Source: Escherichia phage skuden
Strand: one strand, 5' to 3'
Length of the DNA stretch: 64,000 nucleotides
Sequence record: MN850585.1
Part shown: positions 1 through 64,000 of the stretch, in pieces
How positions within the stretch are numbered: position 1 is the first letter of the stretch
How the letters are laid out: each line of letters opens with the position of its first letter
Made by a program: the position numbers and the translations under genes
The notes under the pieces: model-generated
Told to the model about the DNA's origin: nothing
The model's input: only the letters and a program-made list of their open reading frames with translations
Databases searched by the model: none

Positions 1-23
1 TTCACGCAAACGGAAGAAGAAAG

Positions 24-323
24 ATGAATGAAGCTTTTGACCCTTATTCCCCACAAGATGATTGGGAGGCTGATAGAGAGGCTGAAATGGAGAGTTATAT
101 TTGTCCAATGGATGTAGACGAAATGAGAGACTTCGTTGCACATCGTTTTAAGAGAGAGATTAAATCCAGAGGTCTTTCTCAAGAGCAAGTTGCTAAAATT
201 TGTGGTATCTCTCAGGCTCGTGTATCCAACATAATCCACCTCACTGGTAATGTTTCCCTTGAGTATATGTTGGAAGTATGTGAAAAATTTGGTGTTAATT
301 TCAATTTAAGGTTGGCAGATTAA
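24..323 (+). CDS. small DNA-binding protein with C-terminal helix-turn-helix (XRE/Cro-like)
   Basis: 99-aa ORF; motif LSQEQVAKICGISQARVSNI resembles an HTH; acidic N-terminus. Confidence 0.45.
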   Translation: MNEAFDPYSPQDDWEADREAEMESYICPMDVDEMRDFVAHRFKREIKSRGLSQEQVAKICGISQARVSNIIHLTGNVSLEYMLEVCEKFGVNFNLRLAD

Positions 324-324
324 T

Positions 325-684
325 ATGAAACGCGAAAACATTATCCACTCTGAAAACTTCGCATTAGGCTTTTATGGCGTACCAACTCACCTTGAAAAGT
401 ATTATGGTGTGAAGATTCTCTCCAATCTCATTATGGCTTACAAAGATGGTAAGATTAAGCACACTGAGAAGAAACGTGTCATGGGCTATATGGCTGTAGG
501 CTCAGCAATCTCAAACATTAAGCTGGAAACAACTAGCAGTCAGGTTGTGAAAGACCACTTCATCAAAGAGCTTTACCAGAATCTTGATGGTGTAGATGTT
601 CAGGCTGTTTGGTTGGATGTTGATGGCCATAACTACACAAGTTTCGTTTTCAAAAATGATGACATTAAGTGTCTGTTCCCATAA
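325..684 (+). CDS. hypothetical protein
   Basis: 119-aa ORF, start 2 nt after upstream stop, same strand as neighbours. Confidence 0.4.
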   Translation: MKRENIIHSENFALGFYGVPTHLEKYYGVKILSNLIMAYKDGKIKHTEKKRVMGYMAVGSAISNIKLETTSSQVVKDHFIKELYQNLDGVDVQAVWLDVDGHNYTSFVFKNDDIKCLFP

Positions 685-697
685 TAGGTGATTAACT

Positions 698-1213
698 ATG
701 ATTGATATCTACTTACAAGATGCTCATGCAGACTTCCTTAAAGAAATGCTTAAAAAATTTATGGCTTCACAGTATGAGAATGAAGCATCTTTTAAAATAG
801 TTACATGTGGCGATGAAGCTGGTTTTGTTGAGATTGAGCATGAAGGTACTGGAAAGACTGTTTGTAAGCTACCTGATAGTATGTTCTCTAAAACGTTCTT
901 AACAAAGACTAGTATAAATGTTAAACTTGTACCACAGATTGAAACATATTCTGGTACAGATTACCCTAAAGGTTTCAAGTCACTAATGAAGTACTTCTTA
1001 GATGACTTTGTGAGTAATCTTCTGAGGGAGGTAAAAGAAAGTCGTACAGTGTTGACTGTAGAGAACATGGGAGGGACTATCAAGGTCACTTCTGACTGTT
1101 TTGTTATGAGCCTCTTCGACTTCGTTCCTAAGAACTTTGATGGTATTCTGGATGAAGAAGATGACTGTGTAGACTTTATATTGGTTCTTGAGCCAGTTTT
1201 TGAGGTTAAGTAA
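698..1213 (+). CDS. hypothetical protein
   Basis: 171-aa ORF in tightly packed plus-strand operon. Confidence 0.4.
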   Translation: MIDIYLQDAHADFLKEMLKKFMASQYENEASFKIVTCGDEAGFVEIEHEGTGKTVCKLPDSMFSKTFLTKTSINVKLVPQIETYSGTDYPKGFKSLMKYFLDDFVSNLLREVKESRTVLTVENMGGTIKVTSDCFVMSLFDFVPKNFDGILDEEDDCVDFILVLEPVFEVK

Positions 1214-1474
1214 ATGAAAATTGAACACTGCTATGAGTCTGACGGAACACCTATCCGTTGTCCACATTGTGGGTGTACAGACTTACAAGGCGAGGTAAGT
1301 GAAATAGTCAATGGTCATATTGCTGAAGAGAGTACAAGGTGTATAGGGTGTAATGAAATCATTGCTTTCTGGGCTTATGGTTCATACCAACCCTCTCCAC
1401 ATTTTATCTACCATCGTAGTAAAGTTGTGAAGAGTGTCATCAACTGGTTCATTAAGAAAGGGTTTACAAAATGA
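1214..1474 (+). CDS. small Cys-rich protein (possible zinc ribbon)
   Basis: 86-aa ORF with CPHCGC...CIGCNE four-Cys pattern; start overlaps upstream stop. Confidence 0.4.
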   Translation: MKIEHCYESDGTPIRCPHCGCTDLQGEVSEIVNGHIAEESTRCIGCNEIIAFWAYGSYQPSPHFIYHRSKVVKSVINWFIKKGFTK

Positions 1475-2016
1475 TTAAACTAATATTTGCAAGTGGTGAA
1501 AACGGTGAATTTGGTACACCGACTGGTATGCCGTGGCCTCGACATAAACAGGACATGCAAGAGTTTAAGAGACTCACTAAAAATAACTTAGTAGTCATGG
1601 GTAATGAGACTTTTAAGACTCTGGGTAGTAAACCTTTACCAGAACGTGCAAACCTCATCTTAACAAATTCTGTACCATACTTAGGCATAGACTTTGGCAA
1701 AGATGATGTAATGTATGCTAAAGCCAGTAAAGAGTCATTTGGAGCATTTTTGAAGTATCTTGATAGCTCTATTGATGAAGATGTCTTTGTAATTGGTGGT
1801 GCAGGTATCCTTGTCAATGCTTTACCGTATGCTAGTGTGGTGTTCCATACTGTTTTCCATAAAGTTACTGAAGAGGCCACTGTGCATTTACCTTTTGAAA
1901 ACTTCTTTGAGAAGCTGTATGATAACCGTGTGTTTACAAAGGTACAGTCAAAACCATCAGAGGATGGTAAAGCAACTTTTGAAATTTATGTTCCACAAGT
2001 AAAAGGACACTTTTGA
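1471..2016 (+). CDS. frd: dihydrofolate reductase
   Basis: 181 aa; N-terminus MIKLIFASGENGEFGTPTGMPWP...LVVMGNETFKTLG matches DHFR family (from memory of E. coli FolA and T4 Frd); immediately upstream of thymidylate synthase. Confidence 0.8.
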   Translation: MIKLIFASGENGEFGTPTGMPWPRHKQDMQEFKRLTKNNLVVMGNETFKTLGSKPLPERANLILTNSVPYLGIDFGKDDVMYAKASKESFGAFLKYLDSSIDEDVFVIGGAGILVNALPYASVVFHTVFHKVTEEATVHLPFENFFEKLYDNRVFTKVQSKPSEDGKATFEIYVPQVKGHF

Positions 2017-2017
2017 T

Positions 2018-2917
2018 ATGTCACAAGCAGATACAAGTTACAAAAATATCTTGAACCATGTTTTATCCGTTGGTGAACTGCGTACTACACGAACTGGAGA
2101 TGTTATCTCTGCATTTGCTCCACCAAAGTTTCGTTTTGACATGCGTACTGGTTTCCCACTCTTAACATCTAAACAGGTGTTTACACGGCAAGTTATTGGG
2201 GAAGCTTTATGGTTCCTGAACGGCGAGAATAAGCTGGGTGAACTTCGTTACCGTACTTGGGGTGAAAATGACGGAGAACGCTGGACTATCTGGTCAGATG
2301 ATTTTAAACGTTGGTTAAGCTCTAATTATTCTTCTGAACAAGATTGGTTAGAAGATGCAGGTGGAAGAATCTACGGGGTTCAGTGGAGAAACTTTGAAGG
2401 TCATAACGGTTGTGTTGTAGACCAGCTAGAGACCTTAGTAACGAAGATGAAGGGTGATATCACAGACCGTTACATGCTTGTGAATGCTTGGAATGCAGCA
2501 GATATTGCAGCAAACTCAATGGCTCTAGCACCTTGTCATGTTCTGTTTCAGATTTATATCACTAATGAGGGTGAAGTTGACTTACAATGGTATCAGCGTT
2601 CTGTAGACACCTTTTTAGGACTTCCGTTTAACATTGCATCCTATGGTTTTATTCTGGAAGTTCTTTGCAAGATGACTGGATACACTCCACGGTACTTGAT
2701 AGGTGTCTTTGGAGATACTCAGATTTATCAGAATCATATGAAGCAGGTTTATGAACTGATGAACAATGAAGAGTTCCATGCACCAACTTTTGAGATTGGT
2801 CTACAACTTAATACTTTAAGTGACCTGAAACATCTTACTGCAAGTGACTTTATCGGTGGAATTAGTAACTACCAACATGCAGGAAAGATTGAAGCACCTT
2901 TGTCAGTAGGTAAGTAG
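2018..2917 (+). CDS. td: thymidylate synthase (ThyA family)
   Basis: 299 aa; motifs MALAPCH (catalytic Cys), YQRSVDTFLGLPFNIASY, WTIWSDD; pyrimidine hydroxymethylase paralogue cannot be excluded by eye. Confidence 0.8.
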   Translation: MSQADTSYKNILNHVLSVGELRTTRTGDVISAFAPPKFRFDMRTGFPLLTSKQVFTRQVIGEALWFLNGENKLGELRYRTWGENDGERWTIWSDDFKRWLSSNYSSEQDWLEDAGGRIYGVQWRNFEGHNGCVVDQLETLVTKMKGDITDRYMLVNAWNAADIAANSMALAPCHVLFQIYITNEGEVDLQWYQRSVDTFLGLPFNIASYGFILEVLCKMTGYTPRYLIGVFGDTQIYQNHMKQVYELMNNEEFHAPTFEIGLQLNTLSDLKHLTASDFIGGISNYQHAGKIEAPLSVGK

Positions 2918-2921
2918 AAAC

Positions 2922-2950
2922 AAAAAAGGCTCCCGTAAAAAGGAGCCTTA
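2922..2950. terminator. bidirectional hairpin terminator GGCTCC-GTAAAAA-GGAGCC flanked by A/T runs
   Basis: perfect 6-bp GC stem between convergent genes 2018..2917(+) and 2956..3327(-). Confidence 0.6.
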
Positions 2951-2955
2951 AAATT

Positions 2956-3327
2956 TTATTTTTCAGTATTCTTTGTGTTCTTTTCAGTAATAGCTTGGAG
3001 GGCTGATACTGATTGAGCCAGATTGTTAACACTATCAGAGAATTTATCAAGAGTCTTAGTAAGTTTTGCGTTCTCTCCCTTAACATTCTCTAACTGAACT
3101 TTCTGGTTCTCCATCCCTAGCTGAATCAGTCTCATGTCAGACTGTAAATCACGAATAGCTGAATAGTTACTTTTGGAATAATTATCTAGCTGCTGTAACT
3201 TTGTTGTGACAGACACTTCTTGCTTACCACTTGAAACTTGCATGGTGGTATACATCCCAATAACACTAAAAATACCAACAACAATTGCACCAATATTGTT
3301 TTTAAAAGCTTCCTCTAGCCACTTCAT
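2956..3327 (-). CDS. membrane protein with one N-terminal TM helix and long coiled-coil
   Basis: 123 aa; IGAIVVGIFSVIGMYTT hydrophobic segment then heptad-like Q/L/N-rich region; function unknown. Confidence 0.45.
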   Translation of the reverse strand: MKWLEEAFKNNIGAIVVGIFSVIGMYTTMQVSSGKQEVSVTTKLQQLDNYSKSNYSAIRDLQSDMRLIQLGMENQKVQLENVKGENAKLTKTLDKFSDSVNNLAQSVSALQAITEKNTKNTEK

Positions 3328-3522
3328 TTATTTCTCCCCCTTAAAAGCTTTTTCTAAGTTGTCTACGAACTCATCATCGATAGGCGTGTCTGTTTTACTC
3401 GCAAGATATCTTGCAAGCCTAAAGAACACTTTCTCAATCATGTATTCACTCAGAAGGGATAAAATGAGTTTCCAGAAGAAGCTACCTAGATTTTTTAGAA
3501 GAATTGCTAGGATTGTAGGCAT
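3328..3522 (-). CDS. small membrane protein
   Basis: 64 aa; hydrophobic N-terminus MPTILAILLKNLGSFFWKLILSLL; abuts downstream ORF. Confidence 0.4.
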   Translation of the reverse strand: MPTILAILLKNLGSFFWKLILSLLSEYMIEKVFFRLARYLASKTDTPIDDEFVDNLEKAFKGEK

Positions 3523-3601
3523 TTAATCACCTCATCAGCCAAGATGGTGAGAATACCCATAAAGAATATTAACACCATCTTAACAATCAGTCAACAAGGG
3601 A

Positions 3602-5947
3602 TTAAGCAGTTCTCACCCAAGCCATTAACTTGTAGAACTGGTTAGTAACACTAAATGCTGAACCAGAACCTGTACCACCAGTGTTACCACTAACTGTATG
3701 GCTGTGAGCACCAATACCAACACTGTGAGCATGGTTACCAGCAGAAGCGGCAGTACCACTTACAGAGTGGGTGTGAGCACCGTTAGCATCGGTGTAACCC
3801 GGTCCTACACCAATACTACCACCACCACCACCAGAGTAGTGTGTAGAGTTCTGACCAATCCACGAAATGGAATGGTTGTGGTTACCAGCAGATGAAGTAG
3901 AGCCACTTACAGAGTGAGCGTGAGCACCAGTCGTGTTAGTGTTTTTTGTTCCGTAGTCAAAAGATGAAGTGGTAGCAGAAAAACTGTGAGTGTGTGAAGG
4001 CAAGTTCCCAACAGCTAACGTCACAGAGTCTGAACCACCAGTTGTAGCAACATCTGAACCATTTGCTGCTGCAATTCTGATAGTTCTACCAACACCATTG
4101 TTGAGGTACGTCCAAGTTAGACCAGGCAGTGCTGTATTAGGGTTAACATTACTGTTAAACCACGTTACAATACCTACTGGATAGATTTTATTAAGGTCTG
4201 TAGAGTCACTTACTGCCTGTGCAATCTTCTGGTCAGTTTCAGTTTTAGTGTATGCACCAATATCTGAAGGGGTTGGTTTAAATGCCGTTGAATACAACTG
4301 TGCCTCTCCAACATATTCTCCATCTGACCCATAAGCATATGTGAAGACATCAAGACCTTTAGACCCATATGTAAAAGCAATACCTCTGGCATGAGCAATG
4401 CCAGCAGAGTGTGCTACATGGATGGCTAAATCTTTCAGACCCTGCTCAATATCGTTATTTCTTACAAACCCTGAATAATCTTTATTGAATGACGCTGTGT
4501 CCTCCAACCTATTAGTTGTCCTTACCATTAAAGATTGGTTTAGCAGTTTTGTTTTTAAGAAATATCTAGCATCTAAGTTAGACCAATCAGAAGGCTGCAC
4601 TTGACCAGTGATTTTGACAGTTTTATTCAACAAGAAATCATCTTTCATATAAATCGTAGTTGCGGTTCTGTCGTTATGGATAACAAATCTTTCTGGGTTG
4701 GATGGTTCCCCATTCCCAATGTACCACCTTCTAACACCATCAGCATTATGACCAGCAAAGTATAGCTCTCTGTCTTGTGTAGTATTCTTTAGCTGTAACA
4801 ATGAGCCATTCTGATTAATAATCTGTGCAATCCTAAAAGTGTTTACATCACTTAACTTAGCAAGATTGCTCAAAGTTCCTGCTGAGATGTATCTAGAGTC
4901 AATGTTAGTCCAATCTGAAGGTTGAACTTGACCAGTGATTTTCACAGTCTTAGTAGTGGTAATCACATTTGACAAAGAGATAGTTGTACTCGTGGTGTAG
5001 TTATGTAGGTTGACTACAGAATCAGAGTCATCAGTCCCTAAGTAGAACTTGTTTGTCCCATCAGCCTTCTGCCCCAGCAAGTACAGTCCAGTTGCAGCAG
5101 TGGCATTCTTAACGACTAGCACAGCGTTATCTCTGGTGATATTGAACTCTCCTACAAAATTGTTAATACCCCTGAAGGTGTTATTGCCAACTAGCTGCGC
5201 AAATCTCTGATTAGCTGCTGTCTGAGTAAAGTATCTAGCATCTAAGTTAGAGAAGTCAGAAGGTTGAACCTGTCCAGTAATAGCGAGAGCCTTATTAACA
5301 GACACAATTGCACCTAGAGTGATTCTTGAACCTCTGCTGTTTTCGAGATGAACATCAAGACTTCCTCGAGTTAGATTCCCAACAGCCCAAGTTTTATCAT
5401 TATTGGCATTTCGACCTACAATAGCGGAGTATGCCTCACTTGCACCCGCAGGGGTCTTCAGTGTCAACTGCTCACCATTTGCTACGACACTCTGTTTAGC
5501 TTGGAATGAGTTTGTAACAGCAAGTCTTGCATATCTTGCATCATTCTCTTCATTAGTTCTCATCCCAAGTTCATTAGGACTTGGCTTATTAAGAGTATGA
5601 TAAACAGTTGCAGACCTTGAAGCATCTGCAATAGTTAGTTTAAGACCATTTGCATTGATTTTAAAAGCCTTTAAAACATCCCCCATAGTAATCTCAGAAG
5701 AACCTGTAGGGTCAAATACTGCCTTACCACCATAAAGTAACTTGACAATTCCTAAGTCACCCGTCATAGTGCTACCAGCAATCTGGACAAATCTTTCTAG
5801 TTTAAAAGACGCTAAGAAGTCTTGATAGGTCATTCGACGGTCTTCATCACCCAGCATTTCAGGTCTCTTTTTAACCCTGATATGAAGGAGGTCGTCTGAA
5901 CGAATTGTATCAATTGAGTTTAATTCACTCAACTTGTAATCTGCCAT
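3602..5947 (-). CDS. tail fibre protein (long) with His-rich C-terminal HxH repeats
   Basis: 781 aa; three internal repeats VKITGQVQPSD(W/F)(S/T)N(L/I)D(A/S)RY; C-terminus HTHSFSATTSS...GAHAHSVSG...NHNHSI...GAHSHTVSG...MAWVRTA, shared with the next fibre. Confidence 0.7.
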   Translation of the reverse strand: MADYKLSELNSIDTIRSDDLLHIRVKKRPEMLGDEDRRMTYQDFLASFKLERFVQIAGSTMTGDLGIVKLLYGGKAVFDPTGSSEITMGDVLKAFKINANGLKLTIADASRSATVYHTLNKPSPNELGMRTNEENDARYARLAVTNSFQAKQSVVANGEQLTLKTPAGASEAYSAIVGRNANNDKTWAVGNLTRGSLDVHLENSRGSRITLGAIVSVNKALAITGQVQPSDFSNLDARYFTQTAANQRFAQLVGNNTFRGINNFVGEFNITRDNAVLVVKNATAATGLYLLGQKADGTNKFYLGTDDSDSVVNLHNYTTSTTISLSNVITTTKTVKITGQVQPSDWTNIDSRYISAGTLSNLAKLSDVNTFRIAQIINQNGSLLQLKNTTQDRELYFAGHNADGVRRWYIGNGEPSNPERFVIHNDRTATTIYMKDDFLLNKTVKITGQVQPSDWSNLDARYFLKTKLLNQSLMVRTTNRLEDTASFNKDYSGFVRNNDIEQGLKDLAIHVAHSAGIAHARGIAFTYGSKGLDVFTYAYGSDGEYVGEAQLYSTAFKPTPSDIGAYTKTETDQKIAQAVSDSTDLNKIYPVGIVTWFNSNVNPNTALPGLTWTYLNNGVGRTIRIAAANGSDVATTGGSDSVTLAVGNLPSHTHSFSATTSSFDYGTKNTNTTGAHAHSVSGSTSSAGNHNHSISWIGQNSTHYSGGGGGSIGVGPGYTDANGAHTHSVSGTAASAGNHAHSVGIGAHSHTVSGNTGGTGSGSAFSVTNQFYKLMAWVRTA

Positions 5948-5993
5948 TATAAATTTTCCTCTTAAAAGGGGCTATACAGCCCCTGTAAAGAAA

Positions 5994-7142
5994 TTAAGCT
6001 GTTCTCTGCCATACATACAATACGAAGGATGGCTGTTCAACGCTAAATGCTTGACCAGAACCAGTTGTGCCAGTTGTGCCAGAGTGCGAATGCTCACCTG
6101 CTCCGGTTACTGTTACTGTTGCTGAGTGGTTGTGGGAACCAATTGCAACAGAATGGCTGTGAGCACCAATCCCAACTGTGTGATTATGCGCACCAATTGC
6201 TACAGAGTGAGTGTGGTTGTTAGCTGTTGTCAGCGTAGCTCTTGGGTCATAGCTTGCCCCCTCAACTGATAAACCTCTCCAACCACCATCAGCATAACCA
6301 CGATTAATGAATGTTGTTTGTGTTAAACCAGCAGCACTGGTTGTTCTGTTACCATAGTCATAAGTAGATACAGTCTTTGTTCCATAGTCAAACGTTGTAG
6401 TCCCTTTAGTACCGTAGTCAAAAGCACTGATAGAGGCCGTTGCACCGTGTGTGTGACCACCACCAGTGACGTATACTGAGTGAGTGTGTGCAGGAATATT
6501 GTTAACTGTCAGTGCAGTAGTCTGCGAACCAAACGTTGAACCAACTGGCCTAGAAGCACTATCATAACCTACAAGTGCTCTTCCTTTTGAAACTAACTCC
6601 CAAGTACCCCCACAAATTAAATATGTAGAAGGGTTTGCAGGATTCATAGAGAGATGGATAGTACCTACTGGATAAGAAGCCTGAACAGCCTTGTACAAGT
6701 TATTTACTGCTCTTGCTGTAGCATACTTATCTGCATCCTCATTATAAAGGTTAGATGTCACCCAGTTCTGAACATTACTTAACCCAACCTGTGCCTTAGT
6801 GGTGTTGTGTGGGTTGCTCTTATCATCAATATGTTGTTGAATAAGATTATTAACCTCTTCTGAAGACATAATCTGTAGATTTGCTCTTGCCTCAGCTACA
6901 TTAACAATGTCTGATAAGTTATTTTCAGCAACTAACTGGAGAGCATTAATAACGTTATCTAAACCAATTTGTGTCTTAGTAACACCATGAGGGTTATTTC
7001 TTAGGCTTGAGTGTGGAGCAAGTAATTGCTCAAGAGTACATCTCTTATCCTCGATACCCTGTTTAAGATGGAAGATATCACTAAGGTCAATTGGTAAGGC
7101 TGCTTGAGGCAAGGCACTAATTTGAATTTCACCTACTGCCAT
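5994..7142 (-). CDS. tail fibre protein (short) with phage tail-fibre repeats and His-rich C-terminus
   Basis: 382 aa; repeats SNPHGVTKTQIGLDNV / SNPHNTTKAQVGLSNV; C-terminus NNHTHSVAIGAHNHTVGIGAHSHSVAIGSHNHS...YVWQRTA. Confidence 0.7.
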   Translation of the reverse strand: MAVGEIQISALPQAALPIDLSDIFHLKQGIEDKRCTLEQLLAPHSSLRNNPHGVTKTQIGLDNVINALQLVAENNLSDIVNVAEARANLQIMSSEEVNNLIQQHIDDKSNPHNTTKAQVGLSNVQNWVTSNLYNEDADKYATARAVNNLYKAVQASYPVGTIHLSMNPANPSTYLICGGTWELVSKGRALVGYDSASRPVGSTFGSQTTALTVNNIPAHTHSVYVTGGGHTHGATASISAFDYGTKGTTTFDYGTKTVSTYDYGNRTTSAAGLTQTTFINRGYADGGWRGLSVEGASYDPRATLTTANNHTHSVAIGAHNHTVGIGAHSHSVAIGSHNHSATVTVTGAGEHSHSGTTGTTGSGQAFSVEQPSFVLYVWQRTA

Positions 7143-7144
7143 TA

Positions 7145-15142
<7,998 letters not shown>

Positions 15143-15143
<1 letters not shown>

Positions 15144-15382
15144 TACATTTTTCCTGCTCTTCTAAGTTCGTTGTAAGCAATTTCCTCTTTATACGACCTC
15201 TGAATCTCAAGAAATTGTCTCAATGATAATAAATCAGAGAATGTCATAGCAAAGAGTTGGTCAAGTGTTTCTTTACACCCTTCCATACCATAAATAGCAA
15301 GCACAAATTTCATCTCGTCTGCTTCTTCATAGGTTGCCTCTACAGCAGCATCAGTTAGTGGTGTCTGTAGAGTGTTACCCAT
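15143..15382 (-). CDS. tail assembly chaperone (putative)
   Basis: 79-aa ORF between tube and tape measure. Confidence 0.4.
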
Positions 15383-15384
15383 GT

Positions 15385-15783
15385 TTACTGAGAAGTTAGG
15401 CTTTTGAAAATGCTTGCTTCGAAAAAACTTCCGAAGTTTGCCTCCAGCGCAAATGCTAAGTAATCAATAAACTCACCGTAGTTTGCTTGGAAGTACGTAT
15501 CAATATTAAGTGGGAAGTCATCAACAGTTGCCCCTTGAAATAACAGGGTAGCCATTTCTTCAAGGTTAATTTCTTCAATTCTGTCAAAACAAGCTTCAAC
15601 AAGTTCTTTAAATGGAACCATTGGAGCTTCTTTCTTACCCTTGTCAGTCAGACTTGACAGCATCTGTGCAAAGGTTGGAACAACAATTTTACCCAACTTC
15701 ATAGACATCTTAATACCATCTCTTGCCCCAAGCAGAACGATATTTACTTTCTTACCATTAATTACTCTAGATTCTGTTTTCAT
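15385..15783 (-). CDS. tail assembly chaperone (putative)
   Basis: 132-aa ORF between tube and tape measure. Confidence 0.4.
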   Translation of the reverse strand: MKTESRVINGKKVNIVLLGARDGIKMSMKLGKIVVPTFAQMLSSLTDKGKKEAPMVPFKELVEACFDRIEEINLEEMATLLFQGATVDDFPLNIDTYFQANYGEFIDYLAFALEANFGSFFEASIFKSLTSQ

Positions 15784-15812
15784 TGTGATTCCTTAATACT
15801 TTTAAAAGAAAC

Positions 15813-15847
15813 AAAAAAGGGGAAGACCTTTTAAAGTCTCCCCCTTA
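15813..15847 (-). terminator. rho-independent terminator after tail tube gene
   Basis: minus-strand RNA GGGGAGAC-loop-GGTCTTCCCC followed by TTTTTTG. Confidence 0.55.
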
Positions 15848-15856
15848 TAGGATTTA

Positions 15857-16303
15857 TTAAACACTTGACGCTGGAATTGTAGAAGTGTAGTCTAGCTTCT
15901 CACAACCAAAAATCCAAGTTTTAGAGTTCTGGTCACGACCAAGTTCAATCTGCGGTAATTCCTGCAACCAAGCATTAATACCAGTTGCCAGAACAGAGCC
16001 TGATGGGTCGTAGATTACGAAGTTAGAAGAGATATCTTCTTCAAGTTCCATATTGTCTTGTTTAGCTTGAATTGCAGAAAGCATCTGGTTAGAGAGAGAA
16101 GTCTGCATTAACTCAATCTCAATAGTACCTGTCTTGTCTGCATTTCTTGTCAGAGCAACTTGACCACCTGCACCAACAACTGGTGTCACAAGTGGTGATG
16201 TTCTCTGTAGACGCAAGAATGAATCTGGGGCAAAGCCTTCAATGGCAATACCATTCCAGCTACATACAACGTCTTTAGGGGAATATTGCTGATACATAGC
16301 CAT
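15857..16303 (-). CDS. tail tube protein
   Basis: 148 aa, immediately downstream of sheath gene; biased codon usage. Confidence 0.55.
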   Translation of the reverse strand: MAMYQQYSPKDVVCSWNGIAIEGFAPDSFLRLQRTSPLVTPVVGAGGQVALTRNADKTGTIEIELMQTSLSNQMLSAIQAKQDNMELEEDISSNFVIYDPSGSVLATGINAWLQELPQIELGRDQNSKTWIFGCEKLDYTSTIPASSV

Positions 16304-16318
16304 TCCAATTTACCTCTA

Positions 16319-17671
16319 TTATTCGTAAGCCACTGTACCTTTCAAGTCAACATCCAAGATAGCCCCTGCTAAGATACCTGCGAAGGTAACGTCTTTCAGG
16401 ATACGTGCTTTCTTGTCTGCTAAAGCAACTTGAGAGGCTTTAGGAACATTAACTGTGTAAGATGACAGGAAGTTTCTGTTGACTGCTCTTTGCAGAGAGG
16501 TTTCAATGACTTGACGAATACGAGTAATACCAGTATCATCATAAGTAATCTTACCACCCTTCTGGTTAATTAGCAAGTCTCTCAGAGAAGTTTTCAGGTC
16601 TGATTCTAACCAGTCAACACCACGGATGATATCAATCCATTCCCCACCAGAAGTAATCCCTCTACGAACCACTGGAACACCACCATCAAGGTCAATAAAG
16701 TTACAGTGACGTGCATCTAAAGCAGACTTCTGAATACTTGTCAGAGGTCTCTGATTAGATGGTTGTAGAGAAGCTGCTACACCAGTTAGCTGAGCATTAC
16801 CCCAAGCAATCGAACCTGCGTCATATGGAGCACCATAAGCAATGTATGCCATCTCTGGATAATCTTCTGCTGCTGTGTGATGCCACAAGCAAACTGTACG
16901 AGTGTACATATTCTTAGCAAGCTGTGCTGGAACATCATTTGCACTGGCTAATTCTGTGCCTTGCAGTGCTGCTACATCTGAGTTAGCCGTAAAGAAGATT
17001 TTCTTGCGAGCCTGAATCTCAGAAGCCATTGCTAAGACAAACTGTTGAGTTCTGTCTTCTGCTGCAATGAAATACCAGTCAGTAGAATAAGCTTCGATAG
17101 CTGCCAGAGCAGTTGATGCTGTATCGGCAGTTGTACTTGCAATGTATACAGTCTGTGCTGTGGTTGTTACTTTCACAAAGTCATTATCACCAGCTTTGGT
17201 AATAATCATTGTGGCAGAGCCATTGCTACCAGTTACATTCACAGAAACCTTATCTTTGATTGTTGGGTCAGCTTCAATCTGTGTTTTAAACTGTTGCAAC
17301 ACTACCTCAGCAGTGTCTGAGTCTTGTGCTGTGTACTGGTATGGTTGAGAAATTCCACCGCCAGCAGCTACAGTAATTGAGTAGTCTGTACTTTCGGTAA
17401 CGGCATCAGGAATTGATACAGTGTACTGCATAGCACGTCTACCAATATAAAGCTGAGTTACTTTAGGAGTCTGACTCCAAAGTTGTTTAGCAGCCTTATA
17501 TGCAGCAGAGTTTTCATCGAAATCTTCAGCAACTTCAGTTAAGGAAGTGTAACCACGGACTCTTTCTTCAAAGTTATCTGTTGAAGCTAAGAATAGTGGC
17601 AAACCAAAACCTTCTCTTGTAGTTCCTGCGGTGTTCAATGTAATATCTACATTAACAATTGGATTCCACAT
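16319..17671 (-). CDS. contractile tail sheath protein
   Basis: 450 aa, upstream of tube gene, size typical of myovirus sheath. Confidence 0.55.
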   Translation of the reverse strand: MWNPIVNVDITLNTAGTTREGFGLPLFLASTDNFEERVRGYTSLTEVAEDFDENSAAYKAAKQLWSQTPKVTQLYIGRRAMQYTVSIPDAVTESTDYSITVAAGGGISQPYQYTAQDSDTAEVVLQQFKTQIEADPTIKDKVSVNVTGSNGSATMIITKAGDNDFVKVTTTAQTVYIASTTADTASTALAAIEAYSTDWYFIAAEDRTQQFVLAMASEIQARKKIFFTANSDVAALQGTELASANDVPAQLAKNMYTRTVCLWHHTAAEDYPEMAYIAYGAPYDAGSIAWGNAQLTGVAASLQPSNQRPLTSIQKSALDARHCNFIDLDGGVPVVRRGITSGGEWIDIIRGVDWLESDLKTSLRDLLINQKGGKITYDDTGITRIRQVIETSLQRAVNRNFLSSYTVNVPKASQVALADKKARILKDVTFAGILAGAILDVDLKGTVAYE

Positions 17672-18271
17672 TTATTTTACCCCTTTGGAGTCTACATCTA
17701 GATGGATAGTATATTCTGGTGGCTCTTGTCCTTCTTCATAAACTAACTCACCATCAACAATGACACGCTCAATAATACTTCCACGTTCATCTTTCAGGAC
17801 TGAGTTTTTTACAAGAGTTACAACAAGAGGTGCAGAATTTTCGAAATCTGTATTGAGATAAGTGTAATCATTTGGGATTGCTCCAGTGTCCAGTACTGTA
17901 GCTCCTGTTTCTTCAAGAATTAAATCTCTGACTGAACTCATCTCTAATCGTTGTTTAAGCTCAAGCATAATACTGTGAGCACCTTTACCATTCACCGTAA
18001 TTAGTACAGGAATCTGAAAAGCAATTCTGTAGCAAACTACATCATCCTCAACAAACTTATCAAGAACCCAACCATAAGGTGTTGCAGCATCTTGACAATA
18101 TACGGTAATAAATGGCTGGTCAGGTTTTAAACCTTTGTCATTTGAGTTATCAGAAGGGTAAGCTCTAATTACGTTTGGTCTATTATTTTTATCACGAGCT
18201 AGTCTGTGACCAATAACATCCACTAAGGTTCTAACTAGACCTTTTTCAAGTTCTGCTGTTTCTAACTGCAT
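17672..18271 (-). CDS. neck / tail completion protein (putative)
   Basis: 199-aa ORF between head and tail modules. Confidence 0.4.
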   Translation of the reverse strand: MQLETAELEKGLVRTLVDVIGHRLARDKNNRPNVIRAYPSDNSNDKGLKPDQPFITVYCQDAATPYGWVLDKFVEDDVVCYRIAFQIPVLITVNGKGAHSIMLELKQRLEMSSVRDLILEETGATVLDTGAIPNDYTYLNTDFENSAPLVVTLVKNSVLKDERGSIIERVIVDGELVYEEGQEPPEYTIHLDVDSKGVK

Positions 18272-18647
18272 TCATTTTATCCCTTCTAATAATGATATAT
18301 TCATAATGGGACGTATGGGCTAATTGCTGTGACCAATCCATAGTCATAAATACTTCATACTCATGACCATCAATCATAACAATGTCAGACTCATTCCACT
18401 CTACATCATCTGAAGTTCTAAGCTTATATGTGGTATACAGGATTCTTGTATCAGTAAGTCTAATACCTTCCGGTAAAGCAATCTGTGTACCGTTCTTTAC
18501 AGAACCTTTGATATATGGCTGGATATTACCTTTACAGTTAACCTCTACAATATCTTGTGAAGCTACCCAATCACCATCATCGTTATAATAACCGTCTTCA
18601 GAGACTTTACGCTTTACTACAAAGCTGTGTCTGTTTAAGAGTCTCAT
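18246..18647 (-). CDS. neck / head-tail connector protein (putative)
   Basis: 133-aa ORF, overlaps neighbours. Confidence 0.4.
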   Translation of the reverse strand: MRLLNRHSFVVKRKVSEDGYYNDDGDWVASQDIVEVNCKGNIQPYIKGSVKNGTQIALPEGIRLTDTRILYTTYKLRTSDDVEWNESDIVMIDGHEYEVFMTMDWSQQLAHTSHYEYIIIRRDKMNAVRNSRT

Positions 18648-19126
18648 TTCTTAATACCCTTCTTAGTAGAAATTTTATAAGCAAGGTTATCCCTTAAGTC
18701 ACCTGTCTCAACAAGAGGTGCGTTAAAGCCTTTTTTCTTGACTGTGGAAGGTGCGTTAGGAGGGAGGATAGCAGAATTACCAAAACCTCTTTTAATTGCC
18801 TTTTGAGCATTCTTTGCAAATGCTTCTAAGGTATTTGAAGGGTCTGTGTTGAGACTGCTAAGTTGCTTATATAGATTCTTCTTAGTCTGCTCTAACAAGG
18901 TCTGTTTGTTTAGCATCATAGTGATTTCAAACAACCTACGATATACTTTACCAGAAGCTGAAGGAACCCCAATAACTTCTTGTAAATACATTAAAGCAGG
19001 ATAAGAAAAACCAGAGCTATGTTGACCTTGTTCTTGAAAATACCCAACTTGAGCATTAGCCGTTTGCAAGTTCTTCATAGCCCCGACTAATTTTGCTCTA
19101 GCGGGGTGAATAACCCTTTTAACCAT
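18644..19126 (-). CDS. virion morphogenesis / head completion protein (putative)
   Basis: 160-aa ORF in head-tail joining region. Confidence 0.4.
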   Translation of the reverse strand: MVKRVIHPARAKLVGAMKNLQTANAQVGYFQEQGQHSSGFSYPALMYLQEVIGVPSASGKVYRRLFEITMMLNKQTLLEQTKKNLYKQLSSLNTDPSNTLEAFAKNAQKAIKRGFGNSAILPPNAPSTVKKKGFNAPLVETGDLRDNLAYKISTKKGIKK

Positions 19127-19575
19127 TATTCATCTCGCTCGATAATAAATACGCCATTAACACGGTTGCAGTAATCTCTGCCTTCGTATCTGGCAGCATC
19201 ACCATATTCTGTGTATTTCTTGACAGAGCAAGGATTCTGACGACGCATGTCAATATCACACTGATTAATACCACCTGCATAGGGTAGTCCTGAAACAGAG
19301 CTTTTAACAAGGTCGTCATAAACAGCTTTCAGAGATTTGAATCTGGAAGAGTTACGTAAATAAACACCACCAACCTTCTCATCTCCCATCTTGGCTACTT
19401 GAAAGAGTAAATATTTAAGAGCTTTGATGGCTGCTTTCTTTTCATCCTTTCCAGATTCTAGATAGAACCACTCTAGCACAGACTGTTCAATAAGAATTTC
19501 ATCATTATTGGTGTCTGTGCAGAGGATTCTTACTCTATCAAGAGGGTTATTGGCTGGGTCGCCTGTATAACACAT
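19126..19575 (-). CDS. head-tail connector protein (putative)
   Basis: 149-aa ORF directly downstream of capsid gene. Confidence 0.4.
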   Translation of the reverse strand: MCYTGDPANNPLDRVRILCTDTNNDEILIEQSVLEWFYLESGKDEKKAAIKALKYLLFQVAKMGDEKVGGVYLRNSSRFKSLKAVYDDLVKSSVSGLPYAGGINQCDIDMRRQNPCSVKKYTEYGDAARYEGRDYCNRVNGVFIIERDE

Positions 19576-19596
19576 TCATAACCCTCCTTAAGAATA

Positions 19597-20703
19597 TCAT
19601 TCGCTTTTAGCGTCAGCGCGAACATCTACCAGCAACTGAGGACGAGTACAGTATGGCAGCATGTAAGAGTGAGCTTCGAAGTCAATACCTTCGTCACGGT
19701 CTTTTTCGTATTCGAATACGTACAGTTCCTGACCAAGTGTATTTGCGTAACCCATCTTAGGACATGGACCATATGCAACTTCGAAGATGTTGTTAGCTTC
19801 ACCCAGCATAGCTACGTTAGGGAAAGCATGACCAACACCAACAGTGTCTGCTACGCTGTCAATGCTAACCAGAGTGTGAACCTTACCACGCTTGTCTTTG
19901 AACTTACCGTTGTACTGGACAAACTTAACACCACCGTAGTAGAAAGTATTCATATGAGCCTGAACGCCGTCAGCACCACCAGTTCTCAGAGAACCAGTAA
20001 TCTGTTGCCAAGCCAGTGGAGTTTGCTGTGCAAGATAAGCGTCACGAATCTTAGGATGCTTAACCAGTTTGCTGAAGAATACACGGTCAACAACTACGTG
20101 AATCTCTTCACCGTTGATTACAGTGCCAGTCTTAGCTTCATCTTCCATGTGCATACGCAGTTCTTCAATAGAAGCGTCGATATCAGCATTAGGATTGTCA
20201 AGGTCGAAGTAAATAGTCTTCTTCTCAACGTCGAACTGCTTGTACAGGTCAGCGTACAGAGTACCACGAGCATCAACAACTTTACCCTTCAGAGCTTGCA
20301 TAAACAGGAACTCACGAGTAATATCGAACTTGGTACGAATCTTCATCAGCTTCTTAGCACGTACTACAGCTTCAGTAGTCAGTTCGTTTGCAGTGCCTGG
20401 CTGACGTACACCCTGAATTTCATCAGGAGTGATGCTTTCAACTTCTTTGAAGTACATCATTGGGAAGCTGATTTGACGAACACGCTCAGGTGCGCTAGTC
20501 TCTGCTTTACGGCTATCACGGTCTACCGCATCAAGCAAGCTAACATCCCAATCAGTCAAGTCCATAAGGAAAGTAGTTTGGGTGATTGGTGCTGAACGGA
20601 ACAGACCTAAGTTGGAAATATACCCATAAGTATTTGGGATAGACTGGACTTCACCAGTCAGGTCAGCAAGGAAAAATCTGCTTTTTTCAGAATTAGTCAA
20701 CAT
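19597..20703 (-). CDS. major capsid protein
   Basis: 368 aa; strongly biased codon usage; follows decoration and protease genes in lambda-like head order. Confidence 0.65.
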   Translation of the reverse strand: MLTNSEKSRFFLADLTGEVQSIPNTYGYISNLGLFRSAPITQTTFLMDLTDWDVSLLDAVDRDSRKAETSAPERVRQISFPMMYFKEVESITPDEIQGVRQPGTANELTTEAVVRAKKLMKIRTKFDITREFLFMQALKGKVVDARGTLYADLYKQFDVEKKTIYFDLDNPNADIDASIEELRMHMEDEAKTGTVINGEEIHVVVDRVFFSKLVKHPKIRDAYLAQQTPLAWQQITGSLRTGGADGVQAHMNTFYYGGVKFVQYNGKFKDKRGKVHTLVSIDSVADTVGVGHAFPNVAMLGEANNIFEVAYGPCPKMGYANTLGQELYVFEYEKDRDEGIDFEAHSYMLPYCTRPQLLVDVRADAKSE

Positions 20704-20736
20704 TGTAAAATTCTCCAGAATGTCTTATTATTGTTA

Positions 20737-21114
20737 TTACAGGCCAGTTGGTACGAAATCAATACCTTTAGCAGCCAGAGCTTTCTTGACTTCAGTAGCA
20801 TCAACGCTTGATTCAAGAGTTAGCAGGTCTTTCAGTTCTGCATCACGGTGGATACCTACTACTTTCAACTGACCATGATAAGACAGTTGCAGGTCTGCGT
20901 AGAAATTAACGATACATACAGAGTCTGCTTGGGCTTCTTCTCCAGCTTGTACCTTAGTACCATCTGCTTTCAGAACTTCACCTACACGATACTCTGTAGA
21001 TGCCTGTGGAGTGTACTCTTTACGAGAGTGGCCTGTTGGGGTAATCTGTTCCCAAAGAATGATATCATTCAGAGGTTCTCTGTTACCTAACTTAGTAAAA
21101 CCTTGATATGCCAT
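20737..21114 (-). CDS. head decoration protein (putative)
   Basis: 125-aa ORF between protease/scaffold and capsid genes. Confidence 0.5.
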   Translation of the reverse strand: MAYQGFTKLGNREPLNDIILWEQITPTGHSRKEYTPQASTEYRVGEVLKADGTKVQAGEEAQADSVCIVNFYADLQLSYHGQLKVVGIHRDAELKDLLTLESSVDATEVKKALAAKGIDFVPTGL

Positions 21115-21125
21115 TATTTTGTTCC

Positions 21126-22472
21126 TTATTTGATAAGAGATTTTAGAGCATTCTGGAGAGCCAGTTTGCGTTGTTCAGCGGTGTCTTCGGAAGCATTCTT
21201 AGCTGGTTCTTTTTCTTCTTCAACCAAATCAGCTTCGCCGTCATTACCCATTTCTTCCATAGCATTAGAATGTTCAAGAACAGCACCAGCAGTTTCTTTC
21301 AGCTTGGTAATTTCTGATTCTTTTTCTTCCATTGCAGAAGCATGGGACGCGATAGTTTCATTAAGTTTCTGGTTAGCACCTTCCATAGCATTCATAAACA
21401 GAACACTCAGAGGGTTGTCAAGACCAGCACCTAAAATAGTCGTTGCAGCTTCTTTTGCATCAAATCCAAAAGCTTCAGCAGAAGCAGAAATCTTATTAGT
21501 CAAATCTGACAAAGCAGCTTCCTGTTCTTTAGCTTTCATTTGAGCAACCTGAAGACGCAAAGCTTCTAGTTCTTGCTTTTCTTGTTCAGTCATTTCTTCA
21601 CCTGAATTGTTAACGTTTAAACTTACAGGAGCCTCTTCAGAACCTTGTAAGTAATTTAAGAAATCATCTTGAGACATGATTGAGTTAATTAAACCAAGTT
21701 CAAGAGCTTCCTGAGCAGAATAAACATTCGCCTCAGTATTCTTTACAGCTTCTTCAGAGAGTTTACGAGATTCAGCTACAAAACCTGTAAAGGTTGCGTA
21801 GGTATCATTAATTCTCTTTTGAAGTCTTTCTTTGCTTTCTTCTGAGAGTGCTTGGAATGGTGAACCCATACCTTTAAACTCACCAGCTTTGATGACGTTA
21901 ATTGTTACGCCATTCTTTTCAAATGCTTTAGTTAATTCCTGATGAACCATAATTACACCAATAGAACCAACATCTGCATCTGGTGATGCAATAATTTCTT
22001 CAGCAGAAGATGCAAGAGCGTATGCAGCGGAACAAGCGAACTCATCTACATAAGCAATAATTTTCTTTTGGCCTCTTGAAGCCATAATGTGACGTGCTAA
22101 TTCAAAGCAACCTGAAGCTTCACCACCACCAGAATCGATATGCAGAACAATAGTCTTGATTGACTCATCTGCTAAAGCTTCGTCAAAGCCTCTGCGCAAA
22201 CCTTCATAAGAGCTTAATCCACCTGTACACATTGCATCAATGAATGTCATACGATGGGTTAAACCACCCATAATAGGGATAATAGCAATGTCATCTTTTA
22301 CTTTTAAAAGACTTCTTGCTTCACCTTTGGGTTTATCAAAGTTTACTGCTGCTTGGACATCACCCAGCAATCTGTTATTCACATAAGTTGCTGCTGAGTG
22401 AGCTAATGATTCAGTGGCTAGTAAAGGTTGGTTGAATAATCTATCAGCAAGTCTGAAGATATTCGAACTCAT
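21126..22472 (-). CDS. prohead protease (S49/SppA family) with C-terminal scaffold-like region
   Basis: 448 aa; S49-like core (IVLHIDSGGGEASG...SAAYALAS...GSIGV), then Glu/Ala/Lys-rich coiled-coil tail. Confidence 0.7.
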   Translation of the reverse strand: MSSNIFRLADRLFNQPLLATESLAHSAATYVNNRLLGDVQAAVNFDKPKGEARSLLKVKDDIAIIPIMGGLTHRMTFIDAMCTGGLSSYEGLRRGFDEALADESIKTIVLHIDSGGGEASGCFELARHIMASRGQKKIIAYVDEFACSAAYALASSAEEIIASPDADVGSIGVIMVHQELTKAFEKNGVTINVIKAGEFKGMGSPFQALSEESKERLQKRINDTYATFTGFVAESRKLSEEAVKNTEANVYSAQEALELGLINSIMSQDDFLNYLQGSEEAPVSLNVNNSGEEMTEQEKQELEALRLQVAQMKAKEQEAALSDLTNKISASAEAFGFDAKEAATTILGAGLDNPLSVLFMNAMEGANQKLNETIASHASAMEEKESEITKLKETAGAVLEHSNAMEEMGNDGEADLVEEEKEPAKNASEDTAEQRKLALQNALKSLIK

Positions 22473-22483
22473 TTTTACTCACC

Positions 22484-22816
22484 CTATTTGTTTAAATCTA
22501 CAGAGACTGAAGAGATAACATAGATACCTTCTTCAGCAAAGAATTGAGGTTTGCTAAGAGCACCAGTTGCCACGCATTTATCGTTAGCATCCCACAAGCT
22601 ATAGTGTGAGACCGTTGCAGAAGCTGGAACAGTAATATTAACTGTATCTTCTGAGGCAATTAAGCCATTATCCGGTTCAGAAAAATAAATAGCCACTGGC
22701 TGAGTAACCTTATTTGCTGTAGGGTCTGCCGTTGGGTCTACATTGTGTAAAATAATAGTCGTTGGGGTTAGCGTGGCGAGGATTTTATTCTTACCATCAA
22801 TAGTTAATGTTCCCAT
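22484..22816 (-). CDS. hypothetical head-module protein
   Basis: 110-aa ORF. Confidence 0.4.
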   Translation of the reverse strand: MGTLTIDGKNKILATLTPTTIILHNVDPTADPTANKVTQPVAIYFSEPDNGLIASEDTVNITVPASATVSHYSLWDANDKCVATGALSKPQFFAEEGIYVISSVSVDLNK

Positions 22817-23316
22817 TAATTAAACCTTACTTTTTGTTTAAGGACTGTTGAATGGTTACCAGATTCATCTACCACATTTACAATCATATCATATACTTTG
22901 CCTTTGACAAGTACTTTGTAATCATTTTGTGAAAAAATGTATTCAAGTCTGTTTGTTTCTTTATTAACTGTCATTGGAGATTGAAATGCAGTGTCGAGGG
23001 TAATGAAAGCGGCTTCAATGCTATTAACATTGATACGTTTATTCTCGCAGTTATATAACTTTACACCCAAAAGGCATGAACTGTCAAATGGAATTTTAAC
23101 AATTTCACTACAATTTCCTGAAATAAACGGTTTTCCACTCATTGGTGCATCAAGTAACCTGCAAATAGTGAAAACGTCAGAGGTTCCACCATCACTTACA
23201 TAACCTGAAAGGCTGACCCTTGAGCCAGCCTCTACAGATAATTTGTCAGTGATAATAAGAACACCTCTATACGAATGCACTCGTGTAGCATTTGAAATAG
23301 AGATAACTTCAGCCAT
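22816..23316 (-). CDS. hypothetical head-module protein
   Basis: 166-aa ORF. Confidence 0.4.
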   Translation of the reverse strand: MAEVISISNATRVHSYRGVLIITDKLSVEAGSRVSLSGYVSDGGTSDVFTICRLLDAPMSGKPFISGNCSEIVKIPFDSSCLLGVKLYNCENKRINVNSIEAAFITLDTAFQSPMTVNKETNRLEYIFSQNDYKVLVKGKVYDMIVNVVDESGNHSTVLKQKVRFN

Positions 23317-24791
23317 TATTTATTTGCCTTATTTGCTGTGCTTGGGTCTTTCGCTGAAGGTGTCTTTGCAGTACCTTCTCCAGCGGTCTTATAACCATCT
23401 CCTGAACGGCTTTGACTATTTGGAGAAAGCTTTTCAGATACTGGCTGAGACTCATCAGCAGGAGGAAGACCAATATGCTCTCTAAGCTTGTTAGATAGCT
23501 CTTTGTCAACTTCCAAAGCACCTACTGCAACAGTCTTCTGGATATAAGAACCAATTGCTTCAAGGTCTGGAGTTTCGATATCATCATATGTGATTTGTAC
23601 ATGTTCTTCATCATCCCACATATTAAGAGCATAAGTCTGTGCAACTAAATCACGGTTAATTACGTTCTTAATTTGCTTCAGCAGAATATCCACTGACATT
23701 GCTAGTAAGCTTGTCTTAGAATCTGCAAGAGAGAATGAACCATATTTTGACTGACCCATAGCAAGAACATCTGACATAAATGCCATCATAATCTGCTTGG
23801 AATATCTGTCAATAATAGAACCTGTATCGTATGCTTTAGCACCCTGTCTAGAAACTAATGAGAACTCAAAAATATCCTCTTTAGTATCTGGGTCGATATA
23901 TCTAGGCCAGATTAAACCTGCTCTATCATTAGCAATCATATCGTTAACAACAGTTTTGCAGTATTGTACGAAAGCTTTCTTTTCAGGTTCTGCATTTTCA
24001 TCCAGATAATCTGGTGGTAAACCAATCTTTGGCATACCTACCAAGTCTCTTGAAACGCCAACAGCTTCGTACTCTTCAATCTGAACTTTATACTTCCACG
24101 GTACATAGGCATTAAGTAATGGTGAACGACCTTCTGGGTTTCCATACTCATCGTCATACTTAAACAGCATGAATTTAGCTCGTGGGAGTTTTCTTGTTAG
24201 TGGTCTTTCTCCGAGATTAATTGCTCCAGCAATATGTGAAACATTTCTCAGATTCTGTCTAACACCAGTAACTTTTCTAAAGTCTTCGTCAAAATACCAC
24301 TTATCAAGTGTTGATTGGTTTCTGATTGGTAATTTAGCCCATCCAATTAGACCATCATCAAATTTAGACTGGTACTTTCCTTTTTTACCCTGTCGCTTCT
24401 TATAAACTTTCTCATTAACACAGAACCCATAAGTGCAGAATGACATTACAGAATTAATAAAATCTGCCCAATCATGCTCCATGTCATCCATTAAAGAATT
24501 AAAGAAGTCTGCTCTTTCAAGCATTTTAGGGTCTTGCTCTTTTCCCTTTGGAGGTACGAATCTCCAGTTGACTTTTCTGACAAACATCTTAATAATATTT
24601 ACAGATGCTGCTACAGCAGGGTCACGCATCATTAATTGGAAAGTTTTAATACTTTCAGGGAACCTTAGTGCCTGACGAGGTTCTTCATAGATTCTTCCAT
24701 TCTTAACCTTCAGACCCAAAGAACCTACTTCACCCATTCTAAATGGTGGTAAGCTTTCTTGTGTTTCTGTAATATCTGCCATTCTTCTCAC
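23316..24791 (-). CDS. portal protein
   Basis: 491 aa, directly downstream of large terminase. Confidence 0.6.
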   Translation of the reverse strand: MRRMADITETQESLPPFRMGEVGSLGLKVKNGRIYEEPRQALRFPESIKTFQLMMRDPAVAASVNIIKMFVRKVNWRFVPPKGKEQDPKMLERADFFNSLMDDMEHDWADFINSVMSFCTYGFCVNEKVYKKRQGKKGKYQSKFDDGLIGWAKLPIRNQSTLDKWYFDEDFRKVTGVRQNLRNVSHIAGAINLGERPLTRKLPRAKFMLFKYDDEYGNPEGRSPLLNAYVPWKYKVQIEEYEAVGVSRDLVGMPKIGLPPDYLDENAEPEKKAFVQYCKTVVNDMIANDRAGLIWPRYIDPDTKEDIFEFSLVSRQGAKAYDTGSIIDRYSKQIMMAFMSDVLAMGQSKYGSFSLADSKTSLLAMSVDILLKQIKNVINRDLVAQTYALNMWDDEEHVQITYDDIETPDLEAIGSYIQKTVAVGALEVDKELSNKLREHIGLPPADESQPVSEKLSPNSQSRSGDGYKTAGEGTAKTPSAKDPSTANKANK

Positions 24792-24798
24792 CTAGCTA

Positions 24799-26415
24799 TC
24801 AACGTCTAAGCCCCTCATATGGGTTTCCTCTCACTAAGTCTGTGTGAGCACCCATTGATGGTGGCTTGAATAATTTAACTTCGTTAAGACTGTTGAAAGC
24901 ATCACTGGTAGCATCCACTTGGTCATCTTTAGTTTTGCCATCACCACAAAAGCCTTCAAGCTCTTGGAAATAAGCTTCGTTCCAACTACCTCTCAAAACT
25001 TTTACAAGTCCAGCTTCAGAAGCAGCAGAAAATCCCGCAAAGCGGGTAACTTTATCTTTATTTGTTGGCTTAGCTCTTGCACGATAGCCTTTCTCGGCAA
25101 GTTTCCTGATGAGGGATGTTGCGTAGGATTTACCAGCAGCGCCTGGGTCTTGAGGGATAAAAATACCAGTTCGCTTACCGTCACTTTCAGCAGTCAAATT
25201 AATTTGTGTTTCGACTCCAGAGGGTCTATCTCTAAATCTTACTACATCAATGATATAATAGCAACCGTCTTTTTTAGATTTACCCATCTTAACACCTGCT
25301 GTCCAGTCTGGATTAGGGTTAACCTCAGATGGTAAAGTTGCTGCTAAGTCCCATGCTCTAACATCAAATACATCCTCTGGGAGTGAATCAACAATTTCAC
25401 ACCATTGTCTTTGCCAATAGTTTGAACCTTCTGCACGAGCCTTCCAGTTACCAAAACGAAGTCTTGCAACGTTTACAGGGGTGTTGTTTTCCAACTTACC
25501 ACGGTACTTAGGTTCTAAGAAGTCAAGGATTGGGTTATCATCAATCGTACCAGAGATGAAGGTGTATGTTTGAGGAATCTCAAGAGGGAACATTTCAAGA
25601 ATCTTGTCTCTCTCCCAATCAGAAACCATCACACCATCATTCATTACATACCAACGAATACGACCACACTTTTCAGGGTCTGGATAACCTTCTTCATCTA
25701 AGAATGGTTCTACCCAATCATAAATAAAGTGGTCTCTGTCTGGGTTCATGGAAATCTTCATGTATGAATCACCTTCAGCACCAGAACGAAGACGTGTTTG
25801 TAGGTATGAAATCTGTGAAGCAGAGAAGTGTGTACCTTCGTCAAAGTAAATAGCTGAGTATTCAATACCCTGATGACCTTCAGCGTGCTTTTCAAGTTCT
25901 AGATAGGTAAACTTGATAGTCGCCCCAGAAGGGAATGTGATAGTCATTTTCTGCTCGTGAGGAATCCCACCAAACTTACCAAATAGTTTCTTTGCAGCAG
26001 GCCATAAACCACCTTGTAGCTGTGTTGTGTTTCGACGGAAATACACAGCGTTATAGTTAGGGTCTTCAATAAATCTTAAAGAGTCCATTAATAATGCAGC
26101 AGTCTTACCAGCACCAGCAGCACCACCATAGAGAACCAAGTCAGCATTAGTATTTAAAAAGACCTCTTGAGAACCCGGCTGAGGGGCTACATAGTTCTTA
26201 TCAGTCATCAATTTGAAGATAAGTCTAACTTGGTCTGGTGTGTATCTTAATAAAGTCAGAATTTGAGTTGGAAGGAATTTAGAGGGGTCTTTACCGAATG
26301 ATTTGATAATTTCTTTTACTTCATCAGAAAGCCCCAACTCTCCAGCTAGGACTTTCCTAACATCTTCCACTCGCTTCTGCTTAACAGCATTTAAGTCCAT
26401 TAAGCACCTCCGCAA
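24799..26415 (-). CDS. terL: terminase large subunit
   Basis: 538 aa; Walker A LYGGAAGAGKT; C-terminal nuclease-like acidic motifs. Confidence 0.85.
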   Translation of the reverse strand: MRRCLMDLNAVKQKRVEDVRKVLAGELGLSDEVKEIIKSFGKDPSKFLPTQILTLLRYTPDQVRLIFKLMTDKNYVAPQPGSQEVFLNTNADLVLYGGAAGAGKTAALLMDSLRFIEDPNYNAVYFRRNTTQLQGGLWPAAKKLFGKFGGIPHEQKMTITFPSGATIKFTYLELEKHAEGHQGIEYSAIYFDEGTHFSASQISYLQTRLRSGAEGDSYMKISMNPDRDHFIYDWVEPFLDEEGYPDPEKCGRIRWYVMNDGVMVSDWERDKILEMFPLEIPQTYTFISGTIDDNPILDFLEPKYRGKLENNTPVNVARLRFGNWKARAEGSNYWQRQWCEIVDSLPEDVFDVRAWDLAATLPSEVNPNPDWTAGVKMGKSKKDGCYYIIDVVRFRDRPSGVETQINLTAESDGKRTGIFIPQDPGAAGKSYATSLIRKLAEKGYRARAKPTNKDKVTRFAGFSAASEAGLVKVLRGSWNEAYFQELEGFCGDGKTKDDQVDATSDAFNSLNEVKLFKPPSMGAHTDLVRGNPYEGLRR

Positions 26416-26421
26416 ATAGAA

Positions 26422-26622
26422 TTATTCAGAGTCTGTAGCAGTCTCTTCTTTCTTAACTTCGAACTTTGCATCAACAGCATCAAGAAGTGCATCCATAGAT
26501 GCTTCTTTGATATCAATACCTGTTGCTACAGATAATCTGTCTGCAATTGCCATGATAGTGTTCTGCATAAATTCTAGCTTTTTATTAGCTTCATAAAGTT
26601 CTTTATAAACGGTCTCACTCAT
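26422..26622 (-). CDS. small protein upstream of terL (possible small terminase/accessory)
   Basis: 66-aa ORF with RBS GGAGAAAAC; function not determinable. Confidence 0.35.
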   Translation of the reverse strand: MSETVYKELYEANKKLEFMQNTIMAIADRLSVATGIDIKEASMDALLDAVDAKFEVKKEETATDSE

Positions 26623-26658
26623 TATGTTTTCTCCAAATAATTAATCTTGTTTCTCCTT

Positions 26659-26682
26659 AAAAAAGACGGCACAGAGACCGTC
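26659..26682 (-). terminator. rho-independent terminator
   Basis: minus-strand RNA GACGG-loop-CCGTC followed by TTTTTT; nested inside a second inverted repeat GTTTCTCCTT/AAGGAGAAAC. Confidence 0.55.
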
Positions 26683-26844
26683 AAGGAGAAACCACAATGT
26701 ACGTCAGAGACATACTGTATAAGTCTTCCTATAAAGTATAACTCTGTAAAAAAGCCCTGTCTAAAAATACTCTTCGGTAGCGAAAGGAAGAATACTTATA
26801 GCAGGGCATTATTATTATTTTAATTGAGAGAGAGTAAAATAAAT

Positions 26845-26920
26845 TGGAGAATCCGAAGGGACTCGAACCCTTATAAACCTGTTTTGCAGACAGGCACATA
26901 GCCATTTCTGTCACGGATTC
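26845..26920 (-). tRNA. tRNA-Cys (anticodon GCA)
   Basis: hand-folded cloverleaf; T-loop TTCGAGT; 7-bp acceptor; loop CTGCAAA; CCA encoded. Confidence 0.65.
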
Positions 26921-26924
26921 AAAT

Positions 26925-27017
26925 TGGAGGAAGATACCAGACTTGAACTGGTACACCGATTTCTCAGCTACTGGCAGTTTAGCAAACTGCTCCCTTACCT
27001 TTTAGGGTTAATCTTCC
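26925..27017 (-). tRNA. tRNA-Ser (anticodon GCT), class II
   Basis: 93 nt; acceptor GGAAGAT/ATCTTCC; T-loop TTCAAGT; anticodon loop TTGCTAA; long variable arm. Confidence 0.6.
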
Positions 27018-27018
27018 A

Positions 27019-27756
27019 TTATTTCTGTAATGCGCTCTTCATTTCTGGTGTTGCAATAGTGTCGATTACACCAGTTTTACAAGCATCATCAAACCAGTCT
27101 GGTAAGATACCTGCTAAGAACCCATTGATATTCGTTTTAAGGTACTCTGCAATAAGGGCAGCTTCTTCTTCAATCATCTGCACAACTTCATCTGCATAAG
27201 CTGTAATCTTTGAGATACCTTCATTAATCTTACTAACAGCCTGATTAGCTAAATCAGAAACAGTATCAAGACCCTTATCAATAGCGTCTTGTAAGTCACT
27301 TAACACACTGTTAACACTGTCTAGTGTGCTGTTAATCATGTCAATAGCTTTTTGACCATACTCTGTAGCAACACCCATAATACCACTGAATGGTGTACAA
27401 CCAACTTGTTCTCCTGCTGCACCCATAACATTGGAATATCCCTTTGCTACCTGCATACGTGATGAAAACTCATCAATAGACTTTTGACCATAGTCTGTTA
27501 GGGTCTTAGTGGTTGCTGTAGTGCTTGTCAGGCTTGTTGTAAAGCTGTTTAGAAGGACTGTTGTAAGTCCAGCAGCAACAAGCTTCTCCTTCATTGTAGG
27601 GTCTGTTACAGAGCTAATAGAGCTTACAAGTGATGTAGAGGCAGCTACGGTTCCACCGAGAACTGCTGCACCAGTAATAAGTGGGTTAGAAAACCCTTTA
27701 CCGGTTTTTAAGAGATTAAAAATCTCCTTACCTTGTTCTGTCATCTCTTTCATTAA
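27019..27756 (-). CDS. hypothetical protein (Ser/Thr-rich) inside tRNA cluster
   Basis: track ORF 27019..27969 has an N-terminal extension overlapping tRNAs; likely start at MKEMTEQ (27756). Confidence 0.4.
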   Translation of the reverse strand, partial: LMKEMTEQGKEIFNLLKTGKGFSNPLITGAAVLGGTVAASTSLVSSISSVTDPTMKEKLVAAGLTTVLLNSFTTSLTSTTATTKTLTDYGQKSIDEFSSRMQVAKGYSNVMGAAGEQVGCTPFSGIMGVATEYGQKAIDMINSTLDSVNSVLSDLQDAIDKGLDTVSDLANQAVSKINEGISKITAYADEVVQMIEEEAALIAEYLKTNINGFLAGILPDWFDDACKTGVIDTIATPEMKSALQK

Positions 27757-27769
27757 GCACCTTTGAAAT

Positions 27770-27845
27770 TGGTAGTCCAGTGGGATTTGAACCCTCTTCT
27801 CATGTTTTTCAGACACGCGCTTTACCATATAAGCTACTTGGACTA
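27770..27845 (-). tRNA. tRNA-Phe (anticodon GAA)
   Basis: perfect 7-bp acceptor TAGTCCA/TGGACTA; T-loop TTCAAAT; anticodon loop CTGAAAA. Confidence 0.6.
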
Positions 27846-27850
27846 TAAAT

Positions 27851-27926
27851 TGGGGTGACCTACGGGATTTGAACCCGTATAGACCATGTTCACAGCATGG
27901 GTCATTACCATTTATGATAAGGCCAC
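27851..27926 (-). tRNA. tRNA-His (anticodon GTG)
   Basis: T-arm ACGGG-TTCAAAT-CCCGT; anticodon stem CCATG/CATGG with loop CTGTGAA. Confidence 0.65.
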
Positions 27927-27957
27927 ATTTAAGGACTCTCGTAAGAACCCTTAGAAG

Positions 27958-35338: not shown

Positions 35339-36468
35339 TTAAAGCAAAGACTTACCCAGACTTTAAAGAGTTTGTGAAGGGCTTCATTGCAAACGTAAAA
35401 GCTGGTAAGAGATATGATTTTAGAGCATATCAAGAGGCTATTTTACCGCTTACCTATAGTTCGTATTGGCCTGAAGCTGATATTGCAGAAGTTGAGGAGT
35501 TTGACTACAAACCAGACTACAAAGTTCCATTTAGTGATGAGTTGCTTTACAGCATTGGTGCTCAAATGAGAACTTCTGACTTCTTCATGGACTTACAATA
35601 TGCAATTATCAATGGTAAAGATGTTGATACAATTTATTGTGAATGGCTGGCAAGAGTTAAACCATTCTCAATGTTGAATGCTAAGTTGAAGGATGCTATC
35701 AAGCCGCCAGCAATCACTCAGCAGCCAACCAATCAAACAGTAAATGAAGGTGGTACGCTTACCCTAAGTGTTGTTGCAACGAATGCCACTGGATATCAAT
35801 GGAAAAAGGATGGTGAGGATATCACTAGCGCCACATCTGCAACCTACACAAAACAGTCTGTATTACCTTCTGATGCAGGTTCATACACTTGTGTTGTATC
35901 TGGAGAGGCTGGGACAAGTGTTACCTCAGATGCGGCAACAGTTACTGTTAATGCACTGCCTGTGATTACACAGCAGCCTTCTGGTCAGACCGTCAATGAG
36001 GGTGGAAACATCAACTTGGAAGTGACTGCAACAGGTGCAACAGGTTACCAATGGAAGAAAGATGGCTCTGACATTCCTTCAGCTACAAATGCTACCTATA
36101 GCAAGTCTGGTGCGCTGCCAGCAGATGCAGGTTCATACACTTGCGTTGTAACAGGTGCGGGTGGTGCAGTGACATCTAATGCTGCTGTAGTAACTGTGAA
36201 CGCACTTCCAGTAATCACTCAACAGCCAACCAATCAAGAAATCACTGAAGGTGAGACCTTAACGCTGAATGTTGCGGCAACAGGTGCGACAGGTTACCAG
36301 TGGAAGAAAGGTGAGGAAGACATCCTCGATGCAACTACTGCAACTTACACCAAAGAAGGTGCAACTGCTGCTGATGCAGGAAGCTATACATGTGTAGTTA
36401 CTGGCGCAGGTGGCTCTGTAACATCTAATGCAGCAACAGTTACTGTTAACCCAGCAGGGGAGGCATAA
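35335..36468 (+). CDS. protein with three tandem Ig-like domains
   Basis: 377 aa; three ~83-aa repeats P(V/A)ITQQP(S/T)(G/N)QTVNEGG...ATGYQWKKDG...(D/S)AGSYTCVV(T/S)G..G..TS(N/D)AA(T/V)VTVNA with the Ig Y-x-C signature. Confidence 0.55.
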   Translation: MIKAKTYPDFKEFVKGFIANVKAGKRYDFRAYQEAILPLTYSSYWPEADIAEVEEFDYKPDYKVPFSDELLYSIGAQMRTSDFFMDLQYAIINGKDVDTIYCEWLARVKPFSMLNAKLKDAIKPPAITQQPTNQTVNEGGTLTLSVVATNATGYQWKKDGEDITSATSATYTKQSVLPSDAGSYTCVVSGEAGTSVTSDAATVTVNALPVITQQPSGQTVNEGGNINLEVTATGATGYQWKKDGSDIPSATNATYSKSGALPADAGSYTCVVTGAGGAVTSNAAVVTVNALPVITQQPTNQEITEGETLTLNVAATGATGYQWKKGEEDILDATTATYTKEGATAADAGSYTCVVTGAGGSVTSNAATVTVNPAGEA

Positions 36469-36932
36469 TGCAACTCTCAAGAAAAGGTTTAGAAGCTATT
36501 AAGTTCTTTGAAGGTCTTAAACTAGAGGCTTACGAAGATTCTGCTGGAATCCCTACAATTGGGTATGGGACAATCCGTATTGCTGGTAAACCTGTTAAGA
36601 TGGGTATGAAGATTACCGCTGAACAAGCTGAACAGTATCTTCTCGCAGATGTTGAAAAGTTCGTTGCAGCAGTGAACAAATCCATCAAGGTTCCAACTTC
36701 CCAGAATGAGTTTGACGCACTTGTAAGTGAAACATACAACATTGGCATCACAGCTATGCAAGACTCTACATTTATCAAGCGCCACAACGATGGTAATAAG
36801 GTCGGTTGTGCAGAAGCTATGCAGTGGTGGAACAAGGTTACAGTCAAAGGTAAGAAGGTCACTTCAAACGGCCTGAAAAACAGACGTAGAATGGAAGCTG
36901 ACATTTATCTTGACAGTGTATATCCAAAGTAA
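36468..36932 (+). CDS. endolysin, phage lysozyme (GH24 family)
   Basis: 154 aa; GLEAIKFFEGLKLEAYEDSAGIPTIGYGT matches GH24 lysozyme N-terminus; ATG overlaps upstream stop. Confidence 0.8.
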   Translation: MQLSRKGLEAIKFFEGLKLEAYEDSAGIPTIGYGTIRIAGKPVKMGMKITAEQAEQYLLADVEKFVAAVNKSIKVPTSQNEFDALVSETYNIGITAMQDSTFIKRHNDGNKVGCAEAMQWWNKVTVKGKKVTSNGLKNRRRMEADIYLDSVYPK

Positions 36933-36942
36933 TATCTTCATA

Positions 36943-36969
36943 GGCTCCTTCGGGAGCCTTTTTATTTTT
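36943..36969 (+). terminator. rho-independent terminator
   Basis: GGCTCC-TTCG-GGAGCC followed by TTTTTATTTTT. Confidence 0.7.
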
Positions 36970-36983
36970 CTAAGGAGAAAACT

Positions 36984-37382
36984 ATGAGACTTTGGGCTAG
37001 TGACTTTGGAACTTTTAAGTACACTCGTAATGGCTCGCTTGTACGCATTGTCGGGAACAATGTGGTTTCAAGAGGTGACAAGGTATATACACGGTTTACT
37101 GTAGAGCTTGTTGAGCTGTCACCTATTGAGTCTGTGAACAATGGCCTGTTCAAGTTTGAGACTTACAATGTCAACGAACATGGACAATTCAACCCTCTTG
37201 GTGAAAGTGGACTTGATATTATTTCAGAGCACCCATTGACAAAAGAGCAACTCGCAAGTTATTATAAAACTGTTCTGGAAAGGCAGTTAGCAACACATGA
37301 ACAAGAAGCTAACTATCATTTACAACATTGCGAAGCTTTAAGAGCAAAAATCGAACAAGCAGAGAGAGGTTTTTATGAATAA
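36984..37382 (+). CDS. hypothetical protein
   Basis: 132-aa ORF with RBS AAGGAGAAAA upstream. Confidence 0.45.
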   Translation: MRLWASDFGTFKYTRNGSLVRIVGNNVVSRGDKVYTRFTVELVELSPIESVNNGLFKFETYNVNEHGQFNPLGESGLDIISEHPLTKEQLASYYKTVLERQLATHEQEANYHLQHCEALRAKIEQAERGFYE

Positions 37383-37770
37383 TATCAGTCAGATTAAAGT
37401 TAAAGTTGATGTTAGTCGTTACAGTGGAGATGAAGAATTAGACCTGCGAGATGCGATTCTCTATGAGAAGAATGGTAATCTGCATTTACATTTTGAAGGC
37501 ACAAACACATATCTACACAGATGTCGAGATGATGTAGATGGTTGTCCTGTTTTTGCTTGGTATAATTTAGAGTTTCCTCTTTATGCAATCCACTATCCAG
37601 ATGGTGGAGAAGACTGGACAACTCAATCAATCTTTGATGAGCTTAATGGTGTTCCAGTTGAGCAAGAAGAGCAAGAACCTGTTGAACTCACCTTCACTTT
37701 TATCAAAGAAGAGAAAGTAGGTGACTTGTCAGTAACTGAAGCAATTCAAGTCTCACAGGTTATTCGTTAA
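37375..37770 (+). CDS. hypothetical protein
   Basis: 131-aa ORF, translationally coupled. Confidence 0.45.
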   Translation: MNNISQIKVKVDVSRYSGDEELDLRDAILYEKNGNLHLHFEGTNTYLHRCRDDVDGCPVFAWYNLEFPLYAIHYPDGGEDWTTQSIFDELNGVPVEQEEQEPVELTFTFIKEEKVGDLSVTEAIQVSQVIR

Positions 37771-38063
37771 TGAGTAAAGTACAGGTTGTTTTCCCTATTT
37801 GTGACTTCTCACTAGAGCGTGAACTTGACCTGTACGAAGAAATTACTGACGAAATTATCTGGTCTGTTGTAGAAGAGGCTATCAAGAAGCTGTATGGTGG
37901 CCTCTTAAACCCATCAAGTAAGAAGTTAAGCACTAAACAAGTAGCTGACACATATACTTCTTATGATGCCTACAACAAACCTTTTGAAAATACCTGCTTT
38001 GACCTTATGGTAGGTAATAACAAAGTCAACTATTTCTTCGTCAGAGAGTTTAACGATGAGTAA
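37770..38063 (+). CDS. hypothetical protein
   Basis: 97-aa ORF. Confidence 0.4.
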   Translation: MSKVQVVFPICDFSLERELDLYEEITDEIIWSVVEEAIKKLYGGLLNPSSKKLSTKQVADTYTSYDAYNKPFENTCFDLMVGNNKVNYFFVREFNDE

Positions 38064-38400
38064 GCTCCATGTCACAGTATACAAAAACTTCTCAGATATC
38101 AAAGAGTCTTTAACAAATAAGCTTGACTTACAACGTAAAAGACTCTTTTTAATGTACGACATAGACAACTACAACCATCCTAAAGAGTTTAACTACAAAG
38201 ATGGTACAAAGGTTGTCGAATTTGAAGATTCTGTGACGGTGTATGTCAAGCATGACTTACCAGCAAAGTACATAGGGATGTTAGAGTATTACATATTCAA
38301 ACATACAGGTATGCGTGGTGAAGCTGTCAAGATATCTTCTATAGAAGTTTTTGAGAAACCTAACACACAACTTAAAAAGTATTTAATGAGGAAACTGTAA
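38056..38400 (+). CDS. hypothetical protein
   Basis: 114-aa ORF. Confidence 0.4.
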   Translation: MSKLHVTVYKNFSDIKESLTNKLDLQRKRLFLMYDIDNYNHPKEFNYKDGTKVVEFEDSVTVYVKHDLPAKYIGMLEYYIFKHTGMRGEAVKISSIEVFEKPNTQLKKYLMRKL

Positions 38401-38981
38401 TGTCCGAAGAGCAACAGGATATCATTCCACAAGTAACACTTGTACAACACTTTGGAAATATTGAAGGGTGTGTTGCACTTTTTCAACCAAGCATCAACTC
38501 TCCTGCAAAAGTTTGCAAGCTGACTATGAATGTTAACAACATCAGTGTTTGCCTTGTTGATGAAGTTCAGTACTTCAAGTTTAATGACAGAGAGGTTGAT
38601 GCTGCACTATTGAAGTACCGAGCAAACCTAGAAAAAGACATCGACCACAAAGAACTTGTAACACTGTTTGGTGACCTTCACAAACTTCTTGAAAAAGTTA
38701 TGAAGCGCACATATTACATGAACAATGGTTCAATCATCACCACTTTGATTTCACCATGTATTTCAGAGCCAATTTTAACTGATGACGGTGGATACTACGT
38801 GGTAGCATCAGCAGATTCTGATTGGTGGATGAAGAACACAGCACTTAAAACAGTGATTGAGGCTATCCGTGAACACATTCCTTCATTCAGCCCGTGGAAA
38901 GGTAAAAATGATGATTTTATCGCACTATTGAGTGAAGAGAGTAACAAGCGCAGTGCATTACTGCCTAAAAAATACTCTTGA
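38400..38981 (+). CDS. hypothetical protein
   Basis: 193-aa ORF. Confidence 0.45.
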   Translation: MSEEQQDIIPQVTLVQHFGNIEGCVALFQPSINSPAKVCKLTMNVNNISVCLVDEVQYFKFNDREVDAALLKYRANLEKDIDHKELVTLFGDLHKLLEKVMKRTYYMNNGSIITTLISPCISEPILTDDGGYYVVASADSDWWMKNTALKTVIEAIREHIPSFSPWKGKNDDFIALLSEESNKRSALLPKKYS

Positions 38982-39064
38982 CCGAGTATACAAAACTGAT
39001 TATGATGGGAGCTATCGAGAGGTAGTTCCCTTTTTAGTTTCTAGATAAGAGACATGGTAAAAGA

Positions 39065-39283
39065 ATGAAAAAGTTAACTACAGTTGAAGATTACTACAAA
39101 CTTTCCCTGTTAGAACAGTATCGTAGAAGCCAGAATATCAGAAAATGCTATGGTAAACACGCTGAAGGTGACTTTTACCGTTGCTACGATGCAGATTTAA
39201 AAGGCGTAACACCTAGAGGGAAAGTCCTGCAAAGACTTGTTGACCTTGAATGGAACAAACGATTGAGAGGGGTTGGAAAATGA
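39065..39283 (+). CDS. hypothetical protein
   Basis: 72-aa ORF. Confidence 0.4.
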   Translation: MKKLTTVEDYYKLSLLEQYRRSQNIRKCYGKHAEGDFYRCYDADLKGVTPRGKVLQRLVDLEWNKRLRGVGK

Positions 39284-39783
39284 TTTACGAAGAAAGATAC
39301 AAAATAGATTACCAGAAGACTGGTCATCATGTCTCCCTAAGAGTAACCAAACCAAATGGAGATACCGGTATCATAGCACATTTTGGTGGTGATTACTGGT
39401 ACGGTACAGGATGCTTTGAAGGTTACAATCAAGAATACTTGAAAGCTTTCTACAGAGACTTTACAAATGACTACAATAGGGTTGTTGATGAAAAGAATAA
39501 GTGCATTAAGCATGAACACCGTGCCAGAGGCTGCCTAAGTATTGCTATGGTACTGGCGTTCTTCTTAGCAATGTTACTGACAGTATCAGCAATTAGCTGC
39601 ATAGCTCAAGACTTGACCATTACACAGATTACTGCAAAGGTACATGATGTTTGGTACTTGTATGCTGTTCCTTTAGCTGGTATCATCATCTCACTAATGA
39701 GGTTCAGAGTTCATAAGAAACGACTTAAGGACTCTGAGGTTAAACTTGAAGAGGTAAGTAAAGAATGCAACCTACAATTATAG
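39280..39783 (+). CDS. membrane protein (two C-terminal TM helices)
   Basis: start MIYEE at 39280 overlaps upstream stop (ATGA); hydrophobic segments LSIAMVLAFFLAMLLTVSAI and AVPLAGIIISLM. Confidence 0.45.
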   Translation: MIYEERYKIDYQKTGHHVSLRVTKPNGDTGIIAHFGGDYWYGTGCFEGYNQEYLKAFYRDFTNDYNRVVDEKNKCIKHEHRARGCLSIAMVLAFFLAMLLTVSAISCIAQDLTITQITAKVHDVWYLYAVPLAGIIISLMRFRVHKKRLKDSEVKLEEVSKECNLQL

Positions 39784-39859
39784 CTGTATGTGTTCGTTTT
39801 GCAATCGCTGAAATGATTAACAAGGCAATCTTAAAAGATGCCTATGGAGAGACTAAGTA

Positions 39860-40084
39860 ATGATTAAGACACCTGTACCAATTTTTGGATTTCCTTCTAT
39901 AGAAGAGTTTAAAGTTTATCTTGACAAAAACTTCTACAACGAGCAGCCTGTTACTTTGCTGAAGAGTGACTTATCAGAGCTTCTTGATATGGTTATTAAG
40001 GCAACTCCTGAGAAGGAACCTGAACAGAAAGCTGAGAAGAAGACTAGTAAGAAATCCGATAAGAAGACTGAAAAGTCTGAGTAA
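39860..40084 (+). CDS. hypothetical protein with Lys/Glu-rich tail
   Basis: 74-aa ORF. Confidence 0.4.
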   Translation: MIKTPVPIFGFPSIEEFKVYLDKNFYNEQPVTLLKSDLSELLDMVIKATPEKEPEQKAEKKTSKKSDKKTEKSE

Positions 40085-40135
40085 TAACTTAGGGGTTACT
40101 TGATAGCCCCTTTGTAGAGCTTAGAAGGTAGCGAA

Positions 40136-40600
40136 ATGAAAATTAAAGAAGTCGTTCAAAAAGCAATGCTTGACAACTCAACTAAAGATGAAATGTACAA
40201 AGAGATTTGTGATAAGTTGAATTGTTCAAGACATGCTGCTAAGGCTCTTGTACATTGCTTTATCTGGGAATGCTCAGAAGCTTATATGCAATATGTAGCT
40301 TTTGAAAGTTCTCACTTACTAGGTGATGTAGAAGTTGGTGAGAAACTAAAAGAACCTGAGATGAAAACAGTTCCTAAAGTTGGTAATGTATACCCTCTTA
40401 AAGATTTCAAGACTGGAAAGATTGTTGCAAAAGGTGTAGTAGAATCTGTCTACCATGATGGTAAATACTTACTTAAAATATTTGAGTATGACAGCCACTA
40501 TAAGCACTTATGTGGGATTACATTCTTAGTAACAGAAGAAGACCTTATTAAGAACAACAGCAACAAGTTTGCAGTACCAGCCTACCAAGTTTTACGATAA
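40136..40600 (+). CDS. hypothetical protein
   Basis: 154-aa ORF. Confidence 0.45.
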   Translation: MKIKEVVQKAMLDNSTKDEMYKEICDKLNCSRHAAKALVHCFIWECSEAYMQYVAFESSHLLGDVEVGEKLKEPEMKTVPKVGNVYPLKDFKTGKIVAKGVVESVYHDGKYLLKIFEYDSHYKHLCGITFLVTEEDLIKNNSNKFAVPAYQVLR

Positions 40601-40613
40601 TGGTGTGATAGCT

Positions 40614-41162
40614 ATGGAAAAAGATAACTTAAAAGAAGTTGAAGGTAACTACCTAGTACTTGATTGGAATGATATTCGGGAAGCACTATCCGAAGAAAGC
40701 CTTGACCTGCTAGAGCAACTTATCTTCTCAGTACGCCATACCAGAGGTATTGTAAACGGTAAAGAGCCACTTGAAGGAATCTTTGTAGAGAAGTCTTATC
40801 CGTTCTATGAAGACACCTTGCAGAAAGTTAAAATGTACTTTAAACAGAAGAACCGTAAAGTGGTCACGATGGTATCTCTTGGTGGGCAGAGTATGTCTGT
40901 GATGGAAGATATCAACCCTAAGAGACCGAGTAAAGGTGTCTGTATAAAAATCACAGGTCATGAAGAGTATATCTCAGCAAGTGATTTTAGTGTATTCTGT
41001 AATGGTTCTGCTGTCTTTAATGGGTTTCACTATGATATCCGAGTGTATCCAATCAAGGGAGATGATATCATGATGCAGATATTTGATAACAACAATGGAT
41101 TCACTCATTTTTATCAGACAACTAAGTCATCACTAAAAGCAGTTTTAGAAAATCTGATTTAG
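40614..41162 (+). CDS. hypothetical protein
   Basis: track ORF 40569..41162; likely start MEKDN at 40614 after upstream stop at 40600. Confidence 0.45.
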   Translation: MEKDNLKEVEGNYLVLDWNDIREALSEESLDLLEQLIFSVRHTRGIVNGKEPLEGIFVEKSYPFYEDTLQKVKMYFKQKNRKVVTMVSLGGQSMSVMEDINPKRPSKGVCIKITGHEEYISASDFSVFCNGSAVFNGFHYDIRVYPIKGDDIMMQIFDNNNGFTHFYQTTKSSLKAVLENLI

Positions 41163-41173
41163 AATATCTTAAG

Positions 41174-41198
41174 AGCCTCCTTAATTGGGGGCTTTTTA
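41174..41198 (+). terminator. rho-independent terminator ending the plus-strand gene block
   Basis: AGCCTCC-TTAATT-GGGGGCT (7 bp incl. one G-U) followed by TTTTTAATTTTT. Confidence 0.65.
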
Positions 41199-41269
41199 AT
41201 TTTTATAAAATTTTATCGGTTATCCCAACCTCTGGGTCACCATCATATGTGAACAAAATATCTATCCTT

Positions 41270-42370
41270 CTTAACAATCTTCTTAATCTTACTCTCTATA
41301 TAGTTATATAGTACTATATAGTATCTTAGCATCTATCTAGTGGTCTTAATAGCCCCTCTGTATAACCCTTCTAACTAGCCCTCTAACAAGCCTTCTAAAC
41401 ATTCTTCTAACAAGCCTTCTTAACAACCTATACAATCACCTTAACCATCTCTCTATACCCTCTTAGAAGCTCCTATACACCTCTTAATCTCTAGGTTAGC
41501 TATGATACCCTCTATAGGTGTTCACTAGGTACTACTAAGCCTCTATATAGACTGTTTTAACAAACTTAACAGGAATATCTTTACAGACCTTATCTCACAA
41601 GGTCTAACACGGTACTAACAAGGTATCTTATAAGCCTGTTTATGCCTGTATTTTTAAAAGACTGTCTAGGTAATTATTCAGAATTTTAAAATTTTTATAA
41701 AATAGGACTATCAAGTCATTTTTTAGGGTCTTTGAAGGAACTCAAAAATATCTGATTAGGATGTATATCTGCTTGGTAGCCCTTAACAGCTCCTTAACAC
41801 CCCCTTTGCAAAATTTTAAAATATCCTTAACAATCTCTTAACAGCTTTCACATCTTCTTAACAACTCTTCAAAGGCCTTAACAGTTTCTTAACAGAACTA
41901 ACAAGGTTGTAACAGTTTTCTAACAAGTGCTGAATAGTCTTTACAGATGCTTAACAGATGGCTAACAAGAGCTAACAAGTTAATTTTAAAGAGTTATTTT
42001 GTTAAGATAATTAACAAGTTCCTAACAAGTATTTAATCTTTTTAACAAGCTATTAACATGGTCACAGTGGTTGGTTACAAACACAACTTCTCTTTTCTTA
42101 TCATTCCCTTTCCTTTCTTAGTGACCTTTTAAATAGCCCTTTTAAAAGCTTTCTATAGCTCCTTGTAAGCCCTTTTTAGTACCTCCCTAGTAATTACACC
42201 CCAACTATACAGACACCTATTTATAAGGCTTTACAGGAGCTTTAAAGGTTATGTCAAAGACTCTTACAAAGCTTTTACGTGGTTTTAACAGAGATTTAAC
42301 AAGGGGCTAACAAGTTGCTAACAAGTGCCTTAAAAGCATAACTATGTAGGGATTGTTAAGAATTTGTTAA
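41270..42370. repeat. dense array of short direct repeats (C)TTAACA(A/G) / CTAACAAG in ORF-free DNA
   Basis: more than 35 copies at irregular 8-25 bp spacing by eye; no ORF of 60 aa or more on either strand across 41163..42914. Confidence 0.7.
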
Positions 42371-42379
42371 GAAAATGTT

Positions 42380-42900
42380 AAGGGGGCTAGCATTTACGTA
42401 ACTTTATAGCCTCTTTTACGTAACTTTTAAGCTACTTCAAAGTAACTTTATAGCCCCTATAACATACTTTTTAGTGACTATCAAGGGGGTTGTTTAGTTA
42501 TTCACAAGAATACTAATGAGATGATAAAGCTTACACCCTTATAAGATTCTTTTAAGGCTCTGGGAAGCTTTATAAAGGGCTTTTAAGGGTGAGGTAATGC
42601 AATCCCTTAAGTTAGGTTGATAAGGCTGTTATAGGGCGTTATAGAGCGTTTAAGGGGTTGCCCTTCCCTTTCGGGTTATGGGCTTTTATTTAAGTTGATT
42701 TGATAAGAGGTTATAGAGTAGACTATAGAGTTATTGTTTTTAAGGTATGAGATAGGTTCTATCGAATCAGTGGGAAGATTCTGGAAAGGAAAGGGAAAGG
42801 GTTGTATAAGGAATTTGATAGGACGTAAAAAAGCCCCTATGAGATAGATTCTATTGAATCCATATATAAAGGGGCTGTAAAGGTATCTGGGGCTATTTAG
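42380..42900. repeat. second repeat-rich non-coding segment (TTATAG(C/A)G, AAGGG(G), GGGCTT motifs)
   Basis: clusters such as GTTATAGGGCGTTATAGAGCG and GAAAGGAAAGGGAAAGGG; ORF-free. Confidence 0.5.
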
Positions 42901-42914
42901 CCCCGTTGCGTCGA

Positions 42915-43163
42915 TTAGTTAGTGCCTTCTTTGTCGTAGTACAGGGAGACGATTTTTTCACCCCAATAGTGATATGAATAGCCCTCTTTGAGAACTTCCT
43001 GTTTTGTTTCTTTCCAGAACTCATCTGAAGGATTATAGTCTTTGATGGTCTGACTGATAAGAACTTTCACCATTTCAAAGGCGTTATCAGTACCCACAAG
43101 GTCGAATTTAACATCCAGAGAGTAGAAGCCAAATTCGTTAACAGTTGCGCGGATAGTTGCCAT
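42915..43163 (-). CDS. small hypothetical protein (cassette-array gene 1)
   Basis: 82 aa; conserved upstream cassette with RBS AGGAGACTCTAAA-ATG. Confidence 0.5.
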   Translation of the reverse strand: MATIRATVNEFGFYSLDVKFDLVGTDNAFEMVKVLISQTIKDYNPSDEFWKETKQEVLKEGYSYHYWGEKIVSLYYDKEGTN

Positions 43164-43228
43164 TTTAGAGTCTCCTAGTTTAAGGACTTTACTTAGTGGG
43201 GAGGTTATCCCTCCCGTTGATTAGTAAT
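43164..43228 (-). repeat. intergenic cassette family A (GC hairpin GGGAGG-TTAT-CCTCCC + conserved RBS)
   Basis: near-identical to copies at 43493, 44089, 44654, 45874, 46922. Confidence 0.65.
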
Positions 43229-43492
43229 TTACTGCATGTTGGCGTATGTTGCAAGCCTTTTTTCGTTGTATTTTGTAAGAATCTCACAAGATAAAACATC
43301 ATATTTTGTAATAGCGTTGCCTTTTTCGAGGTCAAAGAATCCAAACGTTTTACCATCTTTGAATCCGACAACTTCGTAAGACTCTTTGATGATTTCACCA
43401 TTGAACAAATCACTTTCGATGCGGTGAATTAATGCTACGTTTTCTTTGTCGGTTGCAATTTGTAAAAGTTTGGTTAATTCTACGTTTTCCAT
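43229..43492 (-). CDS. small hypothetical protein (cassette-array gene 2)
   Basis: 87 aa. Confidence 0.5.
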   Translation of the reverse strand: MENVELTKLLQIATDKENVALIHRIESDLFNGEIIKESYEVVGFKDGKTFGFFDLEKGNAITKYDVLSCEILTKYNEKRLATYANMQ

Positions 43493-43557
43493 CTTGATGC
43501 CCCTAGTTTAAGGATTTTATTGAGTGGGGGAGGTCATCCCCCCCGTTGATTGACAAT
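43493..43557 (-). repeat. intergenic cassette family A copy
   Basis: GTGGGGGAGGTCATCCCCCCCGTTGATTGACAATTTACAG. Confidence 0.65.
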
Positions 43558-44088
43558 TTACAGATTTTTGATTGTCTCGTCAATATCTTTTTCAATATCT
43601 CTCAAAGTTTTTTCTAAGTTCTGGATATTGAAAGATAAACCTTCTCCCAGTGTCTTAGAGTAACCGCTAGGACGTGAGTCATAGAGTTCGATTTCTTCCA
43701 CTTCGAAGAGACTAACCAAATCACCGCTTACATTGTAAGCCATTGAAACAGTATTTACAGGGGCTTTATAGAACTTGTTTAAAAACTTGATAGAACGCTC
43801 GTAAGCCATTTTATAACTGTTTAAAAGGCTTTTAACGTGTTTGTGAACGTTTTTACACTCATCTAAGTAAAGCCCTAAAAACATCGGGAGAAGTTCCGCG
43901 ACAGCTTGCATAAAGTGAGAGACTGCAACGGTTGCAACATTACGACGATGAACGTAATAAGCCCCGTTTTCTGATTTGGTGATGGTTGCGAAGTGTACCC
44001 CATTGCAGCGAAATTCATAGGTATCTTTAACAGGCTTAGACATTACAGCACTTGAACGAATGTAATTGATAGCTTTGAACTTGTTCAT
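43558..44088 (-). CDS. hypothetical protein (cassette-array gene 3)
   Basis: 176 aa. Confidence 0.5.
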   Translation of the reverse strand: MNKFKAINYIRSSAVMSKPVKDTYEFRCNGVHFATITKSENGAYYVHRRNVATVAVSHFMQAVAELLPMFLGLYLDECKNVHKHVKSLLNSYKMAYERSIKFLNKFYKAPVNTVSMAYNVSGDLVSLFEVEEIELYDSRPSGYSKTLGEGLSFNIQNLEKTLRDIEKDIDETIKNL

Positions 44089-44165
44089 TTTTGAATCTCC
44101 TAGTTTAAGGATTTTACTTAGTGGGGAAGGTCATTACCTCCCGTTGATTAGTAATTTACTTGTTT
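44089..44165 (-). repeat. intergenic cassette family A copy
   Basis: TTTTTGAATCTCCTAGTTTAAGG...GTGGGGAAGGTCATTACCTCCCGTTGATTAGTAATTTAC. Confidence 0.65.
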
Positions 44166-44311
44166 TGATATCTGATTGCAAGCAATTTTTTTAGTTTATC
44201 TTTAAAGAAATCTTTTAAGTGAATCCCTTTAAGATAAACCCCCTCGAACAAAGTTACCAATGTCAAGAGGGATTGTCAACACTTTTTTAAAAGTTTTTTG
44301 TAAGTTGTTGA

Positions 44312-44653
44312 TTAACTGATGAATATTTTTTCAGGTTTTACATAGCTGATACGTTGGTTTTTTAGCAGGTCATCCCAGACTAATGCGGCGATATGGGAAT
44401 AACCGGATTCACGTAATAACTTCATCGTTTTACATCTCGTTTCAAATCGGGTTGCATAGAACTCGCTGTTTAAAGTCGTTTTCTTCCCTTCGTTGTCTGT
44501 ATGGATAATCTGCATCACTTGGAAGGGGCTTGTTTCCTCACCTTTATTCCATTGCTCAAAGTATTTTAGGCACTGCATAGGTGTCATCTTGTCACTTACT
44601 TGAGTTGACCAAGATGAATCCGGTTTATTGGTAATTACAGTTACGTGAGCCAT
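44312..44653 (-). CDS. hypothetical protein (cassette-array gene 4)
   Basis: 113 aa. Confidence 0.5.
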   Translation of the reverse strand: MAHVTVITNKPDSSWSTQVSDKMTPMQCLKYFEQWNKGEETSPFQVMQIIHTDNEGKKTTLNSEFYATRFETRCKTMKLLRESGYSHIAALVWDDLLKNQRISYVKPEKIFIS

Positions 44654-44725
44654 TTTTGAATCTCCTAGTTTAAGGGCTTTTATGTAGTGGGGAGGTCATC
44701 CCCCCGTTGATTGACAATTTACAGA
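44654..44725 (-). repeat. intergenic cassette family A copy
   Basis: same hairpin and RBS context. Confidence 0.65.
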
Positions 44726-44741
44726 CTTTTATCAGGCTTGT

Positions 44742-44975
44742 CTAGTCTTTTTCTATGATAATTTCATATTGACCATCAACACTGTCAAAATAGATTCCGT
44801 CGTTGTCTTCTGTCTTAAAGTAACACTGAATGTCATCACTGGCGGGGTAGTCTTGTCTTGCTATCTGACAGACCTGAATGGCATTTTCTTTACTTCCTGT
44901 AAACTCGCCAAGCCCTTTAAAATCGCATGAATGGCCATTACAAATTGAGAGGATGAGATAAACGGTTGTGAGCAT
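44742..44975 (-). CDS. small hypothetical protein (cassette-array gene 5)
   Basis: 77 aa. Confidence 0.5.
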   Translation of the reverse strand: MLTTVYLILSICNGHSCDFKGLGEFTGSKENAIQVCQIARQDYPASDDIQCYFKTEDNDGIYFDSVDGQYEIIIEKD

Positions 44976-44988
44976 GATTTAAGCCTCC

Positions 44989-45008
44989 TAAAAGCCCCTA
45001 CAAGGGGC
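44989..45008 (-). terminator. hairpin terminator overlapping RBS of gene 44742..44975
   Basis: minus-strand RNA GCCCC-TTGTA-GGGGC then TTTTAGGAGG. Confidence 0.45.
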
Positions 45009-45041
45009 TGAATAGTGTTTATAAGGTGATTGTATGGGTTT

Positions 45042-45584
45042 TCAGAAAAAGCTCTTTAAATCCTCTTCTGCGATGTTTCCCGTTAGTGTGTCCATGATGT
45101 CGCAAAAAACCTGAATACTGTCGGACTGTTGAACACTTTTAGCGAGAAGCTCCAGAGACTCATCAAGATAGTTTAAATTCGGGTTATCCAGTGAAGGGAG
45201 ACAAAAAGGCGAAAACATAGCATTAAATTCAGTGATGTAAACCTTTTTAATCCAATTTAAATCGAAGTATTCTGTAAAACTTGCTACGCCAGCCATATTA
45301 TCACAAGAATAATCATCATTTAGCTCATCTTCTGGAATATCAAGTTCCAAGATAACAATGTTTTGAGTTTTCATCTGGAAAGCTGCGGTGATAGCGGCAT
45401 TACCTAACGCTTGCTGGATACCTTCAGAGATTATCTCTTCCTCATCGTCGCCATAGATTTTATTTTCTGGGTACACGTAAAAATTGCCGTCCATATCCGA
45501 ACAATTCCATGCACCTGATGGCTTGTCACCGTTATTAATCAGGTTGAGGAAATTTTCTTGAGTAGTACCGTGAAAGCATTTCAT
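45042..45584 (-). CDS. hypothetical acidic protein (cassette-array gene 6)
   Basis: 180 aa. Confidence 0.5.
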   Translation of the reverse strand: MKCFHGTTQENFLNLINNGDKPSGAWNCSDMDGNFYVYPENKIYGDDEEEIISEGIQQALGNAAITAAFQMKTQNIVILELDIPEDELNDDYSCDNMAGVASFTEYFDLNWIKKVYITEFNAMFSPFCLPSLDNPNLNYLDESLELLAKSVQQSDSIQVFCDIMDTLTGNIAEEDLKSFF

Positions 45585-45669
45585 TTTTGAATCTCCAGTT
45601 TAGGATTTAGTGGTAAAGCTCTTTATCTGGGGCTTACTTTATCGAACTATAAGCCCCTTGTAAAGTACT
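45585..45669 (-). repeat. intergenic cassette family B (hairpin GGGGCTTA-13 nt-TAAGCCCC, palindrome AAAGTACTTT, conserved RBS)
   Basis: about 85-bp element, near-identical copies at 46395, 48239, 48585, 49056; variant at 47635. Confidence 0.65.
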
Positions 45670-45873
45670 TTATTTGTTATTTTTTACAACTTTTAAAACC
45701 GCACGATAACCTAAGCAATAAGAATCACCGAAAAGAGTCCTACCCATGAAAGAATCCTCTTTTATATCCTTTGCAGTGACAGTTTTTTCTACGCCGTGAA
45801 AGAGAACTACATCACCAACTTTAATATCTTTGATGTGTGTAGTTTCAATGGTTAAACCGTTAATAATAGCCAT
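45670..45873 (-). CDS. small hypothetical protein (cassette-array gene 7)
   Basis: 67 aa. Confidence 0.5.
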   Translation of the reverse strand: MAIINGLTIETTHIKDIKVGDVVLFHGVEKTVTAKDIKEDSFMGRTLFGDSYCLGYRAVLKVVKNNK

Positions 45874-45950
45874 TTTTGAATCTCCAGTTTAGGACTTTAT
45901 TTAGTGGGGAAGGTCATTCCCACCCCGTTGATGTGTAATTTACTCTATCT
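45874..45950 (-). repeat. intergenic cassette family A copy
   Basis: GTGGGGAAGGTCATTCCCACCCCGTTGATGTGTAATTTAC. Confidence 0.65.
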
Positions 45951-45974
45951 AAAAACCAGTGTCAACAAAAATTT

Positions 45975-46394
45975 TTAGAGTTCTGCATAAATTGCATCAC
46001 AGACATCACGAAAATCGTGATTTGTCAAATTACGTTGTAACCAAGTGGCAAAGAAATCAGCGATTGCAAAATTAGCGTCATACTCGACGGATAGCCATAC
46101 TTTAACAGCAAACCGAAACATTTTCAAATCAAGCTCTTTATTCATTACCTTAGATTTGCCTAACATGTCGGACATTTCATATTGTGCACCGTCTAGCGTG
46201 ATACCTGCTGCAACGTCAGCCAATGAGTTTTTTACGTTTTCAACGTCTAAGATAACGCTTTGAATCTTCCCAATAATGTTGTGCAATGTCTCATCAGGCG
46301 CTGATGATGTCAGAACATTAATCCGGTTAACGGTCAAACGCGCTTTTAAGATTGATAACTCACGGTTATTAATAGCCATTTTTAAGTTCTCCAA
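45975..46394 (-). CDS. hypothetical protein (cassette-array gene 8)
   Basis: 139 aa. Confidence 0.5.
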   Translation of the reverse strand: MENLKMAINNRELSILKARLTVNRINVLTSSAPDETLHNIIGKIQSVILDVENVKNSLADVAAGITLDGAQYEMSDMLGKSKVMNKELDLKMFRFAVKVWLSVEYDANFAIADFFATWLQRNLTNHDFRDVCDAIYAEL

Positions 46395-46465
46395 TTTAGG
46401 ATTTAGTGGTGAAGCTCTTTATCTGGGGCTTACTTTATCGAACTATAAGCCCCTTGTAAAGTACT
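46395..46465 (-). repeat. intergenic cassette family B copy
   Basis: conserved B-type sequence. Confidence 0.65.
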
Positions 46466-46738
46466 TTATACTAAATGCAGCTTTTTACCTTTTACTATGA
46501 TGTAACTCGATGCGCTATTGCTTTGCACATCCTGATAAATTCTGCGCAAACGGCCTTCGTAGTATACTTTCCAACTGGTTGGAATCTTTTTCCCATATCC
46601 TGTAGCAGTTTTTTGTAGTCCTGCAAGTTGCCAATCTAAGATATGTTGTTCGGCTTGTAAATCCTCGAAGTGCATTACACCGTTCACATAGTGACGAAGG
46701 GTTACGTTTAAGGTGCGACCGTTGTTAGTAGTATACAT
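46466..46738 (-). CDS. hypothetical protein (cassette-array gene 9)
   Basis: track ORF 46466..46780; probable start MYTTNNGRT at 46738 with AGGAG RBS. Confidence 0.45.
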   Translation of the reverse strand: MYTTNNGRTLNVTLRHYVNGVMHFEDLQAEQHILDWQLAGLQKTATGYGKKIPTSWKVYYEGRLRRIYQDVQSNSASSYIIVKGKKLHLV

Positions 46739-46762
46739 TTTAAAAGCTCCTAGTTTAAGGAT

Positions 46763-46921
46763 TTTATTTTGACAGTTCACTAATTAAGACATCAAAGATT
46801 ATATCATTATCTGCTACAGTTGCAACACCAGTGATATAATCAATTTCTAAGATAACAACAACTTTCGTACATAAACCGTCATCTATATCATTCCAGACAA
46901 CTTTATCACCTGCACAAAACA
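46763..46921 (-). CDS. small hypothetical protein, 52 aa (below ORF-track cutoff)
   Basis: hand-translated MFCAGDKVVWNDIDDGLCTKVVVILEIDY...; preceded by family A cassette and conserved RBS. Confidence 0.4.
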
Positions 46922-46995
46922 TTTTTTGAATCTCCAGTTTAGGACTTTATTTAGTGGGGGAGGTCATCCCCTCCCCGTTGATGTGTAATTTAATC
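46922..46995 (-). repeat. intergenic cassette family A copy
   Basis: GTGGGGGAGGTCATCCCCTCCCCGTTGATGTGTAATTTAATC. Confidence 0.65.
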
Positions 46996-47011
46996 TATCT
47001 AAAAACCAGTA

Positions 47012-47344
47012 TCAAGAATTTTGTTTTCGTTTGCTCAATTCTTGAACAATTACAGCGTAGTAGTCTTTTAAGTCACTGATATTTAAAGCATTTATCAGAG
47101 AATTATAATCATCAACTAACTGGAAATCATCTTTGAAGATGTCACTTACCTGATAGGTTTTTGCCTTATATCTGAAGCTCATCTCTAGCCGCTTTATTTG
47201 CTCATCACTTAAACGCCCCAGAAAGCTCTCTACAAGGTTATTGCTAACCTGCTGTGTAATTGCCTTATTTGCTAGATTATAGGCTTTATATGCCTTATAA
47301 AGCGCGAAAATGGCAATGATTGCAGTGATGCCAGTCATTAACAT
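47012..47344 (-). CDS. small membrane protein (cassette-array gene 11)
   Basis: 110 aa; N-terminal TM MLMTGITAIIAIFALYKAY. Confidence 0.5.
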   Translation of the reverse strand: MLMTGITAIIAIFALYKAYKAYNLANKAITQQVSNNLVESFLGRLSDEQIKRLEMSFRYKAKTYQVSDIFKDDFQLVDDYNSLINALNISDLKDYYAVIVQELSKRKQNS

Positions 47345-47634
47345 GGTGTTTCCTCTTTACGTGATACTTTGCCATTTACAGTTATCTCATAGGATTCTAA
47401 TAAGTCGTTTTTAGACTTTACAGGGCTTTTAAAAGTATTATCGTAAATATTGACTTGCAATACAGGGTTTTTATACTCCCTACAACTATTCCATAAGCAA
47501 ATCACTACACGACGGCCTTTTATTTTTCCGTGTAACCATTCCATAACATCATGGCTATTTCTTGATGTCTCGATAAAATCAATTTTGTTAAGTAACTTGC
47601 TTAGATTTTCACGGACTTTATTTGATAATTTCAT
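47338..47634 (-). CDS. hypothetical protein (cassette-array gene 12)
   Basis: 98 aa. Confidence 0.5.
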   Translation of the reverse strand: MKLSNKVRENLSKLLNKIDFIETSRNSHDVMEWLHGKIKGRRVVICLWNSCREYKNPVLQVNIYDNTFKSPVKSKNDLLESYEITVNGKVSRKEETPC

Positions 47635-47725
47635 TTTTGAGTCTCCTAGTTTAAGGGTTAATTTGATAAAGCTCTTTATCTGGGGCTATCATATCAGCTT
47701 GTTAGCCCCGTGTAAAGAGGTCTAT
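47635..47725 (-). repeat. intergenic cassette family B variant
   Basis: shares RBS and AAGCTCTTTATCTGGGGCT core; hairpin arms diverged. Confidence 0.55.
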
Positions 47726-48238
47726 TTAGTTCTTAAAGATATTCATCACTGAATCTTTTAATGCTTCCAAACGTTCTAATACTTCAGCCTCTGCGTCTGA
47801 ATTGCTCACCTCTTCTTTTAATCTATCTTCTAAATCCTCACCGTCACTATAGCACCAATCAAAGGCATATCCTAGATAAAAACTCTCTAAAACCGTGTTG
47901 CCATTTGCGTCGATAACTTTCGCGGCAAGGTTGTATTCTGAAGCTTCTAAATCTCTTTCTAGTTCTTTCTGTAAGCTGATGTAAGCCTGTTTTGATGGGT
48001 TTTCCCGGCCTTGTTTTGCATAGTCACTAGAAAGCTGTTTAAGGCTATAATTTAAAGGGATTGCATATTTAAAATCGTTACGCTGACAGTTAGGATTTTT
48101 AATAGTCACGCCGCCTTGATGGTCGTCTGTAAATTCCCAGCCATCAAGATTATGGCTTGCTTCATAACAGTTTACGGCTTCAAAGATGATAGAAAATTTT
48201 TCTTTTACAACTTCAAAGGTAGCTTCTGCAGTTTTCAT
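47726..48238 (-). CDS. hypothetical acidic protein (cassette-array gene 13)
   Basis: 170 aa. Confidence 0.5.
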   Translation of the reverse strand: MKTAEATFEVVKEKFSIIFEAVNCYEASHNLDGWEFTDDHQGGVTIKNPNCQRNDFKYAIPLNYSLKQLSSDYAKQGRENPSKQAYISLQKELERDLEASEYNLAAKVIDANGNTVLESFYLGYAFDWCYSDGEDLEDRLKEEVSNSDAEAEVLERLEALKDSVMNIFKN

Positions 48239-48326
48239 TTTTGAATCTCCAGTTTAGGATTTAGTGGTAAAGCTCTTTATCTGGGGCTTAAGATATCAAC
48301 TTTTAAGCCCCTTGTAAAGTACTTTA
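48239..48326 (-). repeat. intergenic cassette family B copy
   Basis: conserved B-type sequence. Confidence 0.65.
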
Positions 48327-48584
48327 TCAGATTAAATTGCCAGTTAATGATAAGTGCATTTTATAACCTTTTTTGGTAAAAACGTTCACTTTACCGAGTG
48401 ATTTTACACCTTTAAAAAGGTTGTTTGAACTACGTTTTAAGGTTAAATGTTTATCAACCTTTACACCCCATCTTACAGCAGATTGTTTCCCGTTGTCAAC
48501 CACTTTCCCACATAACTTTTTAGCCATAACGCGAGCGTCATCACGAGTTTTTGCAGGAACTACAACGTTTTTGATAATAGCCAT
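48327..48584 (-). CDS. small basic protein (cassette-array gene 14)
   Basis: 85 aa. Confidence 0.5.
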   Translation of the reverse strand: MAIIKNVVVPAKTRDDARVMAKKLCGKVVDNGKQSAVRWGVKVDKHLTLKRSSNNLFKGVKSLGKVNVFTKKGYKMHLSLTGNLI

Positions 48585-48674
48585 TTTTCAGATTCTCCAA
48601 TTTAGGATTTAGTGGTAAAGCTCTTTATCTGGGGCTTACTTTATCGAACTATAAGCCCCTTGTAAAGTACTTTA
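48585..48674 (-). repeat. intergenic cassette family B copy
   Basis: conserved B-type sequence. Confidence 0.65.
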
Positions 48675-49055
48675 TTAGTTAATTTTGAAAATTGTCACAT
48701 AACCATCACTCCCGATGATTTGTGATACCCCAGCTTTTTCTACTTGATAGCCCATGTTTTCAAGATGGTAAACAGCATCATCATAACCATATGCGCCACC
48801 CTGATAACGTCGCTTATCACATTTTATCAGGTTTTTACCGCGTCCAGCAAGTGCATTCAGTACGGCTTTTTCACTTGAAAGTGTACCATCTATCATGGTT
48901 GCCGTGTAATGGTTGATTTTATTCCCATTAATATCATACTTAAAATTGAATGCGTGAACAATAATCAATTTACCGTTAAATTTTTCATCAAGTGACTTCT
49001 CCAGTGCGTTGCGAAAGTTGTCTTTGTTGATGAATTTAGGTGCACGATATGCCAT
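48675..49055 (-). CDS. hypothetical protein (cassette-array gene 15)
   Basis: 126 aa. Confidence 0.5.
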   Translation of the reverse strand: MAYRAPKFINKDNFRNALEKSLDEKFNGKLIIVHAFNFKYDINGNKINHYTATMIDGTLSSEKAVLNALAGRGKNLIKCDKRRYQGGAYGYDDAVYHLENMGYQVEKAGVSQIIGSDGYVTIFKIN

Positions 49056-49141
49056 TTTTGAATCTCCTAGTTTAAGGTTAGTTAGTAAAGCTCTTTATCT
49101 GGGGCTTACTCTATCGAACTATAAGCCCCTTGTAAAGTACT
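49056..49141 (-). repeat. intergenic cassette family B copy
   Basis: conserved B-type sequence. Confidence 0.65.
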
Positions 49142-49348
49142 TTATTTATCGTAGTAGTAAATTGCTGTCTGTCTTATGTACTTTCTTGTATTTCTTGTAA
49201 GGTAGCAATTAGAGTTTATAGCTGTTTCTACATAGTTGCAATAGTCAGCTTCTGATATTCTAGACCATACGTCACATACTTGCATGTAAAAACGTTTTGC
49301 CTTTGTGTTAACGTTGGTTGTAACCATCAATTCGCGACTGTACATCAT
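49142..49348 (-). CDS. small hypothetical protein (cassette-array gene 16, first in transcription order)
   Basis: 68 aa. Confidence 0.45.
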   Translation of the reverse strand: MMYSRELMVTTNVNTKAKRFYMQVCDVWSRISEADYCNYVETAINSNCYLTRNTRKYIRQTAIYYYDK

Positions 49349-49589
49349 TTTGGATTCTCCAGTTTAGGAAGTTGGCTTGCTTGCCCGTCTGATGCAAATA
49401 TTAGATAACCATACTCAAAGAGTCAATAGGAATTTTAAAAATATTTTTTGCAAAGATTGTAATGAAACGGGTGCGCGCGACTACCACAAAACAGAACTAC
49501 AATCAAGAATTATTTTTCAATCCGCTACAAATTTTTCTGTTGACTTTTATTTCCAGATGTGGTAGCCTTGTGAGAAATGGCGACATCCC

Positions 49590-49790
49590 CACCTGCACCC
49601 ACCTACCTGCACAATTCTAAAATGATTTTTCTTGCCCGACCTGAGCGGGGTCTGCACGTTTTGAAAATGAAAAAGCTCTTTGGAGATTACCTGCACAGTT
49701 TGAAAATGAATTTTCTCTTTGGAGTTCAAAATTCTCTCTACAGATTTCTCTACAGAACTCTACCTGCACAATTCTAAAATGAAAAAGCCC
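49590..49790. repeat. four degenerate direct repeats of about 25 bp containing CTGCACA(A/G)TT(C/T)(T/G)AAAATGA
   Basis: copies near 49604, 49650, 49693, 49759 in the intergenic region upstream of the cassette array. Confidence 0.6.
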
Positions 49791-49855
49791 TCCTTACCTG
49801 AAAAATTTACCAGATAAGAAAGGCTTAGTCTATTGTGAATATTCTACAGGGTTTC

Positions 49856-50641
49856 TTAGTTCTTTGCGTCTAAGAAGGTAACTTCTGGTGAAGAGAAAAT
49901 TTCCTCAACATCCTCATCAGTTCTTGCATAGATATATGTATCTGCATCACTGCCAAATGTTACTGCAATCCTGTGATTGCTCTTCGACAGGTGGGTAACT
50001 AGAGCGTTACTTAGAGACATCTTTTCAACCGGAGGGTTACTTTGATGTACCTTACCTTTTCTTCGTCTGAAGAGGGTAACTGTGTCGTCTATGAACACTA
50101 CTACACCTGCAAAGTATTCTGGTTCACAGTAATTCTTCCAACCTGAGCGTAACTTGTGGTACATCTCTCCTTCGTAGACATACAGATAAACATCTACACT
50201 CTTCATCACCTGATTAATGATAACTGTGACGGCTTGAGGGTCTAGTCCACCGATACCTGCACCAATCATAGGTAAGCCAACTTTCTTCAACTGATTAACT
50301 TCACAGTATCTGTTAAGTTGCTTCAAAGATGACTCTAAAGCACTGTATCGGGCATCTTTACCAGTCTTAAGCTGAGTGTAAAGATTGGCTATACGGCCTT
50401 GTTTTAAACGTGCTACAGAGAAATTGCCTAGCAAATTTTCACAGGGTTTGTGACCTATACCACCTGCATACAGATAAACTTCTGTATCGGTCTCATATGC
50501 TTTTGGGTAAAGTTTAGAAATCTTATCAGCGATACCTGCACCCATTAAGTTCATACAGTTGCAACCGTGACCAATAATATCAAACTTACCTTTATCAAAT
50601 GCTGAGAAGATATCCCCATTGATGATTTTTACAATACCCAT
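49856..50641 (-). CDS. macro-domain protein (ADP-ribose binding/hydrolase fold) with C-terminal domain of unknown function
   Basis: 261 aa; GDIF...DIIGHGCNCMNLMGAGIADKI and GLPMIGAGIGGLDP match macro-domain motifs. Confidence 0.6.
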   Translation of the reverse strand: MGIVKIINGDIFSAFDKGKFDIIGHGCNCMNLMGAGIADKISKLYPKAYETDTEVYLYAGGIGHKPCENLLGNFSVARLKQGRIANLYTQLKTGKDARYSALESSLKQLNRYCEVNQLKKVGLPMIGAGIGGLDPQAVTVIINQVMKSVDVYLYVYEGEMYHKLRSGWKNYCEPEYFAGVVVFIDDTVTLFRRRKGKVHQSNPPVEKMSLSNALVTHLSKSNHRIAVTFGSDADTYIYARTDEDVEEIFSSPEVTFLDAKN

Positions 50642-50842
50642 TTAACATCTCTCCCAAGATTCTTTATCCTCTGAAGGTTTTACACGTTGCCCTTCGTGGT
50701 CTACCCAGATACACCCACAACCTTCACAGATTACTGGCATTGCATAACCAGCTTTAAAGTCGTCTTCAGTGATAAGACCTTTTAAGTCACCTGTATCACG
50801 TCCAAACATTTCGATAGAACAGTCTTTGCAGAAGTCAGCCAT
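50642..50842 (-). CDS. small Cys-rich protein
   Basis: likely start MADFCKDCS at 50842; Cys pairs CxxC...CxGCGC. Confidence 0.4.
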   Translation of the reverse strand: MADFCKDCSIEMFGRDTGDLKGLITEDDFKAGYAMPVICEGCGCIWVDHEGQRVKPSEDKESWERC

Positions 50843-51062
50843 TGATAATTGCCTCTTGAATGATGATACCTTTACCACAACGACTTTTAAAGTCTTCCAA
50901 TGGCTGGGAGATAAAGCCACGTAAGCAATAACTGAATGCTAATTTTTTCCTGTAGACTATCACATCATTTGCTGTAAAAGGAATCACTTCATTTCTTCCA
51001 ATAAATACTGCTGACCGGATAATTTTCCGTGTCTTTTTATCTCTGGCTAGAATTACTTTCAT
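50835..51062 (-). CDS. hypothetical protein
   Basis: 75-aa ORF. Confidence 0.35.
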   Translation of the reverse strand: MKVILARDKKTRKIIRSAVFIGRNEVIPFTANDVIVYRKKLAFSYCLRGFISQPLEDFKSRCGKGIIIQEAIING

Positions 51063-51363
51063 AATTTACCTTCTCAGTCAGTTCATACAAGTCAACATGC
51101 TCGATGCTGTCTATGTTGATATCAATCTTTTTGAAACGTTCCATCACTTCATTGTCAGTCATCCATATCAGACACCAATGATTCTGGATGGATTCTTCAA
51201 GAAGCTCAACACAGTCTTTAAAAGTTTTTGTATCACTTCTTGTTCCGACTACTGCGATTGTCCCATACAACCACTTACCATTACCATAAGATACTTGTGC
51301 TACGCCAACTTCTTTATCTTTCTCGTAGTAAACGGCTACAAAGTCTCTTCCATTAATCTGCAT
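51037..51363 (-). CDS. hypothetical protein
   Basis: track ORF 51037..51402; internal start likely to avoid 50-nt overlap. Confidence 0.4.
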   Translation of the reverse strand: MQINGRDFVAVYYEKDKEVGVAQVSYGNGKWLYGTIAVVGTRSDTKTFKDCVELLEESIQNHWCLIWMTDNEVMERFKKIDINIDSIEHVDLYELTEKVNYESNSSQR

Positions 51364-51667
51364 TTGTAAGTTCCTCTGTTGGTAATTCACCATTCTCAGC
51401 AAAGTATTGAAGGTACGGCAATAACTCTTTTACCTGTTCTTGATTGAGCTTCATTCTTTGGTTACCTACAAAGTCTTTGCCTACTAACGATGAGATATCA
51501 AGTGTTTTCCAGCCACCATCTAGGTACTGAACAGAGACCTCTTTAGCACCTAACCAGATACATGGTTCATATGATGAACTTTCTTGTAAAGTACAAATTT
51601 CCCCTTTAGCATCTTTAAATTCTGCATAAGAAAATCCACGATTTGTTGGCTGGAATTGCATAATCAT
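51353..51667 (-). CDS. hypothetical protein
   Basis: 104-aa ORF. Confidence 0.45.
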   Translation of the reverse strand: MIMQFQPTNRGFSYAEFKDAKGEICTLQESSSYEPCIWLGAKEVSVQYLDGGWKTLDISSLVGKDFVGNQRMKLNQEQVKELLPYLQYFAENGELPTEELTNAD

Positions 51668-51933
51668 TTCCTCGTTTTAAGAACTGCTAAGATTTCTTTA
51701 GAGTCTGGTAAGAACCATGTGTAGTGATTCTCTTTGATTTCTGGATGAGTGTCAACCTTTATTTTGCACTCTTTACCAACATGCTTTAGTTGTGCTGTGA
51801 TACCTTGCATAAAAATATGACACATCACATTATCCATAATGGTCGGTGAGAAATCAATTCGCATATAAGTTTCTTTTGGTCGTGGTAGCAGTAAGTACCC
51901 TTCTACATAGAAAGTGTCTTCATTCTCTGTCAT
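51664..51933 (-). CDS. hypothetical protein
   Basis: 89-aa ORF. Confidence 0.45.
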   Translation of the reverse strand: MTENEDTFYVEGYLLLPRPKETYMRIDFSPTIMDNVMCHIFMQGITAQLKHVGKECKIKVDTHPEIKENHYTWFLPDSKEILAVLKTRK

Positions 51934-52199
51934 TGCTGTTTGTTCCCTAATAAAATCATATCAATAAGGTTATTAGCTTTGATTGTGCACTGGTAAAAAC
52001 CATCACGATAAAACTCAAGGGCTGCTGCCACATCACTACCAGTATTACCTTTGACAGTGAATCTTGACTCTTCTTGAGTGTACTTGTCACTCTCACTTAC
52101 TTGGGAGTTTTTGAATGTACTGTTCACTTTGTTCGTTGAACACCCTGACATAATTATCAGTAACACAAACATTATAAAACTCTGGCTTAGTTTTTTCAT
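51930..52199 (-). CDS. outer-membrane lipoprotein, o-spanin candidate
   Basis: 89 aa; signal peptide with lipobox-like ...IIMSGC; overlaps 3' end of upstream TM/coiled-coil gene out of frame. Confidence 0.5.
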   Translation of the reverse strand: MKKLSQSFIMFVLLIIMSGCSTNKVNSTFKNSQVSESDKYTQEESRFTVKGNTGSDVAAALEFYRDGFYQCTIKANNLIDMILLGNKQQ

Positions 52200-52440
52200 A
52201 TGTTAGTACCTCTTTTGTATGCTTATTCTTAGCAAGCACATCTTTCAAATCGTTTTTGTAATTGGCGCTTAGTGTGGCTAAACCTTCCTGATAAGCATCT
52301 TTAGCAACACTTATGAGCTTTTGATTGTTTAGCTCAGTTTCAGCAACTTGATAGTCTCTGTAAGAGTATCCTCCCCAGACACCTGCCCCAACTAAGAAAA
52401 CAATTATGAAAGTAGCTTGACAGAACTCTTTAAATGTCAT
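52093..52440 (-). CDS. i-spanin candidate (N-terminal TM, periplasmic coiled-coil)
   Basis: 115 aa; TM FIIVFLVGAGVWGGY; alpha-helical remainder; overlapped by lipoprotein ORF. Confidence 0.5.
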   Translation of the reverse strand: MTFKEFCQATFIIVFLVGAGVWGGYSYRDYQVAETELNNQKLISVAKDAYQEGLATLSANYKNDLKDVLAKNKHTKEVLTYEKTKPEFYNVCVTDNYVRVFNEQSEQYIQKLPSK

Positions 52441-52458
52441 TTAACAATCTCCTGAAAT

Positions 52459-52480
52459 GAAAAAGGCTCCCGAAGGAGCC
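52459..52480 (-). terminator. rho-independent terminator
   Basis: minus-strand RNA GGCTCC-TTCG-GGAGCC then TTTTT. Confidence 0.6.
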
Positions 52481-52492
52481 TGTATCTTAACC

Positions 52493-52957
52493 TTAACCGA
52501 GGACTTTAGCAAGGACATTTGCAGCCATCGAAGAAGCTTTTGCAGCAGCAGCTACCCCAGCTTTGACAGTGCTATCCTTGATAGCAGATACCGTTGCAGC
52601 ATCAGTAAAGAGATAAGTAGTTGTTTTAGAACCACTTGTAAAGGAAAGCATGAGAGCAGTTTCCAGATTGAAAGAGCGATACGGAGCACCTTCTTTAACG
52701 ATACCTTCAGCACCTAACTCTGAAGCCATACCCATATCATAGATAGTCATCAGGTTTTCTTTGTGTGCAGTCGTTGAACCAGCACCTTTGACGTGTTTCT
52801 TAACATTCAGAAGAGCACGGTATTCTCGGATGTTACCATCTGCTTTTACATTGACAGCACGGAAGATTTTACCCTCAAAGTTGCTTTTGATAATGTTACG
52901 AACTACTTCAGATTTGTTTGCCGTAACGTCCAGTGCTACCGTAATGATATTGTTCAT
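52493..52957 (-). CDS. hypothetical protein
   Basis: 154-aa ORF, Ala-rich C-terminus, biased codon usage. Confidence 0.45.
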   Translation of the reverse strand: MNNIITVALDVTANKSEVVRNIIKSNFEGKIFRAVNVKADGNIREYRALLNVKKHVKGAGSTTAHKENLMTIYDMGMASELGAEGIVKEGAPYRSFNLETALMLSFTSGSKTTTYLFTDAATVSAIKDSTVKAGVAAAAKASSMAANVLAKVLG

Positions 52958-52967
52958 AAGTTTTCTC

Positions 52968-53663
52968 TCAATGTTTTACTAACATAGTTTTAATGTGCGG
53001 AAGGATTCTGTTTACCTTCTGAACATTCTTCTCTGTATCTTCTATAAAACATACTATATCAAAGTAAGGAAGAATGCAAGACTGAATCATCCTAACTTTC
53101 AAACTTTCTGCATTTATAGAGTTAGTTCCAAAACCGCGCATAAAAAGCATGTAATCGTGCTCTATGTTATGCCTTAAGAACATCTCAGTAGGTATTCTCT
53201 GAGATTCACCTCTCGCTGTCAAGAGTCCAATGGCAGCGTGATTAGCAATTGCATCAATAATATTGAAAACATACGTTGGTTTTGCTCTTACAGAGTCAAG
53301 AAGATTAGTGTACTGAGAGAATGACCCATCAGTCAATTCCGTTGAGCAATCTTCGTGATTAAAATTTGTAAGAACACCATCAATATCTGCTAAGATGAGG
53401 TTACCTTTTTCTACAAGGTCTTTATTGACTATGACTAAACTGTCACGTCTCACACCTATAGATTGTCCAGTCTCTTTGTCCACAACGTTCACAATTGGTT
53501 CTGATGTGTGGAACTCTTCAAGTGAACATACAACTTCTCTTGCAGTGTCTTCAAAATCCCTGCACTGTTCTGGAGTCCATATACAGGAATCAAGACCTAA
53601 CTCATGAGGATGCAAGTCGTAAGCATGACACAGTACTTCATCAGACTTTCTTAATTTTTTCAT
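52968..53663 (-). CDS. HAD-superfamily phosphatase-like protein
   Basis: 231 aa; motif LILADIDGVLTNF (DxDG); precise activity unknown. Confidence 0.45.
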   Translation of the reverse strand: MKKLRKSDEVLCHAYDLHPHELGLDSCIWTPEQCRDFEDTAREVVCSLEEFHTSEPIVNVVDKETGQSIGVRRDSLVIVNKDLVEKGNLILADIDGVLTNFNHEDCSTELTDGSFSQYTNLLDSVRAKPTYVFNIIDAIANHAAIGLLTARGESQRIPTEMFLRHNIEHDYMLFMRGFGTNSINAESLKVRMIQSCILPYFDIVCFIEDTEKNVQKVNRILPHIKTMLVKH

Positions 53664-54189
53664 GATTTACCTTAGAAATGTTTGTTGCAAATTCACATTT
53701 AGCGATGACTTTCATATTGTTATAGACATCTTGAGAGTATTTCTTAGCTTTAGGAATTTTGTACGAATACCCAGCATTATATGATGCTAAAACTTTTTGT
53801 AAAGTTTTCTTTGACTTTGGTTGACCGTGCACCTTAGTCCAAAATTCAAGCTCTTTGTGTGTTTCCTTTGCAGCATAGTCAAAATCTTTTAAGAGTTTCT
53901 TTTTAGCCACATTAGGACTGATTTTGTTACGCTTTACAACAGTCTTCAAGTGATTCTGGAAGATACCATAGTCATGTGTCTTTTTATTCTCTACATTCAG
54001 ACCTAACTCTGACTCTTGTAAGGCTATAGCAGCTAGAGTGATACCCCAACCTTTACCCATATTATTCTCACCATACTGGTAAGCTTTTAACATGTTTACT
54101 TTTTGGCTAATTGATAGCTCTGGGCAGTCAACTGCATAAGATAAGTGTGCTGTAAACATTAAGCACAAACCTAGAATCAATTTCTTCAT
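53641..54189 (-). CDS. secreted lytic transglycosylase-like protein (SLT fold)
   Basis: 182 aa; signal peptide MKKLILGLCLMFTAHLSYA; motifs QESELG...GIFQ and YNAG. Confidence 0.5.
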   Translation of the reverse strand: MKKLILGLCLMFTAHLSYAVDCPELSISQKVNMLKAYQYGENNMGKGWGITLAAIALQESELGLNVENKKTHDYGIFQNHLKTVVKRNKISPNVAKKKLLKDFDYAAKETHKELEFWTKVHGQPKSKKTLQKVLASYNAGYSYKIPKAKKYSQDVYNNMKVIAKCEFATNISKVNHEKIKKV

Positions 54190-54250
54190 TGGTTCTCCTG
54201 TTTAGTTTATCGTGACAACAATTATACAGCACTCTGCACAAAATACAAAT

Positions 54251-54273
54251 AAAAAAGGCCGCCGAAGCAGCCT
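54251..54273 (-). terminator. rho-independent terminator after rIIB
   Basis: minus-strand RNA AGGCUGC-UUCG-GCGGCCU followed by UUUUUU. Confidence 0.6.
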
Positions 54274-54289
54274 TTTAAGAAATTACTTA

Positions 54290-55402
54290 TTAGATTTCAC
54301 GTTTACGTTGGGAGATTAGTTCACCAGCAGTGCCAACGATGACATGCAAAGCTTCAGTCTTGCCATCCCATTCTTTCAGCACTTTACGTTGGCTATCAAC
54401 GATTGCTGCAACTTCATAACGAGACGAACGCATCTTCATATCGTTGTAATCAGTTGGAACAGATACAACATCTCGTGGATGGACACGAACCTTCAGGATT
54501 GTATCACCTGAGAAGCAACGAACATAATCCCAAGCACCAACATGAAGACCTTGAGAGCAAGTTACGTTACGGTTATTATCAACCATCCAACGTGGCATCT
54601 CTACAATGTTACCCAAATCATTAGGTACTCTGTAGGTATGGGAGTCAACCAGCTTGCCTTCACGAGTAGAGACTTTCTTCCAACCAATGATGTAGCCTTC
54701 TTCATCGATTTCAACATCAAGGTGAGATACGAAGCCCCAAAGTTGTTCTACGGAATCTTTAGATGGGTTTTCCATCAGTTTTTCGAAGAACATTACAAGG
54801 CGTTCAAAACCCTTATCTCCAGTCTTCATCATGTGAAGAATACGGTCAACCAGAGTAGAACGCATCTCAACAGCACCGTAGAATAACTTATCACCTTTGA
54901 TGGTGATAGCGCCCTGAGTGAAGTTTTCGATAGACTTACGAATGTTCATCAATTCAAAGGCTTTTTTGAACTCACCTTTCACAACATGAACTACAATCTC
55001 TTGATAGTTCGGATGAGTAGACTCAACAATTTCAGATTCTGAACCGTAAGTCATAATTACAGAGTCACCAGTAATCATGTACTCAATCTTGTCATCTTTC
55101 TGCATAGCTTCATGCAGTTTATTTACTGGAGCTTTCTGTACAGCGTCTTTAACGACCTTTTCAACTGGTTTGCCAGCTTTCTTTTTAAAAGTCTTAGCAA
55201 CTTGCTTCAAAGTCTTCGTAGCTGGTGTAGAAGTCGCCTTCTTCTTCTTCCCTTTTAAGGTTGCTTCATGACGCTCTACAGCACGACCAACTGAACGGGT
55301 TGAGGTGTTAAATTTCTGTGCAATAGCTGTTTTAGTCAGCTTACCCTCTTTAACCAGTTTGTAAATTTCTGCGTCAATCTGTGCTTTGGTTTTAGTAGTC
55401 AT
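54290..55402 (-). CDS. rIIB: rIIB protein
   Basis: 370 aa; C-terminal two-thirds align to T4 rIIB as recalled (LFYG..E.RS.LVDRIL, ENPSKD, HPRDVVS(V/I)P.DYND.KMR); N-terminal HTH. Confidence 0.85.
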   Translation of the reverse strand: MTTKTKAQIDAEIYKLVKEGKLTKTAIAQKFNTSTRSVGRAVERHEATLKGKKKKATSTPATKTLKQVAKTFKKKAGKPVEKVVKDAVQKAPVNKLHEAMQKDDKIEYMITGDSVIMTYGSESEIVESTHPNYQEIVVHVVKGEFKKAFELMNIRKSIENFTQGAITIKGDKLFYGAVEMRSTLVDRILHMMKTGDKGFERLVMFFEKLMENPSKDSVEQLWGFVSHLDVEIDEEGYIIGWKKVSTREGKLVDSHTYRVPNDLGNIVEMPRWMVDNNRNVTCSQGLHVGAWDYVRCFSGDTILKVRVHPRDVVSVPTDYNDMKMRSSRYEVAAIVDSQRKVLKEWDGKTEALHVIVGTAGELISQRKREI

Positions 55403-55481
55403 CTTATTACTCTCTCTTGTTAGTTAATAAATCATTTTGTGAGGCTATTCTAAGGGGCTTCAAAACCCCTTGTCAAACACT

Positions 55482-57848
55482 TTAATCGTAAATTGTAGTT
55501 CCTTCTGGAACACACTTCACATCAAAACCTAAGAACTTACTCACTTCGATGGGTGACACTTTATTCCAATCTAAATGAGAAAGCAAGAAGTTTTCTTGTT
55601 TTCTTTTTGAAAGATAGTTTGTCAGTTTGATAACCATGCGGTCACCCGCTTTCTTAATCTTTTTGTACAGTTTTGTATCATTGTCAAGGCATGACTTCAA
55701 ATCCTGAAGAACACTGATAGTGTAAGTGTATGCAAACGGTGCAGCCACATACTGAATCTTACCAAAAATTGCCTCAACAGCATTCTCATTGCCTTCTAAG
55801 AAGATGGTTTTGTTTGTATCTCGTGAATAGCAATACCCGCGAGAAATCTTCTTGTTATTAAACGTAAAGTTTCTGGCAATAATCCAACTACTTGTAAGGT
55901 CAAGGACACCATTCATATAGATACGTGTCATATACCTATTATGATTAATCCAGTGAACATCAGTTAAGCTGTCATTCAATAGTTTCTCATCTACTTCAAT
56001 CCAGTCTTCTGGTATCTTTTTCCAATTTGCTTTTCGGAAAACATAGACTGTTTTTCCTATAACATTAGCAATTGTTTTAGCTACATCTTCTGGGGATGAG
56101 CAAAAACATTCACCATCAACTGTGTCACCTACTGCCTTGATATAAAGTTGGGGTTCTTCAATTGTATCTAGGTCTTCTGACACCTCTGTGTATGAAGCTT
56201 TAGTTTCTGATGGAACAGCTTTCCAGAGTTTTACAACACCCCTCACAGCTTCTTTACGCTGATAGTGGTGTTCCTTATCAGACATCTTCACAATCTTTAA
56301 CAAGCTTTTATCAAGTTTATGCAGATTGATTAGGTCGTCTAACTCTTTCTCAGTAGAGAATACAAAGACGATACCATTGTATCTGTGAAACAGACTTGAC
56401 TCACTGGCATAGTCTCGACATGCACCACGCAAGATTTGATTGCGTCCTACAGTCTTCTCAGTACCGTTTTTATTGCGACGGTCATTGATAACAAACAAAA
56501 ACTGTTCAATTTGGCTTTTACGCATTGCGCCAAAGATATTGAACATACTTGCCTCTTGAGTGTAGGAAAGCGATGTTGCACGAATCTTACTCTCTAAAGA
56601 GTTGAACTTAACATAAGCAACTGGATTATAAAGATAATCTACTTTAGGGATGTTGTTTCCGTTCCTATCAACCTTAATATTACCTTTACCGTCACGTTCA
56701 TAGATGACTGAGCCATCTTCTGCGTAGATAATTCCACGACGAATGTTTAGTAATTCTTCTTCCAGAGAATCAAGCTTAACACCACCCCACTCCAGCTTTG
56801 GACACACAGCATTAAACATCTCTCGTGAGTTCAAGCGTAACTCAGCATAAGCCTGTGCAGCATCCATGAGTGTAGGTTGACTATTAACTTTCTTGATAAC
56901 ATCCTTTGTAATTGCTTCAGTTATCTTTTTAGTAGCCTCAATGATAACATTTTTTGTTGTATCATTCATCTGCAATGCTTCACGAGAAGCTGCAATAGCA
57001 ACTGAACCAATAGGCATGTAGATGTTTACAAGGTCTACGCTCCTACGGAAAAATTCTGGTAAGACTTTGAAGAAATCATCACCAAGTAATGCTTCCATGT
57101 TAACAGGGTAGGCAATGTTACCCATCACCACATTAAACTCTGTCCTGTTACCACTAGAACGCCAGCTTTGCTTATGAATCATGGCATCATAAACACCCTC
57201 TTCACGGGCAATGACGTTCATATCTGCTAATACATCGTCGTACACAATATTACTTTCTGGTTTTACAGCAAAGTATGAGTATACATTACCAGCTTCTTCA
57301 AAGAACTTTGAGATACGGTGGTCAGCAACTGCTACACGTACAGCTAAACCATTAGGTTCTTTTGTTGGGTTGGTGGTCAGCTTAGTTACTTGAGGGATAC
57401 CATTCTCAAGATAAACAGAGTACTTATTAACAACACCGTCAACATAGCTAGACACTGTGAATGACTGAGCAATTGCAAATGGTGATTTTGAGCCGATACC
57501 CATTGCACCAATGTAGTCATTAGAGTCATTCTTCGTAGAAGCTCCATAGTTTAGGTACAAACTCATAACTTTATCATGAGTCAATCCAGTTCCAAAATCA
57601 CGAACTTCAAAGTAAGGCTCAAAACGAGTAGGTAAATGCACATGGAACGGGATGTTTTCTTTTCCAGCTTCTTTCTGAGCATCTACTGCGTTACATGATA
57701 GTTCACGAATTACTGCTCGCTCTTTAAATGTATATACACCAGAACTCAGAAGGCTGAACATTTCAGGTGTCATTGTAATCTGTGCTTGAGATGTCTCCAA
57801 AGAAGTTGAACTCTTAATCACTTCTGCGTGGTCGTTTACCATGCGCAT
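55482..57848 (-). CDS. rIIA: rIIA protein (GHKL/HSP90-like ATPase domain)
   Basis: 788 aa; RAVIRELSCNAVDA, RDFGTGL, IGAMGIGSKSPF match GHKL boxes and T4 rIIA N-terminus as recalled. Confidence 0.85.
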   Translation of the reverse strand: MRMVNDHAEVIKSSTSLETSQAQITMTPEMFSLLSSGVYTFKERAVIRELSCNAVDAQKEAGKENIPFHVHLPTRFEPYFEVRDFGTGLTHDKVMSLYLNYGASTKNDSNDYIGAMGIGSKSPFAIAQSFTVSSYVDGVVNKYSVYLENGIPQVTKLTTNPTKEPNGLAVRVAVADHRISKFFEEAGNVYSYFAVKPESNIVYDDVLADMNVIAREEGVYDAMIHKQSWRSSGNRTEFNVVMGNIAYPVNMEALLGDDFFKVLPEFFRRSVDLVNIYMPIGSVAIAASREALQMNDTTKNVIIEATKKITEAITKDVIKKVNSQPTLMDAAQAYAELRLNSREMFNAVCPKLEWGGVKLDSLEEELLNIRRGIIYAEDGSVIYERDGKGNIKVDRNGNNIPKVDYLYNPVAYVKFNSLESKIRATSLSYTQEASMFNIFGAMRKSQIEQFLFVINDRRNKNGTEKTVGRNQILRGACRDYASESSLFHRYNGIVFVFSTEKELDDLINLHKLDKSLLKIVKMSDKEHHYQRKEAVRGVVKLWKAVPSETKASYTEVSEDLDTIEEPQLYIKAVGDTVDGECFCSSPEDVAKTIANVIGKTVYVFRKANWKKIPEDWIEVDEKLLNDSLTDVHWINHNRYMTRIYMNGVLDLTSSWIIARNFTFNNKKISRGYCYSRDTNKTIFLEGNENAVEAIFGKIQYVAAPFAYTYTISVLQDLKSCLDNDTKLYKKIKKAGDRMVIKLTNYLSKRKQENFLLSHLDWNKVSPIEVSKFLGFDVKCVPEGTTIYD

Positions 57849-57876
57849 AATACTTTCCTCTTATTTTACTGTTAAA

Positions 57877-58053
57877 TTACTTATTAAACATTTTACCAGA
57901 ACCACCACAAATAGGGCAACAGCCTGCTCTTGTATACCCTTCTCCGTTGCAGTAATCACACTTCTTGCACTCTACATAGTACTTGCAAAGAAGGTAAACA
58001 AATACTGCTACACTACCAAGTGACAGTAAAATTTCTATCCAATATGCTTGCAT
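57877..58053 (-). CDS. small membrane protein with C-terminal Cys cluster, 58 aa (below track cutoff)
   Basis: hand-translated MQAYWIEILLSLGSVAVFVYLLCKYYVECKKCDYCNGEGYTRAGCCPICGGSGKMFNK. Confidence 0.35.
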   Translation of the reverse strand: MQAYWIEILLSLGSVAVFVYLLCKYYVECKKCDYCNGEGYTRAGCCPICGGSGKMFNK

Positions 58054-58370
58054 GACTCACCTCTCATATTTTTGTAAAGGATAAAGCTTCTGTCATGAAC
58101 GATACTTGTAGATACTGCAAAGTTACTTTCAAGCATCTGTTTGTTTGGATTGTAGAAGCTTTCTTTAAACTCGTCAAGAGCAAACTGGTGATGTTGTGGA
58201 AGACCTTTTACACAAACCTTTATTGTGATTGCTGCTGCAACCTTCCCAGTCAGTTCTTCTTTAGCTGCTACTAAAATTTTGTTAAGGAACTTTTTACCAT
58301 CTTCAGGCTTCTTGATGTTCTCCCAACGTTCTTCTAAGACAATGTTGATGTTCATCTCTTTGATTTTCAT
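58035..58370 (-). CDS. hypothetical protein
   Basis: 111-aa ORF. Confidence 0.45.
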   Translation of the reverse strand: MKIKEMNINIVLEERWENIKKPEDGKKFLNKILVAAKEELTGKVAAAITIKVCVKGLPQHHQFALDEFKESFYNPNKQMLESNFAVSTSIVHDRSFILYKNMRGESCKHIG

Positions 58371-58387
58371 AGTCTTCTCCAGAAATT

Positions 58388-58408
58388 AAAAAGGCTCCCG
58401 TAGGAGCC
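58388..58408 (-). terminator. rho-independent terminator after nadV
   Basis: minus-strand RNA GGCTCC-TACG-GGAGCC then TTTTT. Confidence 0.6.
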
Positions 58409-58423
58409 TCTTATCATATACTT

Positions 58424-60205
58424 TTAAAGCTGCTTGTCAATATTATTTCGAATATCACCAAGAGATGTGTAACCGAACTGCTCAGAGTCACTAAAGACTA
58501 AACGTAAAGCACAAGCTGGATGTTCAAGCACATCTGCAAAGCTCTGGAATCCATAGCCATCTACAGCTTTCAGCTTATCACCATCCCACATAGGTGCTAC
58601 ACCACCAAAAGCAGACTTCTTAACACCACTATCTGTTTTAGGGTCTTTTGCAAGCATAATCTCTTTACCACCAATACTTGCAAGAGTTGCTTTGACAGCA
58701 AATGCAAAGGTGTCACGAGTCATGTACTGGTAAGTGTAAGAACCTACACCAAACACTACGTTAGAGCTTGCAAAACCCATTTCATACAAACGCTTCAAGA
58801 TTTCGTTTGCACGTTCCAACGTGATAGAGTCACCATAAATAAGCCCGATGTGCTCATCCAGTACTTTAAAACCTTTAGAGTTGATAGTTCCTCCAAAGAT
58901 GTTATACAGTGTCTTGATAGCTCCATCAATCTCAGCTACAGGACGTGTTACAACGTTTGCAGAACCAACCATATAAGCATTTTTCAACATCACTGTATCA
59001 GCAACTTCAAAGTCTTCTCTGTCAACAACCATTTCGTAGCCTTCTGATAGTAGCCATCCAGCAATACCATAGCTGATGTTTTCAAGCTTCATGTTCAGAA
59101 CAGCATCCAACATTGTGTCACTAGCTTCCAGCTTGCTTAGGTGCTCGTAATAAGCCTTTTTAGCACACTCTAAGTGGATTGCTTTATAACCTGTGACAAT
59201 GTGTACAGGGTCTCCAGAGTCAGGACGAATTACCAGTTTTCCATCACGTTCCATAATTTCTTTACGAAGTGCTGGTAAAATTTCTGACACAGTTCTCCAG
59301 AAGTTATAAGTGTCTGAAACAACACTTGCAATACCTGTTGGGTAAGTTTCTGTTAAGAAACGACGGAAGGTTTGTAACTCACCTTTAAAGCGTCTTTCTT
59401 CTTCAATCAACTCATTACCACCTTCCCAAGCAATGTTTGCACACATTACAGAGTGCTCAGTGGCTGGTACAGAGCTACCAATATCAGAGATTGGGTAGGA
59501 CTGTCCATAGATTCGTTTAGCCGTATACACAGCAGGGAAGCTATCAGTTCCTTTAAAGCTGGTTAAGTGGCCTACAGCGTTAAATGCGTCATCAGTAAAG
59601 CCGGACATACCACGCATAGCAAAGTCATGGCACTGATAAGGCAAATGCAAGTCGTTGTCACAAGTAAGGTCAGCCCACTTCTTACAGATACGTTTGTAGT
59701 GCAATGCAATAGTTGCAATGGTACAAGCCTTCCAAATCTCAGCAGAGAAAGCATCTTCCAGATAGCCTGCTACCCAATGGAAACCTGAAACAGTGTTCTG
59801 GAAAACAATCATCGGAACACGCATAGGGACAACTGTGCCCTCTTCTACAGCGTATACTTCAACTGGTAGATAACCTAAGTCGTGAAGTGCTTCCCAATGC
59901 TCTCGACCGATAGCATCTTTGCCCAGAACACCATTCATGACTTCTAAGATTTCGTCAATTGCTTCTTTTTTGTCACGTTCAAAGAACGTAGCATTCCAGT
60001 GGTCTATCAAGTAATCTTTAACAAAACGTTGAATACCAAAAGCGACTACACCATCAATTGCTAATGGACTGTTAAACCATTTGTCGCTACGTGGTGTCAG
60101 GTTCAACATAAGATATTGCGTAGCATCTGGATACTGATATATATGTGATGCCTTGTAAGCATCTGCATTAAGACCTGCTGGTACTGCGTAAAGTGACTTA
60201 CTCAT
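58424..60205 (-). CDS. nadV: nicotinamide phosphoribosyltransferase (NadV/Nampt)
   Basis: 593 aa; NADAYKASHIYQYP, HDFAMRGMSG...SFKGTDS, VPATEHS, VVSDTYN, IRPDSGDP align to Nampt motifs as recalled. Confidence 0.85.
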   Translation of the reverse strand: MSKSLYAVPAGLNADAYKASHIYQYPDATQYLMLNLTPRSDKWFNSPLAIDGVVAFGIQRFVKDYLIDHWNATFFERDKKEAIDEILEVMNGVLGKDAIGREHWEALHDLGYLPVEVYAVEEGTVVPMRVPMIVFQNTVSGFHWVAGYLEDAFSAEIWKACTIATIALHYKRICKKWADLTCDNDLHLPYQCHDFAMRGMSGFTDDAFNAVGHLTSFKGTDSFPAVYTAKRIYGQSYPISDIGSSVPATEHSVMCANIAWEGGNELIEEERRFKGELQTFRRFLTETYPTGIASVVSDTYNFWRTVSEILPALRKEIMERDGKLVIRPDSGDPVHIVTGYKAIHLECAKKAYYEHLSKLEASDTMLDAVLNMKLENISYGIAGWLLSEGYEMVVDREDFEVADTVMLKNAYMVGSANVVTRPVAEIDGAIKTLYNIFGGTINSKGFKVLDEHIGLIYGDSITLERANEILKRLYEMGFASSNVVFGVGSYTYQYMTRDTFAFAVKATLASIGGKEIMLAKDPKTDSGVKKSAFGGVAPMWDGDKLKAVDGYGFQSFADVLEHPACALRLVFSDSEQFGYTSLGDIRNNIDKQL

Positions 60206-60221
60206 ATTTTATCTCTCTCTC

Positions 60222-60713
60222 TTAGTTATGTCTTGCAAACTCACCATGAAGTTCTATTCGCTTTTTAATTACAGCTTCTTTTGCTTCTTCTACCGTTTTA
60301 AATCTTCCACAAAAGTATTCTTTATGGTAAAGCATGACTCTTGCTTTGTAAAGACCTGTTTGTTTACAAAAACTTACACCCTTCACACCAGTTTTATTAT
60401 TCTTGTATATACCCCTATTCCTCTGATTTTGTGACTTTGTGCTAAGTCTTAAATTCTCCAACTTATTATTAGATTTATCAAGGTCTATGTGGTCTATCTC
60501 ATATCCACTTGGTATCTCACCTCCAGACATAATCCATGCAATATTATGTGCATAGTACCTCTTCTTATTTATCTGGACTTGGATATAACCCTTCTTAGAC
60601 CTTGTGCCAGCAACATTACCAGCAATAGCGGTATTGCAAAGGGTTACTTTCCAAATTAGTAAACCTGTCTCCGGTTCGTATATTAGGTATTTTTCGAAGT
60701 AACCCTTATCCAT
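60222..60713 (-). CDS. HNH homing endonuclease with AP2-type DNA-binding domain
   Basis: 163 aa; HNH core YYAHNIAW...EIDHIDLDKSNNKLENLRL; C-terminal GVKGVSF...YKARV...FKTVEEA AP2-like; free-standing between nadV and prs. Confidence 0.7.
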   Translation of the reverse strand: MDKGYFEKYLIYEPETGLLIWKVTLCNTAIAGNVAGTRSKKGYIQVQINKKRYYAHNIAWIMSGGEIPSGYEIDHIDLDKSNNKLENLRLSTKSQNQRNRGIYKNNKTGVKGVSFCKQTGLYKARVMLYHKEYFCGRFKTVEEAKEAVIKKRIELHGEFARHN

Positions 60714-60721
60714 TTTAATAC

Positions 60722-61618
60722 CTAATCCAAATTTGCTACAGTAACTTGACTATAATGTGTTAAGCCACGGTCTTTAGCTTCGCCTAAAGAATTTGTAGTG
60801 TAAATATGGTCGATACCGTTGTCAAGAAGGTTTTCAACACCTTTAGAGAAGATACCATGTGTTACATAAAGCTCAACACGTTTTGCACCTGCTTCACGTA
60901 GGTGTTTAGCTGCCTCTACGAAGGTTCGACCACCATCACAGATATCATCAAGAATCATGACAGTTTTATCTGTCAAATCCACATCATCAAGGATTCGCAT
61001 ACCAGTAATTTCACCAGTCTGAAGGTTACGTACTTTAGACATTGTGATGTATGGTTTATCCACCTCTTTAGCAGTCTCTGCAATCTTCTTAGAAGCACCT
61101 GCATCTGGGGCTACTAAGTAATCAACCAGTGGGTCATTTGCATAATGGACTGCAATCTCCTTTTGAGGAATACTCTGGAAGCAATTGAAAAGGTTATCTG
61201 GAACGTAACTATGAGGGTCAACTGCACAGACTGCATCAAAACCCATTGCATTAACCTGTTGTGCAAACACTTTCAAAGCTGCTGCATCACCTTTAAACAT
61301 GTGACGGTCGTAACGTGCATTTGGCAAATAGTAAAAGATAGCAGTCCTCATAGCAAACTTATGAGGTACTAAATCATCAATTGCCTCTTTAGCGAGTGCC
61401 ACAGCAAATAATGTGTCTTTGTCATAACCCTTTACAATCATAATCACGTTGTTGATGGATGATGCAGCATAAGCAGTAAAATCAACAAACTCTGGTGAAA
61501 AATGTCCACCAATCTCACCAGAGGGAAATTGGACGATGTTAAACTCTTCTTCATGAGTCCCTTTAGTTGGTGAATGAACTGTAACACGGATAGATGTTTT
61601 CATAGTTTTCTCTCTCAA
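60722..61618 (-). CDS. prs: ribose-phosphate pyrophosphokinase (PRPP synthetase family)
   Basis: 298 aa; MILDDICDGGRTFVEAAKHLREAGAKRVELYVTHGIFS matches the PRPP-binding loop; LVAPDAG flexible loop. Confidence 0.8.
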   Translation of the reverse strand: MREKTMKTSIRVTVHSPTKGTHEEEFNIVQFPSGEIGGHFSPEFVDFTAYAASSINNVIMIVKGYDKDTLFAVALAKEAIDDLVPHKFAMRTAIFYYLPNARYDRHMFKGDAAALKVFAQQVNAMGFDAVCAVDPHSYVPDNLFNCFQSIPQKEIAVHYANDPLVDYLVAPDAGASKKIAETAKEVDKPYITMSKVRNLQTGEITGMRILDDVDLTDKTVMILDDICDGGRTFVEAAKHLREAGAKRVELYVTHGIFSKGVENLLDNGIDHIYTTNSLGEAKDRGLTHYSQVTVANLD

Positions 61619-61893
61619 TCAAAAGTTACGTTTGTTACTGCCATTGCAGATTTGCATTTTGCAGGGTCTACAACGTGGTAAAGTACACTACAGTTACCTG
61701 TGCTGTCTGGTACAGGTTTTACCCATTGATGCTTTATAGTTGGCTCTCCTAAGTCTTTGTAAGAACCATCTGTAAAGTTGTTTACCATCTCAAGTGCAAT
61801 TGGTTCTGGAACATGACCACGTATCATGTACATCTCACAACCATTACCACCTTCACTGACTAATGGTAAAATCTCCCACTTCTCTTTAGCCAT
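61615..61893 (-). CDS. hypothetical protein
   Basis: 92-aa ORF, start overlaps prs region. Confidence 0.4.
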   Translation of the reverse strand: MAKEKWEILPLVSEGGNGCEMYMIRGHVPEPIALEMVNNFTDGSYKDLGEPTIKHQWVKPVPDSTGNCSVLYHVVDPAKCKSAMAVTNVTFD

Positions 61894-62401
61894 TGTAAGT
61901 TGCCCTATAAACTGTCTCGAACTTCAACAGGAGAGATATTGCCAAATCTGTATAGTTGTTGTCAAGCACATCTGGCATATTATTTTTGATATATTTCTCT
62001 TGCTCTTCATAGGCCATCTTAGGGATGCTTAGAAGACTATCACCTTGATTCTGATTATCAAGTTTAGTCTGAATAAACCAGTTTGCACAGTGATGCTCAC
62101 CACCCTTTGTAACAGGCTTGTGGTGACCTAATGTGAAGGACTGACTACCTGTGTATCTGCAAAGTTTATTGAGCACTGTAATGGTGTTCTTCACGACAAA
62201 CAATTCATACAGATTATCTATAGTGTAATGTGGGTAATAGCGGAATAGTGCTCTTTCACGAGTACTCTCACGATTCCAGAGAATCATGTGATTCGAGTTA
62301 GAAGGGTCGTATTGGTGAGAGTCAATGAACTCTTGACGTTCCTCAAAGCTGAGTCTTAACACTGACATTGCAGCAGAACGTTTCAGGTTTGACAGATACA
62401 T
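61886..62401 (-). CDS. HNH-family endonuclease (putative)
   Basis: 171 aa; His-rich LGHHKPVTKGGEHHCANWFIQTKLDN resembles an HNH core. Confidence 0.5.
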   Translation of the reverse strand: MYLSNLKRSAAMSVLRLSFEERQEFIDSHQYDPSNSNHMILWNRESTRERALFRYYPHYTIDNLYELFVVKNTITVLNKLCRYTGSQSFTLGHHKPVTKGGEHHCANWFIQTKLDNQNQGDSLLSIPKMAYEEQEKYIKNNMPDVLDNNYTDLAISLLLKFETVYRATYNG

Positions 62402-62452
62402 ATTATCTCCAAAATAAAAAGGGAACCTTTACAGTCCCCTTATAGTATCTGT

Positions 62453-62773
62453 TTACTGAGCTACTTTCAAGATGCTTGTAAATGAGATTTCACTCTCATC
62501 CATAAACTCTTTTGCTTCTCCAGTAACTTTTACAAAGTTATCTAGGCAGATAATCTTCTTATCTTTCTTGCTGTAGGTTAGCTTAACCTTTTCAATATCT
62601 TTCTTAGAGCTTTTCTCTTCATTGAAGAGTTTTACAGCCTCTTTAAATGGTAGATATGAGCCGTCATTGTCACTAATGAACCCTGTACCACAATAGTAGT
62701 AGTTATACTCTTTAGCCATAAACTGGCACAGTACGAAAATCTGTAATTTACGAGTATTATAAACTTTGTTCAT
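62453..62773 (-). CDS. hypothetical protein
   Basis: 106-aa ORF. Confidence 0.4.
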   Translation of the reverse strand: MNKVYNTRKLQIFVLCQFMAKEYNYYYCGTGFISDNDGSYLPFKEAVKLFNEEKSSKKDIEKVKLTYSKKDKKIICLDNFVKVTGEAKEFMDESEISFTSILKVAQ

Positions 62774-62775
62774 GA

Positions 62776-63033
62776 TTATTTAGCCTTCTTGTTACGTTTA
62801 CGGTTACGAGCTTTCTTAGCTGCACGTTTAATTGCTGCTGCACCAGTTGGTCGATGTGCTTGTTTTTTACCACCTTTGCCACGACCTACATAGATGCTTT
62901 TCATAATCTCATTAGCTAGTTTCTCATCCATCTTGAAGTTCTGCATGAGATGAGTCACGTCAACACCAGTAAGCATACCTAGTGATGCCAGTGCTGCTTT
63001 TACTTTTGATTTAAAACTATTCCAGATTCCCAT
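62776..63033 (-). CDS. small basic protein
   Basis: 85 aa; Lys/Arg-rich C-terminus. Confidence 0.4.
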   Translation of the reverse strand: MGIWNSFKSKVKAALASLGMLTGVDVTHLMQNFKMDEKLANEIMKSIYVGRGKGGKKQAHRPTGAAAIKRAAKKARNRKRNKKAK

Positions 63034-63302
63034 TTAGTATCTCTCTCAATCTTTTCACAAAATGTTTTGAGTTCTTCTTCAGTGACACCAACAACACTGT
63101 CACCAACGTTTAAATTTGTTTTGTAGAACATTGTAAAGTGGCCTTTACCAACAACTTCGAATGTTCCAGCCTTCTCAATCTCTGCTAAGGCTTCCATTCC
63201 AACATTACCGAAAAGTGAGTTTGTATACTTTTTCCACTCATCAAGGAGTTCGGTCTTAACCTTATAAGTGCCTAATAAAGCACTATTAAAAGAGATAATC
63301 AT
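63000..63302 (-). CDS. hypothetical protein
   Basis: track ORF 63000..63458 overlaps nrdG; probable start MIISF at 63302. Confidence 0.4.
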   Translation of the reverse strand: MIISFNSALLGTYKVKTELLDEWKKYTNSLFGNVGMEALAEIEKAGTFEVVGKGHFTMFYKTNLNVGDSVVGVTEEELKTFCEKIERDTKWESGIVLNQK

Positions 63303-63339
63303 TATCTCACCTTTCCCGTAGCCAATTTTACGACGAGAT

Positions 63340-63825
63340 TCACTCTGCTCGCCATTGACAATCACCTTGCCACCCATACTCTTTTCTCCAGAGGTTTTGG
63401 TTATCAGAACCACGATATGGTTTAACTGTTGGTTTAGATGAATCATACTTACCATCAATCACCACGTCAACATATTTCATCACATCTAGGTGGATTTTTT
63501 CGTGTAACTGAAAACCTGTCCAGAGCCAGATAGATTTTTCTGGGTAAACAGTTTTAATACGTTTACATATGTTGGTGACCTCTTGAATGTTTCTATCATC
63601 AAGAGGCTCTCCACCAAGTATTGACAACCCACTAATGGCCTTATCATCCATTAACTTAATGATGCCGTAGAGGTTTGCATAAGTAAACTCTTTACCAGCA
63701 TTAAACTTCCAAGACTCCCTGTTAAAGCAGCCTTCACAGTGATGTTTACAACCAGCTACGAAGAGGCTTACACGAACCCCTTCACCATTAGCTGTGTCAA
63801 ATGGTCGAATCTCCATGTAATTCAT
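63340..63825 (-). CDS. nrdG: anaerobic ribonucleotide reductase activating protein (radical SAM)
   Basis: 161 aa; Cys cluster CKHHCEGCFN, ILGGEPL, WLWTGF match NrdG as recalled. Confidence 0.85.
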   Translation of the reverse strand: MNYMEIRPFDTANGEGVRVSLFVAGCKHHCEGCFNRESWKFNAGKEFTYANLYGIIKLMDDKAISGLSILGGEPLDDRNIQEVTNICKRIKTVYPEKSIWLWTGFQLHEKIHLDVMKYVDVVIDGKYDSSKPTVKPYRGSDNQNLWRKEYGWQGDCQWRAE

Positions 63826-64000
63826 CTAGTTACCTCACCAATATTATTTAATTGTTTTACTCATTCAAACACTACCTGACAAGGAACCTGTTTAGTAATA
63901 AACTCCTCACAGTGCTCTTTAATGAAGTTTTGTAATGGAACACAGTCTTGTGCACAAGTCATTAGCATGATGTACTCTGGATTCATAATATTTTCAATGG

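Follow-up and report, generated by a model that had tools for sequence, protein, structure and literature searches.

A probable overlapped spanin pair among the scattered lysis genes of the Felix O1-like Escherichia phage skuden

Described lysis systems and place of the skuden locus

The lysis genes of the Felix O1-type phages are scattered, as stated in the genome paper of phage Moogle, and overlapped i-spanin/o-spanin families of the 'JH2' type, including those of Felix01, Moogle, wV8 and EC6, were described by Kongari et al. (2018) in SpaninDB, where the listed members are Felix01, FO1a, Moogle, Mushroom, UAB_phi87, wV8, EC6 and JH2. Numerous GenBank records, among them Moogle as annotated by the Center for Phage Technology, label the homologues of the two genes i-spanin and o-spanin; the o-spanin label is carried by the homologue in Moogle, mio, SME50 and Pr103Blw. 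In the literature searched, neither a complementation of lambda Rz/Rz1 nor a deletion experiment was found for a JH2-type pair.

In phage lambda, Rz1 is wholly embedded in Rz, and the mature protein (about 40 aa) is proline-rich, with a penta-proline stretch. In T4, the spanin genes are of the 'separated' type (PseT.3 and PseT.2; 117 and 99 aa as annotated) and lie upstream of pseT. The T4 o-spanin family, which is devoid of a proline-rich region, bears a helix at its C-terminus (Kongari et al. 2018). T4 also possesses Vs.1, a conserved ORF with marginal similarity to SLT. Phage PM2 has been reported to rely on host autolysins, without a spanin; according to a review, its P18 protein helps to disrupt the outer membrane, and P18 homologues have been reported in Felix 01 and RB49.

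We analysed a window of 64,000 nucleotides from the skuden record (MN850585.1), which, judged by its sequence, is that of a Felix O1-like myophage (Felixounavirus). Its region 51600-54400 is covered to at least 80% by 254 public phage records, with a top identity of 97.6%, and the spanin pair, the scattered layout, the P18 homologue and the SLT-like Vs.1 ORF were each already known from the literature or GenBank. The layout of the lysis genes is dispersed and T4-like: behind the tail-fibre gene come the P18-like gene and a putative holin gene (2956..3522), the endolysin gene stands alone, and the spanin genes lie near a gene resembling that of polynucleotide kinase (PNK), with rIIA and rIIB upstream. 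The dispersal of lysis functions noticed in an earlier sequence-only reading of the window agrees with the published statement on Felix O1-like phages.

The overlapped spanin genes

The two genes, both on the minus strand, are an i-spanin gene (52093..52440, 115 aa) and an o-spanin gene (51930..52199, 89 aa), and the coordinates proposed for them by the sequence-only reading proved exact. It had also described a membrane-protein gene overlapped out of frame by a lipoprotein gene: the 107 nt common to both (52093..52199, minus strand) encode the i-spanin C-terminus and, in the +1 frame, the o-spanin signal peptide. We consider it very likely that the pair is an overlapped two-component spanin of the SpaninDB 'JH2' family; this confidence is that of our whole best explanation (spanin pair, scattered lysis genes and separate Vs.1-type enzyme). 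The match to PHROG 1152, the GenBank annotations and the SpaninDB JH2 listing all agree with the i-spanin/o-spanin assignment made previously.

The i-spanin matches PHROG 1152 'Rz-like spanin' over residues 1-115 (E 1.7e-41), and its start is preceded by an AGGAG ribosome-binding site. Its sole hydrophobic segment is N-terminal (start at residue 6; 19-residue Kyte-Doolittle mean 1.75) and would form a transmembrane anchor at about residues 6-24, while the remaining ~90 residues are hydrophilic. This hydropathy points to a type II topology, with the bulk of the protein in the periplasm. Residues 27-85 comprise a single Pro or Gly and are made up of A, E, L, K and Q for 51%, and the periplasmic domain is probably helical; a canonical coiled-coil signal was not found in a crude heptad test (contrast of 0.40 versus 0.50 ± 0.10 for shuffles). 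The conserved periplasmic cysteine, Cys92, stands in a F.N.C..D.Y..FN motif and is kept as far as an Erwinia Kolesnikvirus.

The o-spanin precursor comprises a lipoprotein signal peptide with the lipobox IMSG-C20, a flexible linker and a C-terminal helix bearing the conserved Cys71. Its N-terminus (MKKLSQSFIMFVLLIIMSGC) matches a PROSITE-like lipobox with Cys20 and a Ser at +2; the stretch MKKLSQSFIMFVLLIIMSG-C20-S21 satisfies the PS51257-like pattern, and Cys20 is conserved, in agreement with the earlier lipoprotein call. The +2 Ser (not Asp) is compatible with sorting to the outer membrane. The lipobox cysteine is invariant in 12 homologues as well as in the Erwinia and metagenomic relatives, and together with the second cysteine it is kept in Moogle, the metagenomic relative L005 and the Erwinia phage despite their diverged N-terminal sequences. 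The protein belongs to PHROG 4180 (E 5e-51), it weakly matches PHROG 456 'Rz-like spanin' (E 8e-5), and its N-terminus gives weak matches to NCBIfam lipoprotein families. In a low-confidence AF2 model (pLDDT 59), residues 18-53 are disordered and residues 54-87 form a helix.

The sequence-only reading had rightly noted that the lipoprotein is not proline-rich (no proline in skuden; 0, 1 and 4 in relatives), and had doubted the o-spanin call for that reason. This doubt does not hold: since the T4 o-spanin family has no proline-rich region either, the missing prolines exclude only membership of the lambda Rz1 family.

The reading frames, targeting signals, conservation and dual coding of the pair were established by the analysis. 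The substitution patterns by codon position indicate that both frames are coding: in the part that is specific to the o-spanin, the third positions of the o-frame hold 25 of the 38 differences from Moogle and 29 of the 55 differences from L005, and in the i-spanin-specific part the third positions of the i-frame hold 39 of the 60 differences from Moogle. Nucleotide identity is higher in the overlap than in its flanks (90.7% versus 75-77% with Moogle; 77.6% versus 59-66% with L005), which is the expected signature of dual coding. The overlapped +1-frame layout with a type-II membrane protein is kept in Felixounavirus, Mooglevirus, Kolesnikvirus (Erwinia phage) and L005, and the periplasmic cysteines, one per subunit, are kept in all relatives examined. 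Kongari et al. (2018) describe as universal among two-component spanins the presence of one or more periplasmic cysteines in each subunit.

Many GenBank records set the o-spanin start too late (M17 or V25), so that the signal peptide is lost, and many records or gene callers give a protein of 73, 68 or 65 aa or name it 'hypothetical'. The start should be placed at the upstream ATG (89 aa), which is preceded at 9 nt by the ribosome-binding site AAGAGG. The late-start annotation probably explains the paper in which phage vB_Si_DR094 is reported with an i-spanin only.

Compared to the Moogle/JH2 family, the skuden pair is an isolate-level variant with no difference of substance: the proteins are 79-83% identical to the Moogle i-spanin and o-spanin, and the lengths (115/89 aa) and the 107-nt overlap are equal. 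The pair resembles lambda Rz/Rz1 in pairing a type-II inner-membrane protein with a lipoprotein of the outer membrane whose gene uses the +1 frame of the same DNA, in the periplasmic cysteine present in both subunits and, by analogy, in a presumed membrane-fusion role. Unlike lambda Rz1, however, the skuden o-spanin gene runs past the i-spanin stop and the mature protein (69 aa) has no proline, and the pair lies outside any lysis cassette. Likenesses to T4 are the similar protein sizes (115 and 89 aa, versus 117 and 99 aa), the o-spanin family without a proline-rich region but with a C-terminal helix, and the position of the spanins beside a polynucleotide kinase gene, at a distance from both holin and endolysin. 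The skuden spanins have no detectable sequence similarity to PseT.3/PseT.2. Their genes overlap, whereas those of T4 are separated, and they lie downstream of the PNK-like gene, with one gene in between, rather than upstream.

The exported transglycosylase and the other lysis genes

Between the i-spanin gene and the three-gene unit upstream of it stands an intrinsic-terminator-like hairpin (52464..52481, minus strand), 24 nt ahead of the i-spanin start; AYO145A has a terminator annotated at a homologous site. The spanin genes directly follow this terminator among early-type genes, and no promoter was recognised for them alone; their late expression is therefore an assumption. The gene between the spanins and the PNK-like gene (52493..52957, minus strand) encodes a conserved 154-aa protein, 89.6% identical in Moogle, which belongs to PHROG 2267 (unknown function) and matches neither Pfam nor NCBIfam. 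The PNK-like gene (52968..53663, minus strand) is annotated 'polynucleotide kinase' at the family level (PHROG 3970, E 9e-135); its similarity to T4 PseT is weak and limited to the HAD-phosphatase region, and one homologue carries PF25109 HAD_PNKP. It overlaps by 23 nt the transglycosylase gene (53641..54189, minus strand). Directly upstream of the latter, after rIIB, stands a strong intrinsic-terminator-like hairpin (54253..54276, minus strand), and the annotation of AYO145A has both a terminator and a promoter at the equivalent place. The transglycosylase gene appears to be in a transcription unit separate from that of the spanins, with predicted terminators at both ends. Further upstream are the homologues of rIIB (54290..55402, minus strand; PHROG 609, E 5.6e-89) and rIIA (55482..57848, minus strand; PHROG 612, E 2.4e-189).

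The sequence-only reading had correctly placed a signal-peptide SLT-like ORF 1.2 kb upstream of the spanins, and its 'lysis function' label was an assumption. The protein (182 aa) begins with a signal peptide of n-h-c layout (MKK / LILGLCLMFTAHL / SYA-VD), with a predicted cleavage at SYA|VD. The short h-region (13 residues) and the AxA-type cleavage site indicate a Sec signal that can be cleaved off, and not a SAR anchor. The match to Pfam SLT (PF01464) is sub-threshold (E 0.0015; 18.5 bits versus a gathering cut-off of 21.3), PF01464 is present on distant homologues (P0015-P0017), and a PDB-sequence profile search gave goose lysozyme as a marginal match (E 0.011). The goose-lysozyme/SLT fold and the homologies of the protein were established. 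E59, G75, Q78, S136, Y137, N138, G140 and Y151 are invariant in 13 homologues, with identities down to 30%, and S60 is kept in at least 90% of the homologues aligned. The motifs known to define family 1 lytic transglycosylases are all present, namely the catalytic Glu in an E-S motif, G-L/I-M/F-Q and A/S-Y-N-x-G.

In BLASTP, the protein is 32% identical to T4 Vs.1 over about 155 residues (E 2e-17), and its tblastn matches fall in regions annotated vs.1 in T4-like phages and occur in 2128 of 50,697 phage records. Both proteins have similar lengths (181 aa for T4 and 182 aa for skuden), an N-terminal signal-like sequence and the ES, FQN and SYN.G motifs. They differ in their gene neighbours (regB and vs in T4; rIIB and the PNK-like gene in skuden) and in the Cys22/Cys165 pair, which is kept in the closer, mostly Ounavirinae homologues and has no counterpart in the aligned T4 Vs.1 (residues 1-163). 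From these motifs and homologies we identify the protein as a predicted Sec-exported GH23 (SLT-type) lytic transglycosylase of the Vs.1 family, which is probably catalytically active in the periplasm.

The endolysin gene (36468..36932, plus strand) encodes a soluble GH24 enzyme of the T4 e type (PF00959, E 2.5e-40; PHROG 7 endolysin), 87.7% identical to that of Moogle and devoid of a hydrophobic segment, as fits a canonical cytoplasmic endolysin. It had been placed about 16 kb away on the opposite strand, and indeed lies 15 kb from the spanins and 16.7 kb from the SLT-like gene.

Three small membrane ORFs (3328..3522, 47012..47344 and 57877..58053) had been put forward as holin candidates, and all three exist. 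For the last two, no support as holins was found. The first, 3328..3522 (minus strand), is not a holin: it is homologous to P18 (gp l) of the corticovirus PM2, which has an accessory part in lysis as an outer-membrane disruptor. PF26925 Phage_PM2_Gpl is precomputed on 23/23 of its homologues, and its ungapped alignment to PM2 gp l (41 residues) has a Smith-Waterman score of 80, versus 21.7 ± 4.1 for shuffles (0/5000 as high; z = 14); BLASTP against gp l and the local Pfam copy gave no match. The adjacent gene (2956..3327, minus strand), downstream of the tail-fibre gene, was overlooked by the sequence-only reading. It encodes a putative holin of 123 aa with one N-terminal transmembrane domain and a long helical C-terminal domain. 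Its homologues are labelled 'holin' or 'putative holin' in Moogle, ekra, BPS17S6 and many more records, these labels being predictions, and its PHROG 4038 is labelled unknown function. The gene order is identical in the T4-like phage JSE (tail fibre, P18-like, holin T), where it corresponds to the position of holin T; no sequence similarity to holin T or PM2 P17 was found. As P18 abuts P17 in PM2, the skuden P18-like ORF abuts this small protein with a single transmembrane domain, in the reverse gene order, and unlike PM2 skuden also encodes an endolysin and spanins. Skuden and T4 have in common the GH24 endolysin, rIIA/rIIB, Vs.1 and the holin position beside the tail-fibre genes.

Alternative readings, proposed lysis pathway and meaning

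The 89-aa frame might be an untranslated chance ORF within and after the 115-aa gene, as could be suggested by the many gene callers that shorten it or label it hypothetical and by the paper that found only an i-spanin. This reading, to which we give practically no credit, is refuted by the accumulation of differences on the third codon positions of the frame itself and by the extra constraint on the overlap; furthermore, the ORF is kept at full length behind its ribosome-binding site, and its signal peptide keeps the n-h-lipobox form while the sequence changes. The lipoprotein might not be an o-spanin, and could for example act in superinfection exclusion or receptor blocking, like T5 Llp or Cor, its overlap with a membrane-protein gene being due to chance. 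The absence of proline, the 'unknown function' label of PHROG 4180, the early-type neighbours and the presence of another candidate outer-membrane disruptor (the P18-like gene) in the same phage speak in that sense. Yet, the overlapped +1-frame layout is kept from Felixounavirus to Mooglevirus, Kolesnikvirus and the metagenomic relative, each subunit has the single conserved periplasmic cysteine universal among two-component spanins, the partner gene clearly falls within a spanin PHROG, and proline-poor o-spanin families are documented (Kongari et al. 2018), all of which makes this possibility very improbable.

Another question is whether the exported SLT-type enzyme could be a lysis effector which, secreted by Sec independently of the holin, weakens or degrades murein in concert with the neighbouring spanins, offering a second or auxiliary lysis route. 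Its signal peptide, confirmed fold, invariant catalytic Glu and family-1 motifs, and the position of its gene on the strand of the spanins, 1.2 kb upstream, are in favour of this view, as are the names 'lysin' and 'putative lysin' in some GenBank records. But the enzyme is a Vs.1 homologue, and T4, though it has vs.1, still needs the gene e lysozyme for lysis, which indicates that Vs.1 is no substitute for an endolysin. Moreover, a strong terminator separates the gene from the spanins, and it is co-transcribed with the PNK-like gene, not with lysis genes. While 'some role in cell lysis' was proposed for T4 vs.1 (Nolan et al. 2006), this gene is placed among early genes, between regB and vs, and no phenotype has been reported for it in the literature that could be searched. 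We therefore regard a lysis effector as unlikely. A canonical holin-controlled endolysin was rejected for this protein, which has a cleavable Sec signal rather than the features of cytoplasmic build-up or SAR.

We thus retain the spanin pair, with scattered lysis genes and a separate Vs.1-type enzyme, and infer the functional steps of lysis by analogy with lambda Rz/Rz1 and T4 PseT.3/PseT.2. The i-spanin would reach into the periplasm with its helical domain, its N-terminal helix being fixed in the inner membrane. The o-spanin would be cleaved and lipidated at Cys20 and, owing to the Ser at +2, sent to the outer membrane, where its C-terminal helix would bind the distal end of the i-spanin. 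Each subunit probably forms homodimers via its single conserved periplasmic cysteine (Cys92 or Cys71). The complex would stay trapped in the murein meshwork until the holin frees the GH24 endolysin, and would then fuse or disrupt both membranes to complete lysis.

The spanin finding itself has little weight as a discovery. The gain is the corrected o-spanin start and a consolidated map of the lysis genes of Felix O1-type phages, with a T4-like synteny (tail fibre, P18-like gene and holin position; spanins beside the PNK-like gene). Two points stand out from it: the part played by the exported Vs.1 transglycosylase, which is widespread, and the joint presence in one phage of a spanin and a P18-type outer-membrane disruptor. 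It is conceivable, though rather doubtful, that Felix O1-like phages have an envelope programme beyond the three-step textbook scheme, with a holin-independent exported Vs.1-type enzyme and two unrelated outer-membrane disruptors. If so, murein would be remodelled or weakened in advance by the Sec-exported enzyme in the course of infection, with effects on lysis timing, on the access of the spanins or on superinfection, and the spanin pair and the PM2 P18-like protein could be redundant or specific to certain conditions, such as high concentrations of divalent cations. Given the Vs.1 matches in 2128/50,697 phage records and the absence of a reported phenotype in the searchable literature, a defined function would extend to T4.

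The overlapping spanin gene pair

According to the sequence-only reading, the lysis functions of this phage are dispersed, with an overlapping spanin pair and a secreted transglycosylase lying far from the endolysin. All the ORFs that it named are present at their coordinates, and we confirmed the observation as a whole; its interpretation is supported with two corrections, one being the unproven role of the SLT-like protein and the other a reassignment of the holin candidates.

The presumed i-spanin gene (115 aa; 52093..52440, minus strand) encodes a protein with a single N-terminal hydrophobic segment. The presumed o-spanin gene (89 aa; 51930..52199, minus strand) is read in the +1 frame and starts 107 nt before the i-spanin stop codon, and both ORFs are preceded by plausible ribosome-binding sites. 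The 89-aa protein begins with MKKLSQSFIMFVLLIIMSG-C, a lipoprotein signal with a serine at position +2. The sequence of this signal peptide varies among relatives (MKRLSLCLLTLVLVMSMSAC in the divergent metagenomic relative L005; ...TTASC in an Erwinia Kolesnikvirus), in which the n-region, the h-region and the lipobox cysteine are kept despite the divergence. Two further cysteines, C71 in the mature lipoprotein and C92 in the periplasmic part of the membrane protein, are also conserved among relatives.

In the part coding only for the 89-aa protein, 25 of the 38 substitutions relative to Citrobacter phage Moogle, and 29 of 55 relative to L005, fall on the third codon positions of that frame; in the part coding only for the 115-aa protein, 39 of the 60 substitutions relative to Moogle fall on third positions of the 115-aa frame. 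Furthermore, nucleotide identity rises in the overlap, to 90.7% with Moogle (flanks, 75-77%) and to 77.6% with L005 (flanks, 59-66%). Judged from these alignments, the third-position bias together with the raised overlap identity is the pattern that would be expected of dual coding. The possibility that the 89-aa frame is a chance ORF was ruled out by the same third-position substitutions and identity rise.

The reading of these genes as a spanin pair is backed by several lines of evidence. Among PHROG families, the best support comes from the 115-aa protein, which falls in PHROG 1152 'Rz-like spanin' (E 1.7e-41); its 89-aa partner gives a strong match to PHROG 4180 ('unknown function') and a weak one to a spanin PHROG (E 8e-5). 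Both genes carry i-spanin and o-spanin labels in the GenBank records of mio, momo, SME50, Pr103Blw, JN01 and others, and Moogle, as annotated by the Center for Phage Technology, has equal 115-aa and 89-aa genes with an equal 107-nt overlap, the proteins being 79% (i-spanin) and 83% (o-spanin) identical to ours. Kongari et al. 2018 placed Felix01, FO1a, Moogle, Mushroom, UAB_phi87, wV8 and EC6 in overlapped 'JH2' i-/o-spanin families, and regarded intermolecular disulfides as a universal feature of two-component spanins. The assignment had been called tentative for want of a proline-rich o-spanin; the 89-aa protein indeed contains no proline, but according to the same study the T4 o-spanin family is likewise devoid of a proline-rich region, so that the missing prolines rule out the lambda Rz1 family only and leave the spanin class in place. 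AF2 modelled the o-spanin with low confidence (pLDDT 59) as a disordered linker (residues 18-53) and then a helix (54-87) containing C71. The periplasmic domain of the i-spanin has few Pro and Gly residues and is probably helical, and a crude test of its heptad periodicity was not significant for a coiled coil.

The start assigned to the o-spanin gene varies in public records: Moogle has the 89-aa form, mio a 73-aa form from M17, and AYO145A a 65-aa form from V25 that is labelled 'hypothetical'. The comparison covers 51930..52199 in the window, L001 3331..3552 and L002 3331..3528, and a truncated 73-aa form represents 303 member sequences in the protein database. These short forms are devoid of the lipoprotein signal, and such late starts probably explain why one paper credits phage vB_Si_DR094 with 'only the i-spanin'.

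An exported Vs.1-type transglycosylase and its gene unit

The 182-aa SLT-like protein (53641..54189, minus strand) possesses a classical Sec signal, consisting of MKK, a 13-residue h-region and SYA followed by VD. Its Pfam SLT match is sub-threshold, phmmer yielded no match among PDB sequences, and a profile search of PDB sequences was marginal, with a spurious PRP4 kinase match at the top; the assignment was settled by fold searches. Homologues down to 30% identity retain E59, G75, Q78, S136-Y137-N138, G140 and Y151, and at least 90% of them retain S60; we take these residues to be the ES, GLMQ and AYNAG motifs of family-1 lytic transglycosylases. Using tblastn, relatives were found in 2128 phage records, among them T4-like phages in which matched regions carry the annotation vs.1, and the protein is 32% identical to T4 Vs.1 (E 2e-17). 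Nolan et al. 2006 reported vs.1 with a marginal SLT match and offered participation in lysis as a guess; our literature searches turned up no later functional study of Vs.1 or of a Felixounavirus transglycosylase, and the paper on the Bas63 virion structure mentions no such enzyme in the virion.

The main alternative of interest is that this exported Vs.1-type enzyme helps lysis or envelope remodelling. The Sec signal, the catalytic motifs and the fold speak for an exported transglycosylase, as had been proposed, whereas its listing among the lysis functions is an assumption. The gene lies in one orientation with a PNK-like (HAD phosphatase) gene and a conserved 154-aa ORF, and terminator-like hairpins bound this unit on both sides (54276..54253 and 52481..52464); the transglycosylase unit therefore stands apart from the spanins, which weighs against the alternative. 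Moreover, T4 needs its gene e lysozyme to lyse although it carries vs.1, which speaks against the enzyme causing lysis autonomously.

No function emerged from the genomic surroundings of three distant SLT homologues. One homologue (L010 6001..6582) occurs on a contig of 215 kb listed as Campylobacter coli, which is probably a jumbo phage because it also encodes the nucleus-shell protein chimallin. Another (L014 4229..4744) adjoins vs (ValRS modifier) on a T4-like contig, close to a gene whose product matches an antiholin family in Pfam, and the third belongs to a 67-kb phage.

The PNK-like gene (52968..53663, minus strand; 231 aa) shares 23 nt with the transglycosylase gene and is called 'polynucleotide kinase' in relatives. 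BLASTP aligned its product weakly with T4 PseT (E 0.03-1.2), in the phosphatase region, including ADIDGVLT / FDVDGTL, and aligned nothing convincing with the kinase part of PseT; the product may be a phosphatase only. The 154-aa ORF (52493..52957, minus strand), whose product is Ala-rich at the C-terminus, is located between the PNK-like and spanin genes, with a terminator after it. Its Moogle counterpart is 89.6% identical, an ORF of similar size is found at the same position in an Erwinia Kolesnikvirus, and the 154-aa product matched nothing in Pfam or NCBIfam; the NCBIfam scans were uninformative overall.

Endolysin, P18-like protein and holin candidates

The GH24 endolysin indeed lies away on the other strand (36468..36932, plus; PF00959, E 2.5e-40) and is 87.7% identical to that of Moogle. 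The three small membrane proteins put forward as holins fared differently. The ORF 3328..3522 is instead a homologue of P18 (gp l) of corticovirus PM2: all 23 of its homologues carry the Pfam family PF26925 Phage_PM2_Gpl, and according to Krupovic and Bamford, Felix 01 and RB49 possess homologues of P18. BLASTP against PM2 gp l reported nothing; a Smith-Waterman alignment gave a 41-residue ungapped match with a score of 80 (shuffles, 21.7 +/- 4.1; 0 of 5000 reached 80). In PM2, P18 is described as aiding outer-membrane disintegration, and P17 as puncturing the cytoplasmic membrane. With this P18-like protein besides the spanin pair, the phage thus has two candidate disruptors of the outer membrane that are unrelated to each other.

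As to 47012..47344 and 57877..58053, they bear only generic labels, none of them 'holin', in about 200 related records for each ORF. The 58-aa protein encoded by 57877..58053 (minus strand), immediately upstream of rIIA, starts with a transmembrane helix, after which come two CxxCxGxG zinc-finger motifs of the DnaJ type (CDYCNGEG ... CPICGGSG), and is called 'membrane protein', 'heat shock protein' or hypothetical in relatives.

A candidate missing from the earlier list is the 123-aa ORF 2956..3327 (minus strand), which abuts the P18-like gene downstream and encodes one TMD and a long helical tail. Its homologues are called 'holin' or 'putative holin' in many records, that of Moogle among them. 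The distal tail fibre gene of JSE, a T4-like phage, is followed by a P18-like gene (44% identity, E 1e-16) and then by holin T, and the order in the window, tail fibre (3602..5947), P18-like gene and 123-aa ORF, is the same. This synteny supports the guess that the 123-aa ORF is the holin, which is unproven because the protein has no sequence similarity to JSE holin T or to PM2 P17. On this point the literature agrees.

Gene organisation and the proposed lysis mechanism

The region 51600-54400 matched 257 phage records, 254 of which cover at least 80% of it (best identity, 97.6%), nearly all being Felixounavirus isolates of Escherichia, Salmonella or Shigella. The gene content of the window agrees with this genus (rIIA, rIIB, the PNK-like gene, the spanin PHROGs and 25 tRNA genes), and the finding therefore belongs to a well-sampled phage genus. 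ARAGORN placed the 25 tRNA genes at 26845..31675 (minus strand), with no tmRNA called in the window, and 23 in Moogle (L004 11252..15011, minus strand), whose GenBank record puts them on the plus strand; the 'tmRNA*' called in Moogle extends over several tRNA genes and appears to be an artefact. Felix O1-like sequence at 95-96% identity occurs in two records named for other phages, GU169904.1 (Staphylococcus phage SA1) and MG065668.1 (Campylobacter phage A126), which are probably chimeric or contaminated assemblies.

The Moogle genome paper already describes the lysis genes of Felix O1-type phages as scattered, and T4 offers a parallel. In T4, the spanin genes pseT.3 and pseT.2 adjoin the polynucleotide kinase gene pseT, distant from e and t, and T4 also has vs.1, rIIA and rIIB, like the phage studied here. 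In BLASTP comparisons of both spanin subunits with PseT.3 and PseT.2, only the lipoprotein signal was alike; the resemblance to T4 is therefore one of organisation, without detectable homology. The order SLT-like gene, PNK-like gene and spanin pair is kept in Moogle, L005 and an Erwinia Kolesnikvirus, with one to several small ORFs between the PNK and spanin genes; this arrangement therefore characterises the Ounavirinae subfamily. Everything central here is already known.

The analysis establishes the targeting signals, the conservation, the dual coding and the family membership of the pair; each functional step of the pathway we infer by analogy, with the standard spanin model as the best-supported account. 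The i-spanin would sit in the inner membrane, the o-spanin, once lipidated, would sit in the outer one, and the two would be joined across the periplasm as a disulfide-stabilised complex, which would act only once the holin-released GH24 endolysin has cleared the murein.

Follow-up and report, generated by a model that had tools for sequence, protein, structure and literature searches.

The rII locus and its transcription signals

Two co-oriented genes, rIIA and rIIB, lie on the minus strand between positions 54290 and 57848 of a 64,000-nt stretch of the Escherichia phage skuden genome (sequence record MN850585.1), referred to here as the window. As given in the list of open reading frames, the two genes fill this interval exactly, with an intergenic spacer of 79 nt, and they are accompanied by two small upstream genes and by candidate transcription signals:

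57877-58370, minus strand: two small ORFs upstream of rIIA, encoding 111 aa and 58 aa (phrog_4262 and phrog_3931)
55482-57848, minus strand: rIIA, 788 aa, about 89 kDa, with an ATG start and a good Shine-Dalgarno sequence
55447-55476, minus strand: promoter-like site in the rIIA-rIIB spacer, with TTGACA, an 18-nt spacer containing a GGGG...CCCC hairpin, and TAGAAT
54290-55402, minus strand: rIIB, 370 aa, pI 9.4
54253-54276, minus strand: intrinsic terminator 13 nt past the rIIB stop codon, with a GC-rich 10-bp stem and a T-run

Assignment of the two products is straightforward. RIIA matches phrog_612 over residues 1-770 of 788 (E=2.4e-189) and RIIB matches phrog_609 (E=5.6e-89) in PHROGs. In BLASTP comparisons with T4, RIIA showed 32% identity to rIIA over residues 24-317 (E=7e-37) and RIIB 37% identity to rIIB over residues 11-340, nearly its full length (E=5e-62); as sequence matches, both are far above chance. 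The N-terminal 40% of RIIA aligns with T4, while its C-terminal part is recognisable at the profile level only. A preliminary description of this DNA had called the genes a T4-type rIIA/rIIB pair at these positions, and PHROGs and BLASTP bear this out.

The two small ORFs probably share a transcription unit with rIIA. A terminator at 58412-58389 lies ahead of them, and they are syntenic in phages UAB_Phi87 and SUSP1. The smaller product (58 aa) carries a hydrophobic helix at its N terminus and a pair of CxxCxGxG-like motifs. The unit would start upstream of these ORFs and end at the strong terminator just past rIIB, which is kept in UAB_Phi87 and SUSP1, with a possible internal promoter ahead of rIIB; rIIA and rIIB would be expressed as accessory genes. 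The putative internal promoter is the spacer site, which scored 11/12 in a consensus scan, retains its hexamers and stem in UAB_Phi87 and SUSP1, and has no second example of its type within the 64,000-nt window. The spacer hairpin was also considered as a terminator and rejected, because it has no T-run and is flanked by conserved -35/-10-like hexamers, features that make a promoter with an embedded hairpin the better reading. The element may be comparable to the promoter/stem-loop cassettes of T4-like phages (PMC4122927, PMC2839356). Codon comparisons with UAB_Phi87 (103 synonymous and 20 non-synonymous differences in rIIA, 33 and 5 in rIIB) indicate that both genes are under purifying selection.

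Genomic context

Nucleotide identity identifies the window as a Felixounavirus (Ounavirinae) genome. The rII region is 95-96% identical to Felixounavirus genomes and matched 277 phage records, 210 of which cover at least 80% of it; the same level of identity to many members of the genus is seen over stretches of 3.6 kb and 3.2 kb. The proposal that the phage is a Felix O1-like myovirus is upheld by these matches. The window carries 25 tRNA genes. SUSP1, from another Ounavirinae genus, shares 63% (RIIA) and 81% (RIIB) amino-acid identity with skuden, and 88-97% for the head proteins. The rII genes of skuden are already known, being annotated in more than 200 Felixounavirus genomes; the Felix O1 genome paper of 2010 opened the genome at rIIA (PMC3185647), and rIIA/rIIB are present in about 2,900 of 50,697 phage records. 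The locus is a textbook accessory module and ties the window to the genus Felixounavirus.

The head genes and the metabolic genes named in the preliminary description, together with the 'prsA' neighbour of nadV, were located as follows:

24799-26415, minus strand: large terminase subunit (TerL), Terminase_6N/6C (T4-type Terminase_6 family)
23316-24791, minus strand: portal, Portal_Mu (Mu-type)
21126-22472, minus strand: S49 protease (Peptidase_S49, E=1e-38)
20737-21114, minus strand: decoration protein, 125 aa (PDB 9ncf_J, 'Head stabilization/decoration protein', E=2e-77)
19597-20703, minus strand: major capsid protein (Phage_cap_E, E=1.3e-78)
1471-2016: frd (DHFR_1)
2018-2917: td (Thymidylat_synt)
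63340-63825: nrdG (Fer4_12/radical SAM)
58424-60205: Namat ('nadV'), NAMPT-family by profile matches
60722-61618: Adps-like gene ('prsA'), PRPP-synthetase-like

Two small genes sit between the portal and protease genes. Because the head order and the rII neighbourhood recur together in UAB_Phi87 and SUSP1, the combination of T4-like and lambda-like features is a property of the group, as had been suggested. Recent recombination and chimeric assembly were both considered as its source and rejected, since the layout is found in two Ounavirinae genera.

The frd, td and nrdG calls are sound, as is the presence of a NAMPT-family gene where nadV had been named, but that gene is better called Namat. 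Its best PDB matches are SpbetaL1 Namat 9W5W/9W5X at E=1e-128, whereas canonical Nampt is matched at 1e-41. With 'prsA' next to it, the gene makes up the Namat/Adps pair of the NARP1 pathway of NAD+ reconstitution, an anti-defence system. NARP1 has been demonstrated in Felixounavirus Bas63; with a pathway validated experimentally in the same genus adjoining rII, the earlier suggestion of an anti-defence theme is strengthened to that of a counter-defence gene block.

Domain organization of RIIB and RIIA

Three parts can be distinguished in RIIB, namely an N-terminal domain of helix-turn-helix type, a linker that is basic and disordered, and a beta-rich core that is conserved:

55241-55390, minus strand: predicted three-helix, helix-turn-helix-like N-terminal domain, residues 5-54 (AlphaFold2 pLDDT 84-97)
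55121-55240, minus strand: lysine-rich disordered linker, residues 55-94 (pLDDT <50 for residues 56-89)
54383-54820, minus strand: conserved beta-rich core, residues 195-340 (high-confidence model and alignment of 55 homologues)

The N-terminal domain is locally similar in Foldseek comparisons to the N-terminal DNA-binding domains of DeoR, KorA and MuB (probability 0.7-0.96, E about 1-2), and its sequence gave a weak Pfam match to HTH_Tnp_ISL3 (E=0.0014). Residues 50-95 include 16 K/R and 2 D/E among 46 positions, and residues 55-94 carry a net charge of +9. The alignment of 55 homologues contains the helix-turn-helix and linker in only about half of the sequences, and its invariant residues in the core are K242, R271, C282, G285-L286-H287, P309 and V313. 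With the whole model, Foldseek returned only weak local helix-turn-helix similarities from the PDB and nothing at E<=0.001, so that no fold is assignable to the core, and matches in BFVD were confined to other RIIB proteins. Close RIIB homologues all carry a precomputed PF26926 assignment. In the local Pfam copy, no model passed for RIIA or RIIB and there was no RIIB model match; sequence searches of the PDB with the two proteins returned nothing significant. Neither protein has a predicted transmembrane segment, the maximum 19-residue hydropathy of RIIA being 1.29; any action at the membrane would therefore be peripheral or indirect.

RIIA is predicted to be an Hsp90-like GHKL ATPase with a C-terminal part that varies by lineage. 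Two regions are relevant to this assignment:

57249-57767, minus strand: N-terminal GHKL (Bergerat-fold) ATP-binding domain, about residues 28-200
56979-56987, minus strand: S288-R289-E290 within 'AASREALQ', followed by a long helix; candidate Hsp90 middle-domain catalytic loop

All of the GHKL motifs noted in the preliminary description are present: motif I (E49-x3-N53-x2-D56), motif II (D84-F-G-T-G88) and motif III (G114-A-M-G-I-G119). Among 51 homologues there is no substitution at E49, N53, D56, D84, G86, G88, G114, G117 or G119. The skuden protein itself falls short of the Pfam HATPase_c gathering score (13.2 versus 26.4 bits, E=0.13), and within the family HATPase_c was matched by 30 of 51 members (best E=2.7e-5) and HATPase_c_3 by 18 (best E=1.4e-8). 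Despite the sub-threshold score, motifs and predicted fold support placement in the GHKL superfamily.

Within that superfamily, profile and model comparisons put the N-terminal domain nearer to Hsp90 than to GyrB, MutL or histidine kinases. Aligned by hhalign to yeast Hsp82, the family profile scored a probability of 94.6% (E=7e-8), and a profile search of the PDB retrieved Hsp90-family chains only. The best NCBIfam match was 'HSP90 family protein' (NF010683, E=3e-11), at 42.5 bits against a cutoff of 455 bits. With the predicted fold, the top 50 Foldseek matches were all Hsp90-family proteins, in alignments of 570-750 columns that extend past the N-domain, but with TM-scores of only 0.3-0.46 and about 12% identity outside that domain. 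None of the 51 family members matched Pfam HSP90, nor was any Hsp90 middle or C-terminal domain model matched.

R289 and E290 are invariant among the 51 homologues and S288 nearly so. The corresponding Hsp90 segment would be the catalytic loop 'LSREMLQ', with Arg380 of yeast Hsp82. The two segments were paired by hhalign, using an Hsp82 middle-domain fragment checked against PDB 1usv_A, but with a non-significant probability of 7%, and a sub-profile of the region did not retrieve Hsp90 from the PDB. The sequence comparison is suggestive of an equivalent of the Hsp90 loop without establishing it. RIIA could conceivably be a highly diverged but true Hsp90-type machine, with ATP pocket and catalytic arginine loop, for which RIIB acts as client-adaptor; we regard this as doubtful. 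If it were so, an ATP-driven clamp or chaperone keeping a membrane effector, such as RexB or another pore-former, inactive would account for the 70-year-old rII puzzle, and the explanation would be valid for every rII-carrying phage. In the literature searched, RIIA is described only as a GHKL ATPase, and no paper ties the phage protein to Hsp90 specifically. The resemblance is not peculiar to the skuden sequence; together with the invariant ATP-binding residues, it offers a testable handle on how rII works.

Function of the rII module

The reading that we favor, with a probability of roughly 0.85, is that rIIA-rIIB is a counter-defence module of a Felix O1-like lytic phage, orthologous to T4 rII. 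RIIA and RIIB would jointly block abortive infection by RexAB-type prophage systems, so that these systems neither depolarise the membrane nor kill the infected cell. When RIIA or RIIB is knocked down in T4, MM02, EdH4, SUSP1 and N4, plating falls only on hosts with lambda RexAB (PMC11879866), and T4 transposon data agree, in that rII insertions are neutral without RexAB (bioRxiv 10.1101/2025.11.20.689424). The inclusion of SUSP1 substantiates the link to prophage-encoded exclusion drawn in the preliminary description, and orthology suggests an anti-Rex role in skuden as well. Wild-type Bas63 is insensitive to RexAB (PMC8594841), which would be informative only in comparison with an rII mutant. 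Joint action of the two proteins is favored by their conserved adjacency, by the natural RIIA-RIIB fusion protein of RB43 (1049 aa) and by phrog_609, a profile of 1055 positions that both RIIA and RIIB match. We infer that a complex of the two, driven by ATP binding or hydrolysis in RIIA, may act on a membrane effector. RIIB of T6 triggers a gasdermin/CARD defence system (PMC10312443), indicating that RIIB can be a liability and that its effect in the cell is broader than the term 'Rex inhibitor' conveys.

A role in the lysis programme is one alternative: rII would be lysis-timing genes that delay lysis upon superinfection, with counter-defence secondary. The r mutants of T4 were found through their rapid lysis, PHROGs files both families under 'lysis', most GenBank records read 'RIIA/RIIB lysis inhibitor', and genes for spanins and for a lysozyme-like protein (phrog_600) follow shortly after rIIB. 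The name, however, goes back to a T4 phenotype that depends on the host, not to a test, and the terminator cuts rIIB off from those downstream genes. Neither knock-down in five phages (PMC11879866) nor insertion in T4 (bioRxiv 10.1101/2025.11.20.689424) had an effect on hosts lacking Rex, and we consider a primary role in lysis timing very improbable. Iyer et al. (2021) proposed RIIB as a transcription factor (PMC7824862); RIIB would then chiefly tune phage or host transcription through its helix-turn-helix, with RIIA a separate ATPase. The HTH-like N-terminal fold and basic linker are what one would expect of such a protein, but the fold similarity is weak (E about 1-2), these two elements are missing from about half of the homologues, the conserved part is the beta-rich core, and some phages have RIIB fused to RIIA, which favors a joint role. 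We consider this proposal very improbable.

That the genes are decaying remnants, functionless in skuden, is barely credible. Beyond the dispensability of rII in other phages in the laboratory (PMC11879866), nothing was found in favor of decay, and against it stand two intact, full-length reading frames, synonymous to non-synonymous ratios of about 5:1 to 7:1 relative to related phages, the complete retention of catalytic-type residues, and the presence of rII in >200 related genomes.

Comparison with known systems

The closest counterparts are the rII loci of other Ounavirinae. Felix O1, wV8, UAB_Phi87, humlepung and SUSP1 have the rII genes in the same order and orientation and with the same neighbours as skuden, the common order being Adps, Namat, two small ORFs, rIIA, rIIB, terminator, phrog_600, PseT-like gene and spanins. 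The sole local variation is an HNH homing endonuclease between Namat and Adps, found in SUSP1 and some Felixounavirus genomes and absent from most. Nothing of substance distinguishes the skuden locus from the others.

T4 shares the rIIA-then-rIIB order and the GHKL motifs of RIIA, but differs in detail. Skuden RIIA is longer by 63 aa and its C-terminal 470 aa are not alignable to T4 RIIA by BLASTP, the lysine-rich linker of RIIB is longer than in T4, and the 79-nt spacer with its promoter-like hairpin element contrasts with a spacing of about 11 nt from T4 coordinates. The small gene upstream of rIIA bears no relation to T4 rIIA.1.

For the head module, the preliminary description proposed a lambda-like order, which is correct for the succession of portal, S49 protease, decoration protein and E-type capsid protein (lambda B portal, C protease, Nu3, D decoration and E capsid), and the S49 and Phage_cap_E families are common to the two phages. 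The likeness does not extend to the T4-type terminase or the Mu-type portal, and the two small genes between portal and protease are extra in skuden. The decoration gene occupies the position of lambda D; homology of its product to gpD was not detected.

RIIA and the Hsp90 chaperones (HtpG, TRAP1, Hsp82/Hsc82 and GRP94), a branch of the GHKL superfamily, have ATP-binding motif residues in common, including an Hsp90-like 'Y..KE...RELxxNxxDA' segment, and possibly an 'SRExLQ' catalytic loop. RIIA differs from them in scoring below every curated family threshold and in having no charged linker, recognisable C-terminal dimerisation domain or MEEVD tail, and its partner RIIB has no counterpart among Hsp90 co-chaperones.

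Identity of the rIIA and rIIB Genes

Two open reading frames fill the interval 54290-57848 of the phage skuden genome, where the preliminary description had recognised a T4-type rIIA/rIIB pair:

55482-57848, minus strand: rIIA, 788 aa, ATG start, with AAGAGGAAA ahead of it
54290-55402, minus strand: rIIB, 370 aa

The genes are separated by 79 nt. In PHROGs, the upstream product matched RIIA (phrog_612, E=2.4e-189, residues 1-770 aligned) and the downstream product RIIB (phrog_609, E=5.6e-89). BLASTP against the T4 proteins, whose genes were taken from NC_000866 for direct comparison, gave 32% identity for RIIA over residues 24-317 (E=7e-37), with no alignment of its other 470 residues, and 37% for RIIB over residues 11-340 (E=5e-62). 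The observation was therefore correct, exact to the base and far above chance. Its interpretation is supported with minor corrections. Codon differences from the Felixounavirus relative UAB_Phi87 are mostly synonymous (103 synonymous and 20 non-synonymous in rIIA; 33 and 5 in rIIB), and both genes are under purifying selection.

A natural RIIA-RIIB fusion of 1049 aa (BFVD entry Q56C47, from RB43) is found in RB43-like phages, and the phrog_609 profile is built on such fusions. As a Rosetta-stone sign, the fusion hints at joint action of RIIA and RIIB as a single unit.

RIIA and the Hsp90 Family

An alignment of 51 collected RIIA homologues established that the reported GHKL motifs are real: the residues of motif I (E49, N53, D56), motif II (D84, G86, G88), and motif III (G114, G117, G119) are invariant, as are R289 and E290. 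Pfam HATPase_c matches 30 of these family members and HATPase_c_3 matches 18; the skuden protein itself falls below the HATPase_c threshold (13.2 vs 26.4 bits).

Several independent results favour the Hsp90 branch specifically. The best 50 PDB matches of the AlphaFold2 model (mean pLDDT 85) were all Hsp90 proteins (TRAP1, HtpG, Hsc82, Hsp90, GRP94); E-values lay between 3e-16 and 1e-11, the alignments covered 570-750 columns, and TM-scores were modest (0.3-0.46). The family profile retrieved only Hsp90-family chains from the PDB (best E=9e-5), and the top NCBIfam match was 'HSP90 family protein' (E=3e-11, with a score far under the model cutoff). Alignment of the family with yeast Hsp82 by hhalign (94.6% probability, E=7e-8) paired RIIA residues 18-139 with Hsp82 residues 4-143, including the Hsp90-like RIIA segment 'YTFKERAVIRELSCNAVDA' with Hsp82 'YSNKEIFLRELISNASDA'.

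An invariant 'AASREALQ' in RIIA, followed by a long helix, is similar to the catalytic loop 'LSREMLQ' of the Hsp90 middle domain. With an Hsp82 fragment identical to PDB 1usv_A, hhalign paired the two SRE motifs at only 7% probability, and a sub-profile of this region did not retrieve Hsp90 from the PDB; the motif is a candidate equivalent of the loop, a lead rather than a result. Neither an Hsp90 C-terminal domain nor a predicted membrane segment was found in RIIA. No paper linking RIIA to Hsp90 turned up in the literature library searched. The specifically Hsp90-like character of RIIA, which holds for the whole family, is the one mildly new point of this analysis and is only partly established.

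Domain Structure of RIIB

The RIIB model (mean pLDDT 87) has three parts:

Residues 5-54: N-terminal three-helix domain
Residues 55-94: disordered linker
Residues 95-370: well-predicted core

Sixteen of the 46 residues from 50 to 95 are Lys or Arg. With Foldseek, no solved structure resembled RIIB as a whole; its N-terminal helices showed only weak local similarity to DNA-binding HTH domains, consistent with a weak Pfam HTH match. In a library of viral predicted structures, the sole matches were other RIIB proteins, including the RB43 fusion. Among 55 homologues, the HTH and linker occur in about half. The conserved part is the C-terminal β-rich region, in which K242, R271, C282, G285-L286-H287, P309, and V313 are invariant.

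Proposed Function of the rII Proteins

Mutants of T4 in rII do not grow on lambda lysogens, and the cause is RexAB, an abortive-infection system of the prophage. Transposon data in T4 found rIIA and rIIB to be essential only when RexAB is present (bioRxiv 10.1101/2025.11.20.689424), and knock-down of RIIA or RIIB in T4, MM02, EdH4, SUSP1, and N4 decreases plating only on RexAB-expressing cells (PMC11879866). Compared with their counterparts in SUSP1, a Suspvirus, skuden RIIA has 63% identity and RIIB 81%. This analysis shows the genes, their domains and their conservation directly; an anti-Rex role for the skuden genes is assigned by orthology. In the account favoured here, RIIA and RIIB would form an ATP-dependent complex that prevents or neutralises activation of a membrane-depolarising effector. 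The RIIB of phage T6 by itself triggers a gasdermin/CARD defence system of bacteria, and its expression is toxic (PMC10312443).

Phage Group and rII Neighbourhood

The 3.6-kb rII region matched 277 phage records, in 210 of which a single match spans 80% or more of the query. The top matches, with 95-96% identity, were Felixounavirus genomes from E. coli and Salmonella phages, in line with the Felix O1-like grouping proposed earlier. The locus was already known, since the best-matching Felixounavirus records carry rIIA and rIIB annotations at this position and the Felix O1 map of a 2010 paper begins at the rIIA homologue (PMC3185647); the feature is an ordinary one in this group of phages. UAB_Phi87 and SUSP1, both Ounavirinae, share the neighbourhood in the order nrdG, several small genes, 'prsA', 'NAMPT', small ORFs, rIIA, and rIIB, followed by a phrog_600 protein, a PseT-like 'polynucleotide kinase', and spanins. 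The mosaic in which this head module is combined with T4-like genes for accessory functions and nucleotide metabolism is a subfamily trait, as the preliminary description suggested, and the head order is found also in SUSP1. Domain matches upheld the other T4-like names:

1471-2016: frd (DHFR_1)
2018-2917: td (Thymidylat_synt)
63340-63825: nrdG (Fer4_12/radical SAM)

Putative expression signals around the rII genes were identified as consensus matches:

54276-54253, minus strand: strong intrinsic terminator, 13 nt past the rIIB stop
55447-55476, minus strand: promoter-like element in the rIIA-rIIB spacer (TTGACA, an 18-nt spacer with a GGGG/CCCC hairpin, TAGAAT)
58412-58389, minus strand: second strong intrinsic terminator, after the Namat gene and before two small ORFs preceding rIIA

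The promoter-like element occurs once in the window, and its hexamers and stem are kept in UAB_Phi87 and SUSP1, which represent two Ounavirinae genera. A 58-aa ORF directly upstream of rIIA (57877-58053, minus strand) is kept in SUSP1 and unrelated to T4 rIIA.1. The N-terminal helix of its product is hydrophobic, and the two CxxCxGxG-like motifs of the product (CDYCNGEG, CPICGGSG) recall DnaJ-type zinc fingers. Beyond the rIIB terminator lie two minus-strand genes (52968-54189) and then the spanin genes. The phrog_600 product (182 aa) has a hydrophobic N-terminus and weakly matches SLT transglycosylase. The phrog_3970 product, a 'polynucleotide kinase' of 231 aa, is matched by other kinase/phosphatase profiles over its C-terminal two-thirds only.

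Probable NARP1 Genes beside the rII Pair

Upstream of rIIA lie three further genes:

58424-60205, minus strand: NAMPT-family gene ('nadV', Namat), 593 aa
60222-60713, minus strand: HNH_3 and AP2 homing endonuclease gene, 163 aa, between Namat and Adps
60722-61618, minus strand: PRPP-synthetase-like gene ('prsA', candidate Adps), next to Namat

The Namat/Adps operon NARP1 of the Felixounavirus Bas63, in which the pathway was demonstrated, converts ADP-ribose and nicotinamide to NAD+ and defeats SIR2-HerA defence. The best PDB matches of the 'nadV' product are crystal structures of SpbetaL1 Namat (9W5W/9W5X, E=1e-128; canonical Nampt ~1e-41). The NAMPT-family call stands. Given this match and the Bas63 operon, 'nadV' is better read as Namat, the pair at 58424-61618 looks like the NARP1 NAD+-reconstitution genes, and the suggested anti-defence theme of the gene block is sound. 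The endonuclease gene is 94% identical to its SUSP1 copy, compared with 75-76% for the flanking genes, and is absent from most Felixounavirus genomes, which points to a mobile insertion.

The Namat-like protein is longer than solved Namat/Nampt proteins (593 vs ~495 aa). Its PDB matches split into two stretches, which implies an insertion of ~90-100 aa near residues 343-430; the UAB_Phi87 and SUSP1 proteins carry it too.

Head Module

A cluster of 25 tRNA genes occupies 26845-31675 on the minus strand. The mechanical ORF 27019-27969 overlaps tRNA-Phe, tRNA-His, and tRNA-Gln; the true gene within it is probably shorter, since its DUF7217 match starts only at residue 80.

In transcription order, the head genes are:

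24799-26415, minus strand: large terminase
23316-24791, minus strand: portal
Between portal and protease, minus strand: two small genes
21126-22472, minus strand: S49 protease
20737-21114, minus strand: decoration protein, 125 aa
19597-20703, minus strand: capsid protein, lambda-E family

The decoration call proved right, as the 125-aa protein matches the 'Head stabilization/decoration protein' of PDB 9ncf_J (E=2e-77); on the same evidence, its PHROGs name, 'tail protease' (phrog_4146), appears misleading. The head proteins share 88-97% amino acid identity with those of SUSP1. The gene order and three of the head families are similar to lambda B-C-D-E, whereas the portal is Mu-type and the terminase a member of the T4-type Terminase_6 family, so the 'lambda-like' of the preliminary description fits just part of the module.

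Follow-up and report, generated by a model that had tools for sequence, protein, structure and literature searches.

The window analysed here is a 64,000-nucleotide stretch of Escherichia phage skuden (MN850585.1), whose genome shows 95-96% nucleotide identity to Felixounavirus genomes. The open reading frame listing gave four minus-strand genes at the locus, 58424..60205 (593 aa), 60222..60713 (163 aa), 60722..61618 (298 aa, TTG start) and 61886..62401 (171 aa). The first three coincide in position with the genes of the original prediction, made from the sequence alone, which had read them as nadV, a free-standing HNH-AP2 homing endonuclease gene and prs. In the direction of transcription the order is adps (annotated prs), HNH gene, namat (annotated nadV). 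The namat start lies on the same strand, 516 nt past the adps stop, with the HNH gene alone in the interval. The adps stop precedes the HNH ATG by 8 nt and the namat ATG follows the HNH end by 16 nt; the HNH gene therefore sits exactly between the two enzyme genes, as had been proposed. The features of the locus, in order of transcription, are as follows.

62470-62442, minus strand: promoter-like site overlapping the hairpin upstream of ORF171
62419..62441, minus strand: terminator-like hairpin upstream of ORF171, also present in Bas63
61886..62401, minus strand: ORF171, a core gene that opens the unit and carries the HNH-like motif GHHKPVTKGGEHHCANWFIQTKLDNQNQG
61615..61893, minus strand: ORF92, overlapping the ORF171 stop and abutting adps; PHROG 4726 (4e-60, unknown function)
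60722..61603, minus strand: adps, predicted ADP-ribose pyrophosphokinase of NARP1, 293 aa; the maximal open reading frame reaches the TTG at 61618
60714..60721, minus strand: left junction, 8-nt spacer GTATTAAA from the adps TAG stop to the HNH ATG
60222..60713, minus strand: free-standing HNH_3 + AP2-like homing endonuclease gene, 163 aa
60206..60221, minus strand: right junction, spacer GAGAGAGAGATAAAAT on the HNH stop side, the ribosome-binding region of namat
58424..60205, minus strand: namat, predicted nicotinamide ADP-ribose transferase of NARP1, 593 aa, 98% identity to Bas63 gp80
60106..60205, minus strand: HNH-linked haplotype block, first ~65-100 nt of namat, probable co-conversion tract and homing-site region
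58925..59179, minus strand: ~85-aa insertion subdomain of Namat, codons ~343-427, a gap in the SpbetaL1 alignment
58712..58744, minus strand: selectivity-clamp helix (SCH) motif of Namat, GSYTYQYMTRD, codons 488-498
58440-58413: promoter-like site reading into the next genes, 11/12 match
58389..58412, minus strand: terminator-like hairpin directly after the namat stop

An Rfam scan returned tRNAs only.

The 298-aa frame matched Pfam Pribosyltran and Pribosyl_synth as well as PHROG 619 ('ribose-phosphate pyrophosphokinase', 3e-98). Translation of adps almost certainly begins with the ATG at 61603 (293 aa) rather than the TTG at 61618, because the ATG is preceded by GAGAGAGA, the ribosome-binding motif that also precedes namat, and the Bas63 annotation agrees; the TTG falls within the stop region of the upstream frame. 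Window Adps is 79% identical in amino acid sequence to Bas63 gp79. The Prs-type motifs RxDR, DPH, the SK(V)R loop lysine and DDICDGGRT all aligned with the archaeal PRS 4twb. The lysine of MSKVRN fell opposite the loop lysine of 4twb, the only structure to which it was aligned, and is the putative counterpart of SpbetaL1 K162 and B. subtilis Prs K197. Against NCBIfam, Adps passed only the broad TIGR01251 model and stayed below every Prs equivalog cut-off (scores of at most 105.7 bits, cut-offs of at least 296 bits). We assign the protein on sequence grounds to the Prs family, within a phage Adps clade distinct from cellular Prs.

The 593-aa frame matched Pfam NAPRTase (5.7e-35) and NAMPT_N, and PHROG 448 (8e-202). 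Its closest PDB match by both sequence and fold was SpbetaL1 Namat (9W5X/9W5W; 1.3e-128, TM 0.95 on target), and its AF2 model had a pLDDT of 93. All ligand-contact and catalytic residues mapped from the SpbetaL1 Namat crystal structure were conserved (D15, Y17, F195, R198, D221, H251, R327, D329, G458, D459, R497 and D498). Within this set, the Nampt-type core of F195, D221, R327 and H251 (F189, D215, R306 and the catalytic His in SpbetaL1) was invariant across 38 homologues. Alignment revealed no lost catalytic residue in either enzyme, the weak point that the original prediction had named for itself. The SCH motif carries Met at Phi-3, where Asn or Val is usual, and the genuine Nampt HdNadV (9KE8) reads GAQTYQRNTRD at this position. 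The SCL is RSDKWF, identical in Bas63, with K42 followed by the adenine-stacking W43; the SCL criterion calls for a stacking Arg at position 3, or for Lys/Tyr followed by the stacking residue. Both GSYTYQYMTRD and K42-W43 agree with the signature described for Namat, and with the case of Bas63, in PMC12774641.

The ~85-aa insertion marks Ounavirinae-type Namat and is absent from SpbetaL1 Namat and from Nampt. It was kept in all relatives of ~590-610 aa, down to 46% identity, was modelled confidently by AF2 as helices and strands, and had no Pfam match at E-values up to 10. We considered and rejected an origin as an intein or intron, the sequence being clade-conserved, packed as a subdomain in the model and present in the functional Bas63 Namat.

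NAD+-depleting defences (e.g. SIR2-HerA, Thoeris, DSR1/2 and SEFIR) would split NAD+ into ADP-ribose and nicotinamide. Adps would then move pyrophosphate from ATP to ADP-ribose (ADPR), giving ADPR-PP, and Namat would couple ADPR-PP and nicotinamide directly to NAD+. These are the published reactions of NARP1, ADPR + ATP to ADPR-PP and ADPR-PP + nicotinamide to NAD+ (bioRxiv 10.1101/2024.02.11.579819). Both steps are predicted for this phage from the 79% and 98% identity to Bas63 and the conserved motifs. Judged by the same similarity, the Adps/Namat pair is already known biology, the NARP1 anti-defence operon first characterised in Bas63, where loss of adps-namat sensitised the phage to SIR2-HerA (Osterman et al., bioRxiv 10.1101/2024.02.11.579819). 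The original prediction of an NAD+-reconstituting, anti-defence gene pair is borne out by this match to gp79 and gp80. Its chemistry, which started from nicotinamide and ribose-5-phosphate, was wrong: the route from Prs through PRPP and Nampt to NMN was tested on the Bas63 operon and rejected (Osterman et al., bioRxiv 10.1101/2024.02.11.579819). Nor would Nampt and Prs regenerate NAD+ as had been supposed, as that pair alone reaches NMN only. The genes had been correctly spotted but misnamed, 'Prs' being Adps and 'NadV' being Namat.

The Pfam, PHROG and NCBIfam names, Prs and Nampt/NAPRTase, favor a NARP2-like pathway. There, ribose-5-phosphate and nicotinamide would be turned into NMN by a true PRPP synthetase and Nampt, with the completion of NAD+ left to an NMN adenylyltransferase of the host or the phage. 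Namat retains PRPP-dependent NMN synthesis in vitro, with about half as much activity as human Nampt, and some NMN synthesis is therefore possible. We nonetheless consider such a pathway very improbable here. Protection by the Bas63 operon was independent of host pncC and nadR, as seen in a double-deletion host, and ADPR-PP was detected in infected cells (bioRxiv 10.1101/2024.02.11.579819). Purified SpbetaL1 Adps gave no measurable product in a Prs (PRPP-synthetase) assay, and the preferred substrate of Namat was ADPR-PP (bioRxiv 10.1101/2024.02.11.579819). In the window itself, Namat has the adenine-clamp motif, unlike HdNadV, and Adps lies under all Prs equivalog cut-offs. Pfam and PHROG profiles of the operon's open reading frames found no NatV-like NMN adenylyltransferase. 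None is present in the Bas63 genome annotation, which includes many hypothetical proteins not individually profiled. Direct synthesis of NAD+ from ADPR-PP remains the preferred chemistry for the pair.

The gene between the two enzymes matched Pfam HNH_3 over the full model (1.6e-19, positions 1-46 of 46) and PHROG 99 (3.5e-69). Its C-terminal half matched HNH-endonuclease PHROGs, and an AP2 hit (4.7e-4, 20.8 bits) was under the Pfam cut-off of 33.3. These matches uphold the predicted free-standing HNH-AP2 homing endonuclease, its AP2 part being putative. The protein had no match among PDB sequences or in NCBIfam, Pfam detected no macro or RyR domain in it, and no paralogue of the gene was found elsewhere in the window. 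The HNH motif (EIDHID...NNKLENL...QNQRN) was intact in 7/7 copies, each of 163 aa. With dN/dS values of 0.07-0.20, the gene is under purifying selection.

Comparison of the junction in related phages, a check put forward with the original prediction, showed the HNH gene in 60 of ~250 related phage records (~24%), at the adps-namat junction every time. Between genera the HNH proteins shared 90-94% amino acid identity, against ~75% for the flanking genes. The dS between the window and locus L030 was 0.44 for the HNH gene, compared with 1.28 for adps and 1.19 for namat; between the window and L024 it was 0.01 for the HNH gene and 0.42 for adps. The HNH gene is a mobile insertion that has moved across three Ounavirinae genera.

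Other NARP1 operons place accessory genes between or beside adps and namat. Together with the purifying selection, this could be taken to mean that the HNH-AP2 gene is a functional NARP1 accessory, like the Adpp macro-domain phosphatase or RyDEP, and not selfish. We regard such a role as extremely unlikely. HNH_3 plus AP2 is the standard domain architecture among homing endonucleases of phages, and 2975 phage records contain relatives of the protein, in unrelated contexts. The gene is carried by only about a quarter of close relatives, and Bas63 counters defence without it. Its transfer across genera and the co-conversion of its flank, described below, are hallmarks of homing.

At the right junction, homology with HNH-less alleles starts again at GAGAGAGA. 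A GC hairpin between adps and namat is conserved in the HNH-less alleles of three genera and is missing in the window, which has the HNH gene instead. The insertion keeps both enzyme reading frames intact and removes this conserved intercistronic hairpin. The scanner did not score the hairpin as a terminator, its T-run being too short, and the stem, which is nearly invariant, showed no convincing covariation.

The presence of the HNH gene is also reflected at the 5' end of namat. Over namat nt 1-100, identity to the window was 0.92-1.00 for loci with the HNH gene and 0.75-0.83 for 11 binned loci lacking it; the rest of namat showed no difference in identity by HNH state. Position 5 of namat was G in 7/7 loci with the gene and C in all 21 distinct HNH-less loci aligned, and the dS of namat 1-99 followed the HNH gene rather than the flanks. 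Three HNH-less loci (L016, L021 and L023) carried most of the 'HNH-type' block. The block at nt 1-100 is probably a co-conversion tract; it could in part stem from shared ancestry of the HNH-bearing phages, although the cross-genus pattern argues against this. Cleavage by the HNH protein would most likely fall on alleles lacking the gene, close to the adps-namat junction or to the 5' end of namat. In a mixed infection, repair from the HNH-bearing genome would copy the HNH gene plus ~65-100 nt of namat.

The three HNH-less loci with an HNH-type block could alternatively be loss products, if the gene were an ancestral resident lost repeatedly and the polymorphism arose by deletion instead of homing. 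With dS values of up to 0.3-0.46 among its copies, the HNH lineage is not very young. We judge repeated loss to be quite unlikely, as the HNH gene has diverged about three-fold less than its flanks between genera, and between Felixounavirus lineages with an adps dS of 0.42 its divergence is near zero. The hairpin in HNH-less alleles of three genera is, moreover, the simpler ancestral state. Very probably, the locus is the NARP1 operon for NAD+ reconstitution in a FelixO1-like phage, with the HNH gene a selfish homing endonuclease.

Upstream of adps, ORF171 matched PHROG 3500 (5.6e-90, unknown function) and, weakly, the HNH PHROG 2214 (5e-4). Its motif has canonical HNH spacing (H94-x-P96-x3-G100G101-x5-N107-x8-N116) and was invariant in 15 homologues. 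An AF2 model from this shallow 15-sequence alignment had a pLDDT of 60 and a beta-beta-alpha element at residues 89-121; Foldseek against the PDB gave a best E-value of 0.87, and the non-significant matches included several HNH domains. The HNH character of ORF171 is accordingly put at motif level, as suggested by the motif spacing and the one weak PHROG match. ORF171 was found in every related locus compared and is a core gene fixed in the phage group rather than an insertion of variable presence. The second HNH-like gene of the original prediction is thus a real open reading frame, with HNH likeness at motif level only, and is no second mobile insertion. A profile search of ORF171 against PDB sequences returned apparent matches to Staphylococcus protein A repeats (5e-13), produced by adding up five repeats of a short motif aligned against LSFEERQEFIDSHQYDPSNS; the match is treated as unproven because its single-domain E-values were 0.3-2. 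ORF92 was conserved in relatives except for L012. ORF171, ORF92 and ORF111 had no match in Pfam (E-values up to 10) or NCBIfam.

A broader reading would have the HNH gene alter the Adps:Namat ratio in replacing the hairpin, and spread anti-defence alleles by carrying the namat 5' end, potentially even entire operon alleles, between genera; separately, ORF171 and ORF92 would be unrecognised NARP1 components. We hold this to be unlikely. The two upstream genes are candidates because they are translationally linked to adps and their position is kept in a relative of 47-50% identity. Removal of the hairpin offers a way to ask whether Adps:Namat stoichiometry matters, and the mapped co-conversion footprint could be used for locating the target of the HNH enzyme. 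The junction findings leave the understanding of NARP1 unchanged; they provide a small, clean case in which a homing endonuclease cycles through an anti-defence operon in three Ounavirinae genera. The renaming of the enzymes serves as a correction, as the database names (Prs, NadV/Nampt, 'nicotinate phosphoribosyltransferase') mislead on the chemistry of a widespread phage counter-defence route. Neither protein had a match specific to Adps or Namat in NCBIfam release 20 (June 2026).

The nearest known system is that of Bas63 (JohannRWettstein; genes 79-80), a phage of the same genus. The order ORF171-ORF92-adps-namat is shared, with rIIA and rIIB further downstream. Bas63 Namat is also 593 aa long and 98% identical, and the same terminator-like hairpins flank the operon. 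In contrast, the place of the 492-nt HNH gene is taken in Bas63 by a 45-nt intergenic region containing the GC hairpin, and the window has the HNH-linked namat 5' haplotype. The window Adps allele differs from that of Bas63 mainly in its N-terminal half, and the window lacks the small gene bas63_0081, which Bas63 has downstream of namat. SpbetaL1 Namat (9W5X/9W5W) shares the catalytic core, the SCH motif and the fold with window Namat (TM 0.95, 37-38% identity). The window protein differs from it in four additional SCL residues, in adenine stacking by K-W and not R, and in having a 15-aa insert as well as the ~85-aa insertion subdomain. Free-standing intergenic homing endonuclease genes of T4-like phages reportedly include the seg genes as well as mobE, which sits between nrdA and nrdB. 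These likewise lie between two conserved operon genes, with presence/absence polymorphism and co-conversion of flanking markers; the window gene differs from them in its HNH_3 plus AP2-like domain pair and in targeting an anti-defence operon. Extended NARP1 operons (NARP1-AP with the Adpp macro phosphatase; DyoEdafos RyDEP) resemble the window in having an extra gene within or beside adps-namat. Their inserts are enzymes feeding ADPR into the pathway, whereas the insert in the window is a nuclease-type selfish element.

The four ORFs of the original prediction, an NadV-Prs enzyme pair split by an HNH gene and a second HNH-like gene upstream, were recovered in the ORF listing at exactly the proposed coordinates. 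The enzyme genes are here called namat ('nadV') and adps ('prs').

58424..60205, minus strand, namat ORF, 593 aa
60222..60713, minus strand, HNH ORF, 163 aa
60722..61618, minus strand, maximal adps ORF, 298 aa from a TTG start
61886..62401, minus strand, ORF171, 171 aa

One correction concerns adps. Judged from sequence context, its likely start is the ATG at 61603, giving 293 aa, rather than the TTG at 61618; it is preferred because GAGAGAGA precedes it, as at namat, and because the annotation of Bas63 (MZ501086), a Felixounavirus with a syntenic locus, uses the same start. All genes between 54 and 64 kb lie on the minus strand (G+C ~39%), giving the transcription order 'prs', HNH, 'nadV', and the locus neighbours are rIIA, rIIB and NrdG. 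ORF171, the small ORF92 (61615..61893, minus strand), adps, HNH and namat overlap or abut one another and are flanked by terminator-like hairpins (62441-62419 and 58412-58389), as is the Bas63 operon. The 4.5-kb region is shared at 95-96% identity with many FelixO1-like phages (Felixounavirus; Escherichia, Salmonella).

Several further features of the surroundings were recorded. A strong sigma-70-like promoter match (58413-58440; TTGACA, 16-nt spacer, TATGAT; 11/12) overlaps the final namat codons directly before the terminator-like hairpin and is kept in Bas63. The ~345-nt gene bas63_0081 (L007:11509-11853, L007 being the Bas63 locus) lies between namat and the ORF111 homologue in Bas63 and several other loci (L023, L025, L026) and is missing from the window at 58371-58423, a further presence/absence polymorphism beside the operon. 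A 106-aa ORF (62453-62773; DUF7390, PHROG 4462) gave no HNH signal in this analysis, although several relatives in GenBank have it annotated as 'putative HNH homing endonuclease'; in phages that are otherwise alike it exists in two allelic forms with ~50% identity. The minus strand at 26845-31675 carries a Felixounavirus-typical array of 25 tRNA genes, 23 of them confirmed by Rfam.

The 593-aa protein matched NAPRTase/NAMPT_N and PHROG 448 'nicotinamide phosphoribosyl transferase' (8e-202) in profile searches, and is 98% identical to Bas63 gp80 across all 593 residues. Namat is defined by a Nampt-like catalytic core together with an adenine 'selectivity clamp', formed by a helix (SCH) of motif GSXΦXΦXΦTRD (X aromatic) and a variable loop (SCL) (NAR 2026, PMC12774641). 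Residues of the reference SpβL1 Namat (PDB 9W5X numbering) were transferred to the window protein by phmmer alignment, and each contact residue has a counterpart: D13 and Y15 correspond to D15 and Y17; F189, R192 and D215 to F195, R198 and D221; A242 and the catalytic histidine to A248 and H251; R306 and D308 to R327 and D329; and G360 and D361 to G458 and D459. The SCH motif reads GSYTYQYMTRD (residues 488-498), whereas the genuine Nampt HdNadV (9KE8) has GAQTYQRNTRD at this position, and the SCL (K42-W43) shows the pattern of lysine followed by a stacking residue described for Bas63. An AlphaFold2 model was confident (pLDDT 93.2), with Namat structures as its best PDB matches (target-normalised TM 0.95).

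Relative to SpβL1 Namat and Nampt, the protein contains an insertion of ~85 aa (58925-59179, residues ~343-427) that is confidently modelled as a small alpha/beta subdomain. It gave no match in a Pfam search. All ~590-610-aa Ounavirinae-type Namats keep it, down to 46% identity, and other Namat lineages have different inserts in the same loop.

The 298-aa protein matched Pribosyltran/Pribosyl_synth and PHROG 619 'ribose-phosphate pyrophosphokinase' (3e-98), with 79% identity to Bas63 gp79. It retains the Prs-type elements RxDR, DPH, the loop lysine and DDxxDxGxT; catalytic residues, whose loss from either enzyme was to count against the original prediction, are all present in the pair. The broad TIGR01251 was the sole model passed, and scores fell below all Prs equivalog thresholds (e.g. 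105.7 bits where 296 are required). Felixounavirus has two Adps allele lineages, ~79% identical as protein (window 60722-61603 against L007, L026, L027 and L033). They diverge mostly in the N-terminal half, where nucleotide identity is 0.60-0.72 compared to 0.85-0.96 in the 3' 300 nt; by alignment, this unevenness indicates mosaic recombination inside the gene.

Prs and Nampt together could carry synthesis only as far as NMN, and the annotation of the whole Bas63 genome contains no NMN adenylyltransferase. Osterman et al. started from genes 79-80 of Bas63 (JohannRWettstein, BASEL), annotated prs and nampt. Deletion of the operon left the phage sensitive to SIR2-HerA, protection was independent of host pncC and nadR, and ADP-ribose (ADPR)-pyrophosphate (ADPR-PP) was detected in infected cells (bioRxiv 10.1101/2024.02.11.579819). 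The purified SpβL1 'Prs' homologue converted ADPR and ATP to ADPR-PP, with no measurable product in a Prs-activity assay, and the 'Nampt' homologue formed NAD+ from ADPR-PP and nicotinamide; the enzymes were named Adps and Namat, and the pathway NARP1 (10.1101/2024.02.11.579819). Synthesis from nicotinamide and ribose-5-phosphate, as originally proposed for the window, is the annotation-derived prediction that these authors tested and rejected for this operon. By each sequence-level criterion that could be tested, the window pair belongs to NARP1. It had been correctly spotted and is already explained, but its chemistry needs correcting.

The 163-aa protein between the two genes has a complete HNH_3 domain (1.6e-19) and, below threshold, an AP2 match of 20.8 bits (cut-off 33.3). 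Its gene was present in 60 of ~250 related INPHARED records, including FelixO1 itself, Moogle/Mijalis and phiSUSP1, at one single site throughout, and in 6/28 IMG/VR loci. The next-nearest relatives in the phage collection were <45% identical, within a broad family found in 2975 records. Every copy retains the full 163 aa (dN/dS 0.07-0.20). Between genera, HNH is 90-94% identical compared to 74-76% for Adps and Namat. Against the phiSUSP1-type locus L030, dS was 0.44 for HNH, 1.28 for adps and 1.19 for namat nt 100-1020; against L024, it was 0.01 for HNH and 0.42 for adps. By these comparisons, occurrence, single site, intactness, and identity and dS relative to the flanks show the HNH gene to be mobile.

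Junction anatomy in HNH-less genomes was derived from alignment with Bas63 and phage mio. A spacer of ~45 nt follows the adps stop (L007:9629-9673 in Bas63; equivalent in L002 and L010-L035), holding a 6-bp GC hairpin, then the ribosome-binding motif GAGAGAGA, then ATG ACT. This hairpin (GGGGCU, tetraloop, AGCCCC, then AUUUU; -11.5 to -12.8 kcal/mol) is kept in HNH-less relatives from three genera, with a nearly invariant stem and a variable loop, and may be an attenuator or mRNA-stability element. No equivalent is present in the window (60206-60221, 60714-60721). Here and in six other loci, adps stops at TAG, the HNH ORF begins eight nucleotides on, and after its TAA stop homology returns at GAGAGAGA...ATG AGT. 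By this alignment, the HNH insertion replaced ~30 nt, hairpin included.

The first ~100 nt of namat track the HNH gene, not the remainder of namat. Identity to the window in this block was 0.92-1.00 in HNH-containing loci compared to 0.75-0.83 in eleven binned HNH-less loci, both within Felixounavirus and in distant genera; past nt 100 the two groups were not distinguishable. For nt 1-99, dS was 0.35 against L030 and 0 against L024, and in cross-genus pairs the window-type block stops near nt 65. Position 5 (ACT vs AGT, T2S) is G in 7/7 HNH-containing loci and C in 21/21 distinct HNH-less loci aligned. The adps TAG stop is likewise specific to HNH-containing loci, and on the adps side of the junction binned identity showed nothing comparable. 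The simplest reading is classical intronless homing: the HNH enzyme would cut close to the junction or to the 5' end of namat, and the HNH gene would be copied in, along with a short asymmetric co-conversion tract, as the break is repaired from an HNH-containing genome. Three HNH-less loci (L016, L021, L023) carry the block from ~nt 20 on and are candidate recombinants or pre-invasion alleles.

ORF171 was found in every relative examined, and a metagenomic relative with 47-50% identity also has it immediately upstream of adps. ORF171 is therefore a fixed core gene rather than another mobile insert. The canonical HNH spacing, H-x-P-x3-GG-x5-N-x8-N, is present in its invariant segment GHHKPVTKGGEHHCANWFIQTKLDNQNQG, in keeping with the original assignment, for which other support was weak: the PHROG HNH match was 5e-4, Pfam and NCBIfam gave none, and Foldseek returned non-significant matches only, several of them HNH domains. 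The AF2 model (pLDDT 60) has a β-β-α element at the right place. The 'HNH-like' label is plausible but unproven. Residues 12-45, LSFEERQEFIDSHQYDPSNSNHM, resemble the helix 2-3 motif of Staphylococcus protein A domains; low E-values came from multi-repeat constructs only (single-domain 0.3-2), and the likeness is probably chance or a common short helical motif. ORF171 and a small ORF lie overlapping and directly upstream of adps (61615-62401; L036:319-3606) in relatives down to 47-50% identity; the small ORF has 92 aa in the window and 44 aa in L036, and L012 has no ORF92.

Dozens of GenBank records, FelixO1 among them, already have the arrangement with the HNH gene annotated. For just four details we found no description in the papers searched: the namat co-conversion footprint, the loss of the hairpin conserved between adps and namat, the ~85-aa subdomain inserted in the Namat of this clade (residues 343-427) and the fixed, HNH-like-labelled ORF171 upstream of adps. 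Felixounaviruses are known to have variable numbers of homing endonucleases. Functional accessories, such as Adpp and RyDEP, also occur as inserts in NARP1 operons; in contrast, the HNH insert of the window has the characteristic features of a selfish element, and the Bas63 operon works without it. NARP1 was itself defined on this operon, in a phage of the same genus.
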